The notes beneath the pieces were generated by a model that was not told the DNA's origin, searched no databases, and was given only the letters and a program-made list of their open reading frames with translations. Shown here piece after piece: positions 1 to 48,661 of a stretch of 48,661 bases of DNA (its first letter is position 1; each line of letters begins with the position of its first letter). The DNA is taken from positions 1 to 48,661 of the forward strand of contig JBNKUM010000019.1 in the NCBI GenBank assembly GCA_050298595.1. Reading direction: 5' to 3'. The position numbers and the translations under genes are program-made. Source of the DNA: Gammaproteobacteria bacterium. GTDB lineage: Bacteria > Pseudomonadota > Gammaproteobacteria > GCA-001735895.

Positions 1-747
1 GGCCAGGGGTAAACCCATCAAGTGGTTGTACAAGCGTGAACCCAGTTCGACATCCACACGATTAGTTGTATGACTGAACAGATAATTTCTGATCCCACCT
101 AATACGGATTCAAACACGACGACTACAAAAAAACCAACGGCAAGTACATCCAGCGTTGTAAACCCCCGATGCACCAGGACCTTATCCATCACCACCTGAA
201 AGAACAGTGGGGTTACCAGTGCAAATATCTGCAGAAAAAACGAGACAATCAGGACTTCAGAAAAGATCTTTCGGTACTTGATCAGTGAAGGGATAAACCA
301 GGAGATATCAAATTTCTGTTGCAGGCTTTCTGCCAGGCCATGGCGTCTTGTTAACGCTATCAGCTCACCTGACCACAGGGCTTTGAATTCGTCAATGGAC
401 AGGACTTTGAGTGCATCGTCACGAAGGTCGTGAATCAAAACACCTGAAGTGGTTTTAGTATTCTCATCTTGTGAGTCATCATTTTTGGTATCTTGTGCAA
501 ATCGAGCGAGCATGAAGTATTCACCATCCTTAGATTTTGCAATCGCTGGTAATATGCCGCTATTTATTTCTGATAAGGCAGGAGTAATCAGCTTAGCCCT
601 TAAGGTTAAGGCTTTAGCTGCTAATAGTATTTCAGTATTTGAAAATGCCTTTCCTGGCTCAGCAAACTGATGAGTTAGCTGATCGATTTCGGCAGGCAGT
701 TGATGAAACCTTGCAATGGCAACCAATGAATGCAGGCCGGTATCCAT
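1..747 (-). CDS. hlyB: Type I secretion system ABC transporter, HlyB family (5' part; runs off the window edge)
   Basis: Not in the ORF track (no stop in window). Manual translation from ATG at 747 gives MDTGLHSLVAIARFHQLPAE... (C39-like domain), then FDISWFIPSLIKYRKIF...LVTPLFFQVVMDKVLVHRGFTTLDVL...HTTNRVDVELGSRLYNHL, hallmark HlyB transmembrane motifs. Confidence 0.93.
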   Translation of the reverse strand, partial: MDTGLHSLVAIARFHQLPAEIDQLTHQFAEPGKAFSNTEILLAAKALTLRAKLITPALSEINSGILPAIAKSKDGEYFMLARFAQDTKNDDSQDENTKTTSGVLIHDLRDDALKVLSIDEFKALWSGELIALTRRHGLAESLQQKFDISWFIPSLIKYRKIFSEVLIVSFFLQIFALVTPLFFQVVMDKVLVHRGFTTLDVLAVGFFVVVVFESVLGGIRNYLFSHTTNRVDVELGSRLYNHLMGLPLA

Positions 748-1297
748 ATCTAAAACTTCTAAAACTCCAATTTTATATTGATGAAAAACGTTAAAACCAA
801 ATAACCCAGATATCCGGCGAGAGGACTTTATTCAGGTTCACTAAATGAGTAACCCGCTGGATTAATCAATATTTGAACTACCACTACTAAGAAAATATGC
901 AGCGATAAAATTTAGATGATTGACTGTCTTCTTGCAATTAGCTAAATAGCGTAAACAAGGAAATCATATAAGCTTTTTAGCGTAAGGCACCCAAAATCAT
1001 CTCAACTACAGGTATCCATTTTTGGGTTACCTGGTATCTCAAACTTCCCTCTGCCATCGTGAACCCTGAGCTGATCGTTCACCCGCTGCAAACTTTTGAG
1101 AGTCACATCATCACTGCTATCTTTGTTTGATTGGCTTGCTCGCAACAGGCGGACCAACTTTTGAGTTAAGATATACACTAAAATGGCTCTGTATGGAAAT
1201 CATGCGGCTCAAAATTTTTCTAATTTTAATAAAAAAATTCTTTTATTCCGAACGGCAGCTCTAGAATCTAAGGCAGTTCAATTCTGCAAAACCATAT

Positions 1298-1368
1298 AGA
1301 TTCCATCCTCGGGTTCGTAAACGGCACTTCCATGTGCCACTTCTGCCGCGCTAACCGCTCGCAATGAC
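1298..1368. repeat. Possible degenerate REP-like palindromic element
   Basis: GC-richer patch in AT-rich DNA with a small hairpin (ggcac-ttccat-gtgcc) and the end motif gccgcgctaaccgctcgcaatgac, which resembles intergenic palindromic repeats. Single copy in window. Confidence 0.25.
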
Positions 1369-1930
1369 ATGACATGATTTTGATGCATAACCATTTACCC
1401 TAATTTCAATCAGTCAGTTCCTTTCTATTCTTGATGATACAAATAAAGGGAGGTTGGCATGGAAATCAGTAGCGCTTGCATGCCCCAAATCTAGATATTC
1501 ATTTTGCTCAGCACTTTGGCCTCGCTAAAAGCGAGCAGCATAAAGATGGTTGAAACTAAAAACCGTAGTTGACCTCTTTGAGACTATTAAAGTGTATAAG
1601 TTTAAGGAACATATCGGCTTTGAAGAGGCTCACTGAATGGGTAACAGTGTCCGTAAGATCATCAGGTGGCTCTCGTAGAGCTGTGGAAAAGATTTTTTCA
1701 CATAACAGCTTTTAAGAATCTCTATACTTGAGACGATATTTTGGTAAATAACGATCAGAAGATCCTAAGATAAACACCTCCTTTTTTCACATCCCGGCAA
1801 CCACAAGCTAAATTGCAAATTCGCTAAGGTTATTGATATGCTATTTAATATTATGCGAAACAAAGCTTCTAGAATGACCTGATATCGGTCAGGGTAAGCG
1901 GCTTAAAGTAGACAAATAATGCTGTTCACA

Positions 1931-1958
1931 AAAAAGCCACTCGAATAAGTGGCTTTTT
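1931..1958 (-). terminator. Rho-independent terminator (potentially bidirectional)
   Basis: aaaaagccact-cgaata-agtggcttttt perfect inverted repeat with A/T tracts, just downstream of the stop at 1984. Confidence 0.85.
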
Positions 1959-1983
1959 AGATTAACTGGTAGTTCAGTAGAAA

Positions 1984-2187
1984 TTAACGGTGTGAACCTT
2001 TTTCTGCATGAGCAATATCAACCAGTTCCATCGCTTTTTCCATATAAGTTTGACGATAGCCGTCTAATGGATGACCAGCTTCTGGCGTGAAATAATCTTT
2101 AAAATTAACGCCATTTTCCTGTTCGTAAGCAATGAATTTCTTTTGCATTGCGATCAGTTCCTGAATTCTTGCTGCTTTATCGCTCAT
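1984..2187 (-). CDS. Small hypothetical protein (67 aa), downstream of the DsrC-like gene
   Basis: ATG at 2187 preceded by AGAGGA RBS (MSDKAARIQELIAMQKKFIAYEQ...); followed by a terminator. Confidence 0.8.
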   Translation of the reverse strand: MSDKAARIQELIAMQKKFIAYEQENGVNFKDYFTPEAGHPLDGYRQTYMEKAMELVDIAHAEKGSHR

Positions 2188-2332
2188 AATTTTCCTCTGC
2201 ACACTGTGCCAGTCAATCTGAATAAAATCTTAAGTGGACGGAAATATAAGGGATTATTACCGCCCCGTCACTACCACTATGGTGGTAGAGAGGTAACGTT
2301 ATTGCATTACCTCAGTGATAAGCCTATGCGGC

Positions 2333-2653
2333 TTAATATCCACCTTTACGGGTACTTTGTGGGCAACCACCGATCTTAAGTCCCTGTTTTGAAGGCATTA
2401 ACGGAAACATTTCATACATTTCCTTTGAGCTAACCTTGCGACCCCATAGCTTACCCATTTCTTTCATGATACTGCGTTCGTTGGGCTCATTACCATCCAG
2501 TGTTTGTGCACGAACGTATTTCACAATGTCCCAATGCCCTTCTGTGGGCTCAATGCCTTCTTCTGCAAACAGTTCAATTGCAATCTCTTCATTCCAGTCA
2601 TTGGCGTTAACCAGATAACCATTTTCAGTTCTCTCGACCGACTCAAGTGCCAT
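2333..2653 (-). CDS. TusE/DsrC/DsvC-family protein lacking the canonical C-terminal cysteines (RspA-type)
   Basis: GYLVNANDWNEEIA, HWDIVKYVR and MYEMFP...PSKQ align with DsrC at 19728. C-terminus is GLKIGGCPQSTRKGGY instead of ACKYAGLPKPTGCV. GAGG RBS. Confidence 0.9.
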   Translation of the reverse strand: MALESVERTENGYLVNANDWNEEIAIELFAEEGIEPTEGHWDIVKYVRAQTLDGNEPNERSIMKEMGKLWGRKVSSKEMYEMFPLMPSKQGLKIGGCPQSTRKGGY

Positions 2654-2874
2654 AATATTGACCTCAACTTCGTTGAATTATGATTAATGAAATTTTAGGA
2701 CGGTAATTTTCCATATAAACAGTCAAATGTCCTTACCCCTTTAGTTATATGGGTTGAACCGATCACGTACATGGTGTATCAGGATATTTTCTATCTCAGA
2801 ACCTTGTTTCAGGGTATTAGTTTGATTCTAATAAATCAGTCCTGGTAATTAAAATTTAACTTGTATGAAATATA

Positions 2875-2888
2875 TTGACCTATATCAA
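2875..2888 (+). promoter_or_regulatory. Putative FNR/CRP-family binding box upstream of the mbx-like operon
   Basis: TTGAC-CTAT-ATCAA versus consensus TTGAT-N4-ATCAA (9/10), 56 nt before the first ATG, followed by an AT-rich TATAAAT stretch at 2910-2916. Confidence 0.6.
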
Positions 2889-2944
2889 GACGGTTTTTTT
2901 TTATTGCAATATAAATACACACTGTCTATCAGAGAACGAATTAC

Positions 2945-3463
2945 ATGGATTCTGAAATTACCCACATCACTAATAAACGGGATCGGTTGATCCTGTTTTC
3001 CACCCTGCTCCTGTTCTGGTTTTTATTAAACGGATCAATGGATCTGGATTTTATTATGGTTGGTGTCATCGTATCTGCAGTGATCAGCCTGCTGTTTTAT
3101 CAGGGGCTATCCTTCTTTACTGAACTGCGATTGACACCCGAAGCTTTTCGTGCCGGATTTCTTTACTATGGCTATTTCTTCAAAGAACTAGTGCTCTCAA
3201 ATCTGAGAATGGCCGCCATCGTACTCTCCCCTTCTCTGCCTATCAAGCCCACCATAGTCAGGGTGAAGACAAGACTGAAAACTCGCATGGGGCGCCTGAT
3301 GCTGGCTAATTCAATCACTCTGACCCCTGGCACCCTGACCGTTAACATGGAGGGTGAGTGGTTATATATCCACTGCGTTTACCTGGACAGCAGTGAGATG
3401 GATACCGCCACTCGTGAGATTGTGGCGGGTTTCGAGTCCTATCTTGAGGTAATGTATGGCTGA
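2945..3463 (+). CDS. mbxA: Mrp-type Na+/H+ antiporter subunit E (MnhE/MrpE); MbxA/MbsA
   Basis: LANSITLTPGTLTV signature, LYIH; first gene of a tightly coupled operon. Confidence 0.93.
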   Translation: MDSEITHITNKRDRLILFSTLLLFWFLLNGSMDLDFIMVGVIVSAVISLLFYQGLSFFTELRLTPEAFRAGFLYYGYFFKELVLSNLRMAAIVLSPSLPIKPTIVRVKTRLKTRMGRLMLANSITLTPGTLTVNMEGEWLYIHCVYLDSSEMDTATREIVAGFESYLEVMYG

Positions 3464-3716
3464 AGCACTCATTTACTTTGCGGCAATACTCAGCGCACTG
3501 GCTTTTCTACTCGCACTGTTACGCTTCATCAAGGGACCAACCCCGGCTGATCGTGTGGTCGCCTTTGATGTACTGACCATCGTTGCCATCACTGGCATTA
3601 TTCTCGTGGCACTCGCCGAAGGGCGTGGTATCTATCTTGATGTGGCGCTGGTTTACGCTCTACTATCTTTCCTCGGGGTTATCGTCATTGCTCGCTATCT
3701 TGAAAAGGGGTTTTAA
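3456..3716 (+). CDS. mbxB: Mrp subunit F (MnhF/MrpF); MbxB
   Basis: RFIKGPTPADRVVAFD and LDVALVYALLSFLG motifs; 3 hydrophobic segments. Confidence 0.93.
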   Translation: MAEALIYFAAILSALAFLLALLRFIKGPTPADRVVAFDVLTIVAITGIILVALAEGRGIYLDVALVYALLSFLGVIVIARYLEKGF

Positions 3717-3719
3717 TCT

Positions 3720-4058
3720 GTGGCAGAGTTAATGGATATTTTCGGCGCATTATTACTGGCCGCAGGATCTTTTTTCCTGTTTCTTGGCAGCCTGGGGCTC
3801 ATGCGCATGCCGGATGTCTTCAATCGCATACAGGCAGGCACCAAATCCACCACGCTGGGGACATTGCTGGTGTTGTTAGGAACCACATTCATTCACCCCG
3901 GATGGGGCTTAAAACTGTTATTGATTGGGGTATTCCTGTTGTTTACTAATCCTTTGTCATCACAGGTACTGGCTAATGCTGCTCATCGCAACAAAACCCG
4001 CCAGAGTGACCTGGTCACCGTAGACCACTTAGCTGAAGATCGGAGTAAAAAAGAATGA
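3720..4058 (+). CDS. mbxC: Mrp subunit G (MnhG/MrpG); MbxC
   Basis: GLMRMPDVFNRIQAGTKSTTLG, TNPLSSQVLANAA. Confidence 0.93.
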   Translation: MAELMDIFGALLLAAGSFFLFLGSLGLMRMPDVFNRIQAGTKSTTLGTLLVLLGTTFIHPGWGLKLLLIGVFLLFTNPLSSQVLANAAHRNKTRQSDLVTVDHLAEDRSKKE

Positions 4059-4312
4059 ATGGTTTATTGCTGGCGATAACTCTGCTGCTTGCGATTACCA
4101 TGGTAATCGCTGCACTGATTTCCATCCATCGAGAAAGAAGCCTGCCTATTTCCATCCTGGCGGCCGGTCTGGTTAGCTTGTTGGCCTCGGTACAGTTCCT
4201 GATACTTGCAGCACCGGATGTGGCCATGACCGAAGCAGCCATCGGCAGTGGCTTAACAACCTTTCTGTTCTTTTTTGTTCTGGGCAAGGTACGCCGGGGT
4301 GAACATGATTAA
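4055..4312 (+). CDS. mbxD: MbhD/DUF4040-like small membrane subunit (MrpA C-terminal-like); MbxD
   Basis: LAAPDVAMTEAAIGSGL motif; ATGA overlap with upstream stop. Confidence 0.9.
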   Translation: MNGLLLAITLLLAITMVIAALISIHRERSLPISILAAGLVSLLASVQFLILAAPDVAMTEAAIGSGLTTFLFFFVLGKVRRGEHD

Positions 4313-5006
4313 ACGATTCACCGTACTGCTGATTATTCTAGGTCTGGGTGCTATCTTTGTTCAAATGCTGATGCAATACCAGCCTGATACAACACTTAAC
4401 CAGAGCGGCCTTTACTATGCCGAAAACTCGACTCAGGAAGTGGGTGCCGCTAACATTGTTACCGCCATCATCGTCACCTATCGCGGTCTGGATACGCTTG
4501 GTGAAGTCACCGTGCTGTTTCTCACCGCAGCCATTGTCGGATTGGTGTTGTCGCATGATTACAAAAAGGCTACCCATCGTGTTGAGAATAGACCCGGTCC
4601 GGGCGAACTTTTAATCACCGGTAGTCAGTTGCTGGCACCACTCATTTTATTGTTCGGTGCCTATATCTTTACCAATGGGCACCTTACCCCAGGCGGTGGC
4701 TTTCAGGGTGGTGCAATCCTCGCTTCTGCAGTGCTGTTGCTCTTGCTAACACGCCCGGTTAAACACTTCAGCCATAGATTGATTACCATGCTCGAATCGA
4801 TTTCCGGGCTGCTGTTCGTGGGTATTGGTCTATTAGGCATAGTCCTGGCCGGCGGCTTTCTGGATAACCGTATCCTGCCTGTCGGTGAACTGGGTGATCT
4901 GTTTTCTGCTGGAACTATCCCGATCATCTATTCTCTCATCGGGCTGAAGGTCGGTGCCGAGTTCAGTTCCATGCTGCTTAAACTGGCTGAAACAGAGGAA
5001 TCCTGA
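4305..5006 (+). CDS. mbxF: Mrp subunit B (MnhB/MrpB)-like; MbxF/MbsE
   Basis: NIVTAIIVTYRGLDTLGE and GHLTPGGGFQGG motifs; ATG at 4305 preferred over TTG at 4275. Confidence 0.92.
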   Translation: MIKRFTVLLIILGLGAIFVQMLMQYQPDTTLNQSGLYYAENSTQEVGAANIVTAIIVTYRGLDTLGEVTVLFLTAAIVGLVLSHDYKKATHRVENRPGPGELLITGSQLLAPLILLFGAYIFTNGHLTPGGGFQGGAILASAVLLLLLTRPVKHFSHRLITMLESISGLLFVGIGLLGIVLAGGFLDNRILPVGELGDLFSAGTIPIIYSLIGLKVGAEFSSMLLKLAETEES

Positions 5007-5362
5007 TGGAATACATTGCCCTTGCAACTGGCTTTATGCTGATCTTGATTGGGCTCTACGGAGCACTGACCAGGAGCAATATCCTGCGCATGATCGTGGC
5101 TTTCGCTATCGCCAATACCGGTGTCAATCTGGTACTGATATCTGTCGGCTATATCCGCGGTCGTAGTGCTCCCATCATCGATAAAACCCTGGCGGCTAGT
5201 GAAGCCGCATCACGTATCATCGATCCTCTGCCACAGGCCCTGGTTCTGACGGCAATTGTCATTGGCGTGGGCATTACTGCATTGATGCTGGCCTATGCCT
5301 ATAAGCTCTATACCATGAAAGGCAGTCTGGATATCTCCAGGATCAGGGAGCTGAAATGGTAG
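5006..5362 (+). CDS. mbxG: Mrp subunit C (MnhC/NuoK-like); MbxG
   Basis: DPLPQALVLTAIVIG signature. Confidence 0.93.
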   Translation: MEYIALATGFMLILIGLYGALTRSNILRMIVAFAIANTGVNLVLISVGYIRGRSAPIIDKTLAASEAASRIIDPLPQALVLTAIVIGVGITALMLAYAYKLYTMKGSLDISRIRELKW

Positions 5363-8300
5363 ACGCACTGAACATCATTACCACCACGCTGGGCGCGGCA
5401 TTTTTGCTCGGATTACTGCGTGATGAGTGGCGCACCACAGCTTATATCATCACCCTGCTGACCCTGGGATTTATTAGCTGGGTATCCGCCAGCTGGTTAT
5501 GGTTGTTTGTCTTTGATCCGCGCCCACCAGTAGAAATCCTGACTGCTGGCAGTCAACCACCTTTTGCCATCAATCTGCGTATGGGCCTGACGGAATCTGT
5601 TGCGCTATTGATAGTCACCGTCACCGGTCTGTTGTCAAGCATTTATCTGCGTGACACCCTGTTCCGATTAGGCAGACGCGCAATGGCGGTATTGCTGGTA
5701 TTTATTATGGCCATGTGCGGCATTATCATGACGCGCGATATCTTTAACCTTTTTGTGTTTCAGGAACTGATCGTAATCGCCACCGGCGGTCTCGTCTTAC
5801 TTTCCAGTAATAAGCTGTCGCTTGGTGCCGGGTTCAAATACCTGATCGCTTCACAGGTAGTTTCCATTCTGTTACTCGTGGGCATTATCTTCAGCTACCA
5901 CAGCACCGGCACCTTAAACATTGATGGTATGGCGGCACAGTCTGAACTGCTGATCAAAACAGCCCCATTGGCGTTTTTCCTGCTTATCATTGCACTCATC
6001 ATCGAACTCAAACCCTTTCCCGCCAACGGCTGGGCACTAGATATTTATGAATCGGCGCATCCAGCCTTTTCTGCCATTCTTTCCGCCGCCACGGGCACTG
6101 CCAGTCTGTTTATGATTGATAAGGTATTAACCATCGGTGGTGATAGCTGGCTACCACTGGCGACCGGTGTCGGTCTGCTCAGTTTCATTGGTGCCAATCT
6201 GTTTGCTTTGGCACAAAACCATGACCGTCGTCTGCTGGGTTATTCTTCCGTGGCTCAGATTGGCCTGCTGCTAACTATCATTGGCCAGCGTGACATTCTG
6301 GGCGAAAGCTACCTGTTCATTGCCGGTGGTATCCTGCTCGCCCATGCGGTAGCCAAAGCAGGGCTGTTCTGGTTATCCGGTTTAATCAACGAACGTGAAC
6401 TGACTGCCTGGACTGCCTTGCGCGGGCGTCCATTACTAATCTTTGCCTTCGTCACTTTCATTGCGCTATTGATCGGTCTGCCACCTTTCCCCGGGTTTTA
6501 CGCGAAATGGGAGCTGGTGCATATCCTGGCCAGTGAAGGGCGTATCGCGCTTATCGTGCTGATCCTGTTTGGTGCTTTACTTGAAACGGCTTACCTGTTT
6601 CGCTGGTTTGGCCTGATCCTCAAACATGAAGAGGTAGCGCCAACTGCTGGCTGCCCACCACAGAAGGTAAGCGTCATCTATAGCGCGGTCCTGCTCGCCT
6701 GGGGGCTGGCTTTCATCTGGGGTGAACTATCCGGTTTTGGTAACCAGCTATCCGCTATTCCTCTGTTATTTGCATTGCTTTTGTTGCCGTTGGAATGGCT
6801 ACCAGCCAAAATCAAGAATCTGCTCGCCATCATCGGTCTGGTGGCCTGGTTTATAGTTCAATTCCCCGCTTACGATGCGCTGCAATTAATCTTCGCAGCC
6901 ATCATCCTGCCCGGTGGTGCACTGATACTATTGTCCAGCTTCCACAACCAGGGGCGCAGACTGGGATTTTACCCGGCCAGCCTGTGGATGTTTGCCGGCC
7001 TGAGTATGTTGATCGTGGCCAAAGATTCATTCAGCTTCTTCGCCGCCTGGGAAACCCTGACCATCGGTTCCTATTTCCTGATTCTGCGTGGCAAGCATTC
7101 ACAACCGCATGCCCTGTCCTACATTATGTTTTCACTGGGCGGTGCCTTTCTAATGATGCTGGGGTTTGCACTGGCTGCACAGGGCAACCCGATATTCCTG
7201 CTCACCTCTCTGACAGATGCACCCAGCGAATTTGCACCGTGGATATTCATCCTGCTGGCGATTGGTTTTATGACTAAAACCGCCTCCATTGGTGTGCACA
7301 TCTGGCTGCCGGGCGCGCATGCAGAGGCGGAGTCTGACGTATCACCGTTGCTCTCCGGTATCCTGCTCAAAGCGGGGCTGTTTGGTCTATTCGTATTATT
7401 GATAAACATGGGTAAACAACAGCTATACGGCGTGGAACTGACTCATGTATTGCTATGGATAGGAGCCCTATCCGCCCTGCTGGGCAATATGATGGCCATC
7501 TATCAGGAAGATGCCAAGCGCCTGCTGGCTTACTCATCAATTGCACAGATGGGTTATGCGCTGTTTGGTCTGGCCCTGATGAACCATCTGGGCTGGTTAA
7601 TGACGCTGATGTTTGTGGTCAATCACTATATCTATAAGTCGATGTTGTTCCTGTCAATTGGTGGTGTTGCCAAGCGTACCGGAACCAAGGAAATGTACCG
7701 TATGGGCGGGTTGATCACACTGATGCCACTATCCTTCATTGCAGTACTGATCGGTATCATTGCGGTTTCTGGTGTGCCTCCACTGTCCGGCTTCGGTGGG
7801 CGCTGGATTTTTTACAACGCCATTATGAGCGCAGAATACCGCCTGCCGATGGTCATCATCTTTCTCGCTGGCCCGATTGCATTTCTATACCTGTTTCGCC
7901 TGATTCACACTGTCTTTCTTGGCCAGCTCAAGGATGAACACCGCAAGCTTAAGGAAGCCCCTTTCTGGATCATCCTGCCGCAGATGATTTACGTGGCGTT
8001 CCTGATGATTTTTGCTCTGGTACCGGGTCTCGCGTTACGCCGGGTGGATGCCTATATCAGCCAGTTTTTCCCGAATAACGGTTTGAACTGGGAAGGGCTT
8101 ACCATCACCAGCGATTTTGGTTACTGGAGTCCTGTATCGATCATGATTATCATCGGAGTGATTTTTGTCACCCTGTTTAGCTGGCTGTTGTTTGTCAATC
8201 GCCGTGCACAAAAGGTTAAGCAGTTCAATATCGTGTATGCGGCCGAAAGACCCTACCGCCCCGAGACCACACACTTTGCCTGGAACTTTTTTGCACCCTA

Positions 8301-8481
8301 CCGTAAGGCACTGGGCTTTATGACCCAGCCCTTCGTTACCCACTTCTGGGATACAGTTGCAGACTCATTTCACACCATGGCCGAATTGTTTCGTCGGCTA
8401 TATACCGGTGATGGTCAGACCTATGCGGTGCAGTTGCTGGCCTTTGTGGTCGCGGTCTATTTTCTAAGCAGTGGGGTGTAA
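5356..8481 (+). CDS. mbxH: Fused double antiporter-like (MrpD/NuoM/N-type) subunit; MbxH-MbxH' fusion
   Basis: 1041 aa with two consecutive proton-conducting transporter domains: RDIFNLFVFQE / RRLLGYSSVAQIG / PPFPGFYAKW, then FFAAWE / HIWLPGAHAEA / KRLLAYSSIAQMGY / GVPPLSGFGGRW. Confidence 0.88.
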   Translation: MVDALNIITTTLGAAFLLGLLRDEWRTTAYIITLLTLGFISWVSASWLWLFVFDPRPPVEILTAGSQPPFAINLRMGLTESVALLIVTVTGLLSSIYLRDTLFRLGRRAMAVLLVFIMAMCGIIMTRDIFNLFVFQELIVIATGGLVLLSSNKLSLGAGFKYLIASQVVSILLLVGIIFSYHSTGTLNIDGMAAQSELLIKTAPLAFFLLIIALIIELKPFPANGWALDIYESAHPAFSAILSAATGTASLFMIDKVLTIGGDSWLPLATGVGLLSFIGANLFALAQNHDRRLLGYSSVAQIGLLLTIIGQRDILGESYLFIAGGILLAHAVAKAGLFWLSGLINERELTAWTALRGRPLLIFAFVTFIALLIGLPPFPGFYAKWELVHILASEGRIALIVLILFGALLETAYLFRWFGLILKHEEVAPTAGCPPQKVSVIYSAVLLAWGLAFIWGELSGFGNQLSAIPLLFALLLLPLEWLPAKIKNLLAIIGLVAWFIVQFPAYDALQLIFAAIILPGGALILLSSFHNQGRRLGFYPASLWMFAGLSMLIVAKDSFSFFAAWETLTIGSYFLILRGKHSQPHALSYIMFSLGGAFLMMLGFALAAQGNPIFLLTSLTDAPSEFAPWIFILLAIGFMTKTASIGVHIWLPGAHAEAESDVSPLLSGILLKAGLFGLFVLLINMGKQQLYGVELTHVLLWIGALSALLGNMMAIYQEDAKRLLAYSSIAQMGYALFGLALMNHLGWLMTLMFVVNHYIYKSMLFLSIGGVAKRTGTKEMYRMGGLITLMPLSFIAVLIGIIAVSGVPPLSGFGGRWIFYNAIMSAEYRLPMVIIFLAGPIAFLYLFRLIHTVFLGQLKDEHRKLKEAPFWIILPQMIYVAFLMIFALVPGLALRRVDAYISQFFPNNGLNWEGLTITSDFGYWSPVSIMIIIGVIFVTLFSWLLFVNRRAQKVKQFNIVYAAERPYRPETTHFAWNFFAPYRKALGFMTQPFVTHFWDTVADSFHTMAELFRRLYTGDGQTYAVQLLAFVVAVYFLSSGV

Positions 8482-8482
8482 G

Positions 8483-9388
8483 ATGAGTTTTGAATGGATC
8501 CAGATACCCTACTCTCTGTTAACCCTGTTTATCGTGGTGAACTATGGTTTTATTCTAAATGCTTTAATCGCCAAGATTGCCGCCCGCGTTGGACGCCGTC
8601 ATGGTATCCCTATCTGGCAGAACTACCTTGACCTGATCAAAAACTATTCTATCCGTAGTTCGATTACCCACGGTGTCATGTTCTATCTAGGGCCTGTGTT
8701 CAGACTTTCCGGAGGCGTTGGCCTGATACTGTTTGTACCGACTATTTACGGTTCGGTGATGTTCTCTAACCTGTCTTTTGCCGGAGATTTGATTCTGGCA
8801 CTTTATTTTGTTTTCTTCGGTACTCTGGGCATGGCACTGGGTGCGGGTGAAAGCGGCCATCCCTTTGCTGCTATCGGCGTTTCGCGTGGACTGGCACAGG
8901 TGACTGCAGCCGAATTGCCGTTTGCACTTGCCATTTTTTCCATCGCGTTACAATACCAGACTCTGTCGATCACCGATATCGTCGCTGCTCAACAGGGCAG
9001 CTACCTTAACTGGACCCTGTTTACCAACCCATTCGCAGTGACTGCAGCGATGCTGTCTTTTCTCGGTTCAATGATGCGGCCACCATTTGACGTAGTACTG
9101 GCGCCACAGGAAATTCCTATCGGACCACCTACCGAATATCACTCGTCATATCTGGCCATGATGCAAACCAATCGCGCAATCTTCCCGATTGCCAAGATGG
9201 TGGTCTACATGAATCTGTTTTTTGGTGGCGCGCTAAGCTGGCCTGTTTTCTTCCTCAAGGTTTTCCTGATCTATATGGTGTCAGTTGTGGTGGGCGTAGT
9301 CTTCCCTCGCTTCCATGTGGAACATTCGATTCGCTGGTTCCTGGTTTGGGCTGTGCCTCTGGGTATCATTGCGATCATGGTGGTGTAA
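8483..9388 (+). CDS. mbxM: Complex I subunit 1 family (NuoH-like); MbxM
   Basis: KIAARVGRRHG, RPPFDVVLAPQEIPIGPPTEY; about 8 hydrophobic segments; ATG at 8483. Confidence 0.9.
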   Translation: MSFEWIQIPYSLLTLFIVVNYGFILNALIAKIAARVGRRHGIPIWQNYLDLIKNYSIRSSITHGVMFYLGPVFRLSGGVGLILFVPTIYGSVMFSNLSFAGDLILALYFVFFGTLGMALGAGESGHPFAAIGVSRGLAQVTAAELPFALAIFSIALQYQTLSITDIVAAQQGSYLNWTLFTNPFAVTAAMLSFLGSMMRPPFDVVLAPQEIPIGPPTEYHSSYLAMMQTNRAIFPIAKMVVYMNLFFGGALSWPVFFLKVFLIYMVSVVVGVVFPRFHVEHSIRWFLVWAVPLGIIAIMVV

Positions 9389-9391
9389 GTA

Positions 9392-10033
9392 ATGAAACAA
9401 GAATTGCAAAAACGAATCGTCAAAGGGCCTGGTGGCGTCGATATAGAGGTTGAACCACTGAAGGATTATTACTGCGAGGCTCCACCTTCGGTCATGCCAG
9501 CAGCCTACAGCCGTATCGTCGAGGATCTGTTTAACTGGGCGCGCTCGGAATCGATCTGGATTCTCGGTTTCGGTACCGGTTGTGGTGCGATTGAAATGCG
9601 CCCGCTGATGACCCCGCGTTTTGATGCCTACCGCTACGGTATTCAGTGGCGCCCAACCCCACGTCAGGCTAATCTGTTCGTAATTTCCGGTTATCTCTCA
9701 GTGAAAACCCTGAAGCGTGCAATCCGTTCCTATGAACAGATGCAAAACCCCAAATACGTGGTTGGCCTCGGTTCCTGCACCATTAATGGCGGCATGTACT
9801 GGGATTCCTACAACACAATCAAACGTCTTGATGACTACCTGCCCGTCGACCTCTATATCACTGGCTGTATGCCAAGACCCGAGGCACTGTTACAGGGTTT
9901 TATGGATTTGAAAAAAATAATCCGTGCAGGCAATGCAGAAGGTGCGAACCAGTATGCGGAGAATTTTGAATGGTACAAGGCAAACCAGAAACGGGTCATC
10001 AAGGATTGGGATATGCCCGATTATAGTTGGTAG
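9392..10033 (+). CDS. mbxJ: NuoB-family Fe-S subunit; MbxJ/MbsJ
   Basis: GTGCGAIEM, GSCTINGGMYWDSYN, GCMPRPEA, ENFEWYKANQ; recognisably Mbx-type; no tandem CC as in NuoB. Confidence 0.9.
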   Translation: MKQELQKRIVKGPGGVDIEVEPLKDYYCEAPPSVMPAAYSRIVEDLFNWARSESIWILGFGTGCGAIEMRPLMTPRFDAYRYGIQWRPTPRQANLFVISGYLSVKTLKRAIRSYEQMQNPKYVVGLGSCTINGGMYWDSYNTIKRLDDYLPVDLYITGCMPRPEALLQGFMDLKKIIRAGNAEGANQYAENFEWYKANQKRVIKDWDMPDYSW

Positions 10034-10038
10034 CAGAT

Positions 10039-10572
10039 ATGCAGGCACTTTACGACAAACTCAAACAACACTACGCGCTGGGTGAATTTATCCAGCAACG
10101 CTCCAACCTGTGCTTCTTCAATGTGCCACGGGAACACCTGTCATCCTTATTGCTTTATCTGCGTGACGTAGAGGGTTATACCCACCTGGTACTGCTGACA
10201 GCAGTAGACTGGATTGAGCAGGACCAGTTCCAGTTGACCTACCTGGTCAACAATCGTCTGGCAGCAACTGATATTGGATTGCGCGTGATCATCGACCGCA
10301 ATCCAGCGAGTATGGAAAGTATCCATCATCTATGGCCGACCGCCGCAACCTATCAGCGCGAATTGAAAGAAATGTTTGGTATCGATTTCCCCGGCAGTCC
10401 TCGTATTGACGAAGACTTTATTCTCGAAGGCTGGCAGGACATTCCGCCTTATCGACGTGACTTTGACACCTTAAAATACAGTGAAGAAACCTATCGCGAC
10501 CGACCGGGCCGGGTTACCCATGATCCGACTCAACACATGAAGCAACAACTTTACCCGGATGCGGAGGACTGA
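10039..10572 (+). CDS. mbxK: NuoC-family subunit; MbxK
   Basis: TAVDW, SIHHLWPTA..YQRELKEMFGIDFPG, PPYRRDF; ATG at 10039. Confidence 0.9.
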   Translation: MQALYDKLKQHYALGEFIQQRSNLCFFNVPREHLSSLLLYLRDVEGYTHLVLLTAVDWIEQDQFQLTYLVNNRLAATDIGLRVIIDRNPASMESIHHLWPTAATYQRELKEMFGIDFPGSPRIDEDFILEGWQDIPPYRRDFDTLKYSEETYRDRPGRVTHDPTQHMKQQLYPDAED

Positions 10573-10573
10573 T

Positions 10574-11752
10574 ATGGCCTATACCCCTGATCGCAGTCAA
10601 TACCCGCAAAAGAAGTCCGATGGCACGCTTGATATCGATCTCACTTCGGGCAAATACCTGAAACTCTGGCAGGGCCCACAGCATCCCGGTATTACCGGCA
10701 ATATGTCGATTGAACTAACCGTGTGTGGTGACGAGGTTGTCGAAGGTATCACCCATGTCGGTTATCTGCACCGCGGCTTCGAAAAACTGATGGAACGACG
10801 CAGTTTTATCCAGTGCTTTCCTATCGTCTGTCGTATCTGCGTACCGGAACCAGATTTCAATGAGTACTGTTATGCCGCTGCGGTTGAGGAACTGGCGGAT
10901 GTAGAAGTACCCGAACGCGCCAACTGGATCCGCACACTGATCCTGGAGATGGGTCGTATCAACAGTTATCTGATGTATCTGGGTGGTCAATCCGGAGCTC
11001 TGGGTCAGGCGGTAATAGGCCAGTGGGCAACCTATGTACGCGACCTGATGCTGGACCGCTTCGAAGAACTTACCGGAGCCCGTATCTATCACATGTTCAT
11101 CATACCTGGTGGGGTACGCGACGACCTGCCCGTTGGCTTTAAAAAGCGCATGAAAGATACCCTGAAGGAGATTGAAAAAACAATGCAGGATATCTACAAC
11201 GTGATGTTCTGCAATGCGGTCTTCCACAAAAGAACTGTAGGTGTTGGAGTAATAGAAAACCGTTGGCTGGATCGCTACGGTGTTAGCGGCCCCTGCATAC
11301 GTGCGGCCGGTGTGGCGCGTGATGTGCGTAAAGACCAGCCTTATCTGGTTTACCAGCATCTCGACTTTGACCCCGTTATCGGTCACAACTCCGATATTTA
11401 CACCCGAGCAGATGTACGCCGTCGCGACCTGCTGATGTCGGTCGACCTGATCCGACAGATTCTGTCACGCATGCCGGAGCGTAAGGAAGCCATGATGGCG
11501 ACTATTCCTAACGTATTGCACTGGAAGATCCCGCCGGGTGAAACCTATGTGCGAGGTGAATGTTCTCGTGGTGAGTACGGTTATTATCTGGTCACCGATG
11601 GAAGCGGTTATCCGCGACGAGTCAATGTACGAGGCCCCTCCTACACCCATGCGATGGCATTGTTTGAACGCATGGTAGTGAATTGCAATATCGCCGATGT
11701 TGCGGCACTACTGGTGTCTCTACATACCTATCCACCGGAGATCGAACGTTAA
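10574..11752 (+). CDS. mbxL: NuoD-family subunit; MbxL/MbsL (no NiFe site)
   Basis: GPQHPG, GYLHRGFEKL, RICVPE, ECSRGE, VRGPSY, C-terminal HTYPPEIER; GGAGG RBS before ATG at 10574. Confidence 0.9.
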   Translation: MAYTPDRSQYPQKKSDGTLDIDLTSGKYLKLWQGPQHPGITGNMSIELTVCGDEVVEGITHVGYLHRGFEKLMERRSFIQCFPIVCRICVPEPDFNEYCYAAAVEELADVEVPERANWIRTLILEMGRINSYLMYLGGQSGALGQAVIGQWATYVRDLMLDRFEELTGARIYHMFIIPGGVRDDLPVGFKKRMKDTLKEIEKTMQDIYNVMFCNAVFHKRTVGVGVIENRWLDRYGVSGPCIRAAGVARDVRKDQPYLVYQHLDFDPVIGHNSDIYTRADVRRRDLLMSVDLIRQILSRMPERKEAMMATIPNVLHWKIPPGETYVRGECSRGEYGYYLVTDGSGYPRRVNVRGPSYTHAMALFERMVVNCNIADVAALLVSLHTYPPEIER

Positions 11753-11764
11753 GAGCCTGATGCC

Positions 11765-13570
11765 ATGAGTATTCGTAATATCCTTTCTCCATTCACTGCC
11801 TGGAAAAACCTGTTCCGCGACCCAGTCAGTATCGCTGATCCATTTAATGATCGCCCTGGCAGTATGCGCTATCGGGGCTTCCACCAGAACGACATGGATA
11901 AGTGCATAGGCTGTGGCACCTGTGAAGCGATTTGTCAGAATGCCGCTATCGACATGGTTCCAGTCGAAGGCATACAAACCACTAAGGAAGATTCCGGATT
12001 ACGCCCGCATATAGATTACGGTCGCTGTTGCTGGTGTGCGCTGTGCGTGGATATCTGTATGACCGGTTCGCTGACCATGTCCAACGAATACAAATGGATC
12101 GAAAGTGACCCCGACAAGTTTCGCTTCACCCCGGGTGTCGACAAAAAATTCTGGGATCACTCAGCACTCGGTTATCACCGCCCCGAAGGTCATCAGTTAA
12201 GCGGTCGGGTTCGGGTCGAGATGGAAGAAATGGATCCGGAGCAACGGCTCGATTCCTTTGCTGAAATCGTTAAGGGCTACGATGTCGAACAGGCCAAAGC
12301 CGAAGCCGATCGTTGCGTAGCCTGCGGCCTGTGCGTGGCCACCTGCCCTATCCACATGGCGATACCCGATTATATTGCTGCGGTTCGTGCAGGAGACTAT
12401 GAGGAAGGACTACGCCTGTTGTACGACAGTAATCCGTTTTCCCAGGTTTGTGGCCGAGTCTGTACACGCAAGTGCGAAACCTCCTGTGCCGCACGTCATG
12501 AGGGTGATCCAATTGCCATCCGCTGGCTCAAACGTCATATCACCGAGCAGGTGCCTTATGACCGTTATAGAACCATAGTGGGTGAACCCGCCGAAGCGAC
12601 AGGCCGAAAAGTAGCAATCATCGGTGCCGGACCGGCAGGACTAACGACTGCTTTCGACCTTGCTAAAAAGGGCCATAGCGTGACAGTATTTGAATCACGA
12701 AAAAAACCGGGGGGCATGATGCGCTATGGTATCCCTGAATATCGCCTGCCCTATGATCGTCTGGATGCTGATATTAATATGATTCTGTCGTATGGAGTCG
12801 AATTAAAACTCAATACTCAAATCGGTAAAGATATCAGTATGGAGGAGCTTCATAAGCAGTTTGATGCGGTATTACTCGCCAGCGGTCTACATCAGGGACG
12901 ATCCACACGCATACCTGGATCTGAACATTCTAAAACCGTATCAGCCATTGAGCTGTTAAGAAAAATCACCGACAAGTCCCGCTTCGCTGTTCCCCAAAAA
13001 GCAGTGGTCATAGGTGGTGGTAATGTGGCCATGGATATAGCACGCAGCCTGGCCAGATTACAGAAAAAGAAATATGGTGAAATACATGTCACGGTAACGG
13101 CTCTGGAAGATGAGCATCATATGCTCGCAGACGAGGATGAAATACGTGAGGCCAAAGAAGAAGGCTTAACAATTTTACCTGGACGTGGACCGCGCCAGTG
13201 CATCATCGAGAATAAAAAATTAACCGGCCTGGAAACGGTATGCTGTACCTCGATTTTTGATGAAGAAGGGCGCTTTCACCCCACTTATGATGAATCCGAT
13301 ATCTGCATACATGACGTTGACATGGTGGTTGAAGCGATTGGCCAGGCTGCTGACGTCACCTATCTGGGTTATGAAGTAACCGAAGCGCTTGACTGGAATC
13401 GCGGAAGACTGGTCATAGACAGCAACGGTCAAACTGCCGAACCCTGGCTATGGGCCGCTGGAGATATGGTCGAAGGACCAGATGTGGTTCATGCCATAGC
13501 TGCTGGCCATAGAGCCGCCGAGAGCATCCATGCAAGCCTGACAGTAAGTGCGGAGAGATCAAAAGAATGA
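11765..13570 (+). CDS. MbxN/NuoI-type 2x[4Fe-4S] domain fused to a GltD/SudA/DsrL-like FAD-dependent NAD(P)H oxidoreductase
   Basis: RYRGFH, CIGCGTCEAIC, CCWCALCVDIC (NuoI part); then RCVACGLCVATCP, CGRVCTRKCETSC, IIGAGPAG, GGMMRYGIPEYRLP, VIGGGNVAMD, AAGDMV. Confidence 0.9.
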   Translation: MSIRNILSPFTAWKNLFRDPVSIADPFNDRPGSMRYRGFHQNDMDKCIGCGTCEAICQNAAIDMVPVEGIQTTKEDSGLRPHIDYGRCCWCALCVDICMTGSLTMSNEYKWIESDPDKFRFTPGVDKKFWDHSALGYHRPEGHQLSGRVRVEMEEMDPEQRLDSFAEIVKGYDVEQAKAEADRCVACGLCVATCPIHMAIPDYIAAVRAGDYEEGLRLLYDSNPFSQVCGRVCTRKCETSCAARHEGDPIAIRWLKRHITEQVPYDRYRTIVGEPAEATGRKVAIIGAGPAGLTTAFDLAKKGHSVTVFESRKKPGGMMRYGIPEYRLPYDRLDADINMILSYGVELKLNTQIGKDISMEELHKQFDAVLLASGLHQGRSTRIPGSEHSKTVSAIELLRKITDKSRFAVPQKAVVIGGGNVAMDIARSLARLQKKKYGEIHVTVTALEDEHHMLADEDEIREAKEEGLTILPGRGPRQCIIENKKLTGLETVCCTSIFDEEGRFHPTYDESDICIHDVDMVVEAIGQAADVTYLGYEVTEALDWNRGRLVIDSNGQTAEPWLWAAGDMVEGPDVVHAIAAGHRAAESIHASLTVSAERSKE

Positions 13571-14082
13571 GCAAAAAACACAGTTCTGAAGGCAGTAAAG
13601 GCTACGCCAAACTGAAAAAAAAGCAGACGATTGAAGAGATACTTGAAACCGCCATTGGCTTTGAGAGAACGGCGCGTGATTTCTATAGCGAATTATGTGA
13701 CACTGTAAGCAAACCTATACGTGGCTTGATTCAGGAGTTGGCTGATGAAGAAGCTGAGCATTACCGACTGTTTACTGAATTAAAAGAAAGAGCAGATATC
13801 CAACAGCATATCAGCGATAAAATCCAGACACCACCTAATGACCACCGCTTTAGCGACTATCTGAAGCAACCCGACCTGGGCAAGGATCCGAGCGATCAGG
13901 ATATTTTGCTGTATGCTCTGGGGCGTGAACAGGCTGCGATGGAACAGTACTCTGCACTAGCCGAAGAGACACCTGCTGGAGCTATAGCTGATCTATTTCA
14001 GTACCTGGCTCATGAAGAACTTGAACATAAAAATGAGCTTGAAAAGCTCTATTATGAAATGATTCATAAAGGAGGTGTATAA
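13567..14082 (+). CDS. Ferritin-like / rubrerythrin-family di-iron protein
   Basis: AIGFE...FY...LADEEAEH and ALGRE...Y...LAHEELEH duplicated E/ExxH pattern; ATGA overlap with upstream gene. Confidence 0.85.
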   Translation: MSKKHSSEGSKGYAKLKKKQTIEEILETAIGFERTARDFYSELCDTVSKPIRGLIQELADEEAEHYRLFTELKERADIQQHISDKIQTPPNDHRFSDYLKQPDLGKDPSDQDILLYALGREQAAMEQYSALAEETPAGAIADLFQYLAHEELEHKNELEKLYYEMIHKGGV

Positions 14083-14120
14083 CCCGTCTTAGCCTGCCTA
14101 AGCCTGTCTAGACTGGTGAT

Positions 14121-14810
14121 TTATTGCTGTTTTTTATTCACCGCATCTATTCCCTTATGCGGAATAAAGATACCTATTCCCATCAATTGCCTATCACCCA
14201 TTCCCTGTTCCTGTAGCATTAACGATTGAGCCACATCCAGATCACTCACCATGAGTTTTCGGGTTAATACGATGCCACTGGAGGTCTGGTGCGAGAGTAA
14301 CTTACCACTCATCATTTTTTTAACCTGTATCCCCATCTCACGTAACTGTTGCGCCATATTATTTAAAAATAGCGTTTCATCCTCTGTGCCCTCGGTATCC
14401 ATATAGCGTGCAAACAGGGTTGTAAGTCGGCTGAGTTTGCGGGTACGAAAGTCACCGATCTTCAGCGCATGGCCGTGGATATCGAGTGTTTTACCGGTTA
14501 GTGCCCGGGCATCTTCGAGACGACTTTGAGGTAGTCGAATCATCAATTTTGTGCGCCTGGATACGCAGAGCACATCCTGCTCTGGATCATCTGGGCGCAT
14601 CCACCCATGAGCGGATTCGGCAACATGGATTTGATGGATAGCTGCCAGTGGTTCGTCGCCAATCCAGGGAAGGTATTGCTGAATTTGTTGGGATAAAACG
14701 AAGCCATGATCCAGCGGTAATGTTTTGCACTCTATGGAGAACAGCAAATCCTGAACATCTTCATGAAGCTGCTCTGTATCATTATTATCATCATCGTCCT
14801 GCCAATACAT
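14121..14810 (-). CDS. cas6: Cas6-family RAMP endoribonuclease-like protein (Cmx6 / type I-MYXAN-like), orphan
   Basis: LPLDHG, SRRTKLMIRLP, LTGKTLDI and C-terminal Gly-rich loop LQEQGMGDRQLMGIGIFIP (GhGxxxxhGhG); ATG at 14810, 2 nt after the upstream stop. Confidence 0.82.
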   Translation of the reverse strand: MYWQDDDDNNDTEQLHEDVQDLLFSIECKTLPLDHGFVLSQQIQQYLPWIGDEPLAAIHQIHVAESAHGWMRPDDPEQDVLCVSRRTKLMIRLPQSRLEDARALTGKTLDIHGHALKIGDFRTRKLSRLTTLFARYMDTEGTEDETLFLNNMAQQLREMGIQVKKMMSGKLLSHQTSSGIVLTRKLMVSDLDVAQSLMLQEQGMGDRQLMGIGIFIPHKGIDAVNKKQQ

Positions 14811-14812
14811 GT

Positions 14813-15001
14813 TCAACACACCGATGTGAATGTCGCTTCCAGTCGATCTTCCCAGTCAGGCGGGGTATCTGAGTATGGAGGTTTTATATCCATACGAAAA
14901 AATCGTTCACCCGCTGCTGCTCGTCTGGATATCTCTTCCTTTAAATCCTCAAATGATTCCATTTCAGGGTTTTGTAATAAAATTTCGCTTAACCACAGCA
15001 T
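14813..15001 (-). CDS. Small acidic protein (62 aa) between tauD-like and cas6 genes
   Basis: MLWLSEILLQ...FRMDIKPPYSDTPPDWEDRLE; GAGG RBS; tightly packed with neighbours. Confidence 0.8.
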   Translation of the reverse strand: MLWLSEILLQNPEMESFEDLKEEISRRAAAGERFFRMDIKPPYSDTPPDWEDRLEATFTSVC

Positions 15002-15034
15002 ATAAAGACCTCGGGTATAAATTCTAATGTCTAA

Positions 15035-15916
15035 TCAATGGATATTGATTCGATTGTAATAACGCGCGCGATAGAAAACGCGTTTGCTATCAGGACTATC
15101 AGTAAATCCACTACGTGTGTGCAATACATTATTATTGATAACGCCCTCGCCGGCATTAAGGCGATAGCGTATATGATAGGGGGAGTCTAATTCCAGATAC
15201 TGCTCCAGACAAGCCAGAGCTTCGCGGGTCAATCCATCATCGGCCCATATTATATTGCGCTTTCTTTTACTATATCGCATAGCTAGAGCATGGTCTTGCT
15301 CCTGTAGAAACACAGCACTACAGGTCTGGGGACGGATTAGCACACCATTCTCTATGTTTTCGGGTATACACATAACCTGAGGCTGAGACAGGGCTTTGAT
15401 AAATTCCGGATTTTGATTGCGCAGATGGATATACAGCATATCAGGATCCAGTAACTGGTTCTCTCCTCCTTCAGCAGCCGGTTGCTCGCAATGCAGCACC
15501 ATCGCCAGTACCCGCTGATGTAAAGGATTATAGTATCCATCGGTATGCCAGCCGATCGCTTTATTCGAATAAGGGATATACTGATGTGCGCGGCCATTGT
15601 CCTGTACGGTGAGCTTTGTGGTTCTATCTTCGCGCGCACAGAGATTTTTATCCAGTTCATGCAGCCCCATTTGTTGACCTATATACTTTACAGCATCCAG
15701 GTGATTGTCTATCTCACCAGCCATGCGGTATAAAACAAAGTTATAGGCACGGATGTGCTCATCGATAATATTTAATGCCAAATCATCGATAGTACCGTCA
15801 TTCTGGATATCTATAATGAGAGGAAAATCATTTGATTTTCTCTTTTCATAAGCAGCCTGCTTGTATTCAACCCATTGGAGGTAGGCTGCTTCATCGTTTA
15901 AATCCAGGTGTCCCAT
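15035..15916 (-). CDS. TauD/TfdA-family Fe(II)/2-oxoglutarate dioxygenase-like protein
   Basis: WHTDGYYN (HxD), LHCEQPAAEGGENQLLD, NNVLHTRSGF (distal His and Arg). Confidence 0.88.
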   Translation of the reverse strand: MGHLDLNDEAAYLQWVEYKQAAYEKRKSNDFPLIIDIQNDGTIDDLALNIIDEHIRAYNFVLYRMAGEIDNHLDAVKYIGQQMGLHELDKNLCAREDRTTKLTVQDNGRAHQYIPYSNKAIGWHTDGYYNPLHQRVLAMVLHCEQPAAEGGENQLLDPDMLYIHLRNQNPEFIKALSQPQVMCIPENIENGVLIRPQTCSAVFLQEQDHALAMRYSKRKRNIIWADDGLTREALACLEQYLELDSPYHIRYRLNAGEGVINNNVLHTRSGFTDSPDSKRVFYRARYYNRINIH

Positions 15917-15982
15917 AGAGGCCTTAATATTAGTTTATTAATAAATTGTGATTAAAATAGGCTTTATCATAAATTGAATGTA

Positions 15983-15998
15983 TATCCCTATGGGGGTA
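15983..15998. promoter_or_regulatory. Putative NarL-family 7-2-7 site in the tauD/dsrA divergent promoter region
   Basis: TATCCCT-AT-GGGGGTA; each half is one mismatch from the NarL heptamer TACYYMT. Confidence 0.45.
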
Positions 15999-16142
15999 AT
16001 GATATGCCAATACGCCCCCCCATCAGGTGAGTTACTTATTACAGCCGACCTGTCTAAAATCCTCGCATTCTTGTAATACCTTGTTACAGGACCAATAAAC
16101 TATAACTCATCAGTTAATTAGAGTCTTAAAGGAGACTATGCA

Positions 16143-17393
16143 ATGGCAAAGTATGATACTCCAATGCTTGACGAGCTTGAAAACGGCCCATGGCCCAGCT
16201 TTATTTCAGGCATCAAACGTTTACGCGACGATCACCCGGAAAAACGTATTAATGAAGTTGCCGGCAGCCTGTTAGGCCAGCTGGAACATTCTTACGAAAC
16301 TCGTAAAGGTTACTGGAAAGGCGGTACTGTTTCTGTATTCGGTTACGGTTCAGGCATTATTCCTCGCTTCTCTGAAGTAGGTAAGGCTTTCCCGGAATCT
16401 AAAGAATTCCACACTGTTCGCGTTCAACCACCTGCGGGTAATCACTACACGACTGGTATGTTACGTCAGTTAGCTGATAGCTGGGAAAAGCATGGTTCAG
16501 GCCTGGTAACCTTCCACGGACAAACCGGTAACATTATGTTTATTGGTGTTGATACCGAATCTACCCAGCATTTCTTTGATGAAATCAATGATTACGGCTG
16601 GGATCTGGGTGGTGCTGGTCCTTGTGTACGTACAGGTATGTCCTGTGTCGGTGCTTCACGCTGTGAACAGTCTTGCCTTGATGAGCAAAGAGTACACCGC
16701 TCATTGCAGAACAACTTCACCGATGATGTTCACCGCCCTGCTCTGCCATATAAATTCAAATTCAAAATCTCTGGTTGTGGTAATGATTGTCAGAACGCCA
16801 TTGAACGCTCTGATTTTGCAGTTATCGGCACCTGGCGCGATGACATGAAGGTTAACCAGGAAGCCTTCAAGGGCTATCTCGATACTAAAGGTCGCCAGTA
16901 CATTATCGATAATGTAATCACCCGTTGCCCAACTCAGGCCTTAAGCCTGGCTGATGACGATGCGCTGGTTGTTGAAAACCGCAACTGTGTTCGCTGCATG
17001 CATTGCCTGAATGTTCTGCCTAAAGCGCTCTCTCCTGGAGATGACAAGGGTGCAACTATTTGTATTGGTGGAAAGCGTACACTGAAGATTGGTGATTTGA
17101 TGGGTACGGTTGTAGTGCCATTCAAAAAGCTGGATACAGAAGAAGATTACGAAGAAATCGTTGAGTTGGCTGAAGAAATCATCGACTTCTGGGCTGAAAA
17201 CGGTCTGGAACACGAACGTTGTGGTGAGATGATCGAACGTATTGGTCTGGCTAATTTTCTGGAAGGTATTGGCGTTGATGTTGATCCGAATATGGTTAAC
17301 AACCCTCGCCAAAGCTCCTACGTCCGTATGGATGAATGGGACCAGGAAGCCGAGAAATGGTTTGAGCGTAAAGCAGAAGAAGCTAGCGCCTAA
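16143..17393 (+). CDS. dsrA: Reverse dissimilatory sulfite reductase alpha subunit
   Basis: TPMLDELENGPWPSF, YWKGG, CVRTGMSCVG, YKFKFKISGCGNDC, CVRCMHC; AAGGAG RBS. Confidence 0.98.
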   Translation: MAKYDTPMLDELENGPWPSFISGIKRLRDDHPEKRINEVAGSLLGQLEHSYETRKGYWKGGTVSVFGYGSGIIPRFSEVGKAFPESKEFHTVRVQPPAGNHYTTGMLRQLADSWEKHGSGLVTFHGQTGNIMFIGVDTESTQHFFDEINDYGWDLGGAGPCVRTGMSCVGASRCEQSCLDEQRVHRSLQNNFTDDVHRPALPYKFKFKISGCGNDCQNAIERSDFAVIGTWRDDMKVNQEAFKGYLDTKGRQYIIDNVITRCPTQALSLADDDALVVENRNCVRCMHCLNVLPKALSPGDDKGATICIGGKRTLKIGDLMGTVVVPFKKLDTEEDYEEIVELAEEIIDFWAENGLEHERCGEMIERIGLANFLEGIGVDVDPNMVNNPRQSSYVRMDEWDQEAEKWFERKAEEASA

Positions 17394-17455
17394 GCGCTGG
17401 ATTCAACTCTTCTTTCCGATTTTTTAAAATAATTTATAAACTATAGGTTAAAGAT

Positions 17456-18529
17456 ATGTCAGACGCTCCACGTCCACCTATTGAATCAGGCTGTCCTGAT
17501 GGTTTCCAATACATGCATCCCATGATGCGTAAACACTATGGCAACTGGGATTATCATGAAGATCCTCAGCCAGGTGTCCTGAAACACGTTGCCAAGAATG
17601 GTGATGCGCTATACACCGTTCGTGCAGGTACTCAACGTATTCTTGATGTATACACATTGCGCCTGTTATGCGATATCGGCGATGAATTCGCTGACGGTCA
17701 TGTTCACTTTACTATTCGTAGTAACATGGAATTTATGGTTAGCGATGAATCTCGTGTGCAACCTCTGATTGAAAAGCTTGAATCCCATGGCTTTGTTGTT
17801 GGCGGAACTCGTAACTCAGTTGCGATGATCTCTCATACTCAGGGCTGGTTACATTGTGATATCCCTGGTACTGACGCCTCTGGTGTTGTTAAGTCCATGA
17901 TGGATGAGCTGATCGGCGAATTCAAAAACTGGAACATGCCTAACCGCGTTCATTTGACTACTTCCTGCTGTCAGATTAACTGTGGTGGTCAGGGTGACAT
18001 CGCTATTAATGTTCAGCACACCAAGCCGCCCAAGATTAACCACGATCTGGTTGCCAACATCTGTGAACGTCCTTCTGTTGTGGCACGTTGCCCGGTTGCT
18101 GCGATTCGGCCTGCAATGGTTGATGGCAAGCCATCTCTGGAAGTTGATGAGAAGAAATGCATCTGCTGTGGTGCCTGTTTCCCTCCTTGTCCTCCAATGC
18201 AAATCAATGATGCAGAGCATTCAAAACTGGCTATCTGGGTTGGTGGTAATCACTCCAATGCTCGTAGCAAACCAACTTTCCAGAAGTTAGTGGCTGCTGG
18301 TATTCCAAACAACCCTCCTCGTTGGCCTGAAGCTACTGCAATCGTTAAAAAGATTCTGAAGGTTTACAAAGAAGACGCTAAGGATTGGGAGCGTATCAAT
18401 GACTGGATCGATCGTGTGGGCTGGCCTCGTTTCTTCGAACTGACTGAACTGCCGTTCACCAAGTTCCATATCGATAACTGGCGTGGTGCTCGCAATAGTC
18501 TTAATGCATCTGCTCATATCCGTTTCTAA
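17456..18529 (+). CDS. dsrB: Reverse dissimilatory sulfite reductase beta subunit
   Basis: HTQGWLHC, SCCQINCG, CICCGACFPPC, NNPPRWPE, RVGWPRFF. Confidence 0.98.
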   Translation: MSDAPRPPIESGCPDGFQYMHPMMRKHYGNWDYHEDPQPGVLKHVAKNGDALYTVRAGTQRILDVYTLRLLCDIGDEFADGHVHFTIRSNMEFMVSDESRVQPLIEKLESHGFVVGGTRNSVAMISHTQGWLHCDIPGTDASGVVKSMMDELIGEFKNWNMPNRVHLTTSCCQINCGGQGDIAINVQHTKPPKINHDLVANICERPSVVARCPVAAIRPAMVDGKPSLEVDEKKCICCGACFPPCPPMQINDAEHSKLAIWVGGNHSNARSKPTFQKLVAAGIPNNPPRWPEATAIVKKILKVYKEDAKDWERINDWIDRVGWPRFFELTELPFTKFHIDNWRGARNSLNASAHIRF

Positions 18530-18546
18530 GGGACTGAGGAATATAG

Positions 18547-18939
18547 ATGAAATTTGCTATTCAAATTAACGAAGGGCCTTTTACCCATCAGGCTGCAGAT
18601 ACTGCTTATCAGTTTACCAAGGCAGCACTGGAGAATGGTCATGAAATCTTCCGTGTGTTCTTTTACCACGATGGCGTAAATAACGGCACCATGTACGGTG
18701 TACCACCTGTTGATGATCGCAATGTTTCGGCCATCTGGTCGGAACTTGCTGAGAAATATGACCTTGATCTCGTGGTCTGTGTGGCGGCGGCTCAACGTCG
18801 CGGCATCATGGATGAAGATGAAGCCAAGCGTCACGGCAAAGGTGCATCCAATATCGCCCCTGGATTTCGTATTTCAGGATTGGGTCAGTTGATCGAAGCC
18901 GGTATTCAGGCTGATCGTCTTCTGGTATTTGGTGATTAG
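18547..18939 (+). CDS. dsrE: Sulfurtransferase DsrE (TusD family)
   Basis: VFFYHDGV, active-site VVCVAAAQRRG, SGLGQL. Confidence 0.97.
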   Translation: MKFAIQINEGPFTHQAADTAYQFTKAALENGHEIFRVFFYHDGVNNGTMYGVPPVDDRNVSAIWSELAEKYDLDLVVCVAAAQRRGIMDEDEAKRHGKGASNIAPGFRISGLGQLIEAGIQADRLLVFGD

Positions 18940-18948
18940 GAGTTAGTT

Positions 18949-19356
18949 ATGTCAGAAACAAAAAAATTCGTATATGTAAACAGAAAAGCTCCTTACGGTA
19001 CCGTTTACGCTTTGGAATCACTGGAAGTTGTTCTGATCGGTGCAGCTTTTGAACAGGAAGTTCAGTTGTTATTCATTGATGATGGTGTTTATCAGTTAAC
19101 CAAGGGCCAGTCTACGGAAGGTGTTGGAATGAAGAACTTTTCCAAGACTTACGCAGCACTGGGTGACTATGATGTTAATCAGATTTATGTCGATGAGCAG
19201 TCACTGAAAGATCGTGGCCTGACCATGGATGATCTTCAGGCATTAACCTATGAAGATGAAGACGACGATTATGCAGAGAAAAGTTCTATGCATCTGGTTA
19301 ACCGAGAACAGTTAGCTGATTTAATCAGCAATGCTGACGTGTTGTTAAATTTCTAA
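18949..19356 (+). CDS. dsrF: DsrF (TusC family)
   Basis: RKAPYGTVYALESLE, FIDDGVYQL. Confidence 0.97.
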   Translation: MSETKKFVYVNRKAPYGTVYALESLEVVLIGAAFEQEVQLLFIDDGVYQLTKGQSTEGVGMKNFSKTYAALGDYDVNQIYVDEQSLKDRGLTMDDLQALTYEDEDDDYAEKSSMHLVNREQLADLISNADVLLNF

Positions 19357-19367
19357 GGAGAACTGAT

Positions 19368-19679
19368 ATGTCAACATTACACACTGTAAACAAGTCGCCT
19401 TTTGAAAGAAATTCACTCGACACCTGTTTGTCTCTGGTCAGCAATGATTCAACTGTATTGCTAATTGAAGATGGTGTTTCTGGTGCATTACAAAATACGA
19501 CAGCCAGCTCAAGCATTTCGGATGCGATGAGTAAAGGAGTAAAATTCGCCGTTCTGGGTGAAGATCTGGGTGCTCGTGGTCTATCAACAGACCGAGTTTT
19601 AGATGGTATATCTGTAGTTGATTATGCCGGATTTGTTCAGCTAGCAGCTGATCACGACAACGTTCAAAGCTGGTTGTAA
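19368..19679 (+). CDS. dsrH: DsrH (TusB family)
   Basis: LHTVNKSPF, LLIEDGV, DLGARGL, VDYAGFV. Confidence 0.97.
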   Translation: MSTLHTVNKSPFERNSLDTCLSLVSNDSTVLLIEDGVSGALQNTTASSSISDAMSKGVKFAVLGEDLGARGLSTDRVLDGISVVDYAGFVQLAADHDNVQSWL

Positions 19680-19727
19680 ACGTTTAATTTTTTAAGCTTT
19701 ATTTAAAGCAAATTTTGGAGAAATATC

Positions 19728-20060
19728 ATGCCTTTAGAAGTGAATGGTAAGAGTTACGAAACTGATGAAGAAGGTTACCTGGCTAACCTGAATGAGTGGA
19801 ACGAAGAAGTTGCTGCAGCATTAGCTGCTGCTGATGATGCAGAACTGACTTCAAGCCATTGGGAAGTCATTAACTTCCTGCGTGAATACTACGAAGAGTA
19901 TCAAATTGCTCCTGCAGTACGCGTTTTAACCAAAGCCATTGGTAAAAAACTGGGTAAAGACAAAGGAAACAGCAAGTACCTGTACGAACTGTTCCCTTAC
20001 GGCCCAGCAAAGCAAGCCTGTAAATACGCTGGCTTGCCTAAGCCTACTGGTTGCGTGTAA
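19728..20060 (+). CDS. dsrC: DsrC sulfur carrier with both C-terminal cysteines
   Basis: LFPYGPAKQACKYAGLPKPTGCV. Confidence 0.98.
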   Translation: MPLEVNGKSYETDEEGYLANLNEWNEEVAAALAAADDAELTSSHWEVINFLREYYEEYQIAPAVRVLTKAIGKKLGKDKGNSKYLYELFPYGPAKQACKYAGLPKPTGCV

Positions 20061-20068
20061 CGCATACC

Positions 20069-20208
20069 TGACACTATTGCTGCCAGTTCACTCAGGTGTT
20101 CTGGCAGAGTGTCACCAAGCAACTTATCTGTTGTTTGAGGAAGTACAGAATGTCTCGGTGTCATTCTTAAAAACAATAATTTTGAATATCAAAATTCTTT
20201 ACTTCCTG
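20069..20208 (+). other. Structured dsrC-dsrM intergenic region (stem-loops without U-tract)
   Basis: tgacact/ctgccag...ctggcag/agtgtca (20069-20114), then aggaagtacagaat...attctttacttcct (13/14 complementary). Confidence 0.6.
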
Positions 20209-20234
20209 AACCAACAAGCCTTCTGAGAGATTGA

Positions 20235-20972
20235 TTGTCGATGAGTACATTTTTTGCACTTTTATTCTGGTTTGCCTTAGCTGTGATAATTCTCGGCCTG
20301 GCCTTCAAAATCAGGCAATACTGGATCACCCCAGCCCCCCTGAAGATACCTACAACACCAGCACCGACTACTCAAACCGGTGTTGTGTTACGTATGGCCA
20401 GAGAAGTCGTTATCTTTGAAAGTCTTTTCAAATCCAATAAATGGATCTGGATTTTTGGCTGGATATTCCACATGTCGCTGTTTCTGGTACTGGCACGACA
20501 TCTACGTTATTTTCAGGAACAGCCCTGGTTTCTTGTCAATATTATTCAGCCTTTCGGTAAATATGCAGCCTTCGGCATGGTGATTGGACTTGCTGGACTA
20601 TTACTACGTCGCATTGTTGTAGATCGCGTTCGTTACATCTCTGCACCTTCAGACTACCTGATGCTGATCATGCTGATGTTTATTGGTATCAGCGGCTTAG
20701 TGATGCAGTTTGTAGTTCACCCAGACATTATCGCAATTAAAGAATTTTTCCTCGCCTGGATGGGACTATCGATAGCTGAATTGCCGATCAGCACACCTTT
20801 GGTTATTCATTTATCTTTTGTAGCCCTGCTGATGATCGTATTCCCTTTTAGCAAATTACTACACGCCCCTGGCGTATTCTTCAGCCCTACCAGGAATCAG
20901 GTAGATAATCCACGTGAAAAGAGGCATATCTCAAAGTGGGCGGCAGAACTAGAAACTCAGAATAAGGGCTAG
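20235..20972 (+). CDS. dsrm: DsrM, NarI-like b-type cytochrome
   Basis: GWIFH...RHLRYF, RYISAPSD, FPFSKLLHAPG; start TTG 20235 or ATG 20241. Confidence 0.96.
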   Translation: MSMSTFFALLFWFALAVIILGLAFKIRQYWITPAPLKIPTTPAPTTQTGVVLRMAREVVIFESLFKSNKWIWIFGWIFHMSLFLVLARHLRYFQEQPWFLVNIIQPFGKYAAFGMVIGLAGLLLRRIVVDRVRYISAPSDYLMLIMLMFIGISGLVMQFVVHPDIIAIKEFFLAWMGLSIAELPISTPLVIHLSFVALLMIVFPFSKLLHAPGVFFSPTRNQVDNPREKRHISKWAAELETQNKG

Positions 20973-20982
20973 GAGAAAATAC

Positions 20983-22551
20983 GTGGCTGATTTTGATACC
21001 CCTGAATTATTTAAGAATATCCATGTGCCGAAGATCCAACCCGGTGCCATGCAATCGGATGGGCCTTTTGTTGCAAAACCTGATCATCAGAAAGCGCTCG
21101 GATTTCCAGAAGAACTGGTTGATAACTGGGAGCAAAAGGCTGTCGAGGCCATGGGTGAAACGCTTAAAAAATACCGTGGCTTACGTGTATTTATGGATTC
21201 ATGCGTCAAATGTGGTGCCTGTACAGATAAGTGCCATTACTATCTGGGGACCAGCGACCCTAAAAATATGCCAGTTGGACGACAGGATCTATTCCGCGCT
21301 GTTTATCGAAAGTACTACACCCCTGCAGGCAAGCTCCTGAGCAAGGTCGGCCTGGAAGGTTTGATCGGCGCAAAATCGATGACCAAGGAGGTTCTCGATG
21401 ACTGGTATAATTATTATCATCAGTGTTCAGAATGTCGACGCTGCTCGGTCTACTGCCCCTATGGTATCGATACTGCCGAAATCACCATGGCTGCACGAGA
21501 TATCATGGCTCAGGTCGGTAAGGGCCAGAAATACAACAACGAGATTATCGGCAAGGTTTTCTCCGTAGGCAATAACCTGGGGTTACCTGGGCCTGCTCTA
21601 GCCGATACCCTGGAAGGTCTGGAAGAAGATATCGAAGATGAAACCGGAGTAAAGGTTGAACTACCTCTTGATCGTAAAGGTTGTGACATCCTGCTGGTTA
21701 CACCTTCTGCAGATTTCTTTGCTGAACCCCATGTGGATGGCTTGATGGGCTACGCCAAGGTTTTTCATGAAGCCGGCGTTAGCTGGACTATCAGTTCTAA
21801 AGCTTCAGAGGCAGCGAACTTCGGCCTGTTCATTGGCAGCTACGAAAACATGCGTAAAATTTCATTGCGCATTCGTGAAGCAGCCCTTGAACTGGGTGTA
21901 AAGCGCATCATATTCGGCGAGTGTGGACATGCCTGGCGTGTAGCTTATAGCTTCTTAAATACATTGGCTGGTCCTTTTGATTTTCTTGACCAGAATTATC
22001 CCATTCCACAGCATATCTGCGAATTTACCCACGATTTAATACAGAAAGACAAGCTCAAGTTTGATCCTTCTGAAAATGACTGGATGACTGTGACGTTCCA
22101 TGACTCCTGCAATGTAGCTCGAGGGTCTCGGATGGGTGATAAACCCGGTGGGCAGCTCACTATTCCCCGTGAAATTATTAAAACTGTCTGTAACAACTAT
22201 GTCGATATGGCCCCTGAAACCATCGGTGAAGGTACTTACTGCTGTGGTGGCGGTGGCGGTTTGCTAACCGATGACCTGATGCCTGTTCGTGTTAAAGGTG
22301 CTATGCCTAGAATGACCGCTCTCAATAACGTCATTGAAGAAGAAGGTGTTACCCATCTGGCGGCTATTTGTGCCATCTGTAAAACTCAGTTCAGCAAGGT
22401 ATTACCCTACTACAACATGGGTATGGATATGGTCGTCTGCGTACATCAACTGGTTTCCAACGCCATTATCCTGACCGGTCAGAATGATGACGAAGATGAA
22501 GACGATGAATCTGAGGCAACTGCTGAATCGGCTGAAGCAGCAAACGAATAA
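20983..22551 (+). CDS. dsrK: DsrK, HdrD-like Fe-S protein
   Basis: CVKCGACTDKC, CSECRRCSVYCP, GECGH, FHDSCN, CCGGGGG, CAIC. Confidence 0.97.
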   Translation: MADFDTPELFKNIHVPKIQPGAMQSDGPFVAKPDHQKALGFPEELVDNWEQKAVEAMGETLKKYRGLRVFMDSCVKCGACTDKCHYYLGTSDPKNMPVGRQDLFRAVYRKYYTPAGKLLSKVGLEGLIGAKSMTKEVLDDWYNYYHQCSECRRCSVYCPYGIDTAEITMAARDIMAQVGKGQKYNNEIIGKVFSVGNNLGLPGPALADTLEGLEEDIEDETGVKVELPLDRKGCDILLVTPSADFFAEPHVDGLMGYAKVFHEAGVSWTISSKASEAANFGLFIGSYENMRKISLRIREAALELGVKRIIFGECGHAWRVAYSFLNTLAGPFDFLDQNYPIPQHICEFTHDLIQKDKLKFDPSENDWMTVTFHDSCNVARGSRMGDKPGGQLTIPREIIKTVCNNYVDMAPETIGEGTYCCGGGGGLLTDDLMPVRVKGAMPRMTALNNVIEEEGVTHLAAICAICKTQFSKVLPYYNMGMDMVVCVHQLVSNAIILTGQNDDEDEDDESEATAESAEAANE

Positions 22552-22610
22552 ACTGAATAAATTTTTGAATTTAACTTCCCAGTGAAAACTGTTGGTCACA
22601 GGAGCTAAAA

Positions 22611-24566
22611 ATGGCTACAACAACAAAAGAAATGAATACTAAACTCACATTTCGTAAGTTCGAAGACGGTGTCAGTAAGTACCGTAATTTAGGCGACAAT
22701 ATCTTTAATCAGGATAAGTCCCATAAATGTCCAACCTATGTACATCGTACCCCCCCTTGCCAGGGTAGTTGCCCTTCTGGTGAAGATATCCGTGGCTGGC
22801 TGGACATTGTTCGCGGTATTGAGACACCACCCGAAGGCGTGAGCATGCAAGAGTATGCTTTCCGTCGTTCTACAGATGCAAACCCCTTCCCGTCTATGAT
22901 GGGTCGTGTTTGTCCAGCTCCGTGTCAGGATGGATGTAACCGTAACCAGGTTGAAGACTTCGTCGGCATTAACTCCGTTGAACAATATATCGGTGATACA
23001 GCCAAGAAAGAAGGTTTTGCATTTGATAACAGCGCTCCTTTAAGTGGTAAAAAGGTTGCTATCGTAGGCGGTGGCCCTGCTGGTCTGGCAGCTGCATACC
23101 AACTACGTCGTCTCGGTCACGAATCGGTTATCTTCGATGATCATGATGAATTAGGCGGCATGTTTAAATATGGTATTCCTGGCTATCGTACCCCACGTGA
23201 ATTTCTGAATCATGAAATTCAACGTATTGTAGATATGGGTGGCATTGAAGTTAAACTTTCAACCCGTATCGGAGAAGACATCAAAATCGCCGACCTGGAA
23301 AAAGATTATGATGCCATCATCTGGGCTATCGGCTGTAAATCAGGTCGTGGCCTTCCTGTACCTAATGCTGATGCCCCTAACTGTGTCAGTGGTGTTGCCT
23401 TCCTTGAAGCCTTTAATAAAGGCAGCATGCATGTTACGGCAAATAAGGTAGTCTGTGTAGGTGGTGGTGATACCTCTATTGACGTAGTTTCAGTAGCGCG
23501 TCGTCTGGGTAAGATTGATTCTCTGCCCGAAAATGAATTACCTGAACATGTTATAGGTGGCTATGTCGCACATGACGCTGCATATGCCGCTTCTCGCGAT
23601 GGCGCCGAAGTAACCCTGACTTCATTATTTCCACGTGCGGAGATGACAGCTTCAGAACACGAAGTTGAAGATGCGCTGCGCGAAGGTGTTGCAATCCATG
23701 ATGGCGTAATGCCACTAGAAGTTGTGGTAGATGATTCTGGCCGTGCTATTGCACTGAAAATGGCCAAGTGTGAAATGGTAGATGGACGTCCCGTCGCCGT
23801 TGAGGGCACTGAATATGAAATCGAATGTGACCTCATCGTTTCTGCTATTGGGCAGTCAGGCGATATGACAGGTATTGAAGAACTGGACAATGGACGCGGT
23901 CTGATTGATTCAGATAGTTTCTACCGTGTACCTGGCAAAGAAGGTCACTTCGTTGCTGGTGATATTATTCGCCCTCACTTGTTGACTACCGCTATCGGTC
24001 AGGCTTCAGTGTGTGCTGAAACAGTTAATGCTTATCTTTCAGCCTCTGAGATGAAAAAACGTCCCAAGGTTGATGTCCATCACTTCGATCTATTGAATAA
24101 GCTACAGGAAGCAGGTTTAGAACCTGAACAGTATGTGCATGTGAATGATGATCGTGGTACCAACAATGCAAACTATGCGATCCACAACTATGAGGACCGC
24201 TCTTCTCAGGAAATCATATCCTCCGACCATCTTTTTCTAGGGCACTTTGGTTACAGCCCACGCCACATACGCGATCAGGTCGTGCCCAATGCCTCAGATG
24301 TACTTGGGCACTTTGAAGATCGTCTGGTTCCTCTTACCGAAGAACAGGCGATTGCCGAAGCTGGTCGCTGTATGAGCTGCGGTATGTGTTTTGAGTGTGA
24401 TAACTGCGTTATCTACTGCCCCCAGGATGCGGTATTCCGTGTTAAGAAAGACCAGAAAACAACCGGACGTTATGTCGATACTGACTATTCAAGATGTATC
24501 GGTTGTCATATCTGCGCCGATGTCTGCCCAACGGGTTACATCGATATGGCTATGGGCGATCATTAA
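22611..24566 (+). CDS. dsrL: DsrL iron-sulfur flavoprotein (DsrL-1-like)
   Basis: HKCPTYV..TPPCQGSCP, GGGPAG, GGGDTSID, LTSLF in place of YRR, C-terminal CMSCGMCFECDNC and CIGCHICADVCP. Confidence 0.97.
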   Translation: MATTTKEMNTKLTFRKFEDGVSKYRNLGDNIFNQDKSHKCPTYVHRTPPCQGSCPSGEDIRGWLDIVRGIETPPEGVSMQEYAFRRSTDANPFPSMMGRVCPAPCQDGCNRNQVEDFVGINSVEQYIGDTAKKEGFAFDNSAPLSGKKVAIVGGGPAGLAAAYQLRRLGHESVIFDDHDELGGMFKYGIPGYRTPREFLNHEIQRIVDMGGIEVKLSTRIGEDIKIADLEKDYDAIIWAIGCKSGRGLPVPNADAPNCVSGVAFLEAFNKGSMHVTANKVVCVGGGDTSIDVVSVARRLGKIDSLPENELPEHVIGGYVAHDAAYAASRDGAEVTLTSLFPRAEMTASEHEVEDALREGVAIHDGVMPLEVVVDDSGRAIALKMAKCEMVDGRPVAVEGTEYEIECDLIVSAIGQSGDMTGIEELDNGRGLIDSDSFYRVPGKEGHFVAGDIIRPHLLTTAIGQASVCAETVNAYLSASEMKKRPKVDVHHFDLLNKLQEAGLEPEQYVHVNDDRGTNNANYAIHNYEDRSSQEIISSDHLFLGHFGYSPRHIRDQVVPNASDVLGHFEDRLVPLTEEQAIAEAGRCMSCGMCFECDNCVIYCPQDAVFRVKKDQKTTGRYVDTDYSRCIGCHICADVCPTGYIDMAMGDH

Positions 24567-24585
24567 TCAATTATCGGAATTATCT

Positions 24586-25089
24586 GTGAATATTAATCGA
24601 CTCTCAAAACAGTTACTGAGCACGGCCCTGTTGCTGTGGTCGGTAACCGGCTTTGCCAGTGGCAACTACAGTGGGCCTGATCGTGATGACAATGGCAATA
24701 TCGTACCCACTCCTAAAGGTGAGGCCTGCGTTGAACCTACAGCTGATATGCGTGCAAATCACATGAAATATCTGCTGCATAAACGCGATAAAACCATGCA
24801 CCAGGGCATAAGAACCTCTAAGCATAGTCTGGTGGAGTGCATCAACTGTCACGCAACCCCTGATAAGGATGGAAAGATCGCTCGTGTCACCGATGAAAAG
24901 CACTTCTGTGCCAGTTGCCATCAGGCCGCCAGCGTTAAACTTGACTGTTTTGAATGTCATGCAGATCGACCGGTATCTGCATTTAGCCAGAATCAACATT
25001 CCAGCATAAATCCAGTTGGAATAAATCTCGATAGTACTCTCAGTGATTCGTTAAAACCTCAAGCAGCTATAAGCGGGACGGTTGAATAA
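24586..25089 (+). CDS. dsrJ: DsrJ periplasmic triheme cytochrome c
   Basis: Three CxxCH (CINCH, CASCH, CFECH), CVEP..MRANHM; likely GTG start at 24586 gives a signal peptide. Confidence 0.93.
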   Translation: MNINRLSKQLLSTALLLWSVTGFASGNYSGPDRDDNGNIVPTPKGEACVEPTADMRANHMKYLLHKRDKTMHQGIRTSKHSLVECINCHATPDKDGKIARVTDEKHFCASCHQAASVKLDCFECHADRPVSAFSQNQHSSINPVGINLDSTLSDSLKPQAAISGTVE

Positions 25090-25091
25090 TC

Positions 25092-25856
25092 ATGGGACAG
25101 GAAAAATTGAATAACTCCTCTGAACAAAACGATAATAAGATTGACCAATATCGCCGTAGTTTTATCGGTGGAGCAGCTGTAGTTGCAGGCCTGACAATTG
25201 CTCCAGGCATTATTTTGCAAACCGCTCAGGCAAAACCTGTTGACCAGGCCGTTAGCAGTAAAAATCGCTGGGGACTGTTGATTGATACCACTAAATGCGC
25301 CGATGGCTGCTCCGACTGCGTAACTGCCTGTAATACTGAGCATGGACTACGTCCAATACACGGCGAAGCAACAGATTCGCAATGGATACGTAAAGTTACA
25401 CTAAAAAATAAATCTACTGGACACGTCATCAACATGCCGATGATGTGCCAGCACTGTGAAAACCCACCTTGCCAGGATGTCTGTCCTACCGGTGCATCTT
25501 TTAAGCGTGATGATGGTATTGTTCTGGTGGATAAGCATATCTGTATCGGTTGTCGATATTGCATGATGGCCTGCCCCTATAAAGCCAGAAACTTCATCCA
25601 CGAAACACTAACTGACCAGTTACCCACAGCACCACGGGGCAAAGGCACCGTTGAAGCCTGTACGCTTTGCGTTCACAAGGTAGACAAAGGAGATGGAACG
25701 ACGGCCTGCGCTGAGGCATGTACTCACAATGCAATCACATTCGGCGATTTGAATGACCCCAATAGCGATATTTCCAAGATGCTTGAAAAACATGGTGGTT
25801 ATCAATTACGTGCAGAACTCGGCCTGAATCCGGGCGTCCGTTATAAGGGTTTGTAA
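25092..25856 (+). CDS. dsrO: DsrO periplasmic Fe-S protein
   Basis: Tat motif RRSFI; CQHCENPPCQDVCP, CIGCRYCMMACP. Confidence 0.96.
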   Translation: MGQEKLNNSSEQNDNKIDQYRRSFIGGAAVVAGLTIAPGIILQTAQAKPVDQAVSSKNRWGLLIDTTKCADGCSDCVTACNTEHGLRPIHGEATDSQWIRKVTLKNKSTGHVINMPMMCQHCENPPCQDVCPTGASFKRDDGIVLVDKHICIGCRYCMMACPYKARNFIHETLTDQLPTAPRGKGTVEACTLCVHKVDKGDGTTACAEACTHNAITFGDLNDPNSDISKMLEKHGGYQLRAELGLNPGVRYKGL

Positions 25857-25860
25857 GCTT

Positions 25861-27066
25861 ATGAAAAATCTTCGTTATACTTCAATAGATGGTAATTCAA
25901 CCGGCTTTCTTGGGCTTCTTGGCGGCCTTGGGCTTTTGATTCTATTAGGTTTTATAGCCTTTGTGACCATGGAACACGAAGGTCACCATATCACTGGCAT
26001 GAATAATCAGATTGTCTGGGGGCTACCACATGTATTTGCCATATTCCTGATCGTTGCGGCTTCAGGTGCACTAAATGTTGCATCTATCGCATCAGTTTTC
26101 AACAAGAAGTTCTACAAGCCATTGTCACGCTTATCGGCAGTTCTGGCACTGGCTTTGTTAGCGGGTGGACTGGTTGTTTTATTGCTGGATTTAGGTCGTC
26201 CCGATCGATTAATTGTTGCAATCACCAGTTATAATTTTAAATCTATCTTTGCCTGGAACATCATCCTATATTCCGGTTTTTTCGGCATTGTTGGTATTTA
26301 TTTGTGGACCATGCTGGACTGGCAGGTTTATAAATACAGCCGCATAGCAGGTACTGCTGCCTTTATCTGGCGACTGATATTAACTACTGGTACTGGTTCA
26401 ATCTTTGGCTTTCTGGTTTCCCGTCAGGCTTATGATGCGGCCATTATGGCGCCGATGTTTGTTATTATGTCATTTTCTTTTGGACTGGCGATTTATCTGC
26501 TGGTATTGATGGCCTCATATAAATACACAGATCGAAAGCTGGGTGATGTGGTGGTTACTCGACTAAAGAATCTTCTGGGTGTCTTCATTGCTGCCACTCT
26601 GTATTTCACTCTGGCTTATCATCTCACCAATCTGTATGCCACAGAGCATCATGGTATCGAAAGATATATTCTGGTCGACGGCGGTATTTACACACAGATG
26701 TTCTGGATCGGTCAAATCCTGCTGGGATCCATCCTGCCTATGGCATTACTTTATTGCCCTAGACCGGCTAAAAAGCGTTTTATGACTGGCGTAGCTTCTG
26801 TGCTTGTAATCCTTGGAGGCATGGCTTCCTTATATGTCATCGTAATAGGCGGCCAAAGCTTTCCAATGACCCTGCTTCCCGGCTATGAAGCAAGTTCAAG
26901 CTTTTCGGATGGCATCGTTGGACAGTACAGTCCCAGTCACTGGGAACTCATGCTGGGCCTGGGGGGTGTTGCAGTATCTTTGCTGATCGTTACCATGGCG
27001 CTGAAAATTTTCCGTCTCCTGCCTGAGAGCCTGGAAGATTCTGTGGCTGATCCACATCATTCCTGA
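25861..27066 (+). CDS. dsrP: DsrP, NrfD/PsrC-family membrane protein
   Basis: VWGLPHVFAIFLI, DLGRPDRL; polytopic. Confidence 0.96.
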   Translation: MKNLRYTSIDGNSTGFLGLLGGLGLLILLGFIAFVTMEHEGHHITGMNNQIVWGLPHVFAIFLIVAASGALNVASIASVFNKKFYKPLSRLSAVLALALLAGGLVVLLLDLGRPDRLIVAITSYNFKSIFAWNIILYSGFFGIVGIYLWTMLDWQVYKYSRIAGTAAFIWRLILTTGTGSIFGFLVSRQAYDAAIMAPMFVIMSFSFGLAIYLLVLMASYKYTDRKLGDVVVTRLKNLLGVFIAATLYFTLAYHLTNLYATEHHGIERYILVDGGIYTQMFWIGQILLGSILPMALLYCPRPAKKRFMTGVASVLVILGGMASLYVIVIGGQSFPMTLLPGYEASSSFSDGIVGQYSPSHWELMLGLGGVAVSLLIVTMALKIFRLLPESLEDSVADPHHS

Positions 27067-27103
27067 TCAGGAATTTTTAACTTCGCGCTTTTGCAATTAC
27101 CCT

Positions 27104-27147
27104 ACGCCTGCCCAGAATGATTTAAGTTCTGGACAGGCGTTTTGTTT
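27104..27147 (+). terminator. Terminator-like hairpin between dsrP and dsrN
   Basis: acgcctgcccagaa...ttctggacaggcgt followed by tttgttt. Confidence 0.7.
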
Positions 27148-27161
27148 GTATAATCCAGGCC

Positions 27162-28544
27162 ATGTCTTCTTTCTACGTCTCCGCTGCCCATAAATCATCT
27201 GGAAAGACCACGATATCTATCGGTCTAGCTGCCGCATTTCGCAAACAGGGCTATGCGGTTCAGGCCTTTAAAAAAGGTCCTGATTACATCGATCCAATCT
27301 GGCTTGCGCAGGCATCGGGTAACGACTGTCACAACCTTGACTTCTTTAGCGCAAGTCCAAACTTTAATATCCAGCAATTCAAGGAGTTCTCTCAACTGAA
27401 AGATATCGTCATGGTCGAAGGCAATATGGGGCTTTTCGACGGTATCTCCCCGGATGGTAGCGATAGCAATGCGGCGATGGCCAAGTTGCTCAAACTTCCG
27501 GTAGTACTAGTTGTTGACTGTTCTGGCACAAGCCGCGGCATCGCTCCCCTGCTGCTTGGTTACCAGATGTTTGATTCTGATGTCAGCTACGCTGGCGTAA
27601 TTCTGAATAAAGTAGCCGGCTCTCGTCACGAGACCAAACTACGACAGGTCATTGAGGCACATACTGATTTCAAGGTTCTGGGCGTCGTGCATCGAAATAC
27701 GGACATTCAACTCACCGAACGACATCTGGGATTGATGCCCAGTCATGAGATGAGTGTACAGGCTGATATAGTGATAGATCGACTAGCCGATCTGATGACA
27801 CAGTCAATTGATCTGGATAGCCTGAAGGCCCTGTCTAATTCACCTCACTTGCTGGAGAACTCTCAACCCTTTACCCAGGCAGCAGTACCAAAAAAACTTC
27901 GAATTGCCTACGCTCGAGATGAGGCATTTGGCTTCTATTACCCAAATGATCTGCACAGATTCAGGCAACTGGGCGTAGAACTGGTCCCATTCGACACCAG
28001 TTGCAGCCAACAATTACCCGACAATATAGACGGCCTGTTCATCGGTGGTGGTTTTCCTGAGGCTCGACTTGCGTCGATCTCGGCCAATTCATCCCTACGA
28101 CAGAGTATTAAGACACATATCGAACAGGGATTACCCAGTTATGCCGAATGTGGTGGCCTGATGTATCTGTGTTCAGAGATGCTATTAGATGGCCAAAACT
28201 ATCCCCTGTGCGACTTAATACCGGCACAGGTTATTATGAATCAACGCCCTCAGGGACGAGGTTATGTGGTGCTAGAACCAACCCCAAACCACCTTTGGTG
28301 TCGCCACACTAGTCAAGCTCGGGTATCAGTCAAAGCCCATGAATTTCACTATTCTTCATTGAAACATTTACCTGAAAATTTAACCTTTGCTTATACCGTA
28401 AAAAGAGGAACAGGTATTGATGGTATATATGATGGTATAGTATTGTATAATTTGCTGGCCAGCTATGTGCATCTGCGCCAGACTGATGAGTGTTCCTGGG
28501 TCGATGATTTTGTATCATTTATAGTCAAATGTAAGAGCTCCTAA
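27162..28544 (+). CDS. dsrN: DsrN siroheme amidase (cobyrinate a,c-diamide synthase family)
   Basis: AAHKSSGKTT, FKKGPDYIDP, ERHLGL, GGGFPE, YAECGGLMYL, HEFHYS; dsr context. Confidence 0.95.
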   Translation: MSSFYVSAAHKSSGKTTISIGLAAAFRKQGYAVQAFKKGPDYIDPIWLAQASGNDCHNLDFFSASPNFNIQQFKEFSQLKDIVMVEGNMGLFDGISPDGSDSNAAMAKLLKLPVVLVVDCSGTSRGIAPLLLGYQMFDSDVSYAGVILNKVAGSRHETKLRQVIEAHTDFKVLGVVHRNTDIQLTERHLGLMPSHEMSVQADIVIDRLADLMTQSIDLDSLKALSNSPHLLENSQPFTQAAVPKKLRIAYARDEAFGFYYPNDLHRFRQLGVELVPFDTSCSQQLPDNIDGLFIGGGFPEARLASISANSSLRQSIKTHIEQGLPSYAECGGLMYLCSEMLLDGQNYPLCDLIPAQVIMNQRPQGRGYVVLEPTPNHLWCRHTSQARVSVKAHEFHYSSLKHLPENLTFAYTVKRGTGIDGIYDGIVLYNLLASYVHLRQTDECSWVDDFVSFIVKCKSS

Positions 28545-28550
28545 CGATTT

Positions 28551-28868
28551 ATGATAAATGTAACGCCAAACGCTGCTTCCCAAATTCAATTTTCTGCTAA
28601 TGAATCCGGTATTCAGGATGCTGTGCTTCGGATTGCTATTAAGCAACAGCCGGATGGTTCATTACATTATGCAATTGGATTTGATGACGCAATTTCAGAG
28701 GATGATTTACGCTTTGAAGCCGAGGGCGTACAAATGGTGATAGCAGAATCCTCTCAAAAATTTGCCAAAGATATGACCATTGATTATGTCGAGCTGGACA
28801 ACGGTGAAATGAACTTTATCTTCCTCAATCCCAATGATAAAAATTACTCCCCACCCGTCGAAGAGTAA
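28551..28868 (+). CDS. dsrR: DsrR, IscA/HesB-like protein
   Basis: INVTPNAA, LRIA, Y.IGFDD, IDYVEL, FIFLNPND; position after dsrN. Confidence 0.9.
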   Translation: MINVTPNAASQIQFSANESGIQDAVLRIAIKQQPDGSLHYAIGFDDAISEDDLRFEAEGVQMVIAESSQKFAKDMTIDYVELDNGEMNFIFLNPNDKNYSPPVEE

Positions 28869-28880
28869 TTTCTAAAACCC

Positions 28881-30542
28881 ATGCCACCTTCAACTCAACA
28901 GGATTCAGAAGGCACAGTTCAACTGGCATTCCGATTTTTACCTGAGTTAAACTCTCTACAGAGAGCGTCTAGATGTATCGTTCAATGTCGTGCTATCACC
29001 CTTTTATTTCTATTAGGGTTGAGTCTCATATCCCTCTTTTTCACCGAAGTCCTGCTGCCACCCAGTGAAAGTGAAACAGGAAGTTTGCTTTTTAAGCTAT
29101 TGATATTGTTATCTTTTGTATTATTAGCGGTCAGTGTTTATATGGTATGGATGGATTTATTGAAGCCCATACTCAGCATTAAGGTATGGTCTCAACAGAT
29201 GCGTAGCGGCCATCTGGATCACAAAATTGATATCCCAGAACATGGTGAGTTATCGCAGCTATCCGAAGATCTAAATGATCTGGGTACCATGATGTTCCAC
29301 CTGGCCAGGGATACTGAAGAACAATTGCTTCAACACACCATGCATACAGAGCAAAAAACCCAGTCTCTGAGCATTCTCTACGATGTTGCTGCGAGCATCA
29401 ATGTATCAAACAGCCTGGAAGATTTACTCAAACGTTTTCTCAAAACCCTGACCGAGGTCATTCACGCAAATGCGGGGGCTGTACGCCTGTTAAACCAGGA
29501 TAATAAAATGGAGCTAGTCGCCAGCATTGGTTTTGATAGTGAACTGATAGCGATGGAAAAGATACTGCCTGCAGAGAGCTGTGTTTGTGGTCGGGTTGAT
29601 AACTGTGATGATCTGGTATATCAGGATACGCTGCTACCCTGTAGTAAAAATGTTCATCATAAATTTTTTGGCAATGACCAGGGACTGATCGTGGTTCCTT
29701 TACAGTATCAGGGCAAGATGCTAGGGGTTTTTAATCTTTTTGTGCACAAGGATATTTTCGCCAGTAAAAACACCGATGATTTTCGTGAGCTGTTCACCAG
29801 CATAGGTCGACATCTGGGTATGGCAATAGCCAAAGCCAGGCTGGATGAAGAGTCCACTAAACTCTCCATCATGAAGGAGCGAAATCGCCTTTCCTACGAA
29901 CTGCATGATTCACTCGCCCAGACATTAGCCAGTATTCGTTTTCAGGTTCGCGTACTAGACGAAATTCTGCATCAGGATGATGAAGCCTCTACCTGGCAAC
30001 AATTAGAGCGTATAGAGAATACGGTTGATGAGGCTAATACCGAGTTAAGAAGCCTGATAGCACACTTCCAGGCGCCAATCCGCAAACAGGCGCTAATTCC
30101 AGCGGTTCAGGAAATCGTAAAACGATTTCGCACCGAATCGGATATCCATATTTTCTTTCAACACACCATCAGCGACCCGATCAAACTTTCTGATAAGCAT
30201 CATCTGGAAGTTATGCGTATTATTCAGGAAGCTTTGAATAATATCCGTAAACACAGTGAAGCTAATGTTGCTCGTATCATGATCCGTCAACCTTCTCCAG
30301 ATCGAATTCAAATTCTGGTCGAAGACGATGGCGTAGGCTTATCTGAAAATAACGCACATGCTAAACCCGGTGAGCAGATCGGCTTAAACAGTATGAAAGA
30401 GCGCGCATCCCGTATCAAAGCCGATTACATATTAGAAAGTGACCCAGGTGAAGGAACCCGTATAATACTCGAATTCAATCTGTCTAAAGCTCAGACAGCT
30501 CCTCCCTCAATCAACATAGAAACCTTCTTTAACCTGACCTGA
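28881..30542 (+). CDS. NarX/NarQ-like sensor histidine kinase (2 TM, HAMP, GAF, HisKA_3, HATPase)
   Basis: ERNRLSYELHDSLAQTL, RIIQEALNNIRKHS, VEDDGVG, GLNSMKERA, GEGTRI. Confidence 0.92.
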   Translation: MPPSTQQDSEGTVQLAFRFLPELNSLQRASRCIVQCRAITLLFLLGLSLISLFFTEVLLPPSESETGSLLFKLLILLSFVLLAVSVYMVWMDLLKPILSIKVWSQQMRSGHLDHKIDIPEHGELSQLSEDLNDLGTMMFHLARDTEEQLLQHTMHTEQKTQSLSILYDVAASINVSNSLEDLLKRFLKTLTEVIHANAGAVRLLNQDNKMELVASIGFDSELIAMEKILPAESCVCGRVDNCDDLVYQDTLLPCSKNVHHKFFGNDQGLIVVPLQYQGKMLGVFNLFVHKDIFASKNTDDFRELFTSIGRHLGMAIAKARLDEESTKLSIMKERNRLSYELHDSLAQTLASIRFQVRVLDEILHQDDEASTWQQLERIENTVDEANTELRSLIAHFQAPIRKQALIPAVQEIVKRFRTESDIHIFFQHTISDPIKLSDKHHLEVMRIIQEALNNIRKHSEANVARIMIRQPSPDRIQILVEDDGVGLSENNAHAKPGEQIGLNSMKERASRIKADYILESDPGEGTRIILEFNLSKAQTAPPSINIETFFNLT

Positions 30543-30546
30543 CCCT

Positions 30547-31215
30547 ATGAATTTACGTGTACTTATTATCGACGACCACACCCTGTTTCGCGAAGGACTT
30601 GAGGGCCTGTTAACTCGTCGAGAGATTGATGTCATCGCTTCTGTTGGTGATGGTGAAGAAGGCATACGTCTGGCACAGGAGTTAAATCCGGACATTGTGC
30701 TACTGGATATGCGTATGCCAGACATTAACGGCCTTGGGGTACTGTCACGTTTGAATGAATCGGGCATGACCATGCCTATCTCTATGCTAACGACCAGTAC
30801 CGAAGAGCGTGATCTGGTTGAGGCCTTACGTAATGGAGCCAGGGGCTATCTGCTTAAGGATATGGAACCTGACTCATTAGTGGTCGCACTACGAGATATC
30901 GTCAACGGCAAAACGATAGTAGCCCCTACTCTGGCCCCCGTACTGGCCAAAGTAGTTCAGGGTAATTCACCCAATACTGATGATAATGACAGCCCATTTG
31001 AGGATTTAACACCTCGTGAAACCGAAATCCTTGGCCTTTTAGCTGAAGGTCAAAGTAATAAGGTTATTGCTAGAAATCTGGGTATATCTGATGGTACCGT
31101 CAAGCTACACGTAAAAGCGATTTTGCGAAAATTGAATGTACACTCAAGAGTAGAAGCAGCCGTACTGGCGGTGGAACATGGTATGCGCGAAAGCCAGAAA
31201 AACCTGACCAGCTAA
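30547..31215 (+). CDS. NarL/LuxR-family response regulator
   Basis: IIDDH, LLDMRMP, GYLLKD, LTPRETEIL...GQSNKVIARNLGISDGTVKLHV. Confidence 0.95.
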   Translation: MNLRVLIIDDHTLFREGLEGLLTRREIDVIASVGDGEEGIRLAQELNPDIVLLDMRMPDINGLGVLSRLNESGMTMPISMLTTSTEERDLVEALRNGARGYLLKDMEPDSLVVALRDIVNGKTIVAPTLAPVLAKVVQGNSPNTDDNDSPFEDLTPRETEILGLLAEGQSNKVIARNLGISDGTVKLHVKAILRKLNVHSRVEAAVLAVEHGMRESQKNLTS

Positions 31216-31284
31216 TCAATTAGCTTTACTAAAAAACATCATTTCAGAATAGATCTATCTTGCGATTAGATTTGCTTCATCCAT

Positions 31285-31317
31285 AAAAAAACCACCTGCA
31301 TATAAAATACAGGTGGT
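31285..31317 (-). terminator. Rho-independent terminator oriented for a minus-strand transcript
   Basis: Minus strand reads ACCACCTGTA-TTTTATA-TGCAGGTGGT-TTTTTT; on the plus strand the stem is followed by A residues, not U. Confidence 0.75.
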
Positions 31318-31400
31318 AAAAATTGCCATCTATTAACCATATTGGAGGCAGGTGAATATTAGATCAAGCTCGACGTATTATCTATAACTAAGGTTAATTT
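31285..31400 (-). ncRNA. Candidate small RNA (5' end uncertain)
   Basis: Orphan minus-strand terminator, no ORF of 60 aa or more feeding it, upstream FNR-like box, internal CCUGCCUCC anti-SD-like stretch. Confidence 0.35.
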
Positions 31401-31432
31401 CCATGGGTTCTGACCGAGTCTTTACTATGTAC

Positions 31433-31446
31433 TTGACTAAGATCAA
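31433..31446. promoter_or_regulatory. Putative FNR/CRP-family box
   Basis: TTGAC-TAAG-ATCAA, the same half-sites as the box at 2875. Confidence 0.5.
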
Positions 31447-31562
31447 AAACCCGCATGATTCATAAGGCTTATAACTACTGTTTAAAAACCGCTCTAGCTG
31501 ATTCTGAATATCTCACTCAGTCGTTTATTAAATGCCAGATGGGCACTCTCAAAAAGATTTAA

Positions 31563-31893
31563 CTAGAATCCGCAGTTGGATGATCTGAAGTGTGCGTTTG
31601 CGGTGGTGTAGATCAAGGCGTGACGACGCGGAATAGCGGGCTATTCCAGGGAGTTACAAGGCTGCCGCGTCCTGCTCTCGCCCCTTACCTATGTCCCTAT
31701 AGGCAACGCAGAGATACGCCGCCGCAAACGTGCAATTCTGCTCGTAGCGGGATTCACCTTCTGGGTTTTCAGCATGGATGCCGTTATTTCGCAAATGTAT
31801 GGATGCATAGGAGCGTGAAAAGATAAATCTATGGTAATGTTTTAGGAAACAGTGGGTTACCCTCTAACGCGAGCAGTCAACTGCGGAATCCAG
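31563..31893. mobile_element. MITE-like structured repeat element
   Basis: Terminal inverted repeats CTAGAATCCGCAGTTG / CAACTGCGGAATCCAG (14/16); internal arms 31591-31610 and 31715-31734; hairpin ggaatagc-gg-gctattcc; no transposase. Confidence 0.7.
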
Positions 31894-32107
31894 GTTTAAA
31901 GATTGCCTATATATGGACTGATCATATCAAGCCTTTACAAAGCTGATTTTTTATTAAGTTTTTCTATATAAGTCACTGATTATATAGAGCTTATATCAGA
32001 GCATTTAATTATTAAAGTACTGGGCATTGATTTAATATTTGTCTATCATCAGGGTGTTACAAGGCAACATCCGGACATACTGTCAACTTAAGACACAGGA
32101 AATAAAA

Positions 32108-32638
32108 ATGAAAAAAATATCTACATTAGCGGTTGCCGCAGCATTGGTAGCCGGAAGCAGCATTACCATACCGATGAAAGCTGAGGCATTTAATTTTGGA
32201 AATATGGACTGGAATGATGGCCAAAGCTGGGGAAACAGCTGGAACAGTGGTCCTCGCTGGGGTAACGGCTGGAACAGTGGACCTCGCTGGGGTAACGGCT
32301 GGAACAATGGCCCAGGCTGGGGGGGCGGCCCTAACTGGGGTAACAACGGCTGGGGTAACAATATGAGTATGCCTCGTATGGGGTGGGGCAGTAACGGCCC
32401 ACGCTGGGGGAACAATCGTTCTGGTTGGGGGAATGGCCCTCGCTGGGGAAATAATGGTTCCGGTTGGGGGAATGGCCCTCGTTGGGGAAATAATGGTTCC
32501 GGTTGGGGGAATGGCCCACGTAGCTATGGCCCACCGCCTTATGGTCGTCCTGCCCCAGGTCCAGGTCCAGGTGGGCAATTTAATGCGCCACCTCAACCAT
32601 CACAAAACCCACAAAATCAACCTCAACCTGCTCAATAA
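32108..32638 (+). CDS. Sulfur globule envelope protein-like (Sgp), Gly/Trp/Asn/Pro-rich, secreted
   Basis: AGGA RBS, ATG 32108, Sec signal peptide ending AEA, mature FNFGNM..., WGNGPR repeats, Pro/Gln tail; dsr context. Confidence 0.8.
   Translation: MKKISTLAVAAALVAGSSITIPMKAEAFNFGNMDWNDGQSWGNSWNSGPRWGNGWNSGPRWGNGWNNGPGWGGGPNWGNNGWGNNMSMPRMGWGSNGPRWGNNRSGWGNGPRWGNNGSGWGNGPRWGNNGSGWGNGPRSYGPPPYGRPAPGPGPGGQFNAPPQPSQNPQNQPQPAQ
32241..32520 (+). repeat. In-frame coding tandem repeats (30-nt and 39-nt units)
   Basis: 30-nt unit from 32241 (about 2.7 copies, WNSGPRWGNG); 39-nt unit from 32423 (about 2.5 copies, GWGNGPRWGNNGS). Confidence 0.9.
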
Positions 32639-32649
32639 CTATTCTGAAT

Positions 32650-32684
32650 TAAATCAGCCTGCAAACAAAATGCAGGCTGATTTA
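32650..32684. terminator. Bidirectional terminator between convergent genes
   Basis: taaatcagcctgca-aacaaaa-tgcaggctgattta perfect 14-bp stem. Confidence 0.85.
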
Positions 32685-32694
32685 TTGAGCTTGA

Positions 32695-33036
32695 TTAAAT
32701 ATCATAACGCTTATGTTCACTGCGACGCCGACCTGAACGCTGACTGATTACGCCTACAATGTCATCTACACCATTGGTTAAGATAATTTCTTCGAAGCCT
32801 GGTTGAGTGGCTCTAAGCACATATCGCTCATCTTCAATAAATAATTGCCGAAAGATAAATTCATTATTGGGGTTGGCCACGACATAACAGCCATTCTTTA
32901 CTGTGCCACCTGGGTCAATTACTATGATATGACCTTCCTCAAATTCAGGTAGCATATCGTTACCCAATACACGTAACGCAAAGGGCTCACTGGCTGCACA
33001 ACTCGATTGCTCAGGGTCAAAATTAAAAGTAGTCAT
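32695..33036 (-). CDS. Stand-alone S24 (LexA/UmuD C-terminal) family domain protein, probably inactive
   Basis: FALRVLGNDMLPEFEEGHIIVIDP, YVVA, IFRQL, IVGVI; no HTH. Confidence 0.8.
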   Translation of the reverse strand: MTTFNFDPEQSSCAASEPFALRVLGNDMLPEFEEGHIIVIDPGGTVKNGCYVVANPNNEFIFRQLFIEDERYVLRATQPGFEEIILTNGVDDIVGVISQRSGRRRSEHKRYDI

Positions 33037-33103
33037 AGATAAAATTGTTCAATGTTCGTAGTTATTGAAATCATGATAATGAGATCGCTTAATTATACGG
33101 GGT

Positions 33104-34924
33104 TCAACTATCTATTGCCTGTTCTAACTGCTGGGTCTTTTGTTTCTTTTGCTGGATTTCCCACAGCGATGCATAGATACCATTGCATTCCAGTAATTGC
33201 TCATGACTACCCTGCTCCTTGATTTCGCCATGTTCTAACACCAAAATCTCATCGGCATCGACAATAGTAGAGAGACGATGAGCGATGACCAGAGTGGTCT
33301 TGTTCTGAGCAATTTTGTTGAGGGCTGATAGTATATTCTTTTCAGATTTACTATCCAGGCTCGAGGTAGCCTCATCAAATACCAGAATTGGAGGGTTCTT
33401 CAACAGTACTCTTGCTATGGATACCCGCTGTTTCTCTCCACCAGAAAGCTTAAGACCACGTTCTCCGACTACGGTTTCGTAACCCTCTGGAAGGTTAACA
33501 ATAAACTCATGGATATCGGCCATTTTAGCCGCCTCATACACCTGTTCCCTACTAGCCTCAGGGTATGCGTATTGAATGTTATAGAAAATGCTGTCGTTAA
33601 ATAATACCGTATCCTGAGGTACAATCCCTATTTGCTTGCGTAAACTATGTTGAGTCACATCTTTGATGGGATGACCACTGATTTTTATCTGTCCACTGGT
33701 CGTATCGTAAAAACGAAAAAGCAACCGAGCCATAGTAGATTTACCCGCCCCTGACGGCCCGACAATGGCGAATTTCTTTCCCGCCGGTACTTTAAAGCTG
33801 ATATCTCGAATAATTTCGCGATTTTCGTTATAAGCAAAGCTGACCTGATCAAACTCTACAGTTGCCTGTTGTATAACAAGATCGATCGCATGTTCAGCAT
33901 CCGTAATCTCAAGCGGCTTTTTTAAAAGCTTTAGCACCATATCCATATCAGCCAGAGCATATTTTAAAGACCGATAGATAATGCCCAGGAAATTCAACGG
34001 TAAAAATAATTGCAACATCATGGCATTGATTAATACCAGATCACCCAGTGATAATTGCTTTTCAACCACGCCATTGGCCGCATAAAACATAACTACTGTT
34101 ACCCCAATCGCAATGATGGCACCTTGCCCGAAATTGAGCGTAGACATAGTCGACTGACTTTTTACTGCCGCCTCTTCCCAGCCCGACATATCCTGCTTGT
34201 ACCTTCGAATTTCATGAGCCTCATTATTGAAGTATTTGACCGTCTCATAATTCATCAGGCTATCCATCGCCTTGCCATTAGCAGATGAATCCAGCGCATT
34301 CATTTCAAAGCGAAAATGCATACGCCACTCGGTGACCAGAAAAGTAAAACCGATATAGATGAATACAGTAGAAAATACGGTGATCGCAAAATGGCTGTCG
34401 TACTGATTGAGCAAAATGCCTGCAACCAGTAAAAATTCAGCAGCAGTGGGGACGATATTAAACACCAGATAGTTGAGGATAGAACTTATACTCTGGGCAC
34501 CGCGCTCCATATCGCGCGAGATCCCCCCTGTATTGCGTTCGAGATGGAATCTTAACGACAGTTTATGCAGGTGTTGCAGTACCGATTCGGATAGTACACG
34601 CATGGCATGAAACCTTACCCGAGCAAAAATGGCATCTCGCAACTCATTGAACCCTGAGTTGATAAAGCGCAACAGGCCATAGGTAAGTAACAGCAGGACG
34701 GGTAATACAGCCGTCTCCTGAGGGCCTCGATCCAGGGTATCAACGATATACTTCAAGACGATAGGAATGCCAACCATCGCCAGTTTAGAGATAACAAGAC
34801 TCAATAGAGCGGCCAATACCCTACCTCGATAGATCCAGATAAATGGAAACATCTGGCGGATATTTTGCCAATCGTCACGATTAGAATGAGGCTTTTCTGT
34901 TCGCCCCCATGCAGGAGATGCCAT
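33104..34924 (-). CDS. atm1: Atm1/ABCB7-type ABC exporter (fused TMD-NBD)
   Basis: LSLRFHLERNTGGISRDMERG, DSLMNYETVKYFNNE, PLNFLGIIYR, GPSGAGKS, LSGGEKQR, DEATSSLD. Confidence 0.92.
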   Translation of the reverse strand: MASPAWGRTEKPHSNRDDWQNIRQMFPFIWIYRGRVLAALLSLVISKLAMVGIPIVLKYIVDTLDRGPQETAVLPVLLLLTYGLLRFINSGFNELRDAIFARVRFHAMRVLSESVLQHLHKLSLRFHLERNTGGISRDMERGAQSISSILNYLVFNIVPTAAEFLLVAGILLNQYDSHFAITVFSTVFIYIGFTFLVTEWRMHFRFEMNALDSSANGKAMDSLMNYETVKYFNNEAHEIRRYKQDMSGWEEAAVKSQSTMSTLNFGQGAIIAIGVTVVMFYAANGVVEKQLSLGDLVLINAMMLQLFLPLNFLGIIYRSLKYALADMDMVLKLLKKPLEITDAEHAIDLVIQQATVEFDQVSFAYNENREIIRDISFKVPAGKKFAIVGPSGAGKSTMARLLFRFYDTTSGQIKISGHPIKDVTQHSLRKQIGIVPQDTVLFNDSIFYNIQYAYPEASREQVYEAAKMADIHEFIVNLPEGYETVVGERGLKLSGGEKQRVSIARVLLKNPPILVFDEATSSLDSKSEKNILSALNKIAQNKTTLVIAHRLSTIVDADEILVLEHGEIKEQGSHEQLLECNGIYASLWEIQQKKQKTQQLEQAIDS

Positions 34925-34971
34925 TGGTTCCTAGTTAGGTATTAAAAGAGGCGAATTATATATGAAAAACG

Positions 34972-35292
34972 TTATCCTGTTTTAATCTGCACTGCCTGCT
35001 GAGTGTATTTATAGACTTCGTCAATATTTGCATCCAGATTAGCCTCTATTCAAGTTGACAATTCGAGGTCTTCGGAAGCTTCGTAGGAAGAAGATATCCC
35101 GGCGAAATTAGGTATTTCACCGGCCCGAGCACGCTTGTATAAACCTTTAACGTCACGTTGCTCTCAGTCATCCTGAGAACAGTCACGATAGATTTCATGA
35201 AAATCACTTCCTGCAATCTTACGCGAAACCTCCCTATTTTCTCGGAACGGCGAGATAAAAGGTACTATTACCCTGCCTGTACAAACAAATCG
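34972..35292 (-). pseudogene. cysC: Adenylyl-sulfate (APS) kinase remnant
   Basis: Read-through translation FISPFRENR...[49 protein letters not shown]; two in-frame stops; N-terminal P-loop missing. Confidence 0.85.
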
Positions 35293-35321
35293 TGAGTAGA
35301 GCCTGGTTATAAAATTGTTAA

Positions 35322-35585
35322 GGCACTTCTGATCAATTTTGTTGTATCTCTGGCTCACAGACAGTAGCGCAATCTAGGCGCAACTTTGCAGAGACGCGTC
35401 TGAGACTATAGTAAGAAGCTGCAATGATGAGTGGTGATTATCTTATATACCCCTCGCAGAGCGGGAGATGAAGCATACTACATCCGCGTTGTACTTCTTA
35501 GGGTGCAACCTTTACCTGTGAAGCGCGCTTTGAATCCGCATACTTCAGATCTCGAAAAGACACAACATAATTGACCAGTGCTGCC
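35322..35585. mobile_element. Degenerate MITE-like element
   Basis: Imperfect 28-bp terminal inverted repeats ggcacttctgatcaattttgttgtatct / agacacaacataattgaccagtgctgcc (22/28); non-coding. Confidence 0.55.
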
Positions 35586-35602
35586 ATTATTTTCAGTTTC
35601 GA

Positions 35603-38233
35603 TCAGGAATTTAATCGGTAACTCAACCAGCGCTTTTCTTTTTCCCATGAAACATGGATAACCCTTTTGACAATATCCATCACGAAAGTGAAAATAATTG
35701 AAGGTATGCTATATTTTGGAGGTTGTTGATTGTGGAATTTATAATTATGGGAGTTATTATCAGCTACTACAGAACTCTTACGATCATCAATGAGATTGAT
35801 ATCATTCTGCATTAGAATAATCAATATTCTGGCATAATAACGCGTCGTCTCCTCTCCCAAAGTTTTAGATACATAGGATGTAAAAAACGTACTTTTCTCC
35901 TTATATTTTTGACCTCTACCTGGATGATACATCGCTGCAATCTTTAACAGATTTGCTTTACGCAAATCCTGTGCAACCCAAGTATGGTTGGGAAATTCCA
36001 ATAATTCCGACTGATCCAGGAAAGGTTTTTCATTTTCGGCAATCCAATCTACATAATGAATAAAACTATCCCTTGCATAGAAAAAATTACTATCATATTC
36101 ATTTTCTTTTGATTTTTCTTCCAAATAACGCGCTATTGATTGAAGTAATATTAAATATGACCAGGAATTTTCGATATCATTAAGATGTCTTTTTTCAATT
36201 ACATCATTCGGATGAATGGTATCGCGTATAATCGTCTCAACTCTGGATAGATACTCTTTATCTCCGGTTAAAATATTTGCATCTAGAAGTGCGGTAATAT
36301 AATTTCCTGTACCTCTTGTAAAAGGGTATTTATATTTTTGAACTGTCTCCCCGGAGATTAACTTTTTAAGATTTGGTAAATCCCGATTCTTGAATTGATA
36401 TATTCTTTCGAGAATGGTACCAGATCCTTCGTATAACCGAGTCATCCAATCTGTTAGTTCTAATACCGATTCCTTATACCTGAAATCATTTGTCATAAAA
36501 TACATATTCATCAATCCGGTAGTGTAGCAATGCTCTCCACCAGGGCCTCCACCGATCTCACCATATAGATAGTCATCTGCATGTTTAGCTGAAAATGTCC
36601 TGTGCGTTGATGTATGAGCTGAAAGGTAATGATCAGTATGCCAGAAGAGCCCCCCTACATATTCATCTCTGTCTTCATCAGTGTGATATATATCAATATC
36701 AATTATATGCTTAGCCAGTGGTGCAGCCAGTTCATACCATTTTCGATTGCCGGTCATCAGGTATTGCTTCAATAACCCATTTAAAGCGTCATATTGATTG
36801 TTATAATGTGAGATCAGTGGCTCGCTACCTTTATATTCGTGAATCTCATGATCTGCATAGATATCACCGTAATTTCTCCATCCAAATTCATCAATATCTT
36901 CTCTTTTTTCAAAGAAATTATTATCCCCCTGAATACCCCTTAGAATTAATTTCTGTATATCTGTTTCTTCATAGAAATTAGATAAAAAAGGTACACAAGC
37001 TGAGTCAGTGTAAACATCAAGAGGCATTTTTATTTCTAAAGGATCTGTACACCAACTCAAATCAGGATATTCATCGTTAACGTCTAGATAGAATGAATGC
37101 GTTTTCTGTTCACCTCCCTGTAACTCATAACAGTCAGAATAATCATCTGGAAATAAATGAACGAAAATGGATTGTTCTTCCAAAGTTAAAGCTTTAGGAA
37201 AGTTTTGCCAGAAATCAGGTATAAAGGTAGATAGATAAAAGTAATTAGATCTGGCATATAAAACCGGTTCTGCTCGATCTCCTTCAGACATAAGTTTGTC
37301 ATTAATATAAAATCTATACCCCTTAAAGGAATTCTTAACAACTCCTTCAAAATTCACATGATTGTTGCTTTGCCAATTGGTACCACCACTAGAATCCTGA
37401 TAGATTTTTATTGGAAGCCCCTCAACTGGCCTAAAAGTGGAATCAGCTGTGATCCTAATATCAGCATGAATATCATGGCTTTTATTTTCAAAGGGTAATT
37501 CCAGTTTTAGTGAATCAAAGAAGAATGAACCGCTATCACCAAGATCCCAAACACCTTTTTGATGCCTTGCAGCACGAGGGTTCGTCACCGTAAAATCACA
37601 CTTCACTGTTGATTTTCCAGCAAAAAAACTCATTACCATAGTAAATTTCAGACCTTGATTTCCATGTTCGTCAATAAAATCGCCCTTTAAAATTATCTTA
37701 TTGAATAGCTGATCAGCAAGATCAGTAATTTCAGTAGAATTAATCACAGGTTTTAAATAACGTCCGTTATGACCTTTAAGTATTACATGTGTGTTATTTA
37801 ATACAGGTGCTTTGGTTCCTGTGATAGATACGTGGCCGAATGGCTTTAATAGATGTTTATCTAACATGAATTTAGCCTTCCCGGTATCCACTTGAATAAC
37901 ATCTTCACTGTCAGTAATTTTCAGTACACCACCGAAATCAGTCAACGCAGAAGTTGATCGATTGTATTTATCTTTATCTAGCAACTTGAACACAGTGCTA
38001 GTATTACCTTTTACATTGGCCTGAAAATTCAGATATACCCACTTCAAGCTAAGGTCACCCCAACGTGCCAGTACATTTATTTGACAAGGTACAAAAAAGT
38101 CATCTTGATCAATTAAACACAGATCTGATTTGTCAAAAAATACACCCTTTGATATCGGCACCCCAATAGAGACAGGCTCAAATGTACGATCTATCAGGCT
38201 ATTATTAGTGACTTCAATATGTACTGGCTTCAA
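35603..38233 (-). CDS. Large hypothetical protein, PcRGLX/YetA-like (RIFT-barrel N-terminus; putative polysaccharide lyase-like)
   Basis: N-terminal R.FEPVSIGVP...PCQINVLARWGDLSLKW; later FGWRNYGD, HYNNQYD; EPS cluster context. Confidence 0.6.
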   Translation of the reverse strand: MKPVHIEVTNNSLIDRTFEPVSIGVPISKGVFFDKSDLCLIDQDDFFVPCQINVLARWGDLSLKWVYLNFQANVKGNTSTVFKLLDKDKYNRSTSALTDFGGVLKITDSEDVIQVDTGKAKFMLDKHLLKPFGHVSITGTKAPVLNNTHVILKGHNGRYLKPVINSTEITDLADQLFNKIILKGDFIDEHGNQGLKFTMVMSFFAGKSTVKCDFTVTNPRAARHQKGVWDLGDSGSFFFDSLKLELPFENKSHDIHADIRITADSTFRPVEGLPIKIYQDSSGGTNWQSNNHVNFEGVVKNSFKGYRFYINDKLMSEGDRAEPVLYARSNYFYLSTFIPDFWQNFPKALTLEEQSIFVHLFPDDYSDCYELQGGEQKTHSFYLDVNDEYPDLSWCTDPLEIKMPLDVYTDSACVPFLSNFYEETDIQKLILRGIQGDNNFFEKREDIDEFGWRNYGDIYADHEIHEYKGSEPLISHYNNQYDALNGLLKQYLMTGNRKWYELAAPLAKHIIDIDIYHTDEDRDEYVGGLFWHTDHYLSAHTSTHRTFSAKHADDYLYGEIGGGPGGEHCYTTGLMNMYFMTNDFRYKESVLELTDWMTRLYEGSGTILERIYQFKNRDLPNLKKLISGETVQKYKYPFTRGTGNYITALLDANILTGDKEYLSRVETIIRDTIHPNDVIEKRHLNDIENSWSYLILLQSIARYLEEKSKENEYDSNFFYARDSFIHYVDWIAENEKPFLDQSELLEFPNHTWVAQDLRKANLLKIAAMYHPGRGQKYKEKSTFFTSYVSKTLGEETTRYYARILIILMQNDINLIDDRKSSVVADNNSHNYKFHNQQPPKYSIPSIIFTFVMDIVKRVIHVSWEKEKRWLSYRLNS

Positions 38234-38284
38234 GATATAACTCTTTGTCAGGTCAACTTTCCAGATAAGTGGAGGTGCTAATTA

Positions 38285-40105
38285 TTAGGGCTTGGGTGAT
38301 TTGATAAGAAAAGGTCCGGCTACAAGCACATCAAGCTTTCCATCAAGAAAGGCTCTTACAGCATCATGCGGGCTACAGACTATTGGCTCTTCATGCATAT
38401 TAAAGCTGGTATTAATGAGACTGGAGATCCCGCTTAGCTTTTCATATTCTTTTAAAATATCATAATAACCTGGATTAACCTCTCTACGAATTAACTGAGG
38501 TCTGGCCGTCCCATCTATGTGGACGGCAGCGGGACAATCACGTTTCATTTCATCCGTGCAATCAAAAGTAATTGTCATAAATTCTGCGGTATGCTCCGCC
38601 CCTTTTATATTGTGATAATATTTTTCTCGAGCTTCGTATAAGGTTACAGGAGCAAAGGGCATGAACTCCGTTCTCCCGAGCCTCTTATTTAGCCATTGAT
38701 TTACCTCAGGCTCCTGACCATGATACATGATAGAACGATTACCCAAAGCCCTTGGACCATACTCCATACGTCCGCTAAATCTTGCGACAACTGATCCATT
38801 AAAAATTAGATTAGCGACCTGTTCAGCCAGGTCCTCTGGTCTGCTGTATTCCAGGTTATTTGCTTTAAGTTCTTTTTCAATTTCATCATCAGAAAATTCA
38901 GGGCCAAAGTAAGCGTTACTAATTGTTTCAGAAGTTTTCCCGTTCCATCCCTGATAAAGTGCGGCCCCTGTTCCACAACCTCCATCGCCCATATTAGGAT
39001 AAATATAGATATTCTTTACCTCTTCAATTTCAAAAATTCTTTGATTAAGCTTCACATTTGCAGTTACACCACCTGATAACACAACAGTATCTATACCTGT
39101 TTTTTTAACCCAGTATTCAATAAATCTAGTTGCTACAACTTCCAGCACATGTTGATATGCTGCCGCCACATCGATTTTGGAAAAGTGTGACGCGAGATAC
39201 CGTGATAAATAAATATTATTTGAACCAAAAATTTTAAAATCACCATCTGTCTGTTCGATATGACTAAGCAAAATTTTACTCAATACTTCAGGGTCTCCAT
39301 ATGAAGCAAGCCCTACAATTTTTCCTTCATGGCGACTGGGTTTGAATCCCAAACTTGAAGTAACATGTTCATACAGGGTACCCAATGAGTTAGGGTAGTT
39401 TACACCATGCAATCTTCGAATTTTCCCATCAGCTGCTTCACTAATAGAACCGGCTAATCCCGTCCCATAACCATCAAGAGTGATGCATAATGCACGCTCA
39501 TATCCACTAGTTATAAAGCTGTTGGCAGCATGACTCATATGGTGATCCATGCGCTTGAGTTTATCCTGCAGGCCGTACTGGCTTAACCCTTTATCTAGAA
39601 CCTGTTGCCAATGACGTAAAGAATCAACTGCTGTATTGCGCCAGTCCTGTGATCCTTTATTTGCTGCTATTCTAGATAACGTTGAATTTGTACCAGCCAG
39701 GTTGTAAAAGGCATTGTATAAAAAACCTTTTTCCATCCTTTCATTTGGATTTTTTAACCCATGTATTGCTTCATGATAGTCATGCTTTTTGCGTCTAGCC
39801 TCCGATAACAACTGGGACATGCTGCCTGGTTGAAAACTGTCAATAAATTGTTTTTCAATTTCAATATTCTTGTCAATGATCGATTGCTCATCATTAAAAT
39901 CAGTGAAGGCATAAGCAACCTGATCAATTTGATCAGCTTTAACACCTGTGTATAACAGAGCATTCTCCAATGCCTGGTAAGGGAAACCACTCTGTTGCTT
40001 CACTCGAGTAAAGCGTTCTTCACCAGCAGCGAATAGAATTTGTCCATCTTCAACGATAGACACCGTGGCATCCTTATCTAATGGTGATATGCCTAAAATT
40101 TTCAT
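38285..40105 (-). CDS. Carbamoyltransferase, NodU/CmcH family
   Basis: EERFTRVK, DHHMSHA, TLDGYG, HEGKIVGLASYG, EYGPRALGNRS, FMPFAP, HIDGTARPQ, NTSFNMHEEP. Confidence 0.95.
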   Translation of the reverse strand: MKILGISPLDKDATVSIVEDGQILFAAGEERFTRVKQQSGFPYQALENALLYTGVKADQIDQVAYAFTDFNDEQSIIDKNIEIEKQFIDSFQPGSMSQLLSEARRKKHDYHEAIHGLKNPNERMEKGFLYNAFYNLAGTNSTLSRIAANKGSQDWRNTAVDSLRHWQQVLDKGLSQYGLQDKLKRMDHHMSHAANSFITSGYERALCITLDGYGTGLAGSISEAADGKIRRLHGVNYPNSLGTLYEHVTSSLGFKPSRHEGKIVGLASYGDPEVLSKILLSHIEQTDGDFKIFGSNNIYLSRYLASHFSKIDVAAAYQHVLEVVATRFIEYWVKKTGIDTVVLSGGVTANVKLNQRIFEIEEVKNIYIYPNMGDGGCGTGAALYQGWNGKTSETISNAYFGPEFSDDEIEKELKANNLEYSRPEDLAEQVANLIFNGSVVARFSGRMEYGPRALGNRSIMYHGQEPEVNQWLNKRLGRTEFMPFAPVTLYEAREKYYHNIKGAEHTAEFMTITFDCTDEMKRDCPAAVHIDGTARPQLIRREVNPGYYDILKEYEKLSGISSLINTSFNMHEEPIVCSPHDAVRAFLDGKLDVLVAGPFLIKSPKP

Positions 40106-41097
40106 TTTTGTGACTCCAGAAAAACTTTTAGTGAGGTTGGCGTTGTTGTTTCACCCCTCATCGTGTTAAAGAAAAAATCAAAATAGTGACGGAATGAATC
40201 GAGAAAATATTTTAAATCCTTCTCATTCCTTACGTAGTCAGTAGTTCCCGGCATAACTGTTGGACTATGGAAACTCCAGGTAAAGGTGCGTACACCTTTG
40301 TTATAAAGAAATTTGGTTAAATTCACATGCTCCTGAGGAGTATACCCTTCTGGTGATAGCGCCAGCCGATCCACAATCCCAAATTTGGAAAATATTCCAG
40401 GTAACCTAAATCTTTTATTAGATTGTGCAAAATTAAATAATGAGCGAGATGAACTACCGGCCAAACCTACAAATGAACCAGAAATAGGGATTTCCAATAA
40501 CTGCTCCTCCTCATCTATCCAGAAGGGTTCAGCATGTGACCGACTATAATCTGGACCACCATCTGCCCCATGATTGAAAGATGGACAAAATGAAAGGTCA
40601 ATTTGGTACCCCAGCTCCTTGAGTATACCTGCTGTATTCTCCCCATACCCGTAACGTCCTGCTTTATAAATAGTTGGTTGTAAATTGAAGTTGTCGCTAA
40701 TGGTATCTGACAAATTCTTCAACTTTTCAAACTCTAAAGATCCAGGCAAATTCCCGGGATAAGTATTAGCAGGTTTTAATTCCTCTATCTCGGGAGGGGT
40801 AACCCACGGATGCAGATGTGCACCGATTTCGCAACGTCCATCATCGTATATCTGCTTCAGAATCTTAAAGCTTAATTCCTGAGAAGCGATTGGATAGTCA
40901 ATCACATAGCATGGCTTTATCGAATATTCATCAAATATATCCTGTACCCGATAGATATATTGCATGGATTCTACAGAAGTAGAGTTTCGGTCTACTGGCT
41001 TATTCCAGTTAAACTCTTCTTCTGTATCGATTACCACTATCAGCAGAGGTGCTTGCTCTGTTGATAAAGATATCGGTTGATTTGAAATAGGTATCAT
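40102..41097 (-). CDS. Polysaccharide deacetylase family protein (WalW-like)
   Basis: VIDTEEEFNW, EIGAHLHPWVTPP, YKAGRYG, SFHSP. Confidence 0.85.
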   Translation of the reverse strand: MIPISNQPISLSTEQAPLLIVVIDTEEEFNWNKPVDRNSTSVESMQYIYRVQDIFDEYSIKPCYVIDYPIASQELSFKILKQIYDDGRCEIGAHLHPWVTPPEIEELKPANTYPGNLPGSLEFEKLKNLSDTISDNFNLQPTIYKAGRYGYGENTAGILKELGYQIDLSFCPSFNHGADGGPDYSRSHAEPFWIDEEEQLLEIPISGSFVGLAGSSSRSLFNFAQSNKRFRLPGIFSKFGIVDRLALSPEGYTPQEHVNLTKFLYNKGVRTFTWSFHSPTVMPGTTDYVRNEKDLKYFLDSFRHYFDFFFNTMRGETTTPTSLKVFLESQK

Positions 41098-41109
41098 AAA
41101 GATAGTCCT

Positions 41110-42633
41110 TTAATCTTTGTTTTCTAATTGTTTAAAAACCTGATTCAGAGGCGAGCTAGCCTCAAGCCAGAATTCCTGTAATCTTCGCCGACTCTCTTCA
41201 ATGTCACCATTTATCCGAGTAGCCAAAGTTATCATAGCGGCATCGGTTCTACGTTCTACTATTAAATTATATGCATCTAATGCCTTGGCTATATACTGAT
41301 CTGGTGTCACAAAATCTCCCATTTTATACCAATGCCATACCAGAATGTCAGTGCCCGCCCTTCTAACCTGAGTTTCAGAAAAATACATATCCTTTTCCTG
41401 AATAGTCGTAGATCTAATTTTTTTCCACTCACCGCCAACCTGGCTAACGATCCGATTATTTGATGATATTACCTCCGCTCCCTGCCGTTGAACCCGGTAG
41501 TATGCGATATTAATTTGAACAAAGTCATCTCCGAACGCATACCCACGCGAGATTGTTGCATCAGGGTTTGTAAAGATAGGTTCCCAATCCAATTTTCGAT
41601 CATTATAAAACTGCCAACCAGCAAAATTTGGAGGCAAATCAAGAGTTACAGGGGTTTCATAATCACCTGATTCGGGTTTAAGATAGCTAACAAAAATACT
41701 GGAAGATAAGGTTAATGCGATAGTGACGAAGAGAAATAAGCCTGCATAAGCAGTGTAGTTATTTGTAACAGCAATGTTATTCGTATCGGATGAATCAGTA
41801 AATGAACCCTCTGAATCCCACCAAAAACTACCAATGAAAAACATCATAAAAATAAGCACTCCAAAGAATACCCACCCATACAATAAATGATCTACTCCAG
41901 TCGCTAAAGTCATACCACTAAAGTGCCCGATCAAAACAATGCCGTATGCTCGTAAAATATTTCCTATAACAGGTACTATCAGAGACAGTGTAATAAAAAT
42001 AATTCTTTTATAAGGTGACGAATAATTTAGATATGCATATATTGATCCGAGACTGAATGATGCAATCAGATATCGAACTCCACTACACTCTTCGATCACT
42101 GACCAGGAACCAGAAGGTAATGAGAAATTTAAGCCTTCCTGAAAAACGGGAATTCCTGATAGTTGTAACAGTTTAACTGTAAAATCTGCAGTCAAAACCA
42201 TTAATGGTGGAATAAAGCTTTGTCCAAATGGAACTGCAAAAAATAAAAAAGCCAGGGGGAACAGGATTATTCTCAAAACCTGCCAACCGAGTAATATCCA
42301 TACAGAGATGATGATAATAGAAACCATACTGAACTGTTGAACTATTTGTACATCCACAGCAGCAGCTATGATCCAGCAAAGAATTGCAGCTATCAGGAGA
42401 GAGAACACTCGTGGTTCGGGGACAGGTTTTAAGCTATTTAAAATGCTTCTTTTTTGCCAGATCAACCAGAACGATAGTGGAAATATCAAAAATCCATGGG
42501 TAAAGGTTTCGTTCACCATCCAGACCTTGATCATTGCAGTAGTCGAGTCTAAATAGATTAATGGAATAACCAGAATAGTTAAAAAAACGAGTATTAAAAC
42601 TATATTTCTCGAATTAGATAGTAAGGAATTCAT
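41110..42633 (-). CDS. xrtA: Exosortase A with C-terminal EpsI domain
   Basis: HGFLIFP, catalytic EECSGVRY, NILR, VDHLLYGWVFF; C-terminal QRQGAEVISSNN and VWHWY. Confidence 0.92.
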   Translation of the reverse strand: MNSLLSNSRNIVLILVFLTILVIPLIYLDSTTAMIKVWMVNETFTHGFLIFPLSFWLIWQKRSILNSLKPVPEPRVFSLLIAAILCWIIAAAVDVQIVQQFSMVSIIIISVWILLGWQVLRIILFPLAFLFFAVPFGQSFIPPLMVLTADFTVKLLQLSGIPVFQEGLNFSLPSGSWSVIEECSGVRYLIASFSLGSIYAYLNYSSPYKRIIFITLSLIVPVIGNILRAYGIVLIGHFSGMTLATGVDHLLYGWVFFGVLIFMMFFIGSFWWDSEGSFTDSSDTNNIAVTNNYTAYAGLFLFVTIALTLSSSIFVSYLKPESGDYETPVTLDLPPNFAGWQFYNDRKLDWEPIFTNPDATISRGYAFGDDFVQINIAYYRVQRQGAEVISSNNRIVSQVGGEWKKIRSTTIQEKDMYFSETQVRRAGTDILVWHWYKMGDFVTPDQYIAKALDAYNLIVERRTDAAMITLATRINGDIEESRRRLQEFWLEASSPLNQVFKQLENKD

Positions 42634-43784
42634 TTTATAAACCCTTCTTCCTCAGCACTTCTCGTCAATTGATGTTTGAGTTTTCGGGCTATATTTTCAA
42701 CTCTGAATTTGAGCAGAGGTCTCTGTATACATAGTGAAACCATATCTTCAGACTCTGTCGCCAATTGACACTTATACTGACTATACCCTCCCATATAATC
42801 ATACTGATGAAATCCCCGGTCAAAAAAATATTGGGTAGCCAGTGCGTGGGAAACCAGACCAGGTTTCAGTTTTTTATCCTCTTCATACCTCAAACCATGA
42901 AGATAAAAAAAGACTTTTCTATTTACTATATGAAAATAAAGAATACCTATAACTGTTTCGCCCGAGGTGATTTTTATTAACTCTACTGAGTTTTGAGTAA
43001 ATATATTTTTAATCAGATTTTCGTGGAATAAAATAAACTTCGGATTTTTAAAACCGCTATCGGACCACCTTTGCTTATGGTACACCCCAGCTAGCCGGAA
43101 AAAATCTAAAGCCTCTGAAGTAGATTCAGCTGAAGTCAAATTGATTTCTCCATGCAATTCCTTATAAAGCCTTAAAGAGCGCTTAATTTGATATCGCGTA
43201 TTTGATTTTAAAGAGGACAAGTAATCCCTCCCCTTAGATATACTATCAACCGTTGTCGTATAACAGGGGGTTCTTAACAGGATATGACAATTTTTCATAT
43301 TTGACTGTACATCTCTACTCCTCTTAGCTTCCATCATAGATATGATAATTTCATCCCAATTTTGTAAACTTCGTTGTAAGGCCTCGAGACATGCATTAAC
43401 TGCGGGTACCCTATGCTCTGTATAAGAGATAAAATCATTATACTCCATCCAGATTTGATCCAGTAATTGATCCCCCATCTGGTGCAGTCTGTATTGCCTC
43501 GATTTTAACAACCCATGCCGTTTTTCAATTGATTGAGTAAGTAAGCCAATTGAAACTAGCTTCCCTTTAAAACTGGCAGATACAACAAAAATATCTGGAG
43601 AATAGGTTTTAAGCCAGCATGAAATCCATGCCCAGGTCAGAAAAAAAGGAACATCCTGTTTATTCTGGATATCAAGCCACTGATTTTCTAATTGCTCGAA
43701 TATGTAACCCTGAGAAATTTCAACTTCATAGTTATTAATACTTAATATGGTTGAAGCCATTCCTGTGTTTTTCTCAGCCTGCAC
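42630..43784 (-). CDS. GNAT-family acetyltransferase (CelD/BcsL-like, EPS modification)
   Basis: PFFLTWAWISCW, EYNDF, YLSSLKSNTRYQIKRS, KPGLV, YDYMGG..QYK; start GTG 43784 or ATG 43760. Confidence 0.85.
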   Translation of the reverse strand: MQAEKNTGMASTILSINNYEVEISQGYIFEQLENQWLDIQNKQDVPFFLTWAWISCWLKTYSPDIFVVSASFKGKLVSIGLLTQSIEKRHGLLKSRQYRLHQMGDQLLDQIWMEYNDFISYTEHRVPAVNACLEALQRSLQNWDEIIISMMEAKRSRDVQSNMKNCHILLRTPCYTTTVDSISKGRDYLSSLKSNTRYQIKRSLRLYKELHGEINLTSAESTSEALDFFRLAGVYHKQRWSDSGFKNPKFILFHENLIKNIFTQNSVELIKITSGETVIGILYFHIVNRKVFFYLHGLRYEEDKKLKPGLVSHALATQYFFDRGFHQYDYMGGYSQYKCQLATESEDMVSLCIQRPLLKFRVENIARKLKHQLTRSAEEEGFIK

Positions 43785-44250
43785 GAATTAATTAAAAAAG
43801 TGATTATAACTCACTTTAAATAGTTGCTAATTTTTTTAACCTGGACAAAATGTGACCTGAATCTAAATTTACAGGAACGGTTTATACAGCCTATTCACAC
43901 AACTCAGAGCAGCCCTTGTTGGTCATACCATTTCACCGTTTTTCTAGAACCCATTTTAAAACAGTTTTGGCTTAAAACCTGACCAATCTTTAGATTTTAG
44001 CCTTGAGAAGTACAGTATTTCTTGAAGAGACCCAACAATCCCCTTTTATAACAGAATTTTATAGTAGAGAGCTTTTATCGAGTATCAAATTATGCAGAAT
44101 ATCTGACACTCTGAAAAAACATGCTCAATAATAGGTTTATGATTACACCCCTGGATGTTTATTCCGTGCATATGAGGAAAAAGCGTAGCAACGATTATAG
44201 CTATATATCTATTATAGCAAGTTAAGGGCCCCGGATAGAATCAGTATTCT

Positions 44251-45537
44251 TTATTCAACAAAGATATCGGTTGGTGGTTTTGGTACAGAATTTAAAGTAC
44301 TGTTATAAATATAGAGGGCTGCTTCATCACCTAATTCGTTTGGTTTTGTAAAGACATTTAAACCATTATTAACTAGCACAGATTCTTGATGTATAGTTTC
44401 ACCATTCTCTGGATCAAACCATTTAAGCTCATACACTCCTCCTACCATAGATTTAATGCCTAACCCAGTGACTGAATTTTTTCCATAAGCAATATAAGAC
44501 TTTCCAGGGTTAGCTAAAACATAAAGCGTATCCGCAGCAGCTAATTCATCATAAGGAGCCATCTTATTAAAATTTGTTGACTCCATAAAATGACGTAAAC
44601 GACCCAAATCCTCTAAATCGGAAATTGGTGTTGACGCAACATTCATACCTAACGCCATAACATAAGCCCCTCCAAGTGCAACTGACCAGGCTTTTTGTCG
44701 AGCCTCGGCGCCGGTACCCCACTTTTCAGCCTCCGACATGTTTAAATTATATCTGCCATTAGCATCATTCCAAGCTTTCACCATTCCATCATGAAGAGCT
44801 TCAGAATTAACTTCATTGTATTGGATAGTAAATTGATCAATATTGACATCGCTAGCAAATTCATTGAATGCTAAACCATTATTCTTATGTACAGCTACAG
44901 GATGTTTATAATCGTCAGATTTTTTAATTATAGATGCAAGGGTTGAAACTCTTGTAGAAGTCAGCTTTTCTTCATACTCTTCAGCAATTATCCATATTAA
45001 ATGCCGATGATGCTCAAATCGATTAACAATATTTTCAAAAAAAGCTTGCTCTTCCGCACTAACCCTATCCCCAGTAGGCCAAATATTTGCACTGTCATCA
45101 TAAAAAAAAAGATAAATAACAATCCCGTTTGAATCCATAATTTGAAACCATTCTTCCCATTGATCTAGAACTAAATCGTTTAATCCCATGCTTGGATTAT
45201 TATTAACGAAAGGATTATGGGTAGCGTCACCATCACCTCCGTGAGAACGAATTATCTGAAAATAGATGGCGTTAGCCCCTGTCCCTTTTAACTTATTTAT
45301 CAAAGAAACCTGATCTCCCTCTCTCGTTCCATCTTCTTTCATATTACCGCGATATAAAAAATCTTCTGGATCACCAGGACTTGCAAGAAAAAAACTTCCT
45401 CCATCATGATACTTTAGCCATGCTCTATTGTCTGGATCCACAATGATCTGTCCGGGTAGCGAGTTTGCATACAGGCTGTCACTCTGAAAAGAAAAGGCTA
45501 TTACAAGGAGGAGTATTAAAACTAGACTGGCGTTCAC
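44251..45537 (-). CDS. Secreted putative glycoside-hydrolase-like protein (DUF4038-like with C-terminal beta domain)
   Basis: Signal peptide; IWIIAEEYEE, HPVAVH, NMSE; C-terminal YVLANPGKSYIAY...WFDPENG. Confidence 0.55.
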   Translation of the reverse strand: MNASLVLILLLVIAFSFQSDSLYANSLPGQIIVDPDNRAWLKYHDGGSFFLASPGDPEDFLYRGNMKEDGTREGDQVSLINKLKGTGANAIYFQIIRSHGGDGDATHNPFVNNNPSMGLNDLVLDQWEEWFQIMDSNGIVIYLFFYDDSANIWPTGDRVSAEEQAFFENIVNRFEHHRHLIWIIAEEYEEKLTSTRVSTLASIIKKSDDYKHPVAVHKNNGLAFNEFASDVNIDQFTIQYNEVNSEALHDGMVKAWNDANGRYNLNMSEAEKWGTGAEARQKAWSVALGGAYVMALGMNVASTPISDLEDLGRLRHFMESTNFNKMAPYDELAAADTLYVLANPGKSYIAYGKNSVTGLGIKSMVGGVYELKWFDPENGETIHQESVLVNNGLNVFTKPNELGDEAALYIYNSTLNSVPKPPTDIFVE

Positions 45538-45590
45538 TTTATTCCTAAAAAATTATGTCGATATACTATAGTTATCCTGATACACGACTA

Positions 45591-46622
45591 TCACACAGTC
45601 TGATGATGATCTTTTCGAAGAGCATACACTATACCACCAAGCAATCCGTATAAGGTAAAAAGAACAAAGGACGCCCATGCAAATGCAATACCTGTTGCAG
45701 CAGGTACACCATAAGCTGATAATAATAAGACAAATATCCCTTCCCTTAGCCCAACTCCGTTGATCGTAATCGGCAACAATAATGCAATATTCGCTACCGG
45801 TATTATCAGCATACAATCAAGGAAAGTAATCGGCAGGTCCAGAGCAGAACCAACTAAAAAGTAGAAAAAAATGACATTAATCTGTAATAACGCTGACAGC
45901 AGAAGCGCCTTGACCAAGACTCCCATACGACCCTGATATACCGCCAATGCAAGACGAAATTTATCTCCAATGCGCATTATCCTGGTAGGTAGAACTGCTA
46001 ATACTCGGTTAACAATAGCACCAACATACTTGCTTGGGAAAAAAATCCACGCTGAGATCAGGCCAAGCACTATTGCAGCTCCGACAACCAAAATCCGCAT
46101 CTCTAGATGTTGCTCAACCTGCAAGGATGATAAATATAGAGCAATTACACCAAATATCATAAGTGCAAACAACCCAAGCAGCCTATCAACTCCTATCACT
46201 GACACAGCACCGACTTTACTTGCACCAAGTTTCCATGAGTCGTAAATCCTAATAGCATCACCACCTATAGTCGATGGTAAAAATTGATTAAAAAAGCACG
46301 CTGTCATCCAGCACTTGATCAGATGACGTGTAGTAGTGAAAACCTCCTGAGCAGCCAACAAGATCCTCCATCGGCTAGCGGTCAGCAAGGCACCTACGAA
46401 AGTTAAGGACCACGCTAAGGCTAAAAGACCAATGTGTGCCTCTAACAGAACATCTACCGTCTGACCCATGTCAACCCGACTAAGGATGAATGTGATCAAT
46501 GCGATAGAGACTACTGACTTGATCAACAAGGCCCGTCGCTTCTGGGCAGTTTGGGCCGGGTGTTCTTCGAGTGTAACTGTATCCCGCTCCGTTATATCAG
46601 TCACCGACTTCATCCTGGCCAC
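45591..46622 (-). CDS. Lysylphosphatidylglycerol synthase TM-domain / UPF0104 flippase-like membrane protein
   Basis: [41 protein letters not shown]; start may be ATG 46613. Confidence 0.88.
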
Positions 46623-47373
46623 GATATTTCAGTACACGTGCAGGTACTCCACCTACAACAGCATAATCTGGCACATCCTTGGTAACCACTGCTCCTGACG
46701 CAACGACAACACCATTACCAATCGTTACACCATCCATAACGGAAACGCCAGCTCCAAACCAACAGTCATTTCCTATCTTGATCCCACCTCGGAGATCATG
46801 ACCCTGTAAACGAATCAGTTGATCCTCCTGCTGAAAATGATATCGAGTACCACCGAAGTAAGTATAAGGACCAATCATGCAATCGTTCCCTATCTCGAGA
46901 ACATTGCTGCCAACGGCATAGAGTCCAGCGTACGCACCAACTCCAACATCATTACCTATATTAATCTGGCCACCTTTGCATAGTACTAAAGCGCGTTGAC
47001 CTATAATAGTTCTATCACCTATTTTCATCCCGACATCGAAATTGCTTCGGCCATCAATAATAGCGCCATCAGATACTACAACCTTATTACCTATTTCAAT
47101 TTTTGGTGGGCAACGTATAAGCGTATCGCATCCAAATATCACTTTACTTCCGCAAGACAAAAATAAACCCGGATATAATTTCTGCCTTAAACCTAAACCA
47201 AGAATCCCTTTCATTCCTGAGAAAAAAAAGTTTATCAATTCATATTTTAATAAATACTTTTTACTGTAAGAACATAAGACAATATCTTGATAACGATTCA
47301 ATGGGGACTTCGATTCATCTGATATCTGTTCATGAATTTTAGTTTTCTTTAAAAGTGGCTTTCCAGAATCCAT
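46597..47373 (-). CDS. Hexapeptide-repeat (left-handed beta-helix) acyltransferase
   Basis: [48 protein letters not shown]. Confidence 0.92.
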
Positions 47374-47613
47374 ATTATGAAATTTTAAATTAATAATATT
47401 TTCAAATTAATTTTTTAAAAATATTTGTGTTGATATAAATACATAAAAATCGACAAAGTGTATATAAAGATTTCTAAGCACTTTACTATATAAGTACCAT
47501 GAAAACAGGATTAATATCTAACTATTAACAAACAATATTCCTATTAATCTTCCATCCTTTTCAAATTTCCATAATATTGTTAACTTTATTAATGAATTTG
47601 ATGAAAATATGAT

Positions 47614-48660
47614 TTAACCTCCACACACAGGAAGAACTTCAGTCGTCAAAATATTGAACCATTGTTCAGACATTTTCGAGTAACCCGATATGTTTGGATG
47701 AAGATAATCTGAAAAATCTTCTGTCGAAATTAGTGCACTTTCCATATCTACAATCTTTATTTTGTCACCACTGGCTATGCGCGCTAAAGCCATAGATTCT
47801 ATATTATCATTAAAAGTTGTGGTCAGAGCACTATAACTTTGCCTGTTGATTATTCTAGCTAGAACAACCTCAATATTTGGATCAAACCTATCAATTTCAT
47901 TTAAAATAAATTCCACGTCCGAAGTGTTAGTATCAAGTGAATTGGTTCCAATATGTAGCAAAACCACATCAGCTGGATTTATTGATAACCAATAAAACAC
48001 ATTCGCTGCTACCTGATCATCAGTCCAACCCGCATGCCCTTCATGCTCAGAATCAAAGGTAGGAATAGCGGCATCACCACCATTTTGAGACCCAACAAAG
48101 TCAACATTGAAACCAGCTTCTGCCAAAGAATAGTACAATTCCCTTCTGTAACTTACCCTAAAACCGTCAGCTGGAAGTGAAAAGGAATCCTTTCCTAGCG
48201 TAATGGAATCACCTAGTGGCATTATTCGCGTATCTGGACATGAAGTATTTTGAAAAACCGCCTCAGAAACAGCACTATCTAAGACATTAGAGTCATCACT
48301 TATAGTTATCGCCTTTATAGTCACATCACTTGATATAGAAAAAGGTCCTTGATATGCAGGCGAAAACTCATTTGGTTCTGTTCCATCGGTAGTATACCGT
48401 ATAGTACCAACTCCAGTAGTTGTTATTGATATAATGCGATTCATATAAAATGTTCCTCCCGCCGGGCTGATCACAGGTGCTGACATTGTAGCTACACCCT
48501 GCGGACTTTCTGGCGGACCTGCATCGCCATAGCTTACCACTGGATCAAATCCCGCATCTGTCGTAATCACTATCTTATCAATAATCACCCCGTCTTCTCG
48601 CATCCATACGTTTAAGGTATGCTCTCCCAGTGTCGCCACATCAATCTGTGCTACCGCTCC
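47614..48660 (-). CDS. Multidomain protein with Fn3-associated/chitobiase C-terminal-like domain and SGNH/GDSL hydrolase (5' part outside window)
   Basis: Frame open to the window edge; IRYTTDGTEP; MPLGDSIT, HEGHAGW, HIGTN, DYLHPNISGY. Confidence 0.85.
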   Translation of the reverse strand, partial: GAVAQIDVATLGEHTLNVWMREDGVIIDKIVITTDAGFDPVVSYGDAGPPESPQGVATMSAPVISPAGGTFYMNRIISITTTGVGTIRYTTDGTEPNEFSPAYQGPFSISSDVTIKAITISDDSNVLDSAVSEAVFQNTSCPDTRIMPLGDSITLGKDSFSLPADGFRVSYRRELYYSLAEAGFNVDFVGSQNGGDAAIPTFDSEHEGHAGWTDDQVAANVFYWLSINPADVVLLHIGTNSLDTNTSDVEFILNEIDRFDPNIEVVLARIINRQSYSALTTTFNDNIESMALARIASGDKIKIVDMESALISTEDFSDYLHPNISGYSKMSEQWFNILTTEVLPVCGG

Positions 48661-48661
48661 A

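What the first reader, a model, noticed from the sequence alone, without database searches (positions are those of the whole stretch)
2945..14082. MBS/Mbx-type (sulfane reductase-like) ion-translocating complex in a sulfur oxidiser, next to the rDsr operon
Seen: a translationally coupled operon in the order MrpE,F,G, MbhD-like, MrpB, C, antiporter x2, NuoH-, B-, C-, D-, I-like, with no NuoA/E/F/G and no NiFe motifs. Established: this is the mbxABCDFGHH'MJKLN order of the Thermococcales membrane-bound sulfane reductase (MBS), which reduces polysulfide using ferredoxin. Inference: here it lies about 2 kb from dsrA and divergent from a DsrC-like gene in an organism that probably stores sulfur. 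It may be an NAD(P)H:sulfane-sulfur oxidoreductase, used either for anoxic respiration or reductive mobilisation of stored S0, or run in reverse for ion-gradient-driven NAD(P)+ reduction. I know of no biochemical characterisation of such a complex in sulfur-oxidising Gammaproteobacteria.
Basis: partly seen in the sequence, partly recalled or inferred. Interest (0 to 1): 0.92.

Follow-up and report, generated by a model that had tools for sequence, protein, structure and literature searches.

The report
NAD(P)H-linked MBS-type sulfur reductase operon
A sulfur-oxidising bacterium carries a 13-gene membrane complex closely related to the archaeal sulfur-reducing respiratory enzyme MBS, rewired to use NAD(P)H; this operon type is already described in the literature, but its chemistry has never been measured.

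Summary
The operon at 2945-14082 is real. It holds 13 tightly coupled genes colinear with Thermococcales mbsABCDEGHH'MJKLN. Every subunit I tested (H, H', M, J, L, N) matches the solved MBS complex (6U8Y) far better than complex I or the MBH hydrogenase. The catalytic pocket looks like MBS: only three cysteines for the proximal [4Fe-4S] cluster, no quinone ligands and no NiFe site.

H and H' are fused (1041 aa). "NuoI-like" is a 601-aa fusion to an NfnB/GltD-type NAD(P)H flavoprotein. A conserved diiron ferritin-like gene closes the operon.

It is a rare, patchy accessory module with raised GC: 4 of 399 other class genomes and 3 of 13 congeners carry it. Adjacency to dsr is not conserved (0 of 12 loci). 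However, 10 of 13 other carriers also have DsrA, against 31% background.

Best reading: an ion-translocating NAD(P)H:sulfane-sulfur oxidoreductase whose direction is open. It is a new member of a known but uncharacterised kind.

The parts
2945..3463 (+). Subunit A (MrpE-like)
   Evidence: Pfam MNHE 4.3e-36. First gene of the colinear cassette in 18 related loci.
3456..3716 (+). Subunit B (MrpF-like)
   Evidence: Pfam MrpF_PhaF 3.6e-18.
3720..4058 (+). Subunit C (MrpG-like)
   Evidence: Pfam PhaG_MnhG_YufB 5.8e-24. NCBIfam NF009314 at 112 bits, over its cut-off of 102.
4055..4312 (+). Subunit D (MbhD-like)
   Evidence: Pfam MbhD 2.5e-16.
4275..5006 (+). Subunit E (MbhE + MnhB domains). The TTG start is uncertain.
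   Evidence: Pfam MnhB 5.9e-25 and MbhE 1.9e-09.
5006..5362 (+). Subunit G (MrpC/NuoK-like)
   Evidence: Pfam Oxidored_q2 2.4e-22.
5356..8481 (+). Fused H-H' double antiporter-like subunit, 1041 aa
   Evidence: Two Proton_antipo_M stretches. Residues 8-260 best match 6u8y_H (7e-40). Residues 447-1032 best match 6u8y_X, MbsH' (1.1e-51). It appears as a single HSP in the related loci.
8471..9388 (+). Subunit M (NuoH-like membrane anchor of the peripheral arm)
   Evidence: Best solved match is 6u8y_M at 1.6e-37. The next is formate hydrogenlyase subunit 4 at 1.6e-11.
9392..10033 (+). Subunit J (NuoB-like). It carries the proximal [4Fe-4S] cluster with only three Cys: C64, C129, C159.
   Evidence: 6u8y_J at 4.9e-65 in an ungapped alignment (41-204 to 5-168), against NdhK at 2.8e-38 and MbhJ at 2.3e-24. 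The motif GFGTGCGAIEM holds a single Cys in 22 of 22 loci.
10027..10572 (+). Subunit K (NuoC-like)
   Evidence: Pfam Complex1_30kDa 1.3e-23.
10559..11752 (+). Subunit L (NuoD/NiFe-large-subunit-like, with no NiFe site and no quinone ligands)
   Evidence: 6u8y_L at 4.1e-96 (325 bits), against Nqo4 at 8.1e-63 and MbhL at 6.8e-39. RICVPEPD is identical to MbsL. Nqo4 H38 and Y87 align to T46 and V95. MbsL C385 aligns to Tyr. Tree placement.
11765..13570 (+). Subunit N fused to an NfnB/GltD-type FAD/NAD(P)H flavoprotein, 601 aa, with four [4Fe-4S] motifs in all
   Evidence: Residues 6-110 match 6u8y_N (6.4e-21). Residues about 150-595 match NfnB/GltD-type chains (4ylf_B 4.6e-71, 5jca_L 1.4e-66). 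Pfam Fer4_20 + Pyr_redox_2. NCBIfam PRK13984 at 886.5 bits, under its cut-off of 946. Invariant Cys motifs and GAGPAG / GGGNVAMD in 16 of 16 aligned sequences.
13567..14082 (+). Ferritin-like diiron (erythrin-type, COG1633-like) protein without a rubredoxin domain. Probable 14th polypeptide, or accessory to the flavoprotein.
   Evidence: Pfam Rubrerythrin 3.9e-14. E33, E62, H65, E121, E151 and H154 are invariant in 13 of 13 sequences. It follows N in 21 of 21 loci that reach past N, often with a 4-nt overlap. Nearest solved relatives are 1vjx (TM1526) and 2fzf. The complex prediction with the GltD part gave weak support: score 0.60, best control 0.00.
2333..2653 (-). Divergent DsrC-like gene. 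Context only; probably not part of the system.
   Evidence: Pfam DsrC 2e-23. 40% identical to the true DsrC at 19728-20060, but lacks both conserved C-terminal cysteines. Syntenic only in L005.

Best explanation
This is a bacterial member of the Mrp-Mbx/MBS family of complex-I-like respiratory enzymes.

Shown:
- It has 13 colinear subunits.
- The catalytic pocket formed by L, J and M keeps the MBS features: three-Cys proximal [4Fe-4S], no quinone ligands, no NiFe site.
- The ferredoxin-docking subunit N is fused to an NfnB/GltD-type FAD/NAD(P)H module.

Inferred:
- Electrons run NAD(P)H -> FAD -> two GltD-type [4Fe-4S] -> two N-type [4Fe-4S] -> the site-differentiated proximal cluster in J. 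There sulfane sulfur (polysulfide, S8-derived or organic persulfide) is reduced to sulfide.
- This chemistry drives H+/Na+ translocation through the fused H-H' pumps and the Mrp module.
- The NAD(P)H/sulfane span is small, so the enzyme should work near equilibrium and be reversible.
- In this rDsr sulfur oxidiser, the likeliest role is anoxic disposal of reducing equivalents onto zero-valent sulfur, conserving a little energy.
- The diiron protein probably sits on the flavoprotein domain and protects it, or the open cluster, from O2/H2O2.
- The cassette is a horizontally acquired accessory module, not part of the Dsr pathway.
For: Architecture and family:
- Searches give gene order and domains.
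- Searches show 6U8Y subunits as the best solved match for L (325 vs 216 bits for Nqo4 and 137 for MbhL), J (223 vs 135), M (133 vs 48), H, H' and the N-terminal part of N.

Signature residues:
- J aligns to MbsJ without gaps and has one Cys where MbsJ has C25/C28. With C129 and C159 that leaves three ligands.
- This is the feature the MBS paper (PMC7684303, passages) ties to catalysis at a non-cysteinyl Fe. It holds in 22 of 22 loci.
- L lacks the Nqo4 H38/Y87 equivalents, as MbsL does.

Tree:
- Query, 10 locus sequences and P0124 form a 100% SH-aLRT clade.
- That clade is sister to P0126+P0129, whose best solved match is also MbsL.
- It lies apart from the clade holding the NuoD rows labelled by NCBIfam (97) and from FpoD (100).

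NAD(P)H module.

Sulfur link:
- T. maritima mbxA rose 4.36-fold after S0 addition (PMC9431562, passages). PMC4758237 groups the Thermotoga operon with the proteobacterial gltD-containing type.
- In the Riftia symbiont, a putative Mrp-Mbx complex shares co-expression neighbours with the rTCA cycle, as do the sulfur-globule protein genes (PMC11636981, passages).
- DsrA was found in 10 of 13 other carriers, against 123 of 400 in the class sample.
- Anoxic respiration of stored sulfur is documented in a chemolithoautotrophic Beggiatoa, with no enzyme named in the abstract (PMC3253548, abstract).

Accessory, acquired nature: distribution; GC 0.501 vs 0.451, top 2.9% of 2201 windows.
Against: - No activity, expression or knockout datum exists for any proteobacterial member. 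My literature searches found none, and no RNA run holds this DNA.
- With textbook potentials (recalled: NAD(P)H about -320 mV, polysulfide/HS- about -260 to -270 mV), the forward reaction yields only about 10 kJ per 2 e-. That is less than one ion against a normal membrane potential. Yet the full two-pump membrane arm is kept, which fits the reverse direction at least as well.
- The cassette also occurs in genomes where DsrA was not found (Celeribacter sp. HF31, a Cloacimonadota MAG) and in iron oxidisers and magnetotactic bacteria (source names). Sulfur is therefore not proven to be the common substrate.
- MbsL C385 is Tyr in all 22 bacterial sequences, and a new Cys (C91) appears. The pocket is not identical to MBS.
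- The co-occurrence with dsr rests on few, partly related genomes. The carriers were found by likeness to this sulfur oxidiser's protein.
- MbsL itself could not be put in the tree.
Confidence: 0.55

Rival explanations
1. Same enzyme, opposite physiological direction. The ion gradient drives oxidation of sulfide or a persulfide carrier at the open proximal cluster and reduction of NAD(P)+ at the flavoprotein. This would give lithoautotrophs a cheap route to NAD(P)H that bypasses reverse electron flow through bc1 and complex I.
For: - The small NAD(P)H/sulfane span (recalled potentials) is set against a full H-H' + Mrp membrane arm.
- The host is an autotroph with RuBisCO and rDsr.
- Close homologues of the fused N subunit (67-70% identity over at least 98% of its length) are named from Gallionella, Sideroxyarcus, Nitrosomonadales, Thiohalocapsa, Magnetovirga and Magnetospira. 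I recall the first three as lithoautotrophs; no call tested this.
- 10 of 13 other carriers have DsrA.
Against: - The host already has canonical complex I with NuoF. Most congeners manage without the cassette: it was not found in 10 of 13.
- The cassette also occurs in Celeribacter and Aliiruegeria (which I recall as heterotrophs) and in a Cloacimonadota MAG.
- T. maritima mbxA is induced by S0 as an electron acceptor.
- In the Riftia symbiont, most sulfur-oxidation genes are co-expressed with the CBB cycle, whereas the Mbx genes cluster with rTCA.
Confidence: 0.2
2. An ion-translocating NAD(P)H oxidoreductase whose acceptor is not sulfur. It could be an unidentified hydrophobic or soluble compound, or O2/H2O2 through the diiron protein. 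The MBS-like pocket would then be inherited but repurposed.
For: - The diiron protein is strictly conserved and coupled to the flavoprotein: present in 21 of 21 loci, with weak complex support (0.60 vs 0.00).
- NCBIfam PRK12775 fuses a GltD-type domain to a ferritin domain.
- Some carriers lack a detectable DsrA.
- MbsL C385 is replaced, and a new conserved Cys (C91) gives a CxxC next to the pocket.
Against: - J is ungapped against MbsJ, and the pocket motifs are invariant across Pseudomonadota and Cloacimonadota. This argues for conserved chemistry.
- A peroxidase function would not need a 12-subunit ion pump.
- Thermotoga mbxA responds to S0.
Confidence: 0.15
3. A ferredoxin:NAD(P)+ oxidoreductase that pumps ions. 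This is the pre-2018 view of Mbx, kept in PMC4758237.
For: PMC4758237 (passages) reads the gltD-like subunit as the NAD(P)+ reduction site of such an enzyme. The N-terminal NuoI/MbsN-like part, which docks ferredoxin in MBS, is retained.
Against: - Electrons passing from ferredoxin at N to the flavin on the same polypeptide would never reach the proximal cluster at the L/J/M pocket. [quoted passage not shown] The conserved pocket would then be pointless.
- The genome already has three RnfC-type genes over the family cut-off.
Confidence: 0.05
4. A simplified NAD(P)H:quinone oxidoreductase, that is, a complex I variant.
For: Generic NuoB/C/D/H/I family hits. NF004739 'NuoD' scores 394 bits on L, over its cut-off.
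Against: - The quinone head-group ligands (Nqo4 H38, Y87) are T and V.
- J lacks the tandem-Cys N2 motif of complex I.
- L lies outside the NuoD clade that holds the genome's own NuoD.
- TIGR01962 NuoD scores 293 bits, under its cut-off of 459.
Confidence: 0.03

Closest known systems
MBS (membrane-bound sulfane reductase, formerly Mbx) of Pyrococcus furiosus, PDB 6U8Y
   Same: - Colinear 13-subunit order A-B-C-D-E-G-H-H'-M-J-K-L-N.
- Best solved match for every subunit tested.
- Three-Cys proximal cluster motif with the same loop length.
- RICVPEPD in L.
- No quinone ligands and no NiFe site.
   Different: - N is fused to an NfnB/GltD-type NAD(P)H flavoprotein instead of taking electrons from free ferredoxin.
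- H and H' are fused.
- There is an extra diiron protein.
- MbsL C385 is Tyr, MbsJ C25 is Gly, and a new Cys sits three residues before the C85 equivalent.
- The host is a non-thermophilic, autotrophic sulfur oxidiser (my inference from its habitat metagenomes and gene content).
[quoted passage not shown]
   Same: This is exactly the described type: a gltD-related flavoprotein at the NuoI position, an operon that ends with a rubrerythrin-type gene, and vestigial Cys in the NuoD homologue.
   Different: - No Thermotoga sequence was compared here.
- That paper assumed a ferredoxin:NAD(P)+ function, and it predates the discovery that Mbx reduces sulfane sulfur.
- The present copy sits in an rDsr sulfur oxidiser.
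Putative Mrp-Mbx complex of Candidatus Endoriftia persephone (PMC11636981)
   Same: An Mbx-type complex in a sulfur-oxidising gammaproteobacterium. Relatives of the present cassette occur in Sedimenticola/Sedimenticolaceae records, a family I recall as including that symbiont.
   Different: I did not see the symbiont's sequence, so identity of type is inferred. That work gives co-expression only and lists the function and direction as unknown.
MBH, the group 4 membrane-bound [NiFe] hydrogenase (PDB 6CFW)
   Same: Mrp module plus peripheral J-K-L-N arm.
   Different: - Much weaker matches: L 137 bits, J 90 bits.
- All four NiFe cysteines are needed there; here one at most is kept.
- MBH has one antiporter-like pump instead of two.
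Respiratory complex I / NDH-1
   Same: Homologous B, C, D, H, I, K and antiporter-like subunits. An NAD(P)H-oxidising flavoprotein sits at the tip of the arm, by analogy.
   Different: - No NuoE/F/G; the flavoprotein is GltD/NfnB-type with FAD.
- No quinone ligands and no tandem-Cys N2 motif.
- The genome has its own complete NuoD/NuoF elsewhere.
NfnB / GltD / DsrL family of iron-sulfur flavoproteins
   Same: Residues about 150-600 of N carry Fer4_20 + Pyr_redox_2. The best solved matches include NfnB (4ylf_B) and NfnI (5jca_L). DsrL in the same window (22611-24566) has the same domain pair.
   Different: Here the domain is fused to a NuoI-type di-cluster domain and wired into a membrane complex. 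No NfnA-type partner is encoded in the operon.

Membership tests
MBS/Mbx (Thermococcales membrane-bound sulfane reductase) | Gene order mbsABCDEGHH'MJKLN with an integrated Mrp module and two antiporter-like pumps | tested here: met
   The order is colinear; H and H' are fused in one ORF.
MBS/Mbx (Thermococcales membrane-bound sulfane reductase) | Proximal [4Fe-4S] of J ligated by three Cys only, on a shortened loop (PMC7684303) | tested here: met
   At sequence level only. The alignment to MbsJ is ungapped. The first motif holds one Cys (the MbsJ C25 equivalent is Gly), plus C129 and C159. This holds in 22 of 22 loci. Coordination itself was not observed.
MBS/Mbx (Thermococcales membrane-bound sulfane reductase) | L subunit without a NiFe site and without the quinone ligands Nqo4 H38/Y87 | tested here: met
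   T46 and V95 at those positions, and RICVPEPD identical to MbsL.
MBS/Mbx (Thermococcales membrane-bound sulfane reductase) | Two vestigial NiFe cysteines retained in L (C85 and C385) | tested here: not met
   The C85 equivalent is kept (C94; 20 of 21 loci). The C385 equivalent is Tyr in 22 of 22. The C85A/C385A mutant of MBS kept wild-type activity, so this feature is not catalytic.
MBS/Mbx (Thermococcales membrane-bound sulfane reductase) | Reduced ferredoxin as donor through a free-standing N subunit | tested here: not met
   N is fused to an NfnB/GltD-type NAD(P)H flavoprotein.
MBS/Mbx (Thermococcales membrane-bound sulfane reductase) | L groups with MbsL rather than NuoD, FpoD or hydrogenases | tested here: inconclusive
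   The query scores 325 bits against 6u8y_L, 216 against Nqo4 and 137 against MbhL. The tree puts the clade apart from NuoD and FpoD, next to two representatives whose best solved match is MbsL. MbsL and MbhL themselves were not in the tree, which was a quick search with SH-aLRT support only.
MBS/Mbx (Thermococcales membrane-bound sulfane reductase) | Polysulfide/DMTS reductase activity coupled to ion translocation | not testable with these tools
   Needs biochemistry.
[quoted passage not shown] | gltD-related flavoprotein in place of NuoI, and an operon that ends with a rubrerythrin-type gene | tested here: met
   checked against the description read.
Respiratory complex I (NuoA-N) | NuoE/F/G input module, quinone ligands in NuoD, tandem-Cys N2 motif in NuoB | tested here: not met
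   TIGR01962 scores 293 bits against a cut-off of 459.
Group 4 [NiFe] hydrogenase (MBH/Ech/Hyf) | Four Cys ligands of the NiFe centre in the large subunit | tested here: not met
   Pfam NiFeSe_Hases scores only 17.9 bits, under its cut-off.

The most novel reading that the evidence does not exclude
The complex runs backwards in lithoautotrophs. The proton or sodium gradient pulls electrons from sulfide or a cytoplasmic persulfide, through the open-site [4Fe-4S] cluster, to NAD(P)+. Sulfur oxidisers that carry it, and possibly iron oxidisers too, would then make NAD(P)H for CO2 fixation at a fraction of the cost of classical reverse electron transport. A bolder variant: the NfnB-type flavin bifurcates, with the diiron protein as the high-potential branch.
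Probability: 0.17. Interest if true: 0.85.

Novelty: new member of a known kind. Interest (0 to 1): 0.5.

Why it matters
If the NAD(P)H:sulfane reaction is confirmed, it would name the missing enzyme for anoxic respiration of zero-valent sulfur by sulfur-oxidising bacteria. That physiology was documented in Beggiatoa without an enzyme named in the abstract (PMC3253548). It would also show that the iron-sulfur-cluster mechanism of sulfur reduction, so far known only from hyperthermophilic archaea, works in bacteria of non-thermal sediments.

If the enzyme runs in reverse, it would change the energy budget assumed for chemolithoautotrophy.

The cassette is compact, self-contained and present in cultured, non-pathogenic bacteria: Celeribacter, Aliiruegeria lutimaris DSM 25294 and Thiohalocapsa marina. 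The question is therefore directly testable.

Tried and rejected
- Expression: the look-up of sequencing runs listed 12 DNA holders from 4 studies and no RNA holder.
- Synteny as evidence for a Dsr link: rejected. Of 128 flank ORFs found I scanned 55. The neighbours varied: sucrose-phosphate synthase, CBS + CitMHS transporter, ParA-like, MFS and others. Only one locus (L019) had a rhodanese.
- The DsrC-like neighbour as a substrate carrier: rejected, because both DsrC cysteines are missing.
- A promoter/terminator scan gave fewer promoter-like sites than shuffles. It found only a weak site at 2849-2876, which is not used as evidence.
- A tree with MbsL and MbhL themselves could not be built, because the solved-structure sequences are not held as usable proteins. 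Three representatives were anchored by their best solved match instead. The careful tree search did not finish in 300 s, so the quick tree is reported.
- Organism identity: DsrA relatives carry only 'MAG: Gammaproteobacteria / Thiotrichales / Chromatiales' names.
- Literature searches 'Mbx + Beggiatoa' (0 papers) and searches found no biochemical study of a proteobacterial Mbx-like complex.
- The Hyf-like six-gene cluster discussed in PMC4053972 is a different complex, like the one on contig C56.
- Supplementary files of the papers were not available. The Riftia paper's expression tables might show how its Mbx genes respond to sulfide or oxygen.

Full report
**What is there**

Thirteen ORFs on the + strand fill 2945-14082. 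At every junction the genes overlap or are at most 12 nt apart. Pfam and NCBIfam read them in this order:

- MrpE, MrpF, MrpG, MbhD-like, MbhE+MnhB, and MrpC/NuoK-like.
- One 1041-aa protein with two antiporter-like modules.
- NuoH-, NuoB-, NuoC- and NuoD-like proteins.
- A 601-aa protein whose first ~120 residues are NuoI-like. The rest is Fer4_20 + Pyr_redox_2, that is, NfnB/GltD-type (NCBIfam PRK13984 at 886.5 bits, just under its cut-off of 946).
- A 171-aa ferritin/rubrerythrin-like protein.

No NuoA/E/F/G domain is present.

**Which family**

I compared six subunits with all solved structures. The P. furiosus MBS complex (6U8Y) is the best match each time, by a wide margin.

| Subunit | Best match (6U8Y) | Next matches |
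|---|---|---|
| L | 4.1e-96 | Nqo4 8.1e-63; MbhL 6.8e-39 |
| J | 4.9e-65 | NdhK 2.8e-38; MbhJ 2.3e-24 |
| M | 1.6e-37 | 1.6e-11 |
| Fused protein, N-terminal half | MbsH | |
| Fused protein, C-terminal half | MbsH' | |
| N, residues 6-110 | MbsN 6.4e-21 | |

The MBS structure paper (PMC7684303, passages read) defines the catalytic site by three features:

- a proximal [4Fe-4S] cluster held by only three cysteines on a shortened loop of MbsJ;
- absence of the quinone ligands Nqo4 H38 and Y87;
- two vestigial NiFe cysteines (C85, C385) that are not needed for activity.

Here J aligns to MbsJ without a gap. It has GFGTGCGAIEM, a single Cys where MbsJ has C25 and C28, plus C129 and C159. L has RICVPEPD identical to MbsL, with T46 and V95 at the quinone-ligand positions. 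The C385 equivalent is Tyr.

Across related loci these residues are fixed:

- single-Cys J motif in 22 of 22;
- VCR[IV]CVPEPD in 20 of 21 (one has Ala for the second Cys);
- a Tyr-containing C-terminus in 22 of 22.

The bacterial clade also has a new Cys (C91) three residues before the C85 equivalent, where MbsL has Leu.

**Tree**

From a search of 1.84 billion representatives (8321 hits at E<=1e-3), I took 50 of the 130 full-length (>=340 aa) sequences among the best 150. To these I added 10 locus sequences, the query, the genome's own NuoD and its C56 NuoCD-like protein, making 63 rows. Fragments were dropped and long N-terminal fusions trimmed. Labels came from NCBIfam.

The quick IQ-TREE tree (the careful search did not finish) shows the following:

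- The query, all 10 locus sequences and P0124 form one clade (SH-aLRT 100, stem 0.95).
- That clade is sister (87) to P0126+P0129.
- It lies apart from a NuoD clade (97) that holds the genome's own NuoD, and apart from FpoD (100).
- P0124, P0126 and P0129 each have MbsL as their best solved match (273, 363 and 347 bits).

MbsL and MbhL themselves could not be included, so I call this test inconclusive in the strict sense.

**The input module and the last gene**

Residues ~150-600 of N match NfnB (4ylf_B, 4.6e-71), NfnI (5jca_L) and glutamate synthase small chains. The alignment of 16 homologues keeps four [4Fe-4S] cysteine motifs, plus GAGPAG and GGGNVAMD dinucleotide motifs. A wire NAD(P)H -> FAD -> 4 clusters -> proximal cluster is the natural reading; it is inferred, not shown.

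The last protein keeps all six diiron ligands (E33, E62, H65, E121, E151, H154) in 13 of 13 sequences. Its nearest solved relatives are the ferritin-like diiron proteins 1vjx (TM1526) and 2fzf. It follows N in 21 of 21 loci that extend past N, often with a 4-nt overlap.

A complex prediction of the GltD part with this protein gave weak support:

- score 0.60, best of 3 controls 0.00;
- the tool's calibration: the mark was reached by 58 of 80 solved complexes and 2 of 110 mismatched pairs, but scores of 0.60 or under by only 7 of those 80 solved complexes and by both mismatches that passed;
- runs agree in at least 86% of contacts, and partner pLDDT is at least 76.

NCBIfam PRK12775 describes a protein that fuses a GltD-type and a ferritin domain, which fits an association.

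**Already known?**

Yes, as a gene-cluster type. [quoted passage not shown] That paper assumed a ferredoxin:NAD(P)+ function.

The Riftia symbiont study (PMC11636981, passages) lists a putative Mrp-Mbx complex in a sulfur-oxidising gammaproteobacterium. It is co-expressed with the rTCA cycle, and its function and direction are marked unknown.

In T. maritima, mbxA of a 13-subunit MBX rose 4.36-fold with S0 (PMC9431562, passages).

My searches found no biochemical work on a proteobacterial member.

**Distribution and context**

Close full-length homologues of the fused N subunit (67-95% identity) number more than 100. Source names include Gallionella, Sideroxyarcus, Nitrosomonadales, Thiohalocapsa marina, Magnetovirga, Magnetospira, Azonexus and Rhodobacterales.

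A scan of species genomes returned 24 loci: Sedimenticola/Sedimenticolaceae, Chromatiales and other gammaproteobacterial MAGs, four named Celeribacter records, two Aliiruegeria, and one Cloacimonadota. The whole cassette is colinear wherever the contig allows.

It is nevertheless rare:

- 5 of 400 scored genomes of the class sample including the window's own, with one genome not scored;
- 3 of 13 other species of the same genus, and 0 of 11 in the rest of the family;
- by contrast, DsrA is in 20 of 24 family genomes.

Operon GC is 0.501 against a genome mean of 0.451. That places it in the top 2.9% of 2201 windows of equal size. GC3 is 0.40-0.60, against 0.32-0.46 for the dsr genes. I read this as an acquired accessory module.

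**Link to Dsr**

Position gives no support:

- dsrA/B is absent from 0 of 12 loci with 10 kb of downstream DNA.
- The DsrC-like, cas6 and TauD-like neighbours recur only in the 97%-identical MAG.
- Flanks differ from locus to locus (55 of 128 flank ORFs scanned).
- The DsrC-like protein lacks both DsrC cysteines.

Co-occurrence gives some support:

- All 4 other carriers in the class sample have DsrA, and so do 4 of 6 carriers reached through loci. It was not found in Celeribacter sp. HF31 or the Cloacimonadota MAG.
- 2 of 3 same-genus carriers have it.
- In total that is 10 of 13, against 123 of 400 in the class sample.

The numbers are small, the genomes are partly related, and the carriers were found by likeness to this organism's protein. 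This is a lead, not a test.

**Mechanism and direction**

The conserved pocket argues that the chemistry at the proximal cluster is that of MBS: reduction of sulfane sulfur. With NAD(P)H as partner the standard span is only ~50-60 mV (recalled potentials). That is far less than the ferredoxin-driven 42 kJ per 2 e- quoted for MBS (PMC8165549, passage). The reaction should therefore be near equilibrium.

Forward operation would be disposal of NAD(P)H onto S0 under anoxia with slight energy gain. It fits the Thermotoga induction, the Riftia co-expression pattern, the presence in Celeribacter/Aliiruegeria and a Cloacimonadota MAG, and the documented anoxic sulfur respiration of Beggiatoa (PMC3253548, abstract).

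Reverse operation would be gradient-driven NAD(P)+ reduction by sulfide. It fits the full two-pump arm and the lithoautotrophic hosts.

The host also has:

- canonical complex I;
- three RnfC-type genes;
- RuBisCO;
- several [NiFe] hydrogenases;
- a separate Hyf-like module.

It is therefore metabolically versatile, and neither direction is excluded.

**Verdict**

The dsr-neighbourhood argument is not supported, although genome-level co-occurrence is suggestive. This is a new member of an already described but biochemically untouched kind. It is of moderate interest and directly testable.

Noticed in passing
window 14121-14819 (-) and 15035-15916 (-): A lone cas6 gene (Pfam Cas6 1.8e-56) and a TauD/TfdA-family dioxygenase gene lie between the mbx-like operon and dsrA, on the opposite strand. 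No other cas gene turned up among the ORFs I scanned in the window.
   Followed up: no
window 2333-2653 (-): A DsrC-like protein is 40% identical to the true DsrC (19728-20060). It lacks both conserved C-terminal cysteines and has one Cys at a non-canonical position (ends GGCPQSTRKGGY).
   Followed up: partly
window 10559-11752, residues C91 and C94 of L: The bacterial clade has a CxxC (VCRIC) next to the catalytic pocket where MbsL has LRIC. C91 is present in 21 of 21 loci and C94 in 20 of 21. A possible redox-active pair, unexplained.
   Followed up: partly
G000 contig C56:29652-33665 (locus L002): A second complex-I-like module: HyfF-like antiporter subunit, a 516-aa NuoC-NuoD-like fusion and a NuoB-like gene. 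It resembles the Hyf-like six-gene cluster discussed in PMC4053972.
   Followed up: partly
G000 contigs C75, C84, C98; C1, C30, C100, C101: There are three RnfC-type genes over the family cut-off and at least four [NiFe]-hydrogenase large-subunit genes. One of these (C101) lies next to a NuoF-like gene. That is a large set of redox modules for one genome.
   Followed up: no
genome of locus L020 (Aliiruegeria lutimaris DSM 25294), G426:C71:80531-81763: A named Roseobacteraceae isolate carries both the mbx-like cassette and a DsrA homologue (66% identity to the window's DsrA). I did not expect this for that family.
   Followed up: no
locus L025 (uncultured Gammaproteobacteria MAG), 3400-11800: The cassette looks broken or badly assembled. 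H-H' gave no long match, and M, L and N match only in part.
   Followed up: no
window 35603-48661: A low-GC stretch (0.35-0.40) holds exosortase (EpsH), carbamoyltransferase, acetyltransferase and lipid-related genes on the - strand, with strongly negative GC skew.
   Followed up: no
window 22611-24566 (dsrL) versus 11765-13570: DsrL and the flavoprotein part of subunit N share the same Fer4_20 + Pyr_redox_2 architecture. The window thus holds two NfnB/GltD-type NAD(P)H iron-sulfur flavoproteins wired to two different sulfur enzymes.
   Followed up: no

Follow-up and report, generated by a model that had tools for sequence, protein, structure and literature searches.

An MbsN-like protein fused to an NfnB/GltD-like flavoprotein as putative NAD(H) subunit of an MBS/Mbx-type complex in a dsr-carrying gammaproteobacterium

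In the membrane-bound complex MBS of P. furiosus (formerly Mbx), ferredoxin feeds the clusters of the subunit MbsN, and polysulfide is reduced at a catalytic proximal cluster with three Cys ligands (Yu 2020). The window analysed here (the whole stretch of 48,661 nucleotides) encodes a complex of this kind in which the MbsN-like domain is not free-standing but continuous with a flavoprotein module. This raises the question of which soluble carrier exchanges electrons with the complex and what is reduced at its other end.

Domain architecture of the fusion protein

The fusion gene and the domains of its product are as follows.

11765-13570, + strand: fusion of an MbsN/NuoI-like and an NfnB/GltD-like protein; ATG start, open frame, 601 aa
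Residues 1 to ~115: MbsN/NuoI-like domain with 8 Cys (C47/50/53/57 and C88/91/94/98)
Residues ~116-160: conserved linker
Following residues: NfnB/GltD-like module with Fer4_20 at 163-262 (8 Cys: C184/187/190/194 and C229/233/237/241), FAD fold GAGPAG at 287-292, NAD fold GGGNVA at 417-422 and ALE at 446-448

Pfam detected Fer4_7 (residues 46-101; E 4.6e-11), Fer4_20 (163-262; E 1.8e-27) and Pyr_redox_2 (282-577; E 4.6e-30) on the single 601-aa polypeptide. Among solved structures, P. furiosus MbsN (6u8y_N; E 6.4e-21) is matched by residues 6-110 and T. maritima NfnB (4ylf_B; E 4.6e-71) by residues 151-593. An alignment of 35 fused homologues shows each of the 16 Fe-S cysteines unchanged, and the GxGxxG and GxGxxA folds are likewise kept; the E-values and the Cys conservation are far beyond chance. 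The N-terminal domain displays two CxxCxxCxxxC(P) motifs together with the N-terminal segment of the NuoI/MbsN family, and it also matches bacterial and mitochondrial NuoI/TYKY chains and TIGR01971. The sequence thereby identifies a NuoI/MbsN-like domain with two predicted [4Fe-4S] clusters, whose family N-terminal segment would be its seat on the NuoH/NuoD-like subunits, and a C-terminal NfnB/GltD-like module with two more predicted [4Fe-4S] clusters and with sites for FAD and a dinucleotide. An AF2 model of the fusion has a pLDDT of 89.2 and a pTM of 0.84, and its flavoprotein part can be superimposed on both NfnI-L (5jca_L) and NfnB (4ylf_B) with a target-based TM of 0.87. Foldseek found 5jca_L (E 4.3e-45, TM 0.87), that is, the fold of the GltD/NfnB family.

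The earlier note had described an MbsN-like domain running into a GltD/DsrL-like flavoprotein, and had supposed that such a fusion might already be known. The continuity of the two domains is borne out by Pfam, NCBIfam and structure matches. The GltD/NfnB part of the label stands (33-36% identity with NfnB); the DsrL part does not, with 29% identity and no C-terminal ferredoxin domain. An assignment of the fusion as DsrL was rejected on these grounds and on the presence of a separate bona fide dsrL at 22611-24566. The fusion is indeed known, from Degli Esposti 2015 and as NCBIfam NF010590, and our search for the architecture found it at full length in 16 of 301 genomes sampled from the class, spread over 14 families.

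The operon and its predicted catalytic core

Twelve genes of this dsr-carrying gammaproteobacterium make up an MBS/Mbx-type operon (2945-13570), and the fusion gene is the last of its redox genes. The genes preceding it are listed with their counterparts in MBS.

2945-3463, + strand: MnhE-like (MbsA); Pfam PF01899
3456-3716, + strand: MnhF-like (MbsB); Pfam PF04066
3720-4058, + strand: MnhG-like (MbsC); Pfam PF03334
4055-4312, + strand: MbhD-like (MbsD); Pfam PF13244
4275-5006, + strand: MbhE/MnhB-like (MbsE); Pfam PF04039 and PF20501
5006-5362, + strand: NuoK-like (MbsG); Pfam PF00420
5356-8481, + strand: two-module antiporter-like ORF (NuoL/M/N, MrpD) of 1041 aa (MbsH' and MbsH fused); Pfam Proton_antipo_M, two stretches
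8471-9388, + strand: NuoH-like membrane anchor (MbsM); Pfam NADHdh, E 1.2e-41
9392-10033, + strand: NuoB-like subunit (MbsJ) with the predicted proximal [4Fe-4S] cluster; 6u8y_J, E 4.9e-65
10027-10572, + strand: NuoC-like subunit (MbsK); Pfam Complex1_30kDa, E 1.3e-23
10559-11752, + strand: NuoD/hydrogenase-large-subunit-like (MbsL), without NiFe site; 6u8y_L, E 4.1e-96

The frames of the six small Mrp-like membrane-subunit genes (2945-5362) overlap or abut, and NCBIfam divides the 1041-aa ORF into a NuoN-like (residues 7-426) and a NuoM-like part (459-1035). Mrp-type subunits are thus encoded in one operon with NuoH-, NuoB-, NuoC-, NuoD- and NuoI-like subunits, the combination that marks MBS/Mbx complexes. 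The arrangement is conserved: NuoD-, NuoC- and NuoB-like genes lie directly 5' of the fusion gene in 22/22 loci with upstream DNA, and the Mrp-like genes are present in the same order in all 18 related loci reaching so far. An uninformative scan of 2300-14300 revealed 11 promoter-like sites (15.9 expected) and 21 terminator-like sites (9.5 expected), none of the latter directly after the last + strand gene.

The best solved matches of the NuoB-like and NuoD-like subunits are the MBS chains 6u8y_J and 6u8y_L listed above, compared with E 2.3e-24 for the MBH chain 6cfw_J and 6.8e-39 for 6cfw_L, and printed alignments showed about 50% identity with MbsJ and MbsL. Of the MbsJ cysteines concerned, the NuoB-like protein keeps only the three that are ligands in MBS (C28, C93 and C123 of MbsJ, assigned by Yu 2020), as C64, C129 and C159, and a Gly occupies the position of the non-ligand MbsJ C25. 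The NuoD-like protein retains the Cys of RICVPEPD (MbsL C85), has a Tyr as the counterpart of MbsL C385, and contains neither CxxC pairs nor the NiFe Cys set. The preference for MBS over MBH, the missing NiFe Cys and the three-Cys ligand set point to a complex of the MBS type rather than a hydrogenase or complex I, in which the proximal cluster of the NuoB-like subunit, with an open Fe, would be the catalytic site.

With a flavoprotein module on MbsN, a pyridine nucleotide is to be expected in place of ferredoxin as the soluble partner. The older Mbx model offers another reading, a ferredoxin:NAD(P)+ oxidoreductase with the flavoprotein as electron output and no sulfur compound involved. Degli Esposti 2015 (PMC4758237) saw in the gltD-related subunit the exit at which a ferredoxin oxidoreductase reduces NAD(P)+, Mbx was still described in this way in Matheus Carnevali 2019, and, by the titles of 5jca and 4ylf, NfnB-type modules exchange electrons with ferredoxin in Nfn. 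However, the surroundings of the three-Cys proximal cluster, where MBS reduces polysulfide (Yu 2020), are conserved here. The ferredoxin end, formed by the MbsN clusters, is taken by the fused module, so that no second site for a soluble carrier is evident, and neither the NuoD-like chamber nor the membrane arm as a whole would be left with a substrate. We therefore regard this reading as very unlikely.

The dinucleotide-binding site

The part of the fusion that should distinguish NAD(H) from NADP(H) is a single beta-alpha-beta unit.

13013-13111, + strand: NAD(P)-binding beta-alpha-beta unit consisting of GGGNVAMD, a helix, the insertion LQKKKYGE, the strand HVTVTA and then L447-E448-D449

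In the translation, GGGNVAMD comprises residues 417-424 (nt 13013-13036) and TVTALED residues 443-449 (nt 13091-13111). The AF2 model of the unit shows a strand at 413-416, a helix at 420-437 and a second strand at 442-446, with ALE just past this strand beta-2. A HMMER alignment with 4ylf_B pairs V309-Y310-R311-R312 with T445-A446-L447-E448, and the exact counterpart of YRR is therefore ALE. The YRR triad, hallmark of the NADPH-type members of the GltD/NfnB group, is thus absent from the fusion. In NfnB this triad (Y310, R311, R312) binds the 2'-phosphate of NADP(H), and it has the same role in DsrL-2 (Loeffler 2020). The earlier note had assigned this function to YRR, in agreement with that work, and its statement that the triad is replaced in the fusion is confirmed by the 4ylf_B alignment and the invariant Glu. 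According to the same source, the YRR-bearing DsrL-2 accepts NADP(H) only, and DsrL-1, in which the triad is missing, works with NAD(H).

Glu448 was found in the query and in 120/120 close homologues listed (110 ALE, 6 TLE, 3 AME, 1 AVE and 1 CLE, query counted). It is followed by an acidic loop, and the 35 aligned fused homologues display no conserved basic residue downstream. An insertion of 6-7 residues, LQ[KR]xx[YH]G, precedes beta-2, and its basic position is a Met in 2/35 aligned sequences. With A-L-E in place of the YRR triad, its Glu invariant and the loop after it acidic, NAD(H) is the most likely nucleotide; by analogy with DsrL-1 and by the general rule for Rossmann folds, the fusion is likely to prefer it. 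Among the PDB matches of the fusion there is no xLE-type enzyme with a solved structure and known specificity, and the literature outside subscription journals yielded no publication that assigns NADH or NADPH to the fused subunit.

Deeper in the family the motif varies. YRR occurs in four and xLE in seven of 12 deep fused representatives, so the fused family as a whole would be bound to no single nucleotide. A quick tree, weakened by long branches, requires at least two changes between YRR and xLE. Among 150 representatives at 50% identity, mostly unfused, 109 have x-L-E and 28 have YRR; the xLE state is not peculiar to MBS/Mbx-type complexes and is also widespread in unfused relatives.

The role of the subunit would be unchanged if it used NADP(H), or both nucleotides, with ALE and the insertion reflecting docking of the neighbouring rubrerythrin-like protein or lineage drift. 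The YRR-carrying deep representatives speak for this possibility, as does the mostly basic residue of the insertion, which could reach the phosphate; moreover, the abstract of Loeffler 2020 gives AvDsrL-1A, which lacks YRR, as preferring NAD(H) and does not state that it is inactive with NADP(H). Set against this are the invariance of Glu448 with its acidic loop, the Met variants of the insertion, the frequency of xLE in unfused relatives without such a partner gene fusion, and CtDsrL-1B, which also lacks YRR and is inactive with NADP(H) (Loeffler 2020). On balance we consider NADP(H) or dual use rather unlikely.

The adjoining diiron protein

A further gene follows the operon without a gap.

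13567-14082, + strand: rubrerythrin-like diiron four-helix-bundle protein, 171 aa, without rubredoxin domain; Pfam Rubrerythrin, E 3.9e-14

The start codon of this gene and the stop codon of the fusion gene share nucleotides (ATGA). The residues E33, E62, H65, E121, E151 and H154 are invariant in 20 sequences, and the gene lies directly downstream of the fusion gene in 21/21 loci with downstream DNA. In one lineage the rubrerythrin-like protein is the C-terminal domain of the flavoprotein itself (P0125; BLASTP E 2e-9). Apart from this gene, 21 downstream ORFs of six loci contained nothing shared and no sulfur-related genes.

A predicted complex of the fusion with the rubrerythrin-like protein scored 0.79, the best of three controls 0.02. 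The score mark was reached by 116/157 solved complexes and 2/215 mismatched pairs, counts that hold only roughly here, as the present model was built from our own alignments. The model runs agreed in at least 77% of contacts, with a partner pLDDT of at least 74. The model supports binding, which it does not show, and the rubrerythrin-like protein is probably an accessory subunit docked on the NAD domain. The predicted interface lies on the meander of this domain and includes motif residue L447, so the motif may be shaped by the partner, which could also influence or cover the adenosine site; to this extent the prediction favours the use of NADP(H) or of both nucleotides.

The position of the diiron protein also brings electron bifurcation into consideration. 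The NfnB-like FAD would then split NADH electrons between the diiron protein as high-potential and the Fe-S chain as low-potential acceptor, which would give the MBS core a driving force like that of ferredoxin. The closest solved relatives, NfnB, NfnI-L and StnC, are bifurcating subunits, the flavoprotein is predicted to bind a second redox partner away from its Fe-S chain, and bifurcation would account for the retention of all the pumps of a ferredoxin-driven enzyme. This is speculation, however: GltD (6s6s_E) shares the fold and does not bifurcate, the prediction places the partner on the meander of the NAD domain, where proximity to the flavin is only conjectural, and an oxidant would be consumed stoichiometrically. 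We consider bifurcation highly improbable.

Distribution and possible link to sulfur metabolism

In the class sample, dsrA (E <= 1e-80) was present in 16/16 carriers of the fusion and in 75/285 non-carriers. Kin are not independent in these counts, and the co-occurrence is the sole, indirect support for a sulfane reductase activity coupled to ion translocation. In the window dsrA lies at a distance of 2.1 kb; tblastn revealed neither dsrA nor dsrB in 24 related loci, and this proximity is therefore no conserved linkage. Carriers also include Rhodobacterales (Celeribacter, Aliiruegeria), some of them aerobic or facultative, and iron oxidisers. Mbx/MBS-like complexes are common among bacteria, with further examples from magnetotactic bacteria, Rhodobacterales, the Riftia symbiont and Gallionellaceae. 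Mitchell 2024 describes a 'putative Mrp-Mbx complex' of Endoriftia that is expressed along with genes for hydrogenase, sulfur globules and rTCA. A search of sequencing runs gave 12 DNA holders and no RNA holder, which speaks neither for nor against expression.

The aerobic or facultative and iron-oxidising carriers allow for another acceptor: the NuoB/NuoD-like site could pass NAD(H) electrons to something other than sulfane sulfur, or the diiron subunit could itself be an NADH-fed peroxide or oxygen reductase. The diiron protein is conserved like the core subunits and is predicted to bind the flavoprotein, the Cys corresponding to MbsL C385 is lost, and sulfur has likewise been doubted for a different, Hyf/Mbx-like cluster of non-sulfidic Comamonadaceae. 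Yet the NuoB- and NuoD-like subunits are close to MbsJ and MbsL and keep the three-Cys motif, dsrA accompanies the fusion in every carrier of the class sample, and C85 and C385 are both dispensable for MBS catalysis (Yu 2020). A peroxidase would moreover have no need of a 12-gene ion pump. We judge a non-sulfane acceptor to be unlikely.

Proposed function

We propose, with an even chance of being right, that the ORF encodes the NAD(H) subunit of a bacterial ion-translocating complex of the MBS/Mbx type, which reduces sulfane sulfur reversibly and has the rubrerythrin-like protein as accessory. Electrons would pass reversibly from NAD(H) to FAD, to the two [4Fe-4S] clusters of the flavoprotein module, to the two of the MbsN part and on to the proximal cluster that three Cys hold in the NuoB-like subunit. 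A pyridine nucleotide would thus take the place of the ferredoxin input of archaeal MBS. By analogy with P. furiosus MBS, the proximal cluster would reduce sulfane sulfur (polysulfide or persulfide), and the diiron protein would probably dock on the NAD domain. In the forward direction zero-valent sulfur would be reduced by NADH when oxidants are scarce; alternatively, sulfide would reduce NAD+ at the expense of the ion gradient.

The potentials of NADH and polysulfide are only about 50-60 mV apart, so that the reaction should be near equilibrium and reversible; under standard conditions NADH to polysulfide yields about 10 kJ per 2 e-. The pump modules of the ferredoxin-driven MBS, both antiporter-like ones and the Mrp module, have all been retained in the complex, and with such a yield they are explained no less well by reverse operation or by a different acceptor. 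The archaeal enzyme is the only one for which reduction of sulfane sulfur has been shown (Yu 2020). Outside subscription journals, we found no measured activity for the fused family, with T. maritima represented by qRT-PCR of mbxA only, and no measured activity, substrate, direction or coupling ion for bacterial Mbx/MBS-like complexes.

If the subunit is NAD(H)-specific and the complex reduces sulfane sulfur, the NADH pool would be linked directly to zero-valent sulfur over these 50-60 mV, which bears on how sulfur-storing bacteria respire sulfur globules without oxygen and how chemolithoautotrophs pay for NADH. A bolder version, which we hold to be unlikely, is that in sulfur oxidisers of the rDsr type the complex is a reversible, ion-coupled sulfane-sulfur:NAD+ oxidoreductase, with the diiron subunit protecting or tuning it at oxic-anoxic interfaces. 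Running backwards, it would transfer electrons of sulfide or polysulfide to NAD+ for roughly one translocated ion per electron pair, and NADH for CO2 fixation would be far cheaper than by reverse electron flow through complex I. Running forwards, it would be the long-sought enzyme of anoxic respiration of stored sulfur.

Comparison with known systems

The complex shares with P. furiosus MBS all 13 subunit types in a like operon, the lack of a NiFe site, the three-Cys proximal cluster and the 8 Cys of MbsN. In contrast to MBS, MbsN bears an NfnB/GltD-like flavoprotein of about 450 residues, MbsH' and MbsH form one ORF, a diiron rubrerythrin-like gene is added and the counterparts of C385 (L) and C25 (J) are lost. 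The hosts also differ, with a mesophile-type dsr-carrying gammaproteobacterium here and a hyperthermophilic archaeon for MBS.

The same architecture is found in the 'mbx-like' operons of Thermotoga and proteobacteria, in which a gltD-related flavoprotein is either attached to NuoI or stands in its place and rubrerythrin is often last (Degli Esposti 2015); the description in the accessible text of that paper does not include the difference between YRR and xLE. NCBIfam NF010590 (PRK13984, 'putative oxidoreductase') models the full fusion, which matches positions 7-607 of 611. Its score of 886.5 bits is below the equivalog cut-off of 946, and the fusion is therefore a relative of NF010590 rather than an exact equivalog. 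In a control with 14 named genomes, a set that includes Thermotoga maritima, one genome of the set exceeded the cut-off. The fusion is a typical member of a known and widespread family and is not new, and as one more such member the window has modest practical value. The present analysis adds the retention in the NuoB-like subunit of only the three Cys that are ligands of the catalytic cluster in MBS, the YRR/xLE split in deep family members, dsrA in all 16 class-sample carriers and the conserved rubrerythrin-like neighbour with its predicted docking to the NAD domain.

NfnB/NfnI-L (4YLF_B, 5JCA_L), the large subunit of NADH-dependent ferredoxin:NADP+ oxidoreductase, and GltD (6S6S) have the same fold as the flavoprotein module (target-based TM 0.84-0.88). 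They also share with it a pair of N-terminal [4Fe-4S] clusters, the FAD and a second fold for a dinucleotide. Compared with them, the module displays ALE for YRR, the 6-7-residue insertion before beta-2 and a plain CxxCxxCxxxCP as its first cluster motif, and it is fused to a complex-I-type subunit without NfnA/GltB pairing.

DsrL-1, the protein that links oxidative rDsrAB to NAD(H) (Loeffler 2020), is likewise a GltD/NfnB-like Fe-S flavoprotein that lacks YRR and has an insertion in the same place; the dsrL of the window itself has S-L-F where the fusion has A-L-E. The 29% identity extends over 449 residues. The fusion has its ferredoxin domain, of the NuoI type, at the N-terminus and DsrL has its own at the C-terminus, and the fusion gene belongs to an mbx operon, dsrL to the dsr operon.

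An operon with an MBS-type core

The fusion gene closes a tightly packed operon:

2945-13570: twelve genes, encoding in order MnhE-, MnhF-, MnhG-, MbhD-, MbhE/MnhB- and NuoK-like proteins, an antiporter-like protein, NuoH-, NuoB-, NuoC- and NuoD-like proteins and the fusion protein
5356-8481, + strand: antiporter-like ORF of two modules, 1041 aa
11765-13570, + strand: fusion ORF, 601 residues, open from its ATG

The NuoD-like protein matched the MBS chain (6u8y_L, E 4.1e-96) far better than the MBH chain (6cfw_L, E 6.8e-39), and the same was found for the NuoB-like protein (6u8y_J, E 4.9e-65 vs 6cfw_J, E 2.3e-24). According to Yu et al. (2020) and a 2021 review, the proximal cluster of MBS is ligated only by C28, C93 and C123, its open iron is where polysulfide is proposed to be reduced, and C25, C85 and C385 are not needed for activity. 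The NuoB-like subunit has counterparts of C28, C93 and C123 and a Gly at C25; the large subunit retains the RICVPEPD cysteine (C85 of MbsL) and has a Tyr at the C385 position. Since the MBS matches outrank those to MBH and the proximal-cluster ligands are kept, the core of the operon is, by sequence, of the MBS (formerly Mbx) type. The pump subunits MbsH' and MbsH, separate in P. furiosus, form the single 1041-aa ORF in the window, which was matched over 96-100% of its length in all related loci spanning the region.

Domain organisation of the fusion protein

Pfam searches identified three domains in the fusion protein:

residues 46-101: NuoI-type dicluster domain
residues 163-262: Fer4_20, GltD/DPD-type Fe-S domain
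residues 282-577: two-dinucleotide flavoprotein domain

Among solved structures, residues 151-593 matched T. maritima NfnB (4ylf_B, E 4.6e-71) and also NfnI-L, Xfn, StnC-type chains and GltD. None of the sixteen cluster cysteines varied when 35 fused homologues were aligned, and the FAD fold (residues 287-292, GAGPAG) and the second dinucleotide fold (residues 417-422, GGGNVA) varied little or not at all. An AlphaFold2 model built from this alignment was confident (pLDDT 89.2, pTM 0.84), and its flavoprotein part superposed on NfnI-L and NfnB with a TM of 0.87 and on GltD with 0.84 (TM on target). The motifs pointed out in an earlier note lie at nt 13013-13036 (GGGNVAMD) and 13091-13111 (TVTALED); its observation is correct, and its interpretation, a built-in pyridine-nucleotide module possibly specific for NAD(H), is reasonable but unproven.

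Distribution of the fusion

The fusion itself is not new, as the earlier note had suspected: it matches NCBIfam NF010590 (PRK13984, "putative oxidoreductase"), and mbx-type operons with the fusion, often with rubrerythrin as the last gene, are described by Degli Esposti (2015; PMC4758237). The NF010590 profile (positions 7-607 of 611) covers residues 2-593 with 886.5 bits, just below the equivalog cut-off of 946. A word-indexed search returned 7998 hits, and every one of the 120 listed is close to 600 aa in length (identity 63-95%, query coverage 97-100%); sources among the matches listed include Thiohalocapsa marina, Magnetovirga frankeli, Magnetospira thiophila, Gallionella, Sideroxyarcus, Nitrosomonadales and Rhodobacterales. 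Among the matches listed by an exhaustive search of 50%-identity representatives, 12 further clusters match the query end to end. Scanning genome contigs revealed 24 loci, including Sedimenticola, Chromatiales, Celeribacter, Aliiruegeria and one Cloacimonadota MAG. A tblastn comparison showed NuoD-, NuoC- and NuoB-like genes directly 5' of the fusion gene in all 22 loci that include upstream DNA, and Mrp-like genes were found in all 18 loci extending far enough. The T. maritima mbx operon has twelve genes (Noll et al. 2008), and Mitchell et al. (2024) group a "putative Mrp-Mbx complex" of Endoriftia with complexes of unknown direction. One sampled genome of the class (G215) carries two full-length fused copies (C12:32192-33976 and C153:2629-4407; 803 and 672 bits). 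The window gene is a typical member of a widespread family of putative oxidoreductases.

Nucleotide specificity

In the HMMER alignment, A446-L447-E448 of the fusion protein align with Y310-R311-R312 of NfnB. Strand beta-2 spans residues 442-446 in the model, so that L447 and E448 come at the C-terminal end of the strand, the place at which a Rossmann fold recognises the adenosine ribose. As a rule, an acidic residue at this position favours NAD. The query and all 120 listed homologues (the best 120 of 7998) have the Glu, with triplets, query included, of ALE (110), TLE (6), AME (3), AVE (1) and CLE (1). It is followed mainly by acidic or neutral residues in the 35 fused homologues, whose alignment has no conserved basic residue after it. 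Loeffler et al. (2020) describe Y310, R311 and R312 of NfnB as binding the 2'-phosphate, DsrL-2, which has YRR, as active only with NADP(H), and DsrL-1 enzymes, with S/T-x-x triplets instead, as preferring or requiring NAD(H). The xLE triplet is accompanied by a 6-7-residue insertion, LQ[KR]xx[YH]G, ahead of beta-2, in the same place as the extension of DsrL-1A. At the YRR position the window's own DsrL has S-L-F with a long insertion, whereas the fusion protein has ALE; the DsrL pattern is that of DsrL-1A.

Among 12 deep fused representatives, seven have xLE with the insertion, one has TAE and four (P0126, P0131, P0137 and P0143) have YRR without it. A quick tree implied at least two changes between the two states, a count weakened by long branches. 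Of 150 50%-identity representatives, mostly unfused, 109 have x-L-E and 28 YRR, so the split is a general feature of the superfamily. The PDB matches of the fusion protein include no xLE-type enzyme of measured specificity. By analogy with DsrL-1 the fusion protein probably prefers NAD(H); use of NADP(H), to which the YRR members of the family point, or dual specificity is unlikely given its Glu.

A conserved diiron protein as predicted partner

The gene following the fusion gene encodes a rubrerythrin-like protein:

13567-14082, + strand: rubrerythrin-like gene, 171 aa, overlapping the stop codon of the fusion gene and translationally coupled

All 21 loci with downstream DNA have it 3' of the fusion gene, the remaining three of the 24 stopping inside or at the fusion gene. 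The protein lacks a rubredoxin domain, and its six diiron ligands (E33, E62, H65, E121, E151 and H154) do not vary across 20 sequences. Among solved structures it is closest to ferritin-like diiron proteins, TM1526 for example (1vjx_A, E 3e-10). In one representative (P0125, 764 aa) a rubrerythrin-like domain is fused C-terminally to the flavoprotein (BLASTP E 2e-9, 602-754 vs 15-167), so that MbsN-like, NfnB-like and rubrerythrin-like parts form one polypeptide.

The predicted complex of the two window proteins scored 0.79, the best of three controls 0.02. Of 157 solved complexes 116 attained this mark, as did 2 of 215 mismatched pairs; these counts apply only approximately, because custom alignments went into the prediction. 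Contact agreement between runs was at least 77% and partner pLDDT at least 74. No similar complex is known to have been solved, so a memorised template is an unlikely source of the prediction, which supports binding of the partner to the NAD domain. The predicted interface comprises the beta-meander of this domain and an adjoining hairpin (residues 379-386, 477-478, 497, 504-508 and 525-549). It also takes in L447, so the partner may have a part in shaping the ALE region and may influence nucleotide binding.

Sulfur oxidation genes and other features of the window

In an even sample of 301 genomes of the class, 16 from 14 families have a full-length NF010590 match (one split over two contigs), and the others match only through ordinary GltD-like genes. 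dsrA (E <= 1e-80) was present in 16 of 16 carriers vs 75 of the 285 remaining genomes, relatives not being independent; the denominators include the unpublished G039, G141 and G296, which have neither gene. The window itself contains:

14121-15916, - strand: lone cas6 (Pfam Cas6, E 1.8e-56) and TauD-family dioxygenase gene, between the mbx and dsr operons
16143-28868, + strand: complete oxidative-type dsr cluster, dsrABEFHCMKL followed by O-, P-, N- and R-like genes
35603-48661: minus-strand genes for carbamoyltransferase, exosortase EpsH, GNAT-type acetyltransferase, hexapeptide transferase, LPG-synthase-like membrane protein and GDSL lipase

The dsr order is Allochromatium-like, with an unassigned 232-aa ORF at the expected place of dsrJ. 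No dsr genes were found within 10 kb of the fusion gene in other related loci, and genes beyond the diiron gene, compared in six loci, are not conserved; the proximity of dsrA in the window is therefore incidental. Among public records the closest match, at 97% identity, is to a gammaproteobacterial MAG (L001), which shares the cas6 and TauD-like pair; the window's own assembly has 5.49 Mb and is 98.6% complete. The region 35603-48661 (GC 0.35-0.40 vs 0.43-0.52 elsewhere in the window) resembles an island for exopolysaccharide or PEP-CTERM functions, and its 876-aa ORF (35603-38233) has no Pfam match.

Proposed function of the complex

Sequence comparison shows the cofactor-binding architecture, the MBS-type core and the conservation of the operon. 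Electrons would pass from NAD(H) and FAD through four [4Fe-4S] clusters to the three-Cys proximal cluster, where sulfane sulfur would be the second substrate, while the Mrp-like arm would translocate ions. Another acceptor, or a peroxidase role for the diiron protein, is somewhat less likely than use of NADP(H). The older model of a ferredoxin:NAD(P)+ oxidoreductase appears improbable, and flavin-based bifurcation, as might be considered from the NfnB-like fold, very improbable.

NADH (about -320 mV) and polysulfide/sulfide (about -260 to -270 mV) differ little in potential, so that under standard conditions the forward reaction would release only some 10 kJ for each pair of electrons, and the complex should run both ways. 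Under anoxia, NADH may reduce stored sulfur. This fits the sulfur respiration known from sulfur-storing bacteria, for which no responsible enzyme is known. Co-expression with sulfur-globule, rTCA and hydrogenase genes in Endoriftia, as presented by Mitchell et al. (2024), also fits NADH-driven reduction of stored sulfur under anoxia. In the alternative direction, NADH would be made from sulfide and paid for by the ion gradient. For the ferredoxin-driven MBS the literature gives 42 kJ, much more than the NADH-driven complex would obtain.

Follow-up and report, generated by a model that had tools for sequence, protein, structure and literature searches.

A Cas6-like protein of the Cmx6 type in a conserved gene module divergent from dsrA in sulfur-oxidising Gammaproteobacteria

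Cas6 proteins are a family that cuts CRISPR RNA, and the closest described relatives of the protein reported here are the Cas6 (Cmx6) proteins of type I-B and I-MYXAN systems, for which the Cas6 of a type I-B CAST Cascade (PDB 8fcj and 8fcu, chain B) provides a solved example. Cas proteins with roles other than canonical adaptive immunity have been described as well. The review passages on Cas6 and 'stand-alone' Cas proteins name Tn7-like CAST, type IV, Streptomyces I-E-like systems with a STAND NTPase and haloarchaeal HRAMP as exapted modules (PMC8730458, PMC6452270), but these are multi-Cas effectors tied to mobile elements or defence, whereas a single Cas6 in an energy-metabolism cluster, as observed here, is not mentioned in those passages. 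Our literature search (Cas6, Cmx6 or I-MYXAN with dsr or sulfur, and the locus tags Alvin_1247-1250) found no description of a dsr-linked Cas6 or of its effect on sulfur oxidation, and where PMC10952691 and PMC5728499 mention Cas6, they deal with ordinary CRISPR loci.

The window analysed here is a stretch of 48,661 nucleotides from a gammaproteobacterium, whose own assembly comprises 5.49 Mb in 119 contigs and is 98.63% complete. A preliminary description had proposed a same-strand cassette of TauD-like, 62-aa and Cas6-like genes divergent from dsrA, and the open reading frames are arranged in exactly this way. The features of the window are as follows.

1987 to 2196, minus strand: conserved protein of about 70 aa with no assigned family, last gene of the module (tblastn)
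2333 to 2653, minus strand: cysteine-less DsrC/TusE-family paralogue (RspA type) with C-terminus ...RKGGY (TIGR03342)
14121 to 14819, minus strand: Cas6-like ORF, 232 aa from GTG, dsr-linked Cmx6 subfamily (PF09559, TIGR02807, AF2 fold)
14813 to 15001, minus strand: conserved 62-aa protein, with a stop codon that overlaps or adjoins the start of cas6-like
15035 to 15916, minus strand: TauD/TfdA-family Fe(II)/2-oxoglutarate dioxygenase-like protein, 293 aa, first gene of the module (PF02668)
15983 to 16027, no strand assigned: palindrome and C-rich box CCCCCCCATCAGG, within the intergenic region shared by the module and dsrA
16143 to 20060, plus strand: dsrABEFHC, first genes of the reverse dissimilatory sulfite reductase operon, which runs divergently to the module (ORFs)

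The dsrA gene starts at 16143 on the plus strand, leaving a divergent intergenic region of 226 nt; the TIGR02064 dsrA profile matches at 16167-17378 with 622 bits, and tblastn retrieves relatives at 75-98% identity. The likely start of the Cas6-like protein is the ATG at 14810 (MYWQDDDD..., 229 aa), because most relatives align from query residue 4.

The Cas6-like ORF scores well above the cut-offs of both PF09559 (191.6 bits against 26.7) and TIGR02807 cas6_cmx6 (120 bits against 98.85), which bears out the Cmx6-type identity first read from the sequence. Its AF2 model (pLDDT 91.1, pTM 0.87) displays the two ferredoxin-like (RRM) domains of an intact RAMP fold and is matched best in Foldseek by 8fcu_B and 8fcj_B (TM 0.74-0.79; E 3.3e-16 and ~22% identity for 8fcu_B), followed by 5yi6, 3qjj, 3pkm and 2y8w, all of which are Cas6/Cse3; a profile search against the PDB likewise retrieves 8fcj_B at E 2.6e-28. 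Our alignment reveals that D34, H35, R92, Q200, G203, G205, G211 and G213 are common to 100 dsr-type and seven CRISPR-linked sequences. Residues G203, G205, G211 and G213, within the Gly-rich loop QxxGxGxxxxxGCGxF, are conserved at 98-100% in the dsr-type sequences and identical in the seven CRISPR-linked ones, and the Asp-His and Gly-rich loop hallmarks as a whole stand at 93-100% across the dsr-type set. The histidine of LPLDHG, the acidic N-terminus and the Gly-rich loop noted in the preliminary description are all there and conserved among relatives. By comparison with the type I-B and I-MYXAN Cas6 proteins, the dsr-linked clade adds an acidic N-terminus MxWQ(E/D), a 10-residue NGWxRP insert and the conserved histidines His59, His62 and His218; the conserved surface residues of the clade (W3, W49, H59, H62, NGWxRP, H218 and K219) are absent from the CRISPR-linked relatives. 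We take His35 to be catalytic in Cmx6-type enzymes as an assumption, and it is not universal in the family because the solved relative 8fcj_B carries an Asn at this position. With regard to a putative endoribonuclease activity on a repeat hairpin, what the sequence shows is the conserved Asp34-His35 pair.

The genomic surroundings of the protein differ from those of a CRISPR-Cas locus, for which canonical type I-B and I-MYXAN loci (L051, L132-L136 and L138) served as comparison. PF09559 has a single match in the whole assembly, whereas Cas1 (PF01867), Cas2 (PF09827), Cas3_HD (PF18019) and DevR/Cas7 (PF01905) have none, and the set of effector genes cas3, cas8, cas7 and cas5 with adaptation genes cas1, cas2 and cas4 that makes up a type I-B or I-MYXAN system is found neither in the window nor in its own genome. 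No spaced repeat array occurs in the window, and a k-mer scan for spaced repeats across the 119 contigs detected only 47-nt tandem repeats and no CRISPR array, although a draft assembly could hide one. CRISPR arrays are often missing from draft assemblies through assembly failure, so that their absence from a draft genome is not proven. By comparison, arrays are readily found beside CRISPR-linked relatives of the Cas6-like protein. The earlier statement that the window holds no other cas gene or array therefore stands and, for the four cas families searched and for arrays, extends to the whole assembly; nor was the array elsewhere in the genome, which would have spoken against repurposing, found in the 119-contig draft.

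Linkage of the gene to dsrA is a general feature of the class. Among 401 gammaproteobacterial genomes searched for PF09559, DsrA and Cas1, PF09559 is present in 125 and DsrA in 127, and 120 genomes carry both, that is, 120/125 of the PF09559 carriers and 120/127 of the DsrA carriers. In 90 of the 120 double carriers the PF09559 gene lies within 6 kb of dsrA, and in all 90 the two are divergent. A scan of 185,579 species genomes gave the same picture, with dsrA divergent upstream in 70 of 80 loci and a contig end cutting six of the other ten. Where the module has been relocated from dsrA (loci L146-L148), it is nevertheless kept together. Among purple sulfur bacteria, Allochromatium warmingii (L123) and Thiorhodococcus minor (L102) carry it. 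A phylum-level sample of 351 genomes contributed five PF09559 matches, all from the same class, and is silent on rDsr organisms of other classes. The preliminary description had placed a similar trio beside dsrA in other sulfur oxidisers, and the neighbourhoods in the class sample and the scanned loci confirm this. With this conserved co-occurrence and adjacency with dsrAB, the gene is a likely accessory member of the dsr cluster.

Could the protein be an ordinary Cas6, with the CRISPR array that it processes lying in another part of the genome or left unassembled? It passes the curated cas6_cmx6 model, arrays do go missing in draft assemblies, and Cas1 is somewhat commoner with PF09559 (64/125 carriers) than in the other genomes (86/276). 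However, the remaining 61 carriers, which include closed genomes (the single-contig G054, G061, G080, G149 and G197) and 1.1-Mb genomes, have no Cas1 match; its own genome has no match to Cas1, Cas2, Cas3-HD or DevR and no array, and its fixed place adjoins dsrA rather than cas genes. In genome G342, which has both kinds, the CRISPR-linked copy is a distinct second gene adjoining Cas1. Our tree, furthermore, places 67 dsr-type sequences on one side of a long branch (1.26+1.26; SH-aLRT 99) and seven CRISPR-linked sequences on the other, so the dsr-linked clade is indeed separate from CRISPR-linked Cmx6, as the preliminary description had proposed to examine by phylogeny. Against this evidence, an ordinary Cas6 is exceedingly improbable. 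We conclude, with a probability of roughly 90%, that the Cas6-like protein is a true member of the Cmx6-type family that forms a separate subfamily outside any CRISPR-Cas system, encoded in a module that lies divergent from dsrAB and occurs about one-to-one with DsrA. Co-occurrence, divergent adjacency, carriers without Cas1, a separate clade and an intact fold together strongly support the repurposing of a Cas6 outside CRISPR, tied to dsr, which had been suggested from the sequence. Of the three outcomes that the preliminary description had named as speaking against it, namely an array elsewhere in the genome, a dsr linkage that is not conserved and a predicted structure lacking the RAMP fold, none was observed.

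The module extends beyond the trio. Its order is TauD-like gene, 62-aa protein, an optional helical protein of ~230 aa, Cas6-like protein, cysteine-less DsrC/TusE paralogue and ~70-aa protein; the trio of the preliminary description was thus correct in content, but its three-gene extent was too short, since the DsrC paralogue and the ~70-aa gene also belong. The DsrC-like gene normally follows cas6-like directly, whereas in this window the DsrC-like and ~70-aa genes (2333-2653 and 1987-2196) are displaced by 11.5 kb.

The DsrC-like protein matches TIGR03342 with 70.3 bits (cut-off 53.5) and shares 88% identity with its counterpart immediately downstream of cas6-like in locus L033. Module paralogues score 70-91 bits against TIGR03342, and that of L041 reaches 101.8 bits against PF04358; the family name DsrC/TusE/RspA follows passages of PMC8477390. 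DsrC proper carries two conserved C-terminal cysteines (...C...GLPKPTGCV), whereas both are missing from the module paralogues, whose arm ends ...GLPxxxRKGGY with RKGGY in all listed, and the 2333-2653 protein is therefore classed as a DsrC/TusE/RspA-family paralogue and not as DsrC. The TauD-like ORF scores 63.5 bits against PF02668 (cut-off 27) and, like the TauD/TfdA dioxygenases (taurine dioxygenase, gamma-butyrobetaine and trimethyllysine hydroxylases), conserves the 2-His-1-carboxylate motif HxD...H, with WHTDGYY in 88/90 homologues and the distal-His pattern NN[VI]LHxR, strictly applied, in 79/90. Unlike these named enzymes, it reaches no NCBIfam equivalog model at cut-off (best 44 bits against 400). 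Of the 80 scanned loci, 12 have a module that lacks the TauD-like gene, and six of these 12 belong, by record title, to Chromatiaceae genera or symbionts.

The small proteins are conserved as well. The 62-aa protein, which matches no Pfam or NCBIfam family, has homologues in 83 fetched loci, with M1, L4, S5, L20, P41, P47, W50 and F58 invariant in a 54-row alignment. Its AF2 model (pLDDT 87.2) consists of three helices and a conserved loop and has no PDB fold match at E<=0.001; an Atlas search retrieves its own clusters only, auto-named 'sulfur relay protein DsrC' and lacking any Pfam. Predicting its complex with the Cas6-like protein gave scores of 0.02 and 0.01, which count neither for nor against binding. 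The ~70-aa protein, with no NCBIfam match, is 76% identical (tblastn) to the L038 gene that comes next after DsrC-like and is kept in the 1.1-Mb genomes, and the ~230-aa protein yielded weak TPR-like leads only (0.82-0.83, Atlas search). One study provides RNA-library contigs from a relative (86-90% identity) in which the cas6, 62-aa and TauD-like genes are covered, one contig spanning 14513-15073; this is a weak hint that the module is expressed. Four metagenome runs gave only small shares (0.05-0.08), and all of these sequencing data are contigs, which carry no reading of transcript starts, ends or levels; X3 and X4 cover dsrA only.

The shared intergenic region contains a palindrome, TATCCC-N4-GGG(G)TA, which is conserved together with the downstream C-rich box in eight aligned family-level sequences. 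The pattern CCCNANNGG occurs in 48 of 87 dsrA-upstream regions as compared with a shuffle mean of 6.4 and maximum of 13, in a control that ignores relatedness, and the flanks are complementary beyond shuffles. In the dsrA sense the palindrome folds as a hairpin, and the 171-nt region has a z-score of -2.06; similarly short stems (GCC-loop-GGC) are found in the repeats of CRISPR-linked relatives. On the dsrA strand, the sigma-70 scan of the intergenic region detected no promoter. Elsewhere in the genome, the sole close copy of the palindrome lies at C50:13925, upstream of Sel1/MoxR-AAA/VWA genes, and a search for a genome-wide palindrome regulon returned 12 and 10 loose matches from which no sulfur regulon emerged. 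The palindrome is thus a candidate RNA hairpin or DNA operator, and its conservation does not separate the two because symmetric changes suit both; judged from sequence, a dimeric DNA-binding regulator would fit just as well.

On the mechanistic side, our tentative preference, held at somewhat less than even odds, is that the Cas6-like protein acts as a sequence-specific RNA-binding or RNA-processing factor tied to dsr expression. From the retained Asp-His dyad and Gly-rich loop we infer that the protein may still recognise a specific short RNA stem-loop, perhaps cutting at the stem base, and it could serve as a dedicated post-transcriptional factor for dsr or for the expression of its own module. 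Its most likely target would be the small G/C stem-loop formed from the TATCCC-N4-GGGATA palindrome, an element whose size and type resemble those of the GCC-loop-GGC stems in the repeats that lie next to CRISPR-linked Cmx6. Other proteins of the module may partner with or modulate the Cas6-like protein, and the O2-dependent dioxygenase could make the RNA step oxygen-responsive. A stronger version, in which a domesticated Cas6 endoribonuclease is needed for rDsr function in nearly all dsr-carrying Gammaproteobacteria, together with the cysteine-less DsrC paralogue and small partners and gated by the TauD-like hydroxylase, is doubtful and, in our estimate, probably incorrect.

The palindrome could instead be a DNA operator, bound for example by the helix-turn-helix surface of the DsrC-like paralogue, with the Cas6-like protein acting on another RNA, such as a tRNA or small RNA in sulfur-dependent modification. 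The symmetric 16-mer is typical of dimeric regulators. In the TusE-MnmA-tRNA relay, sulfur transfer to tRNA offers an analogy: TusE, the relay protein of tRNA thiolation, belongs to the DsrC/TusE family, and its NCBIfam model matches the module paralogue at E 1.3e-22, although below that model's cut-off. However, the paralogue lacks the cysteine used by TusE, and no tRNA or modification enzyme gene is found in the module among the loci examined, leaving this explanation improbable.

Searches for an RNA target beyond the palindrome bear on another alternative. No repeated hairpin runs along the dsr operon (repeat and inverted-repeat search of window positions 1-32000), an Rfam scan of the same interval returned no family, its two sub-threshold matches (NiCo and GlmZ) being unrelated to the locus, and no conserved hairpin is present between the cas6-like and DsrC-like genes in 78 loci (intergenic 13-406 nt). 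That none of these searches pinned down a target would suit a Cas6 fold serving as a non-nucleolytic scaffold or adaptor, in which a complex that also contains the 62-aa protein, the DsrC paralogue lacking cysteines and the ~70-aa protein aids the assembly or protection of rDsrAB-DsrC, or sulfur or electron delivery, while the TauD-like enzyme modifies a component or small molecule. The near one-to-one co-occurrence with DsrA, the clade's own conserved surface residues and the constant presence in the module of a DsrC-family paralogue whose flexible C-terminus is conserved point in the same direction, as do two 1.1-Mb genomes that retain the entire module. Symbiont-sized genomes usually shed regulators, and the survival of the whole module in them argues for a core role and against a regulatory one. 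By contrast, an Asp-His dyad and Gly-rich loop at 93-100% in 100 sequences would be unexpected had RNA binding been lost, and DsrAB of other rDsr lineages can, to our knowledge, do without the module, which also counts against a scaffold. We regard the scaffold as a serious but somewhat unlikely alternative to an RNA factor for dsr expression.

Taken together, the core energy metabolism of sulfur-oxidising bacteria seems to have recruited a Cas protein. For the evolution of CRISPR systems, this would plainly exemplify the move of a lone Cas protein from defence to housekeeping metabolism, with strong selection preserving the gene in hundreds of lineages, minimal genomes of symbiont size among them. 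It is currently annotated as an isolated 'type I-MYXAN Cas6/Cmx6', which adds spurious CRISPR calls for sulfur oxidisers and masks the module. As a tool, a small Cas6 that has a new RNA specificity might prove of use. If the domesticated RNase were real, it would be the first Cas protein in core energy metabolism and reveal an unseen layer of control over sulfur oxidation. For sulfur microbiology, the finding uncovers a conserved, unstudied module of five or six genes adjoining dsrAB, which is likely an accessory or regulatory system of rDsr.

Three ORFs lie in the same direction within 14121–15916 of the window and face dsrA, which starts at 16143 on the opposite strand, 226 nt upstream, and is followed by dsrBEFHC. 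The three-gene cassette with a Cas6 facing dsrA that was reported in the preliminary description is therefore confirmed.

15035–15916, minus strand: TauD-like protein, ORF of 293 aa; Pfam TauD, 63.5 bits
14813–15001, minus strand: 62-aa protein, ORF
14121–14819, minus strand: Cas6-like protein, ORF of 232 aa from GTG; PF09559, 191.6 bits

With the curated NCBIfam equivalog cas6_cmx6 the Cas6-like protein scores 120 bits, above the cut-off of 98.85, in agreement with its earlier assignment to the Cmx6 type. Relatives align from query residue 4, so translation probably begins at the ATG at 14810 and yields MYWQDDDD... (229 aa). The TauD-like dioxygenase reached no equivalog model despite passing Pfam TauD, and the 62-aa protein had no family match in profile searches.

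Sequence searches relate the Cas6-like protein to a single solved structure, 8fcj_B, which is the Cas6 from the type I-B CAST Cascade (E 2.9e-7 for a single-sequence query and 2.6e-28 for a 150-row profile). The AF2 model from the 150-row alignment reached a pLDDT of 91.1 and a pTM of 0.87, with lower values only at residues 1–20 and 61–80, and Foldseek ranked 8fcu_B and 8fcj_B at the top (TM 0.74–0.79), with further Cas6 and Cse3 structures below them, consistent with a RAMP fold. For comparison, CRISPR-linked Cas6 proteins were taken from seven canonical loci, namely L051 and six cyanobacterial plasmid loci annotated cas6-cas3-cas8-cas7-cas5-cas4/1-cas2. In a quick IQ-TREE analysis of 75 rows (the window, all of loci L032–L051 and L132–L138, alternate rows of L052–L131 and seven chosen extras), which left out 33 of 108 rows for speed, a long branch (SH-aLRT 99, length 1.26+1.26) set all 67 gammaproteobacterial/dsr-type rows apart, separating a dsr-linked clade from CRISPR-linked Cmx6 as had been envisaged; relocated copies nest inside the dsr clade. 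Alignment of 100 dsr-type sequences with the 7 CRISPR-linked ones revealed common residues D34, H35 (100% in both groups), R92, Q200, G203, G205, G211, G213 and F215. Specific to the dsr clade are W3 in the acidic N-terminal extension, W49, H59, H62, an inserted NGWxRP loop, R86, K165, R184, H218 and K219. Separately, a Cmx6-type cas6 is annotated on Gloeobacter morelensis plasmid pGMOR1 (L137, 3974–4765) in a non-CRISPR neighbourhood of a PAPS-reductase-family protein, a cupin and hypotheticals, and may represent another independent recruitment of this Cas6 type.

PF09559 matches once in the whole own assembly (5.49 Mb, 119 contigs, 98.63% complete), in which Cas1, Cas3-HD, DevR/Cas7 and Cas2 gave no match. 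The window holds no spaced repeat array, as originally described, and a k-mer scan of all contigs turned up only 47-nt tandem repeats; since a draft assembly may lose arrays, the array is scored as not found rather than absent. The 47-nt unit, in 3–4 tandem copies with similar flanks, occurs at five or more places (C40:36625, C49:4764, C51:44518, C56:53893 and C114:794) and resembles a dispersed repeat element rather than CRISPR. Within the window, 30-nt and 39-nt tandem repeats lie inside an ORF at 32209–32520.

Of 61 genomes of close relatives, 41 have a homologue, nearly always one per genome; within the same family the figure is 33 of 36. Regions of ±8 kb were fetched around 20 of these homologues, and dsrA is divergent upstream in 17; of the remaining loci, L045 is cut by a contig end, L040 is a relocated copy and L051 is a true CRISPR locus. 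We further searched 401 evenly drawn genomes of the class, including the unpublished G343, G075 and G177, with PF09559, TIGR02064 (DsrA) and PF01867 (Cas1). PF09559 matched in 125 genomes and DsrA strongly in 127 (120 over the curated cut-off, the others truncated at contig ends), with both in 120. In 90 of these 120 a single contig carries both genes less than 6 kb apart (gaps of 677–4511 nt), divergent in 90/90; they are on separate contigs in 25 and far apart on one contig in 5. The seven DsrA-positive genomes without PF09559 are 55–99% complete. Five genomes carry PF09559 without DsrA: G057 has a canonical locus (WYL regulator, 194-aa Cas6, Cas3, Cas8b, an unassigned 326-aa ORF, Cas5, Cas4/Cas1 and a 21-repeat array), G343 has Cas1 on the same contig, and in G202, G168 and G293 the contig with the dsr-type module breaks off within the TauD-like gene. 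Cas1 was detected in 64 of 125 carriers versus 86 of 276 non-carriers; it had no match in the other 61 carriers, including the single-contig genomes G054, G061, G080, G149 and G197. A scan of a 185,579-species collection yielded at least 580 relatives, and dsrA is divergent upstream in 70 of the best 80; of the other 10, six have <2 kb of upstream sequence and four (L068, L121, L125, L126) lack dsrA although there is room for it. Among the named carriers are Thiorhodococcus minor, Allochromatium warmingii, Halochromatium glycolicum, Thiothrix, Thiogranum, Sulfuricaulis, Ca. Thiosymbion and Ca. Parabeggiatoa. The similar trio near dsrA in other sulfur oxidisers, mentioned in the preliminary description, is thus verified. 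In many draft assemblies of relatives the contig ends shortly before the module, in or close to dsrA or within the TauD-like gene; in G001, G002, G006, G017, G018 and G024, for example, cas6 lies ~1.2–1.4 kb from contig starts. The pattern points to difficulty in assembling dsrAB, for instance through multiple copies or strain variants.

The usual order elsewhere is TauD-like (68 of the best 80 loci), 62-aa (75/80), an optional ~230-aa protein of no family, Cas6-like, a DsrC/TusE-family paralogue (70/80) and a ~65–85-aa protein. RspA-type proteins are considered regulatory. True DsrC ends ...GLPKPTGCV, whereas the module paralogue invariably terminates in ...GLPxxxRKGGY and has neither of the DsrC cysteines; the family name DsrC/TusE/RspA is used in passages of PMC8477390. 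In the window the last two genes are displaced from the cas6-like gene:

2333–2653: DsrC/TusE-family paralogue
1987–2196: small last module gene
2945–14082, plus strand: intervening 11.5-kb block, G+C 0.49–0.53 against about 0.39–0.45 around it

The block encodes an Mrp/Mbh-type membrane complex (MnhE/G/B, NuoK-, NuoH-, 20K-, 30K- and 49K-like subunits and a 1041-aa antiporter-like protein), a 601-aa GltD/NfnB-like flavoprotein and rubrerythrin, and same-genus locus L032 has the same neighbours. A homologue of the ~230-aa protein is unlinked in the own genome (C8:216183–216893; L140 3184–3897), where its neighbours are a preceding 109-aa ORF without a family match and an MFS transporter gene. 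The 1.1-Mb genomes G222 and G381 retain the TauD-like, 62-aa, Cas6-like, DsrC-like and small last genes packed against dsrA. In L146–L148 the module is away from dsrA, yet its genes stay together.

For the mechanism, we tentatively prefer a protein that still binds or processes RNA in a sequence-specific way, in connection with dsr expression; a role as a protein scaffold ranks somewhat below it. Rfam, repeat searches and the intergenic regions downstream of the cas6-like gene yielded no target. Family-level alignment of the shared intergenic region located two features:

15983–15998: palindrome TATCCC-N4-GGG(G)TA
16015–16027: C-rich box, downstream of the palindrome

This element is invariant in the 8 sequences aligned, and in the dsrA sense both parts fold jointly as one predicted hairpin. 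Of 87 dsrA-upstream regions, 48 contain the core CCCNANNGG, compared with a mean of 6.4 and a maximum of 13 in 200 shuffles. Among 70 distinct instances, the second flank pair is complementary in 50 (24.7 in shuffles) and the third in 35 (25.0), values reached by 0 of 1000 shuffles, and both A-T and C-G pairs occur. Because the shuffle control ignores relatedness, and because a dimeric DNA-binding protein would equally need a palindrome, the element is a candidate, not a finding. Repeats adjoining CRISPR-linked Cmx6 have comparably short GCC-loop-GGC stems. Two more small predicted hairpins upstream of dsrA, at 16069–16091 and 16123–16139, are conserved in the family-level alignment, and in the latter (AGTCTTAAAGGAGACT) part of the Shine-Dalgarno sequence is paired. 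In one study, RNA-library contigs from a relative cover the three cassette genes, a weak hint of expression. Contigs from this study end with adapter-like loose letters at window positions 16097 and 16181, which could correspond to 5' ends of RNAs, one ahead of dsrA and one shortly after its start.

A literature search that left subscription journals and supplementary tables outside its scope (including A. vinosum transcriptome/proteome data, where the genes might be listed) found no paper linking Cas6 to dsr genes, and sections of two reviews of Cas exaptation (PMC8730458, PMC6452270) list other derived systems, not a dsr-linked Cas6. The observation is real and far more general than one window. 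Taken together, we consider it highly probable (about 0.9) that the reverse dissimilatory sulfite reductase genes of Gammaproteobacteria have a fixed companion, independent of CRISPR, in a distinct Cas6 subfamily.
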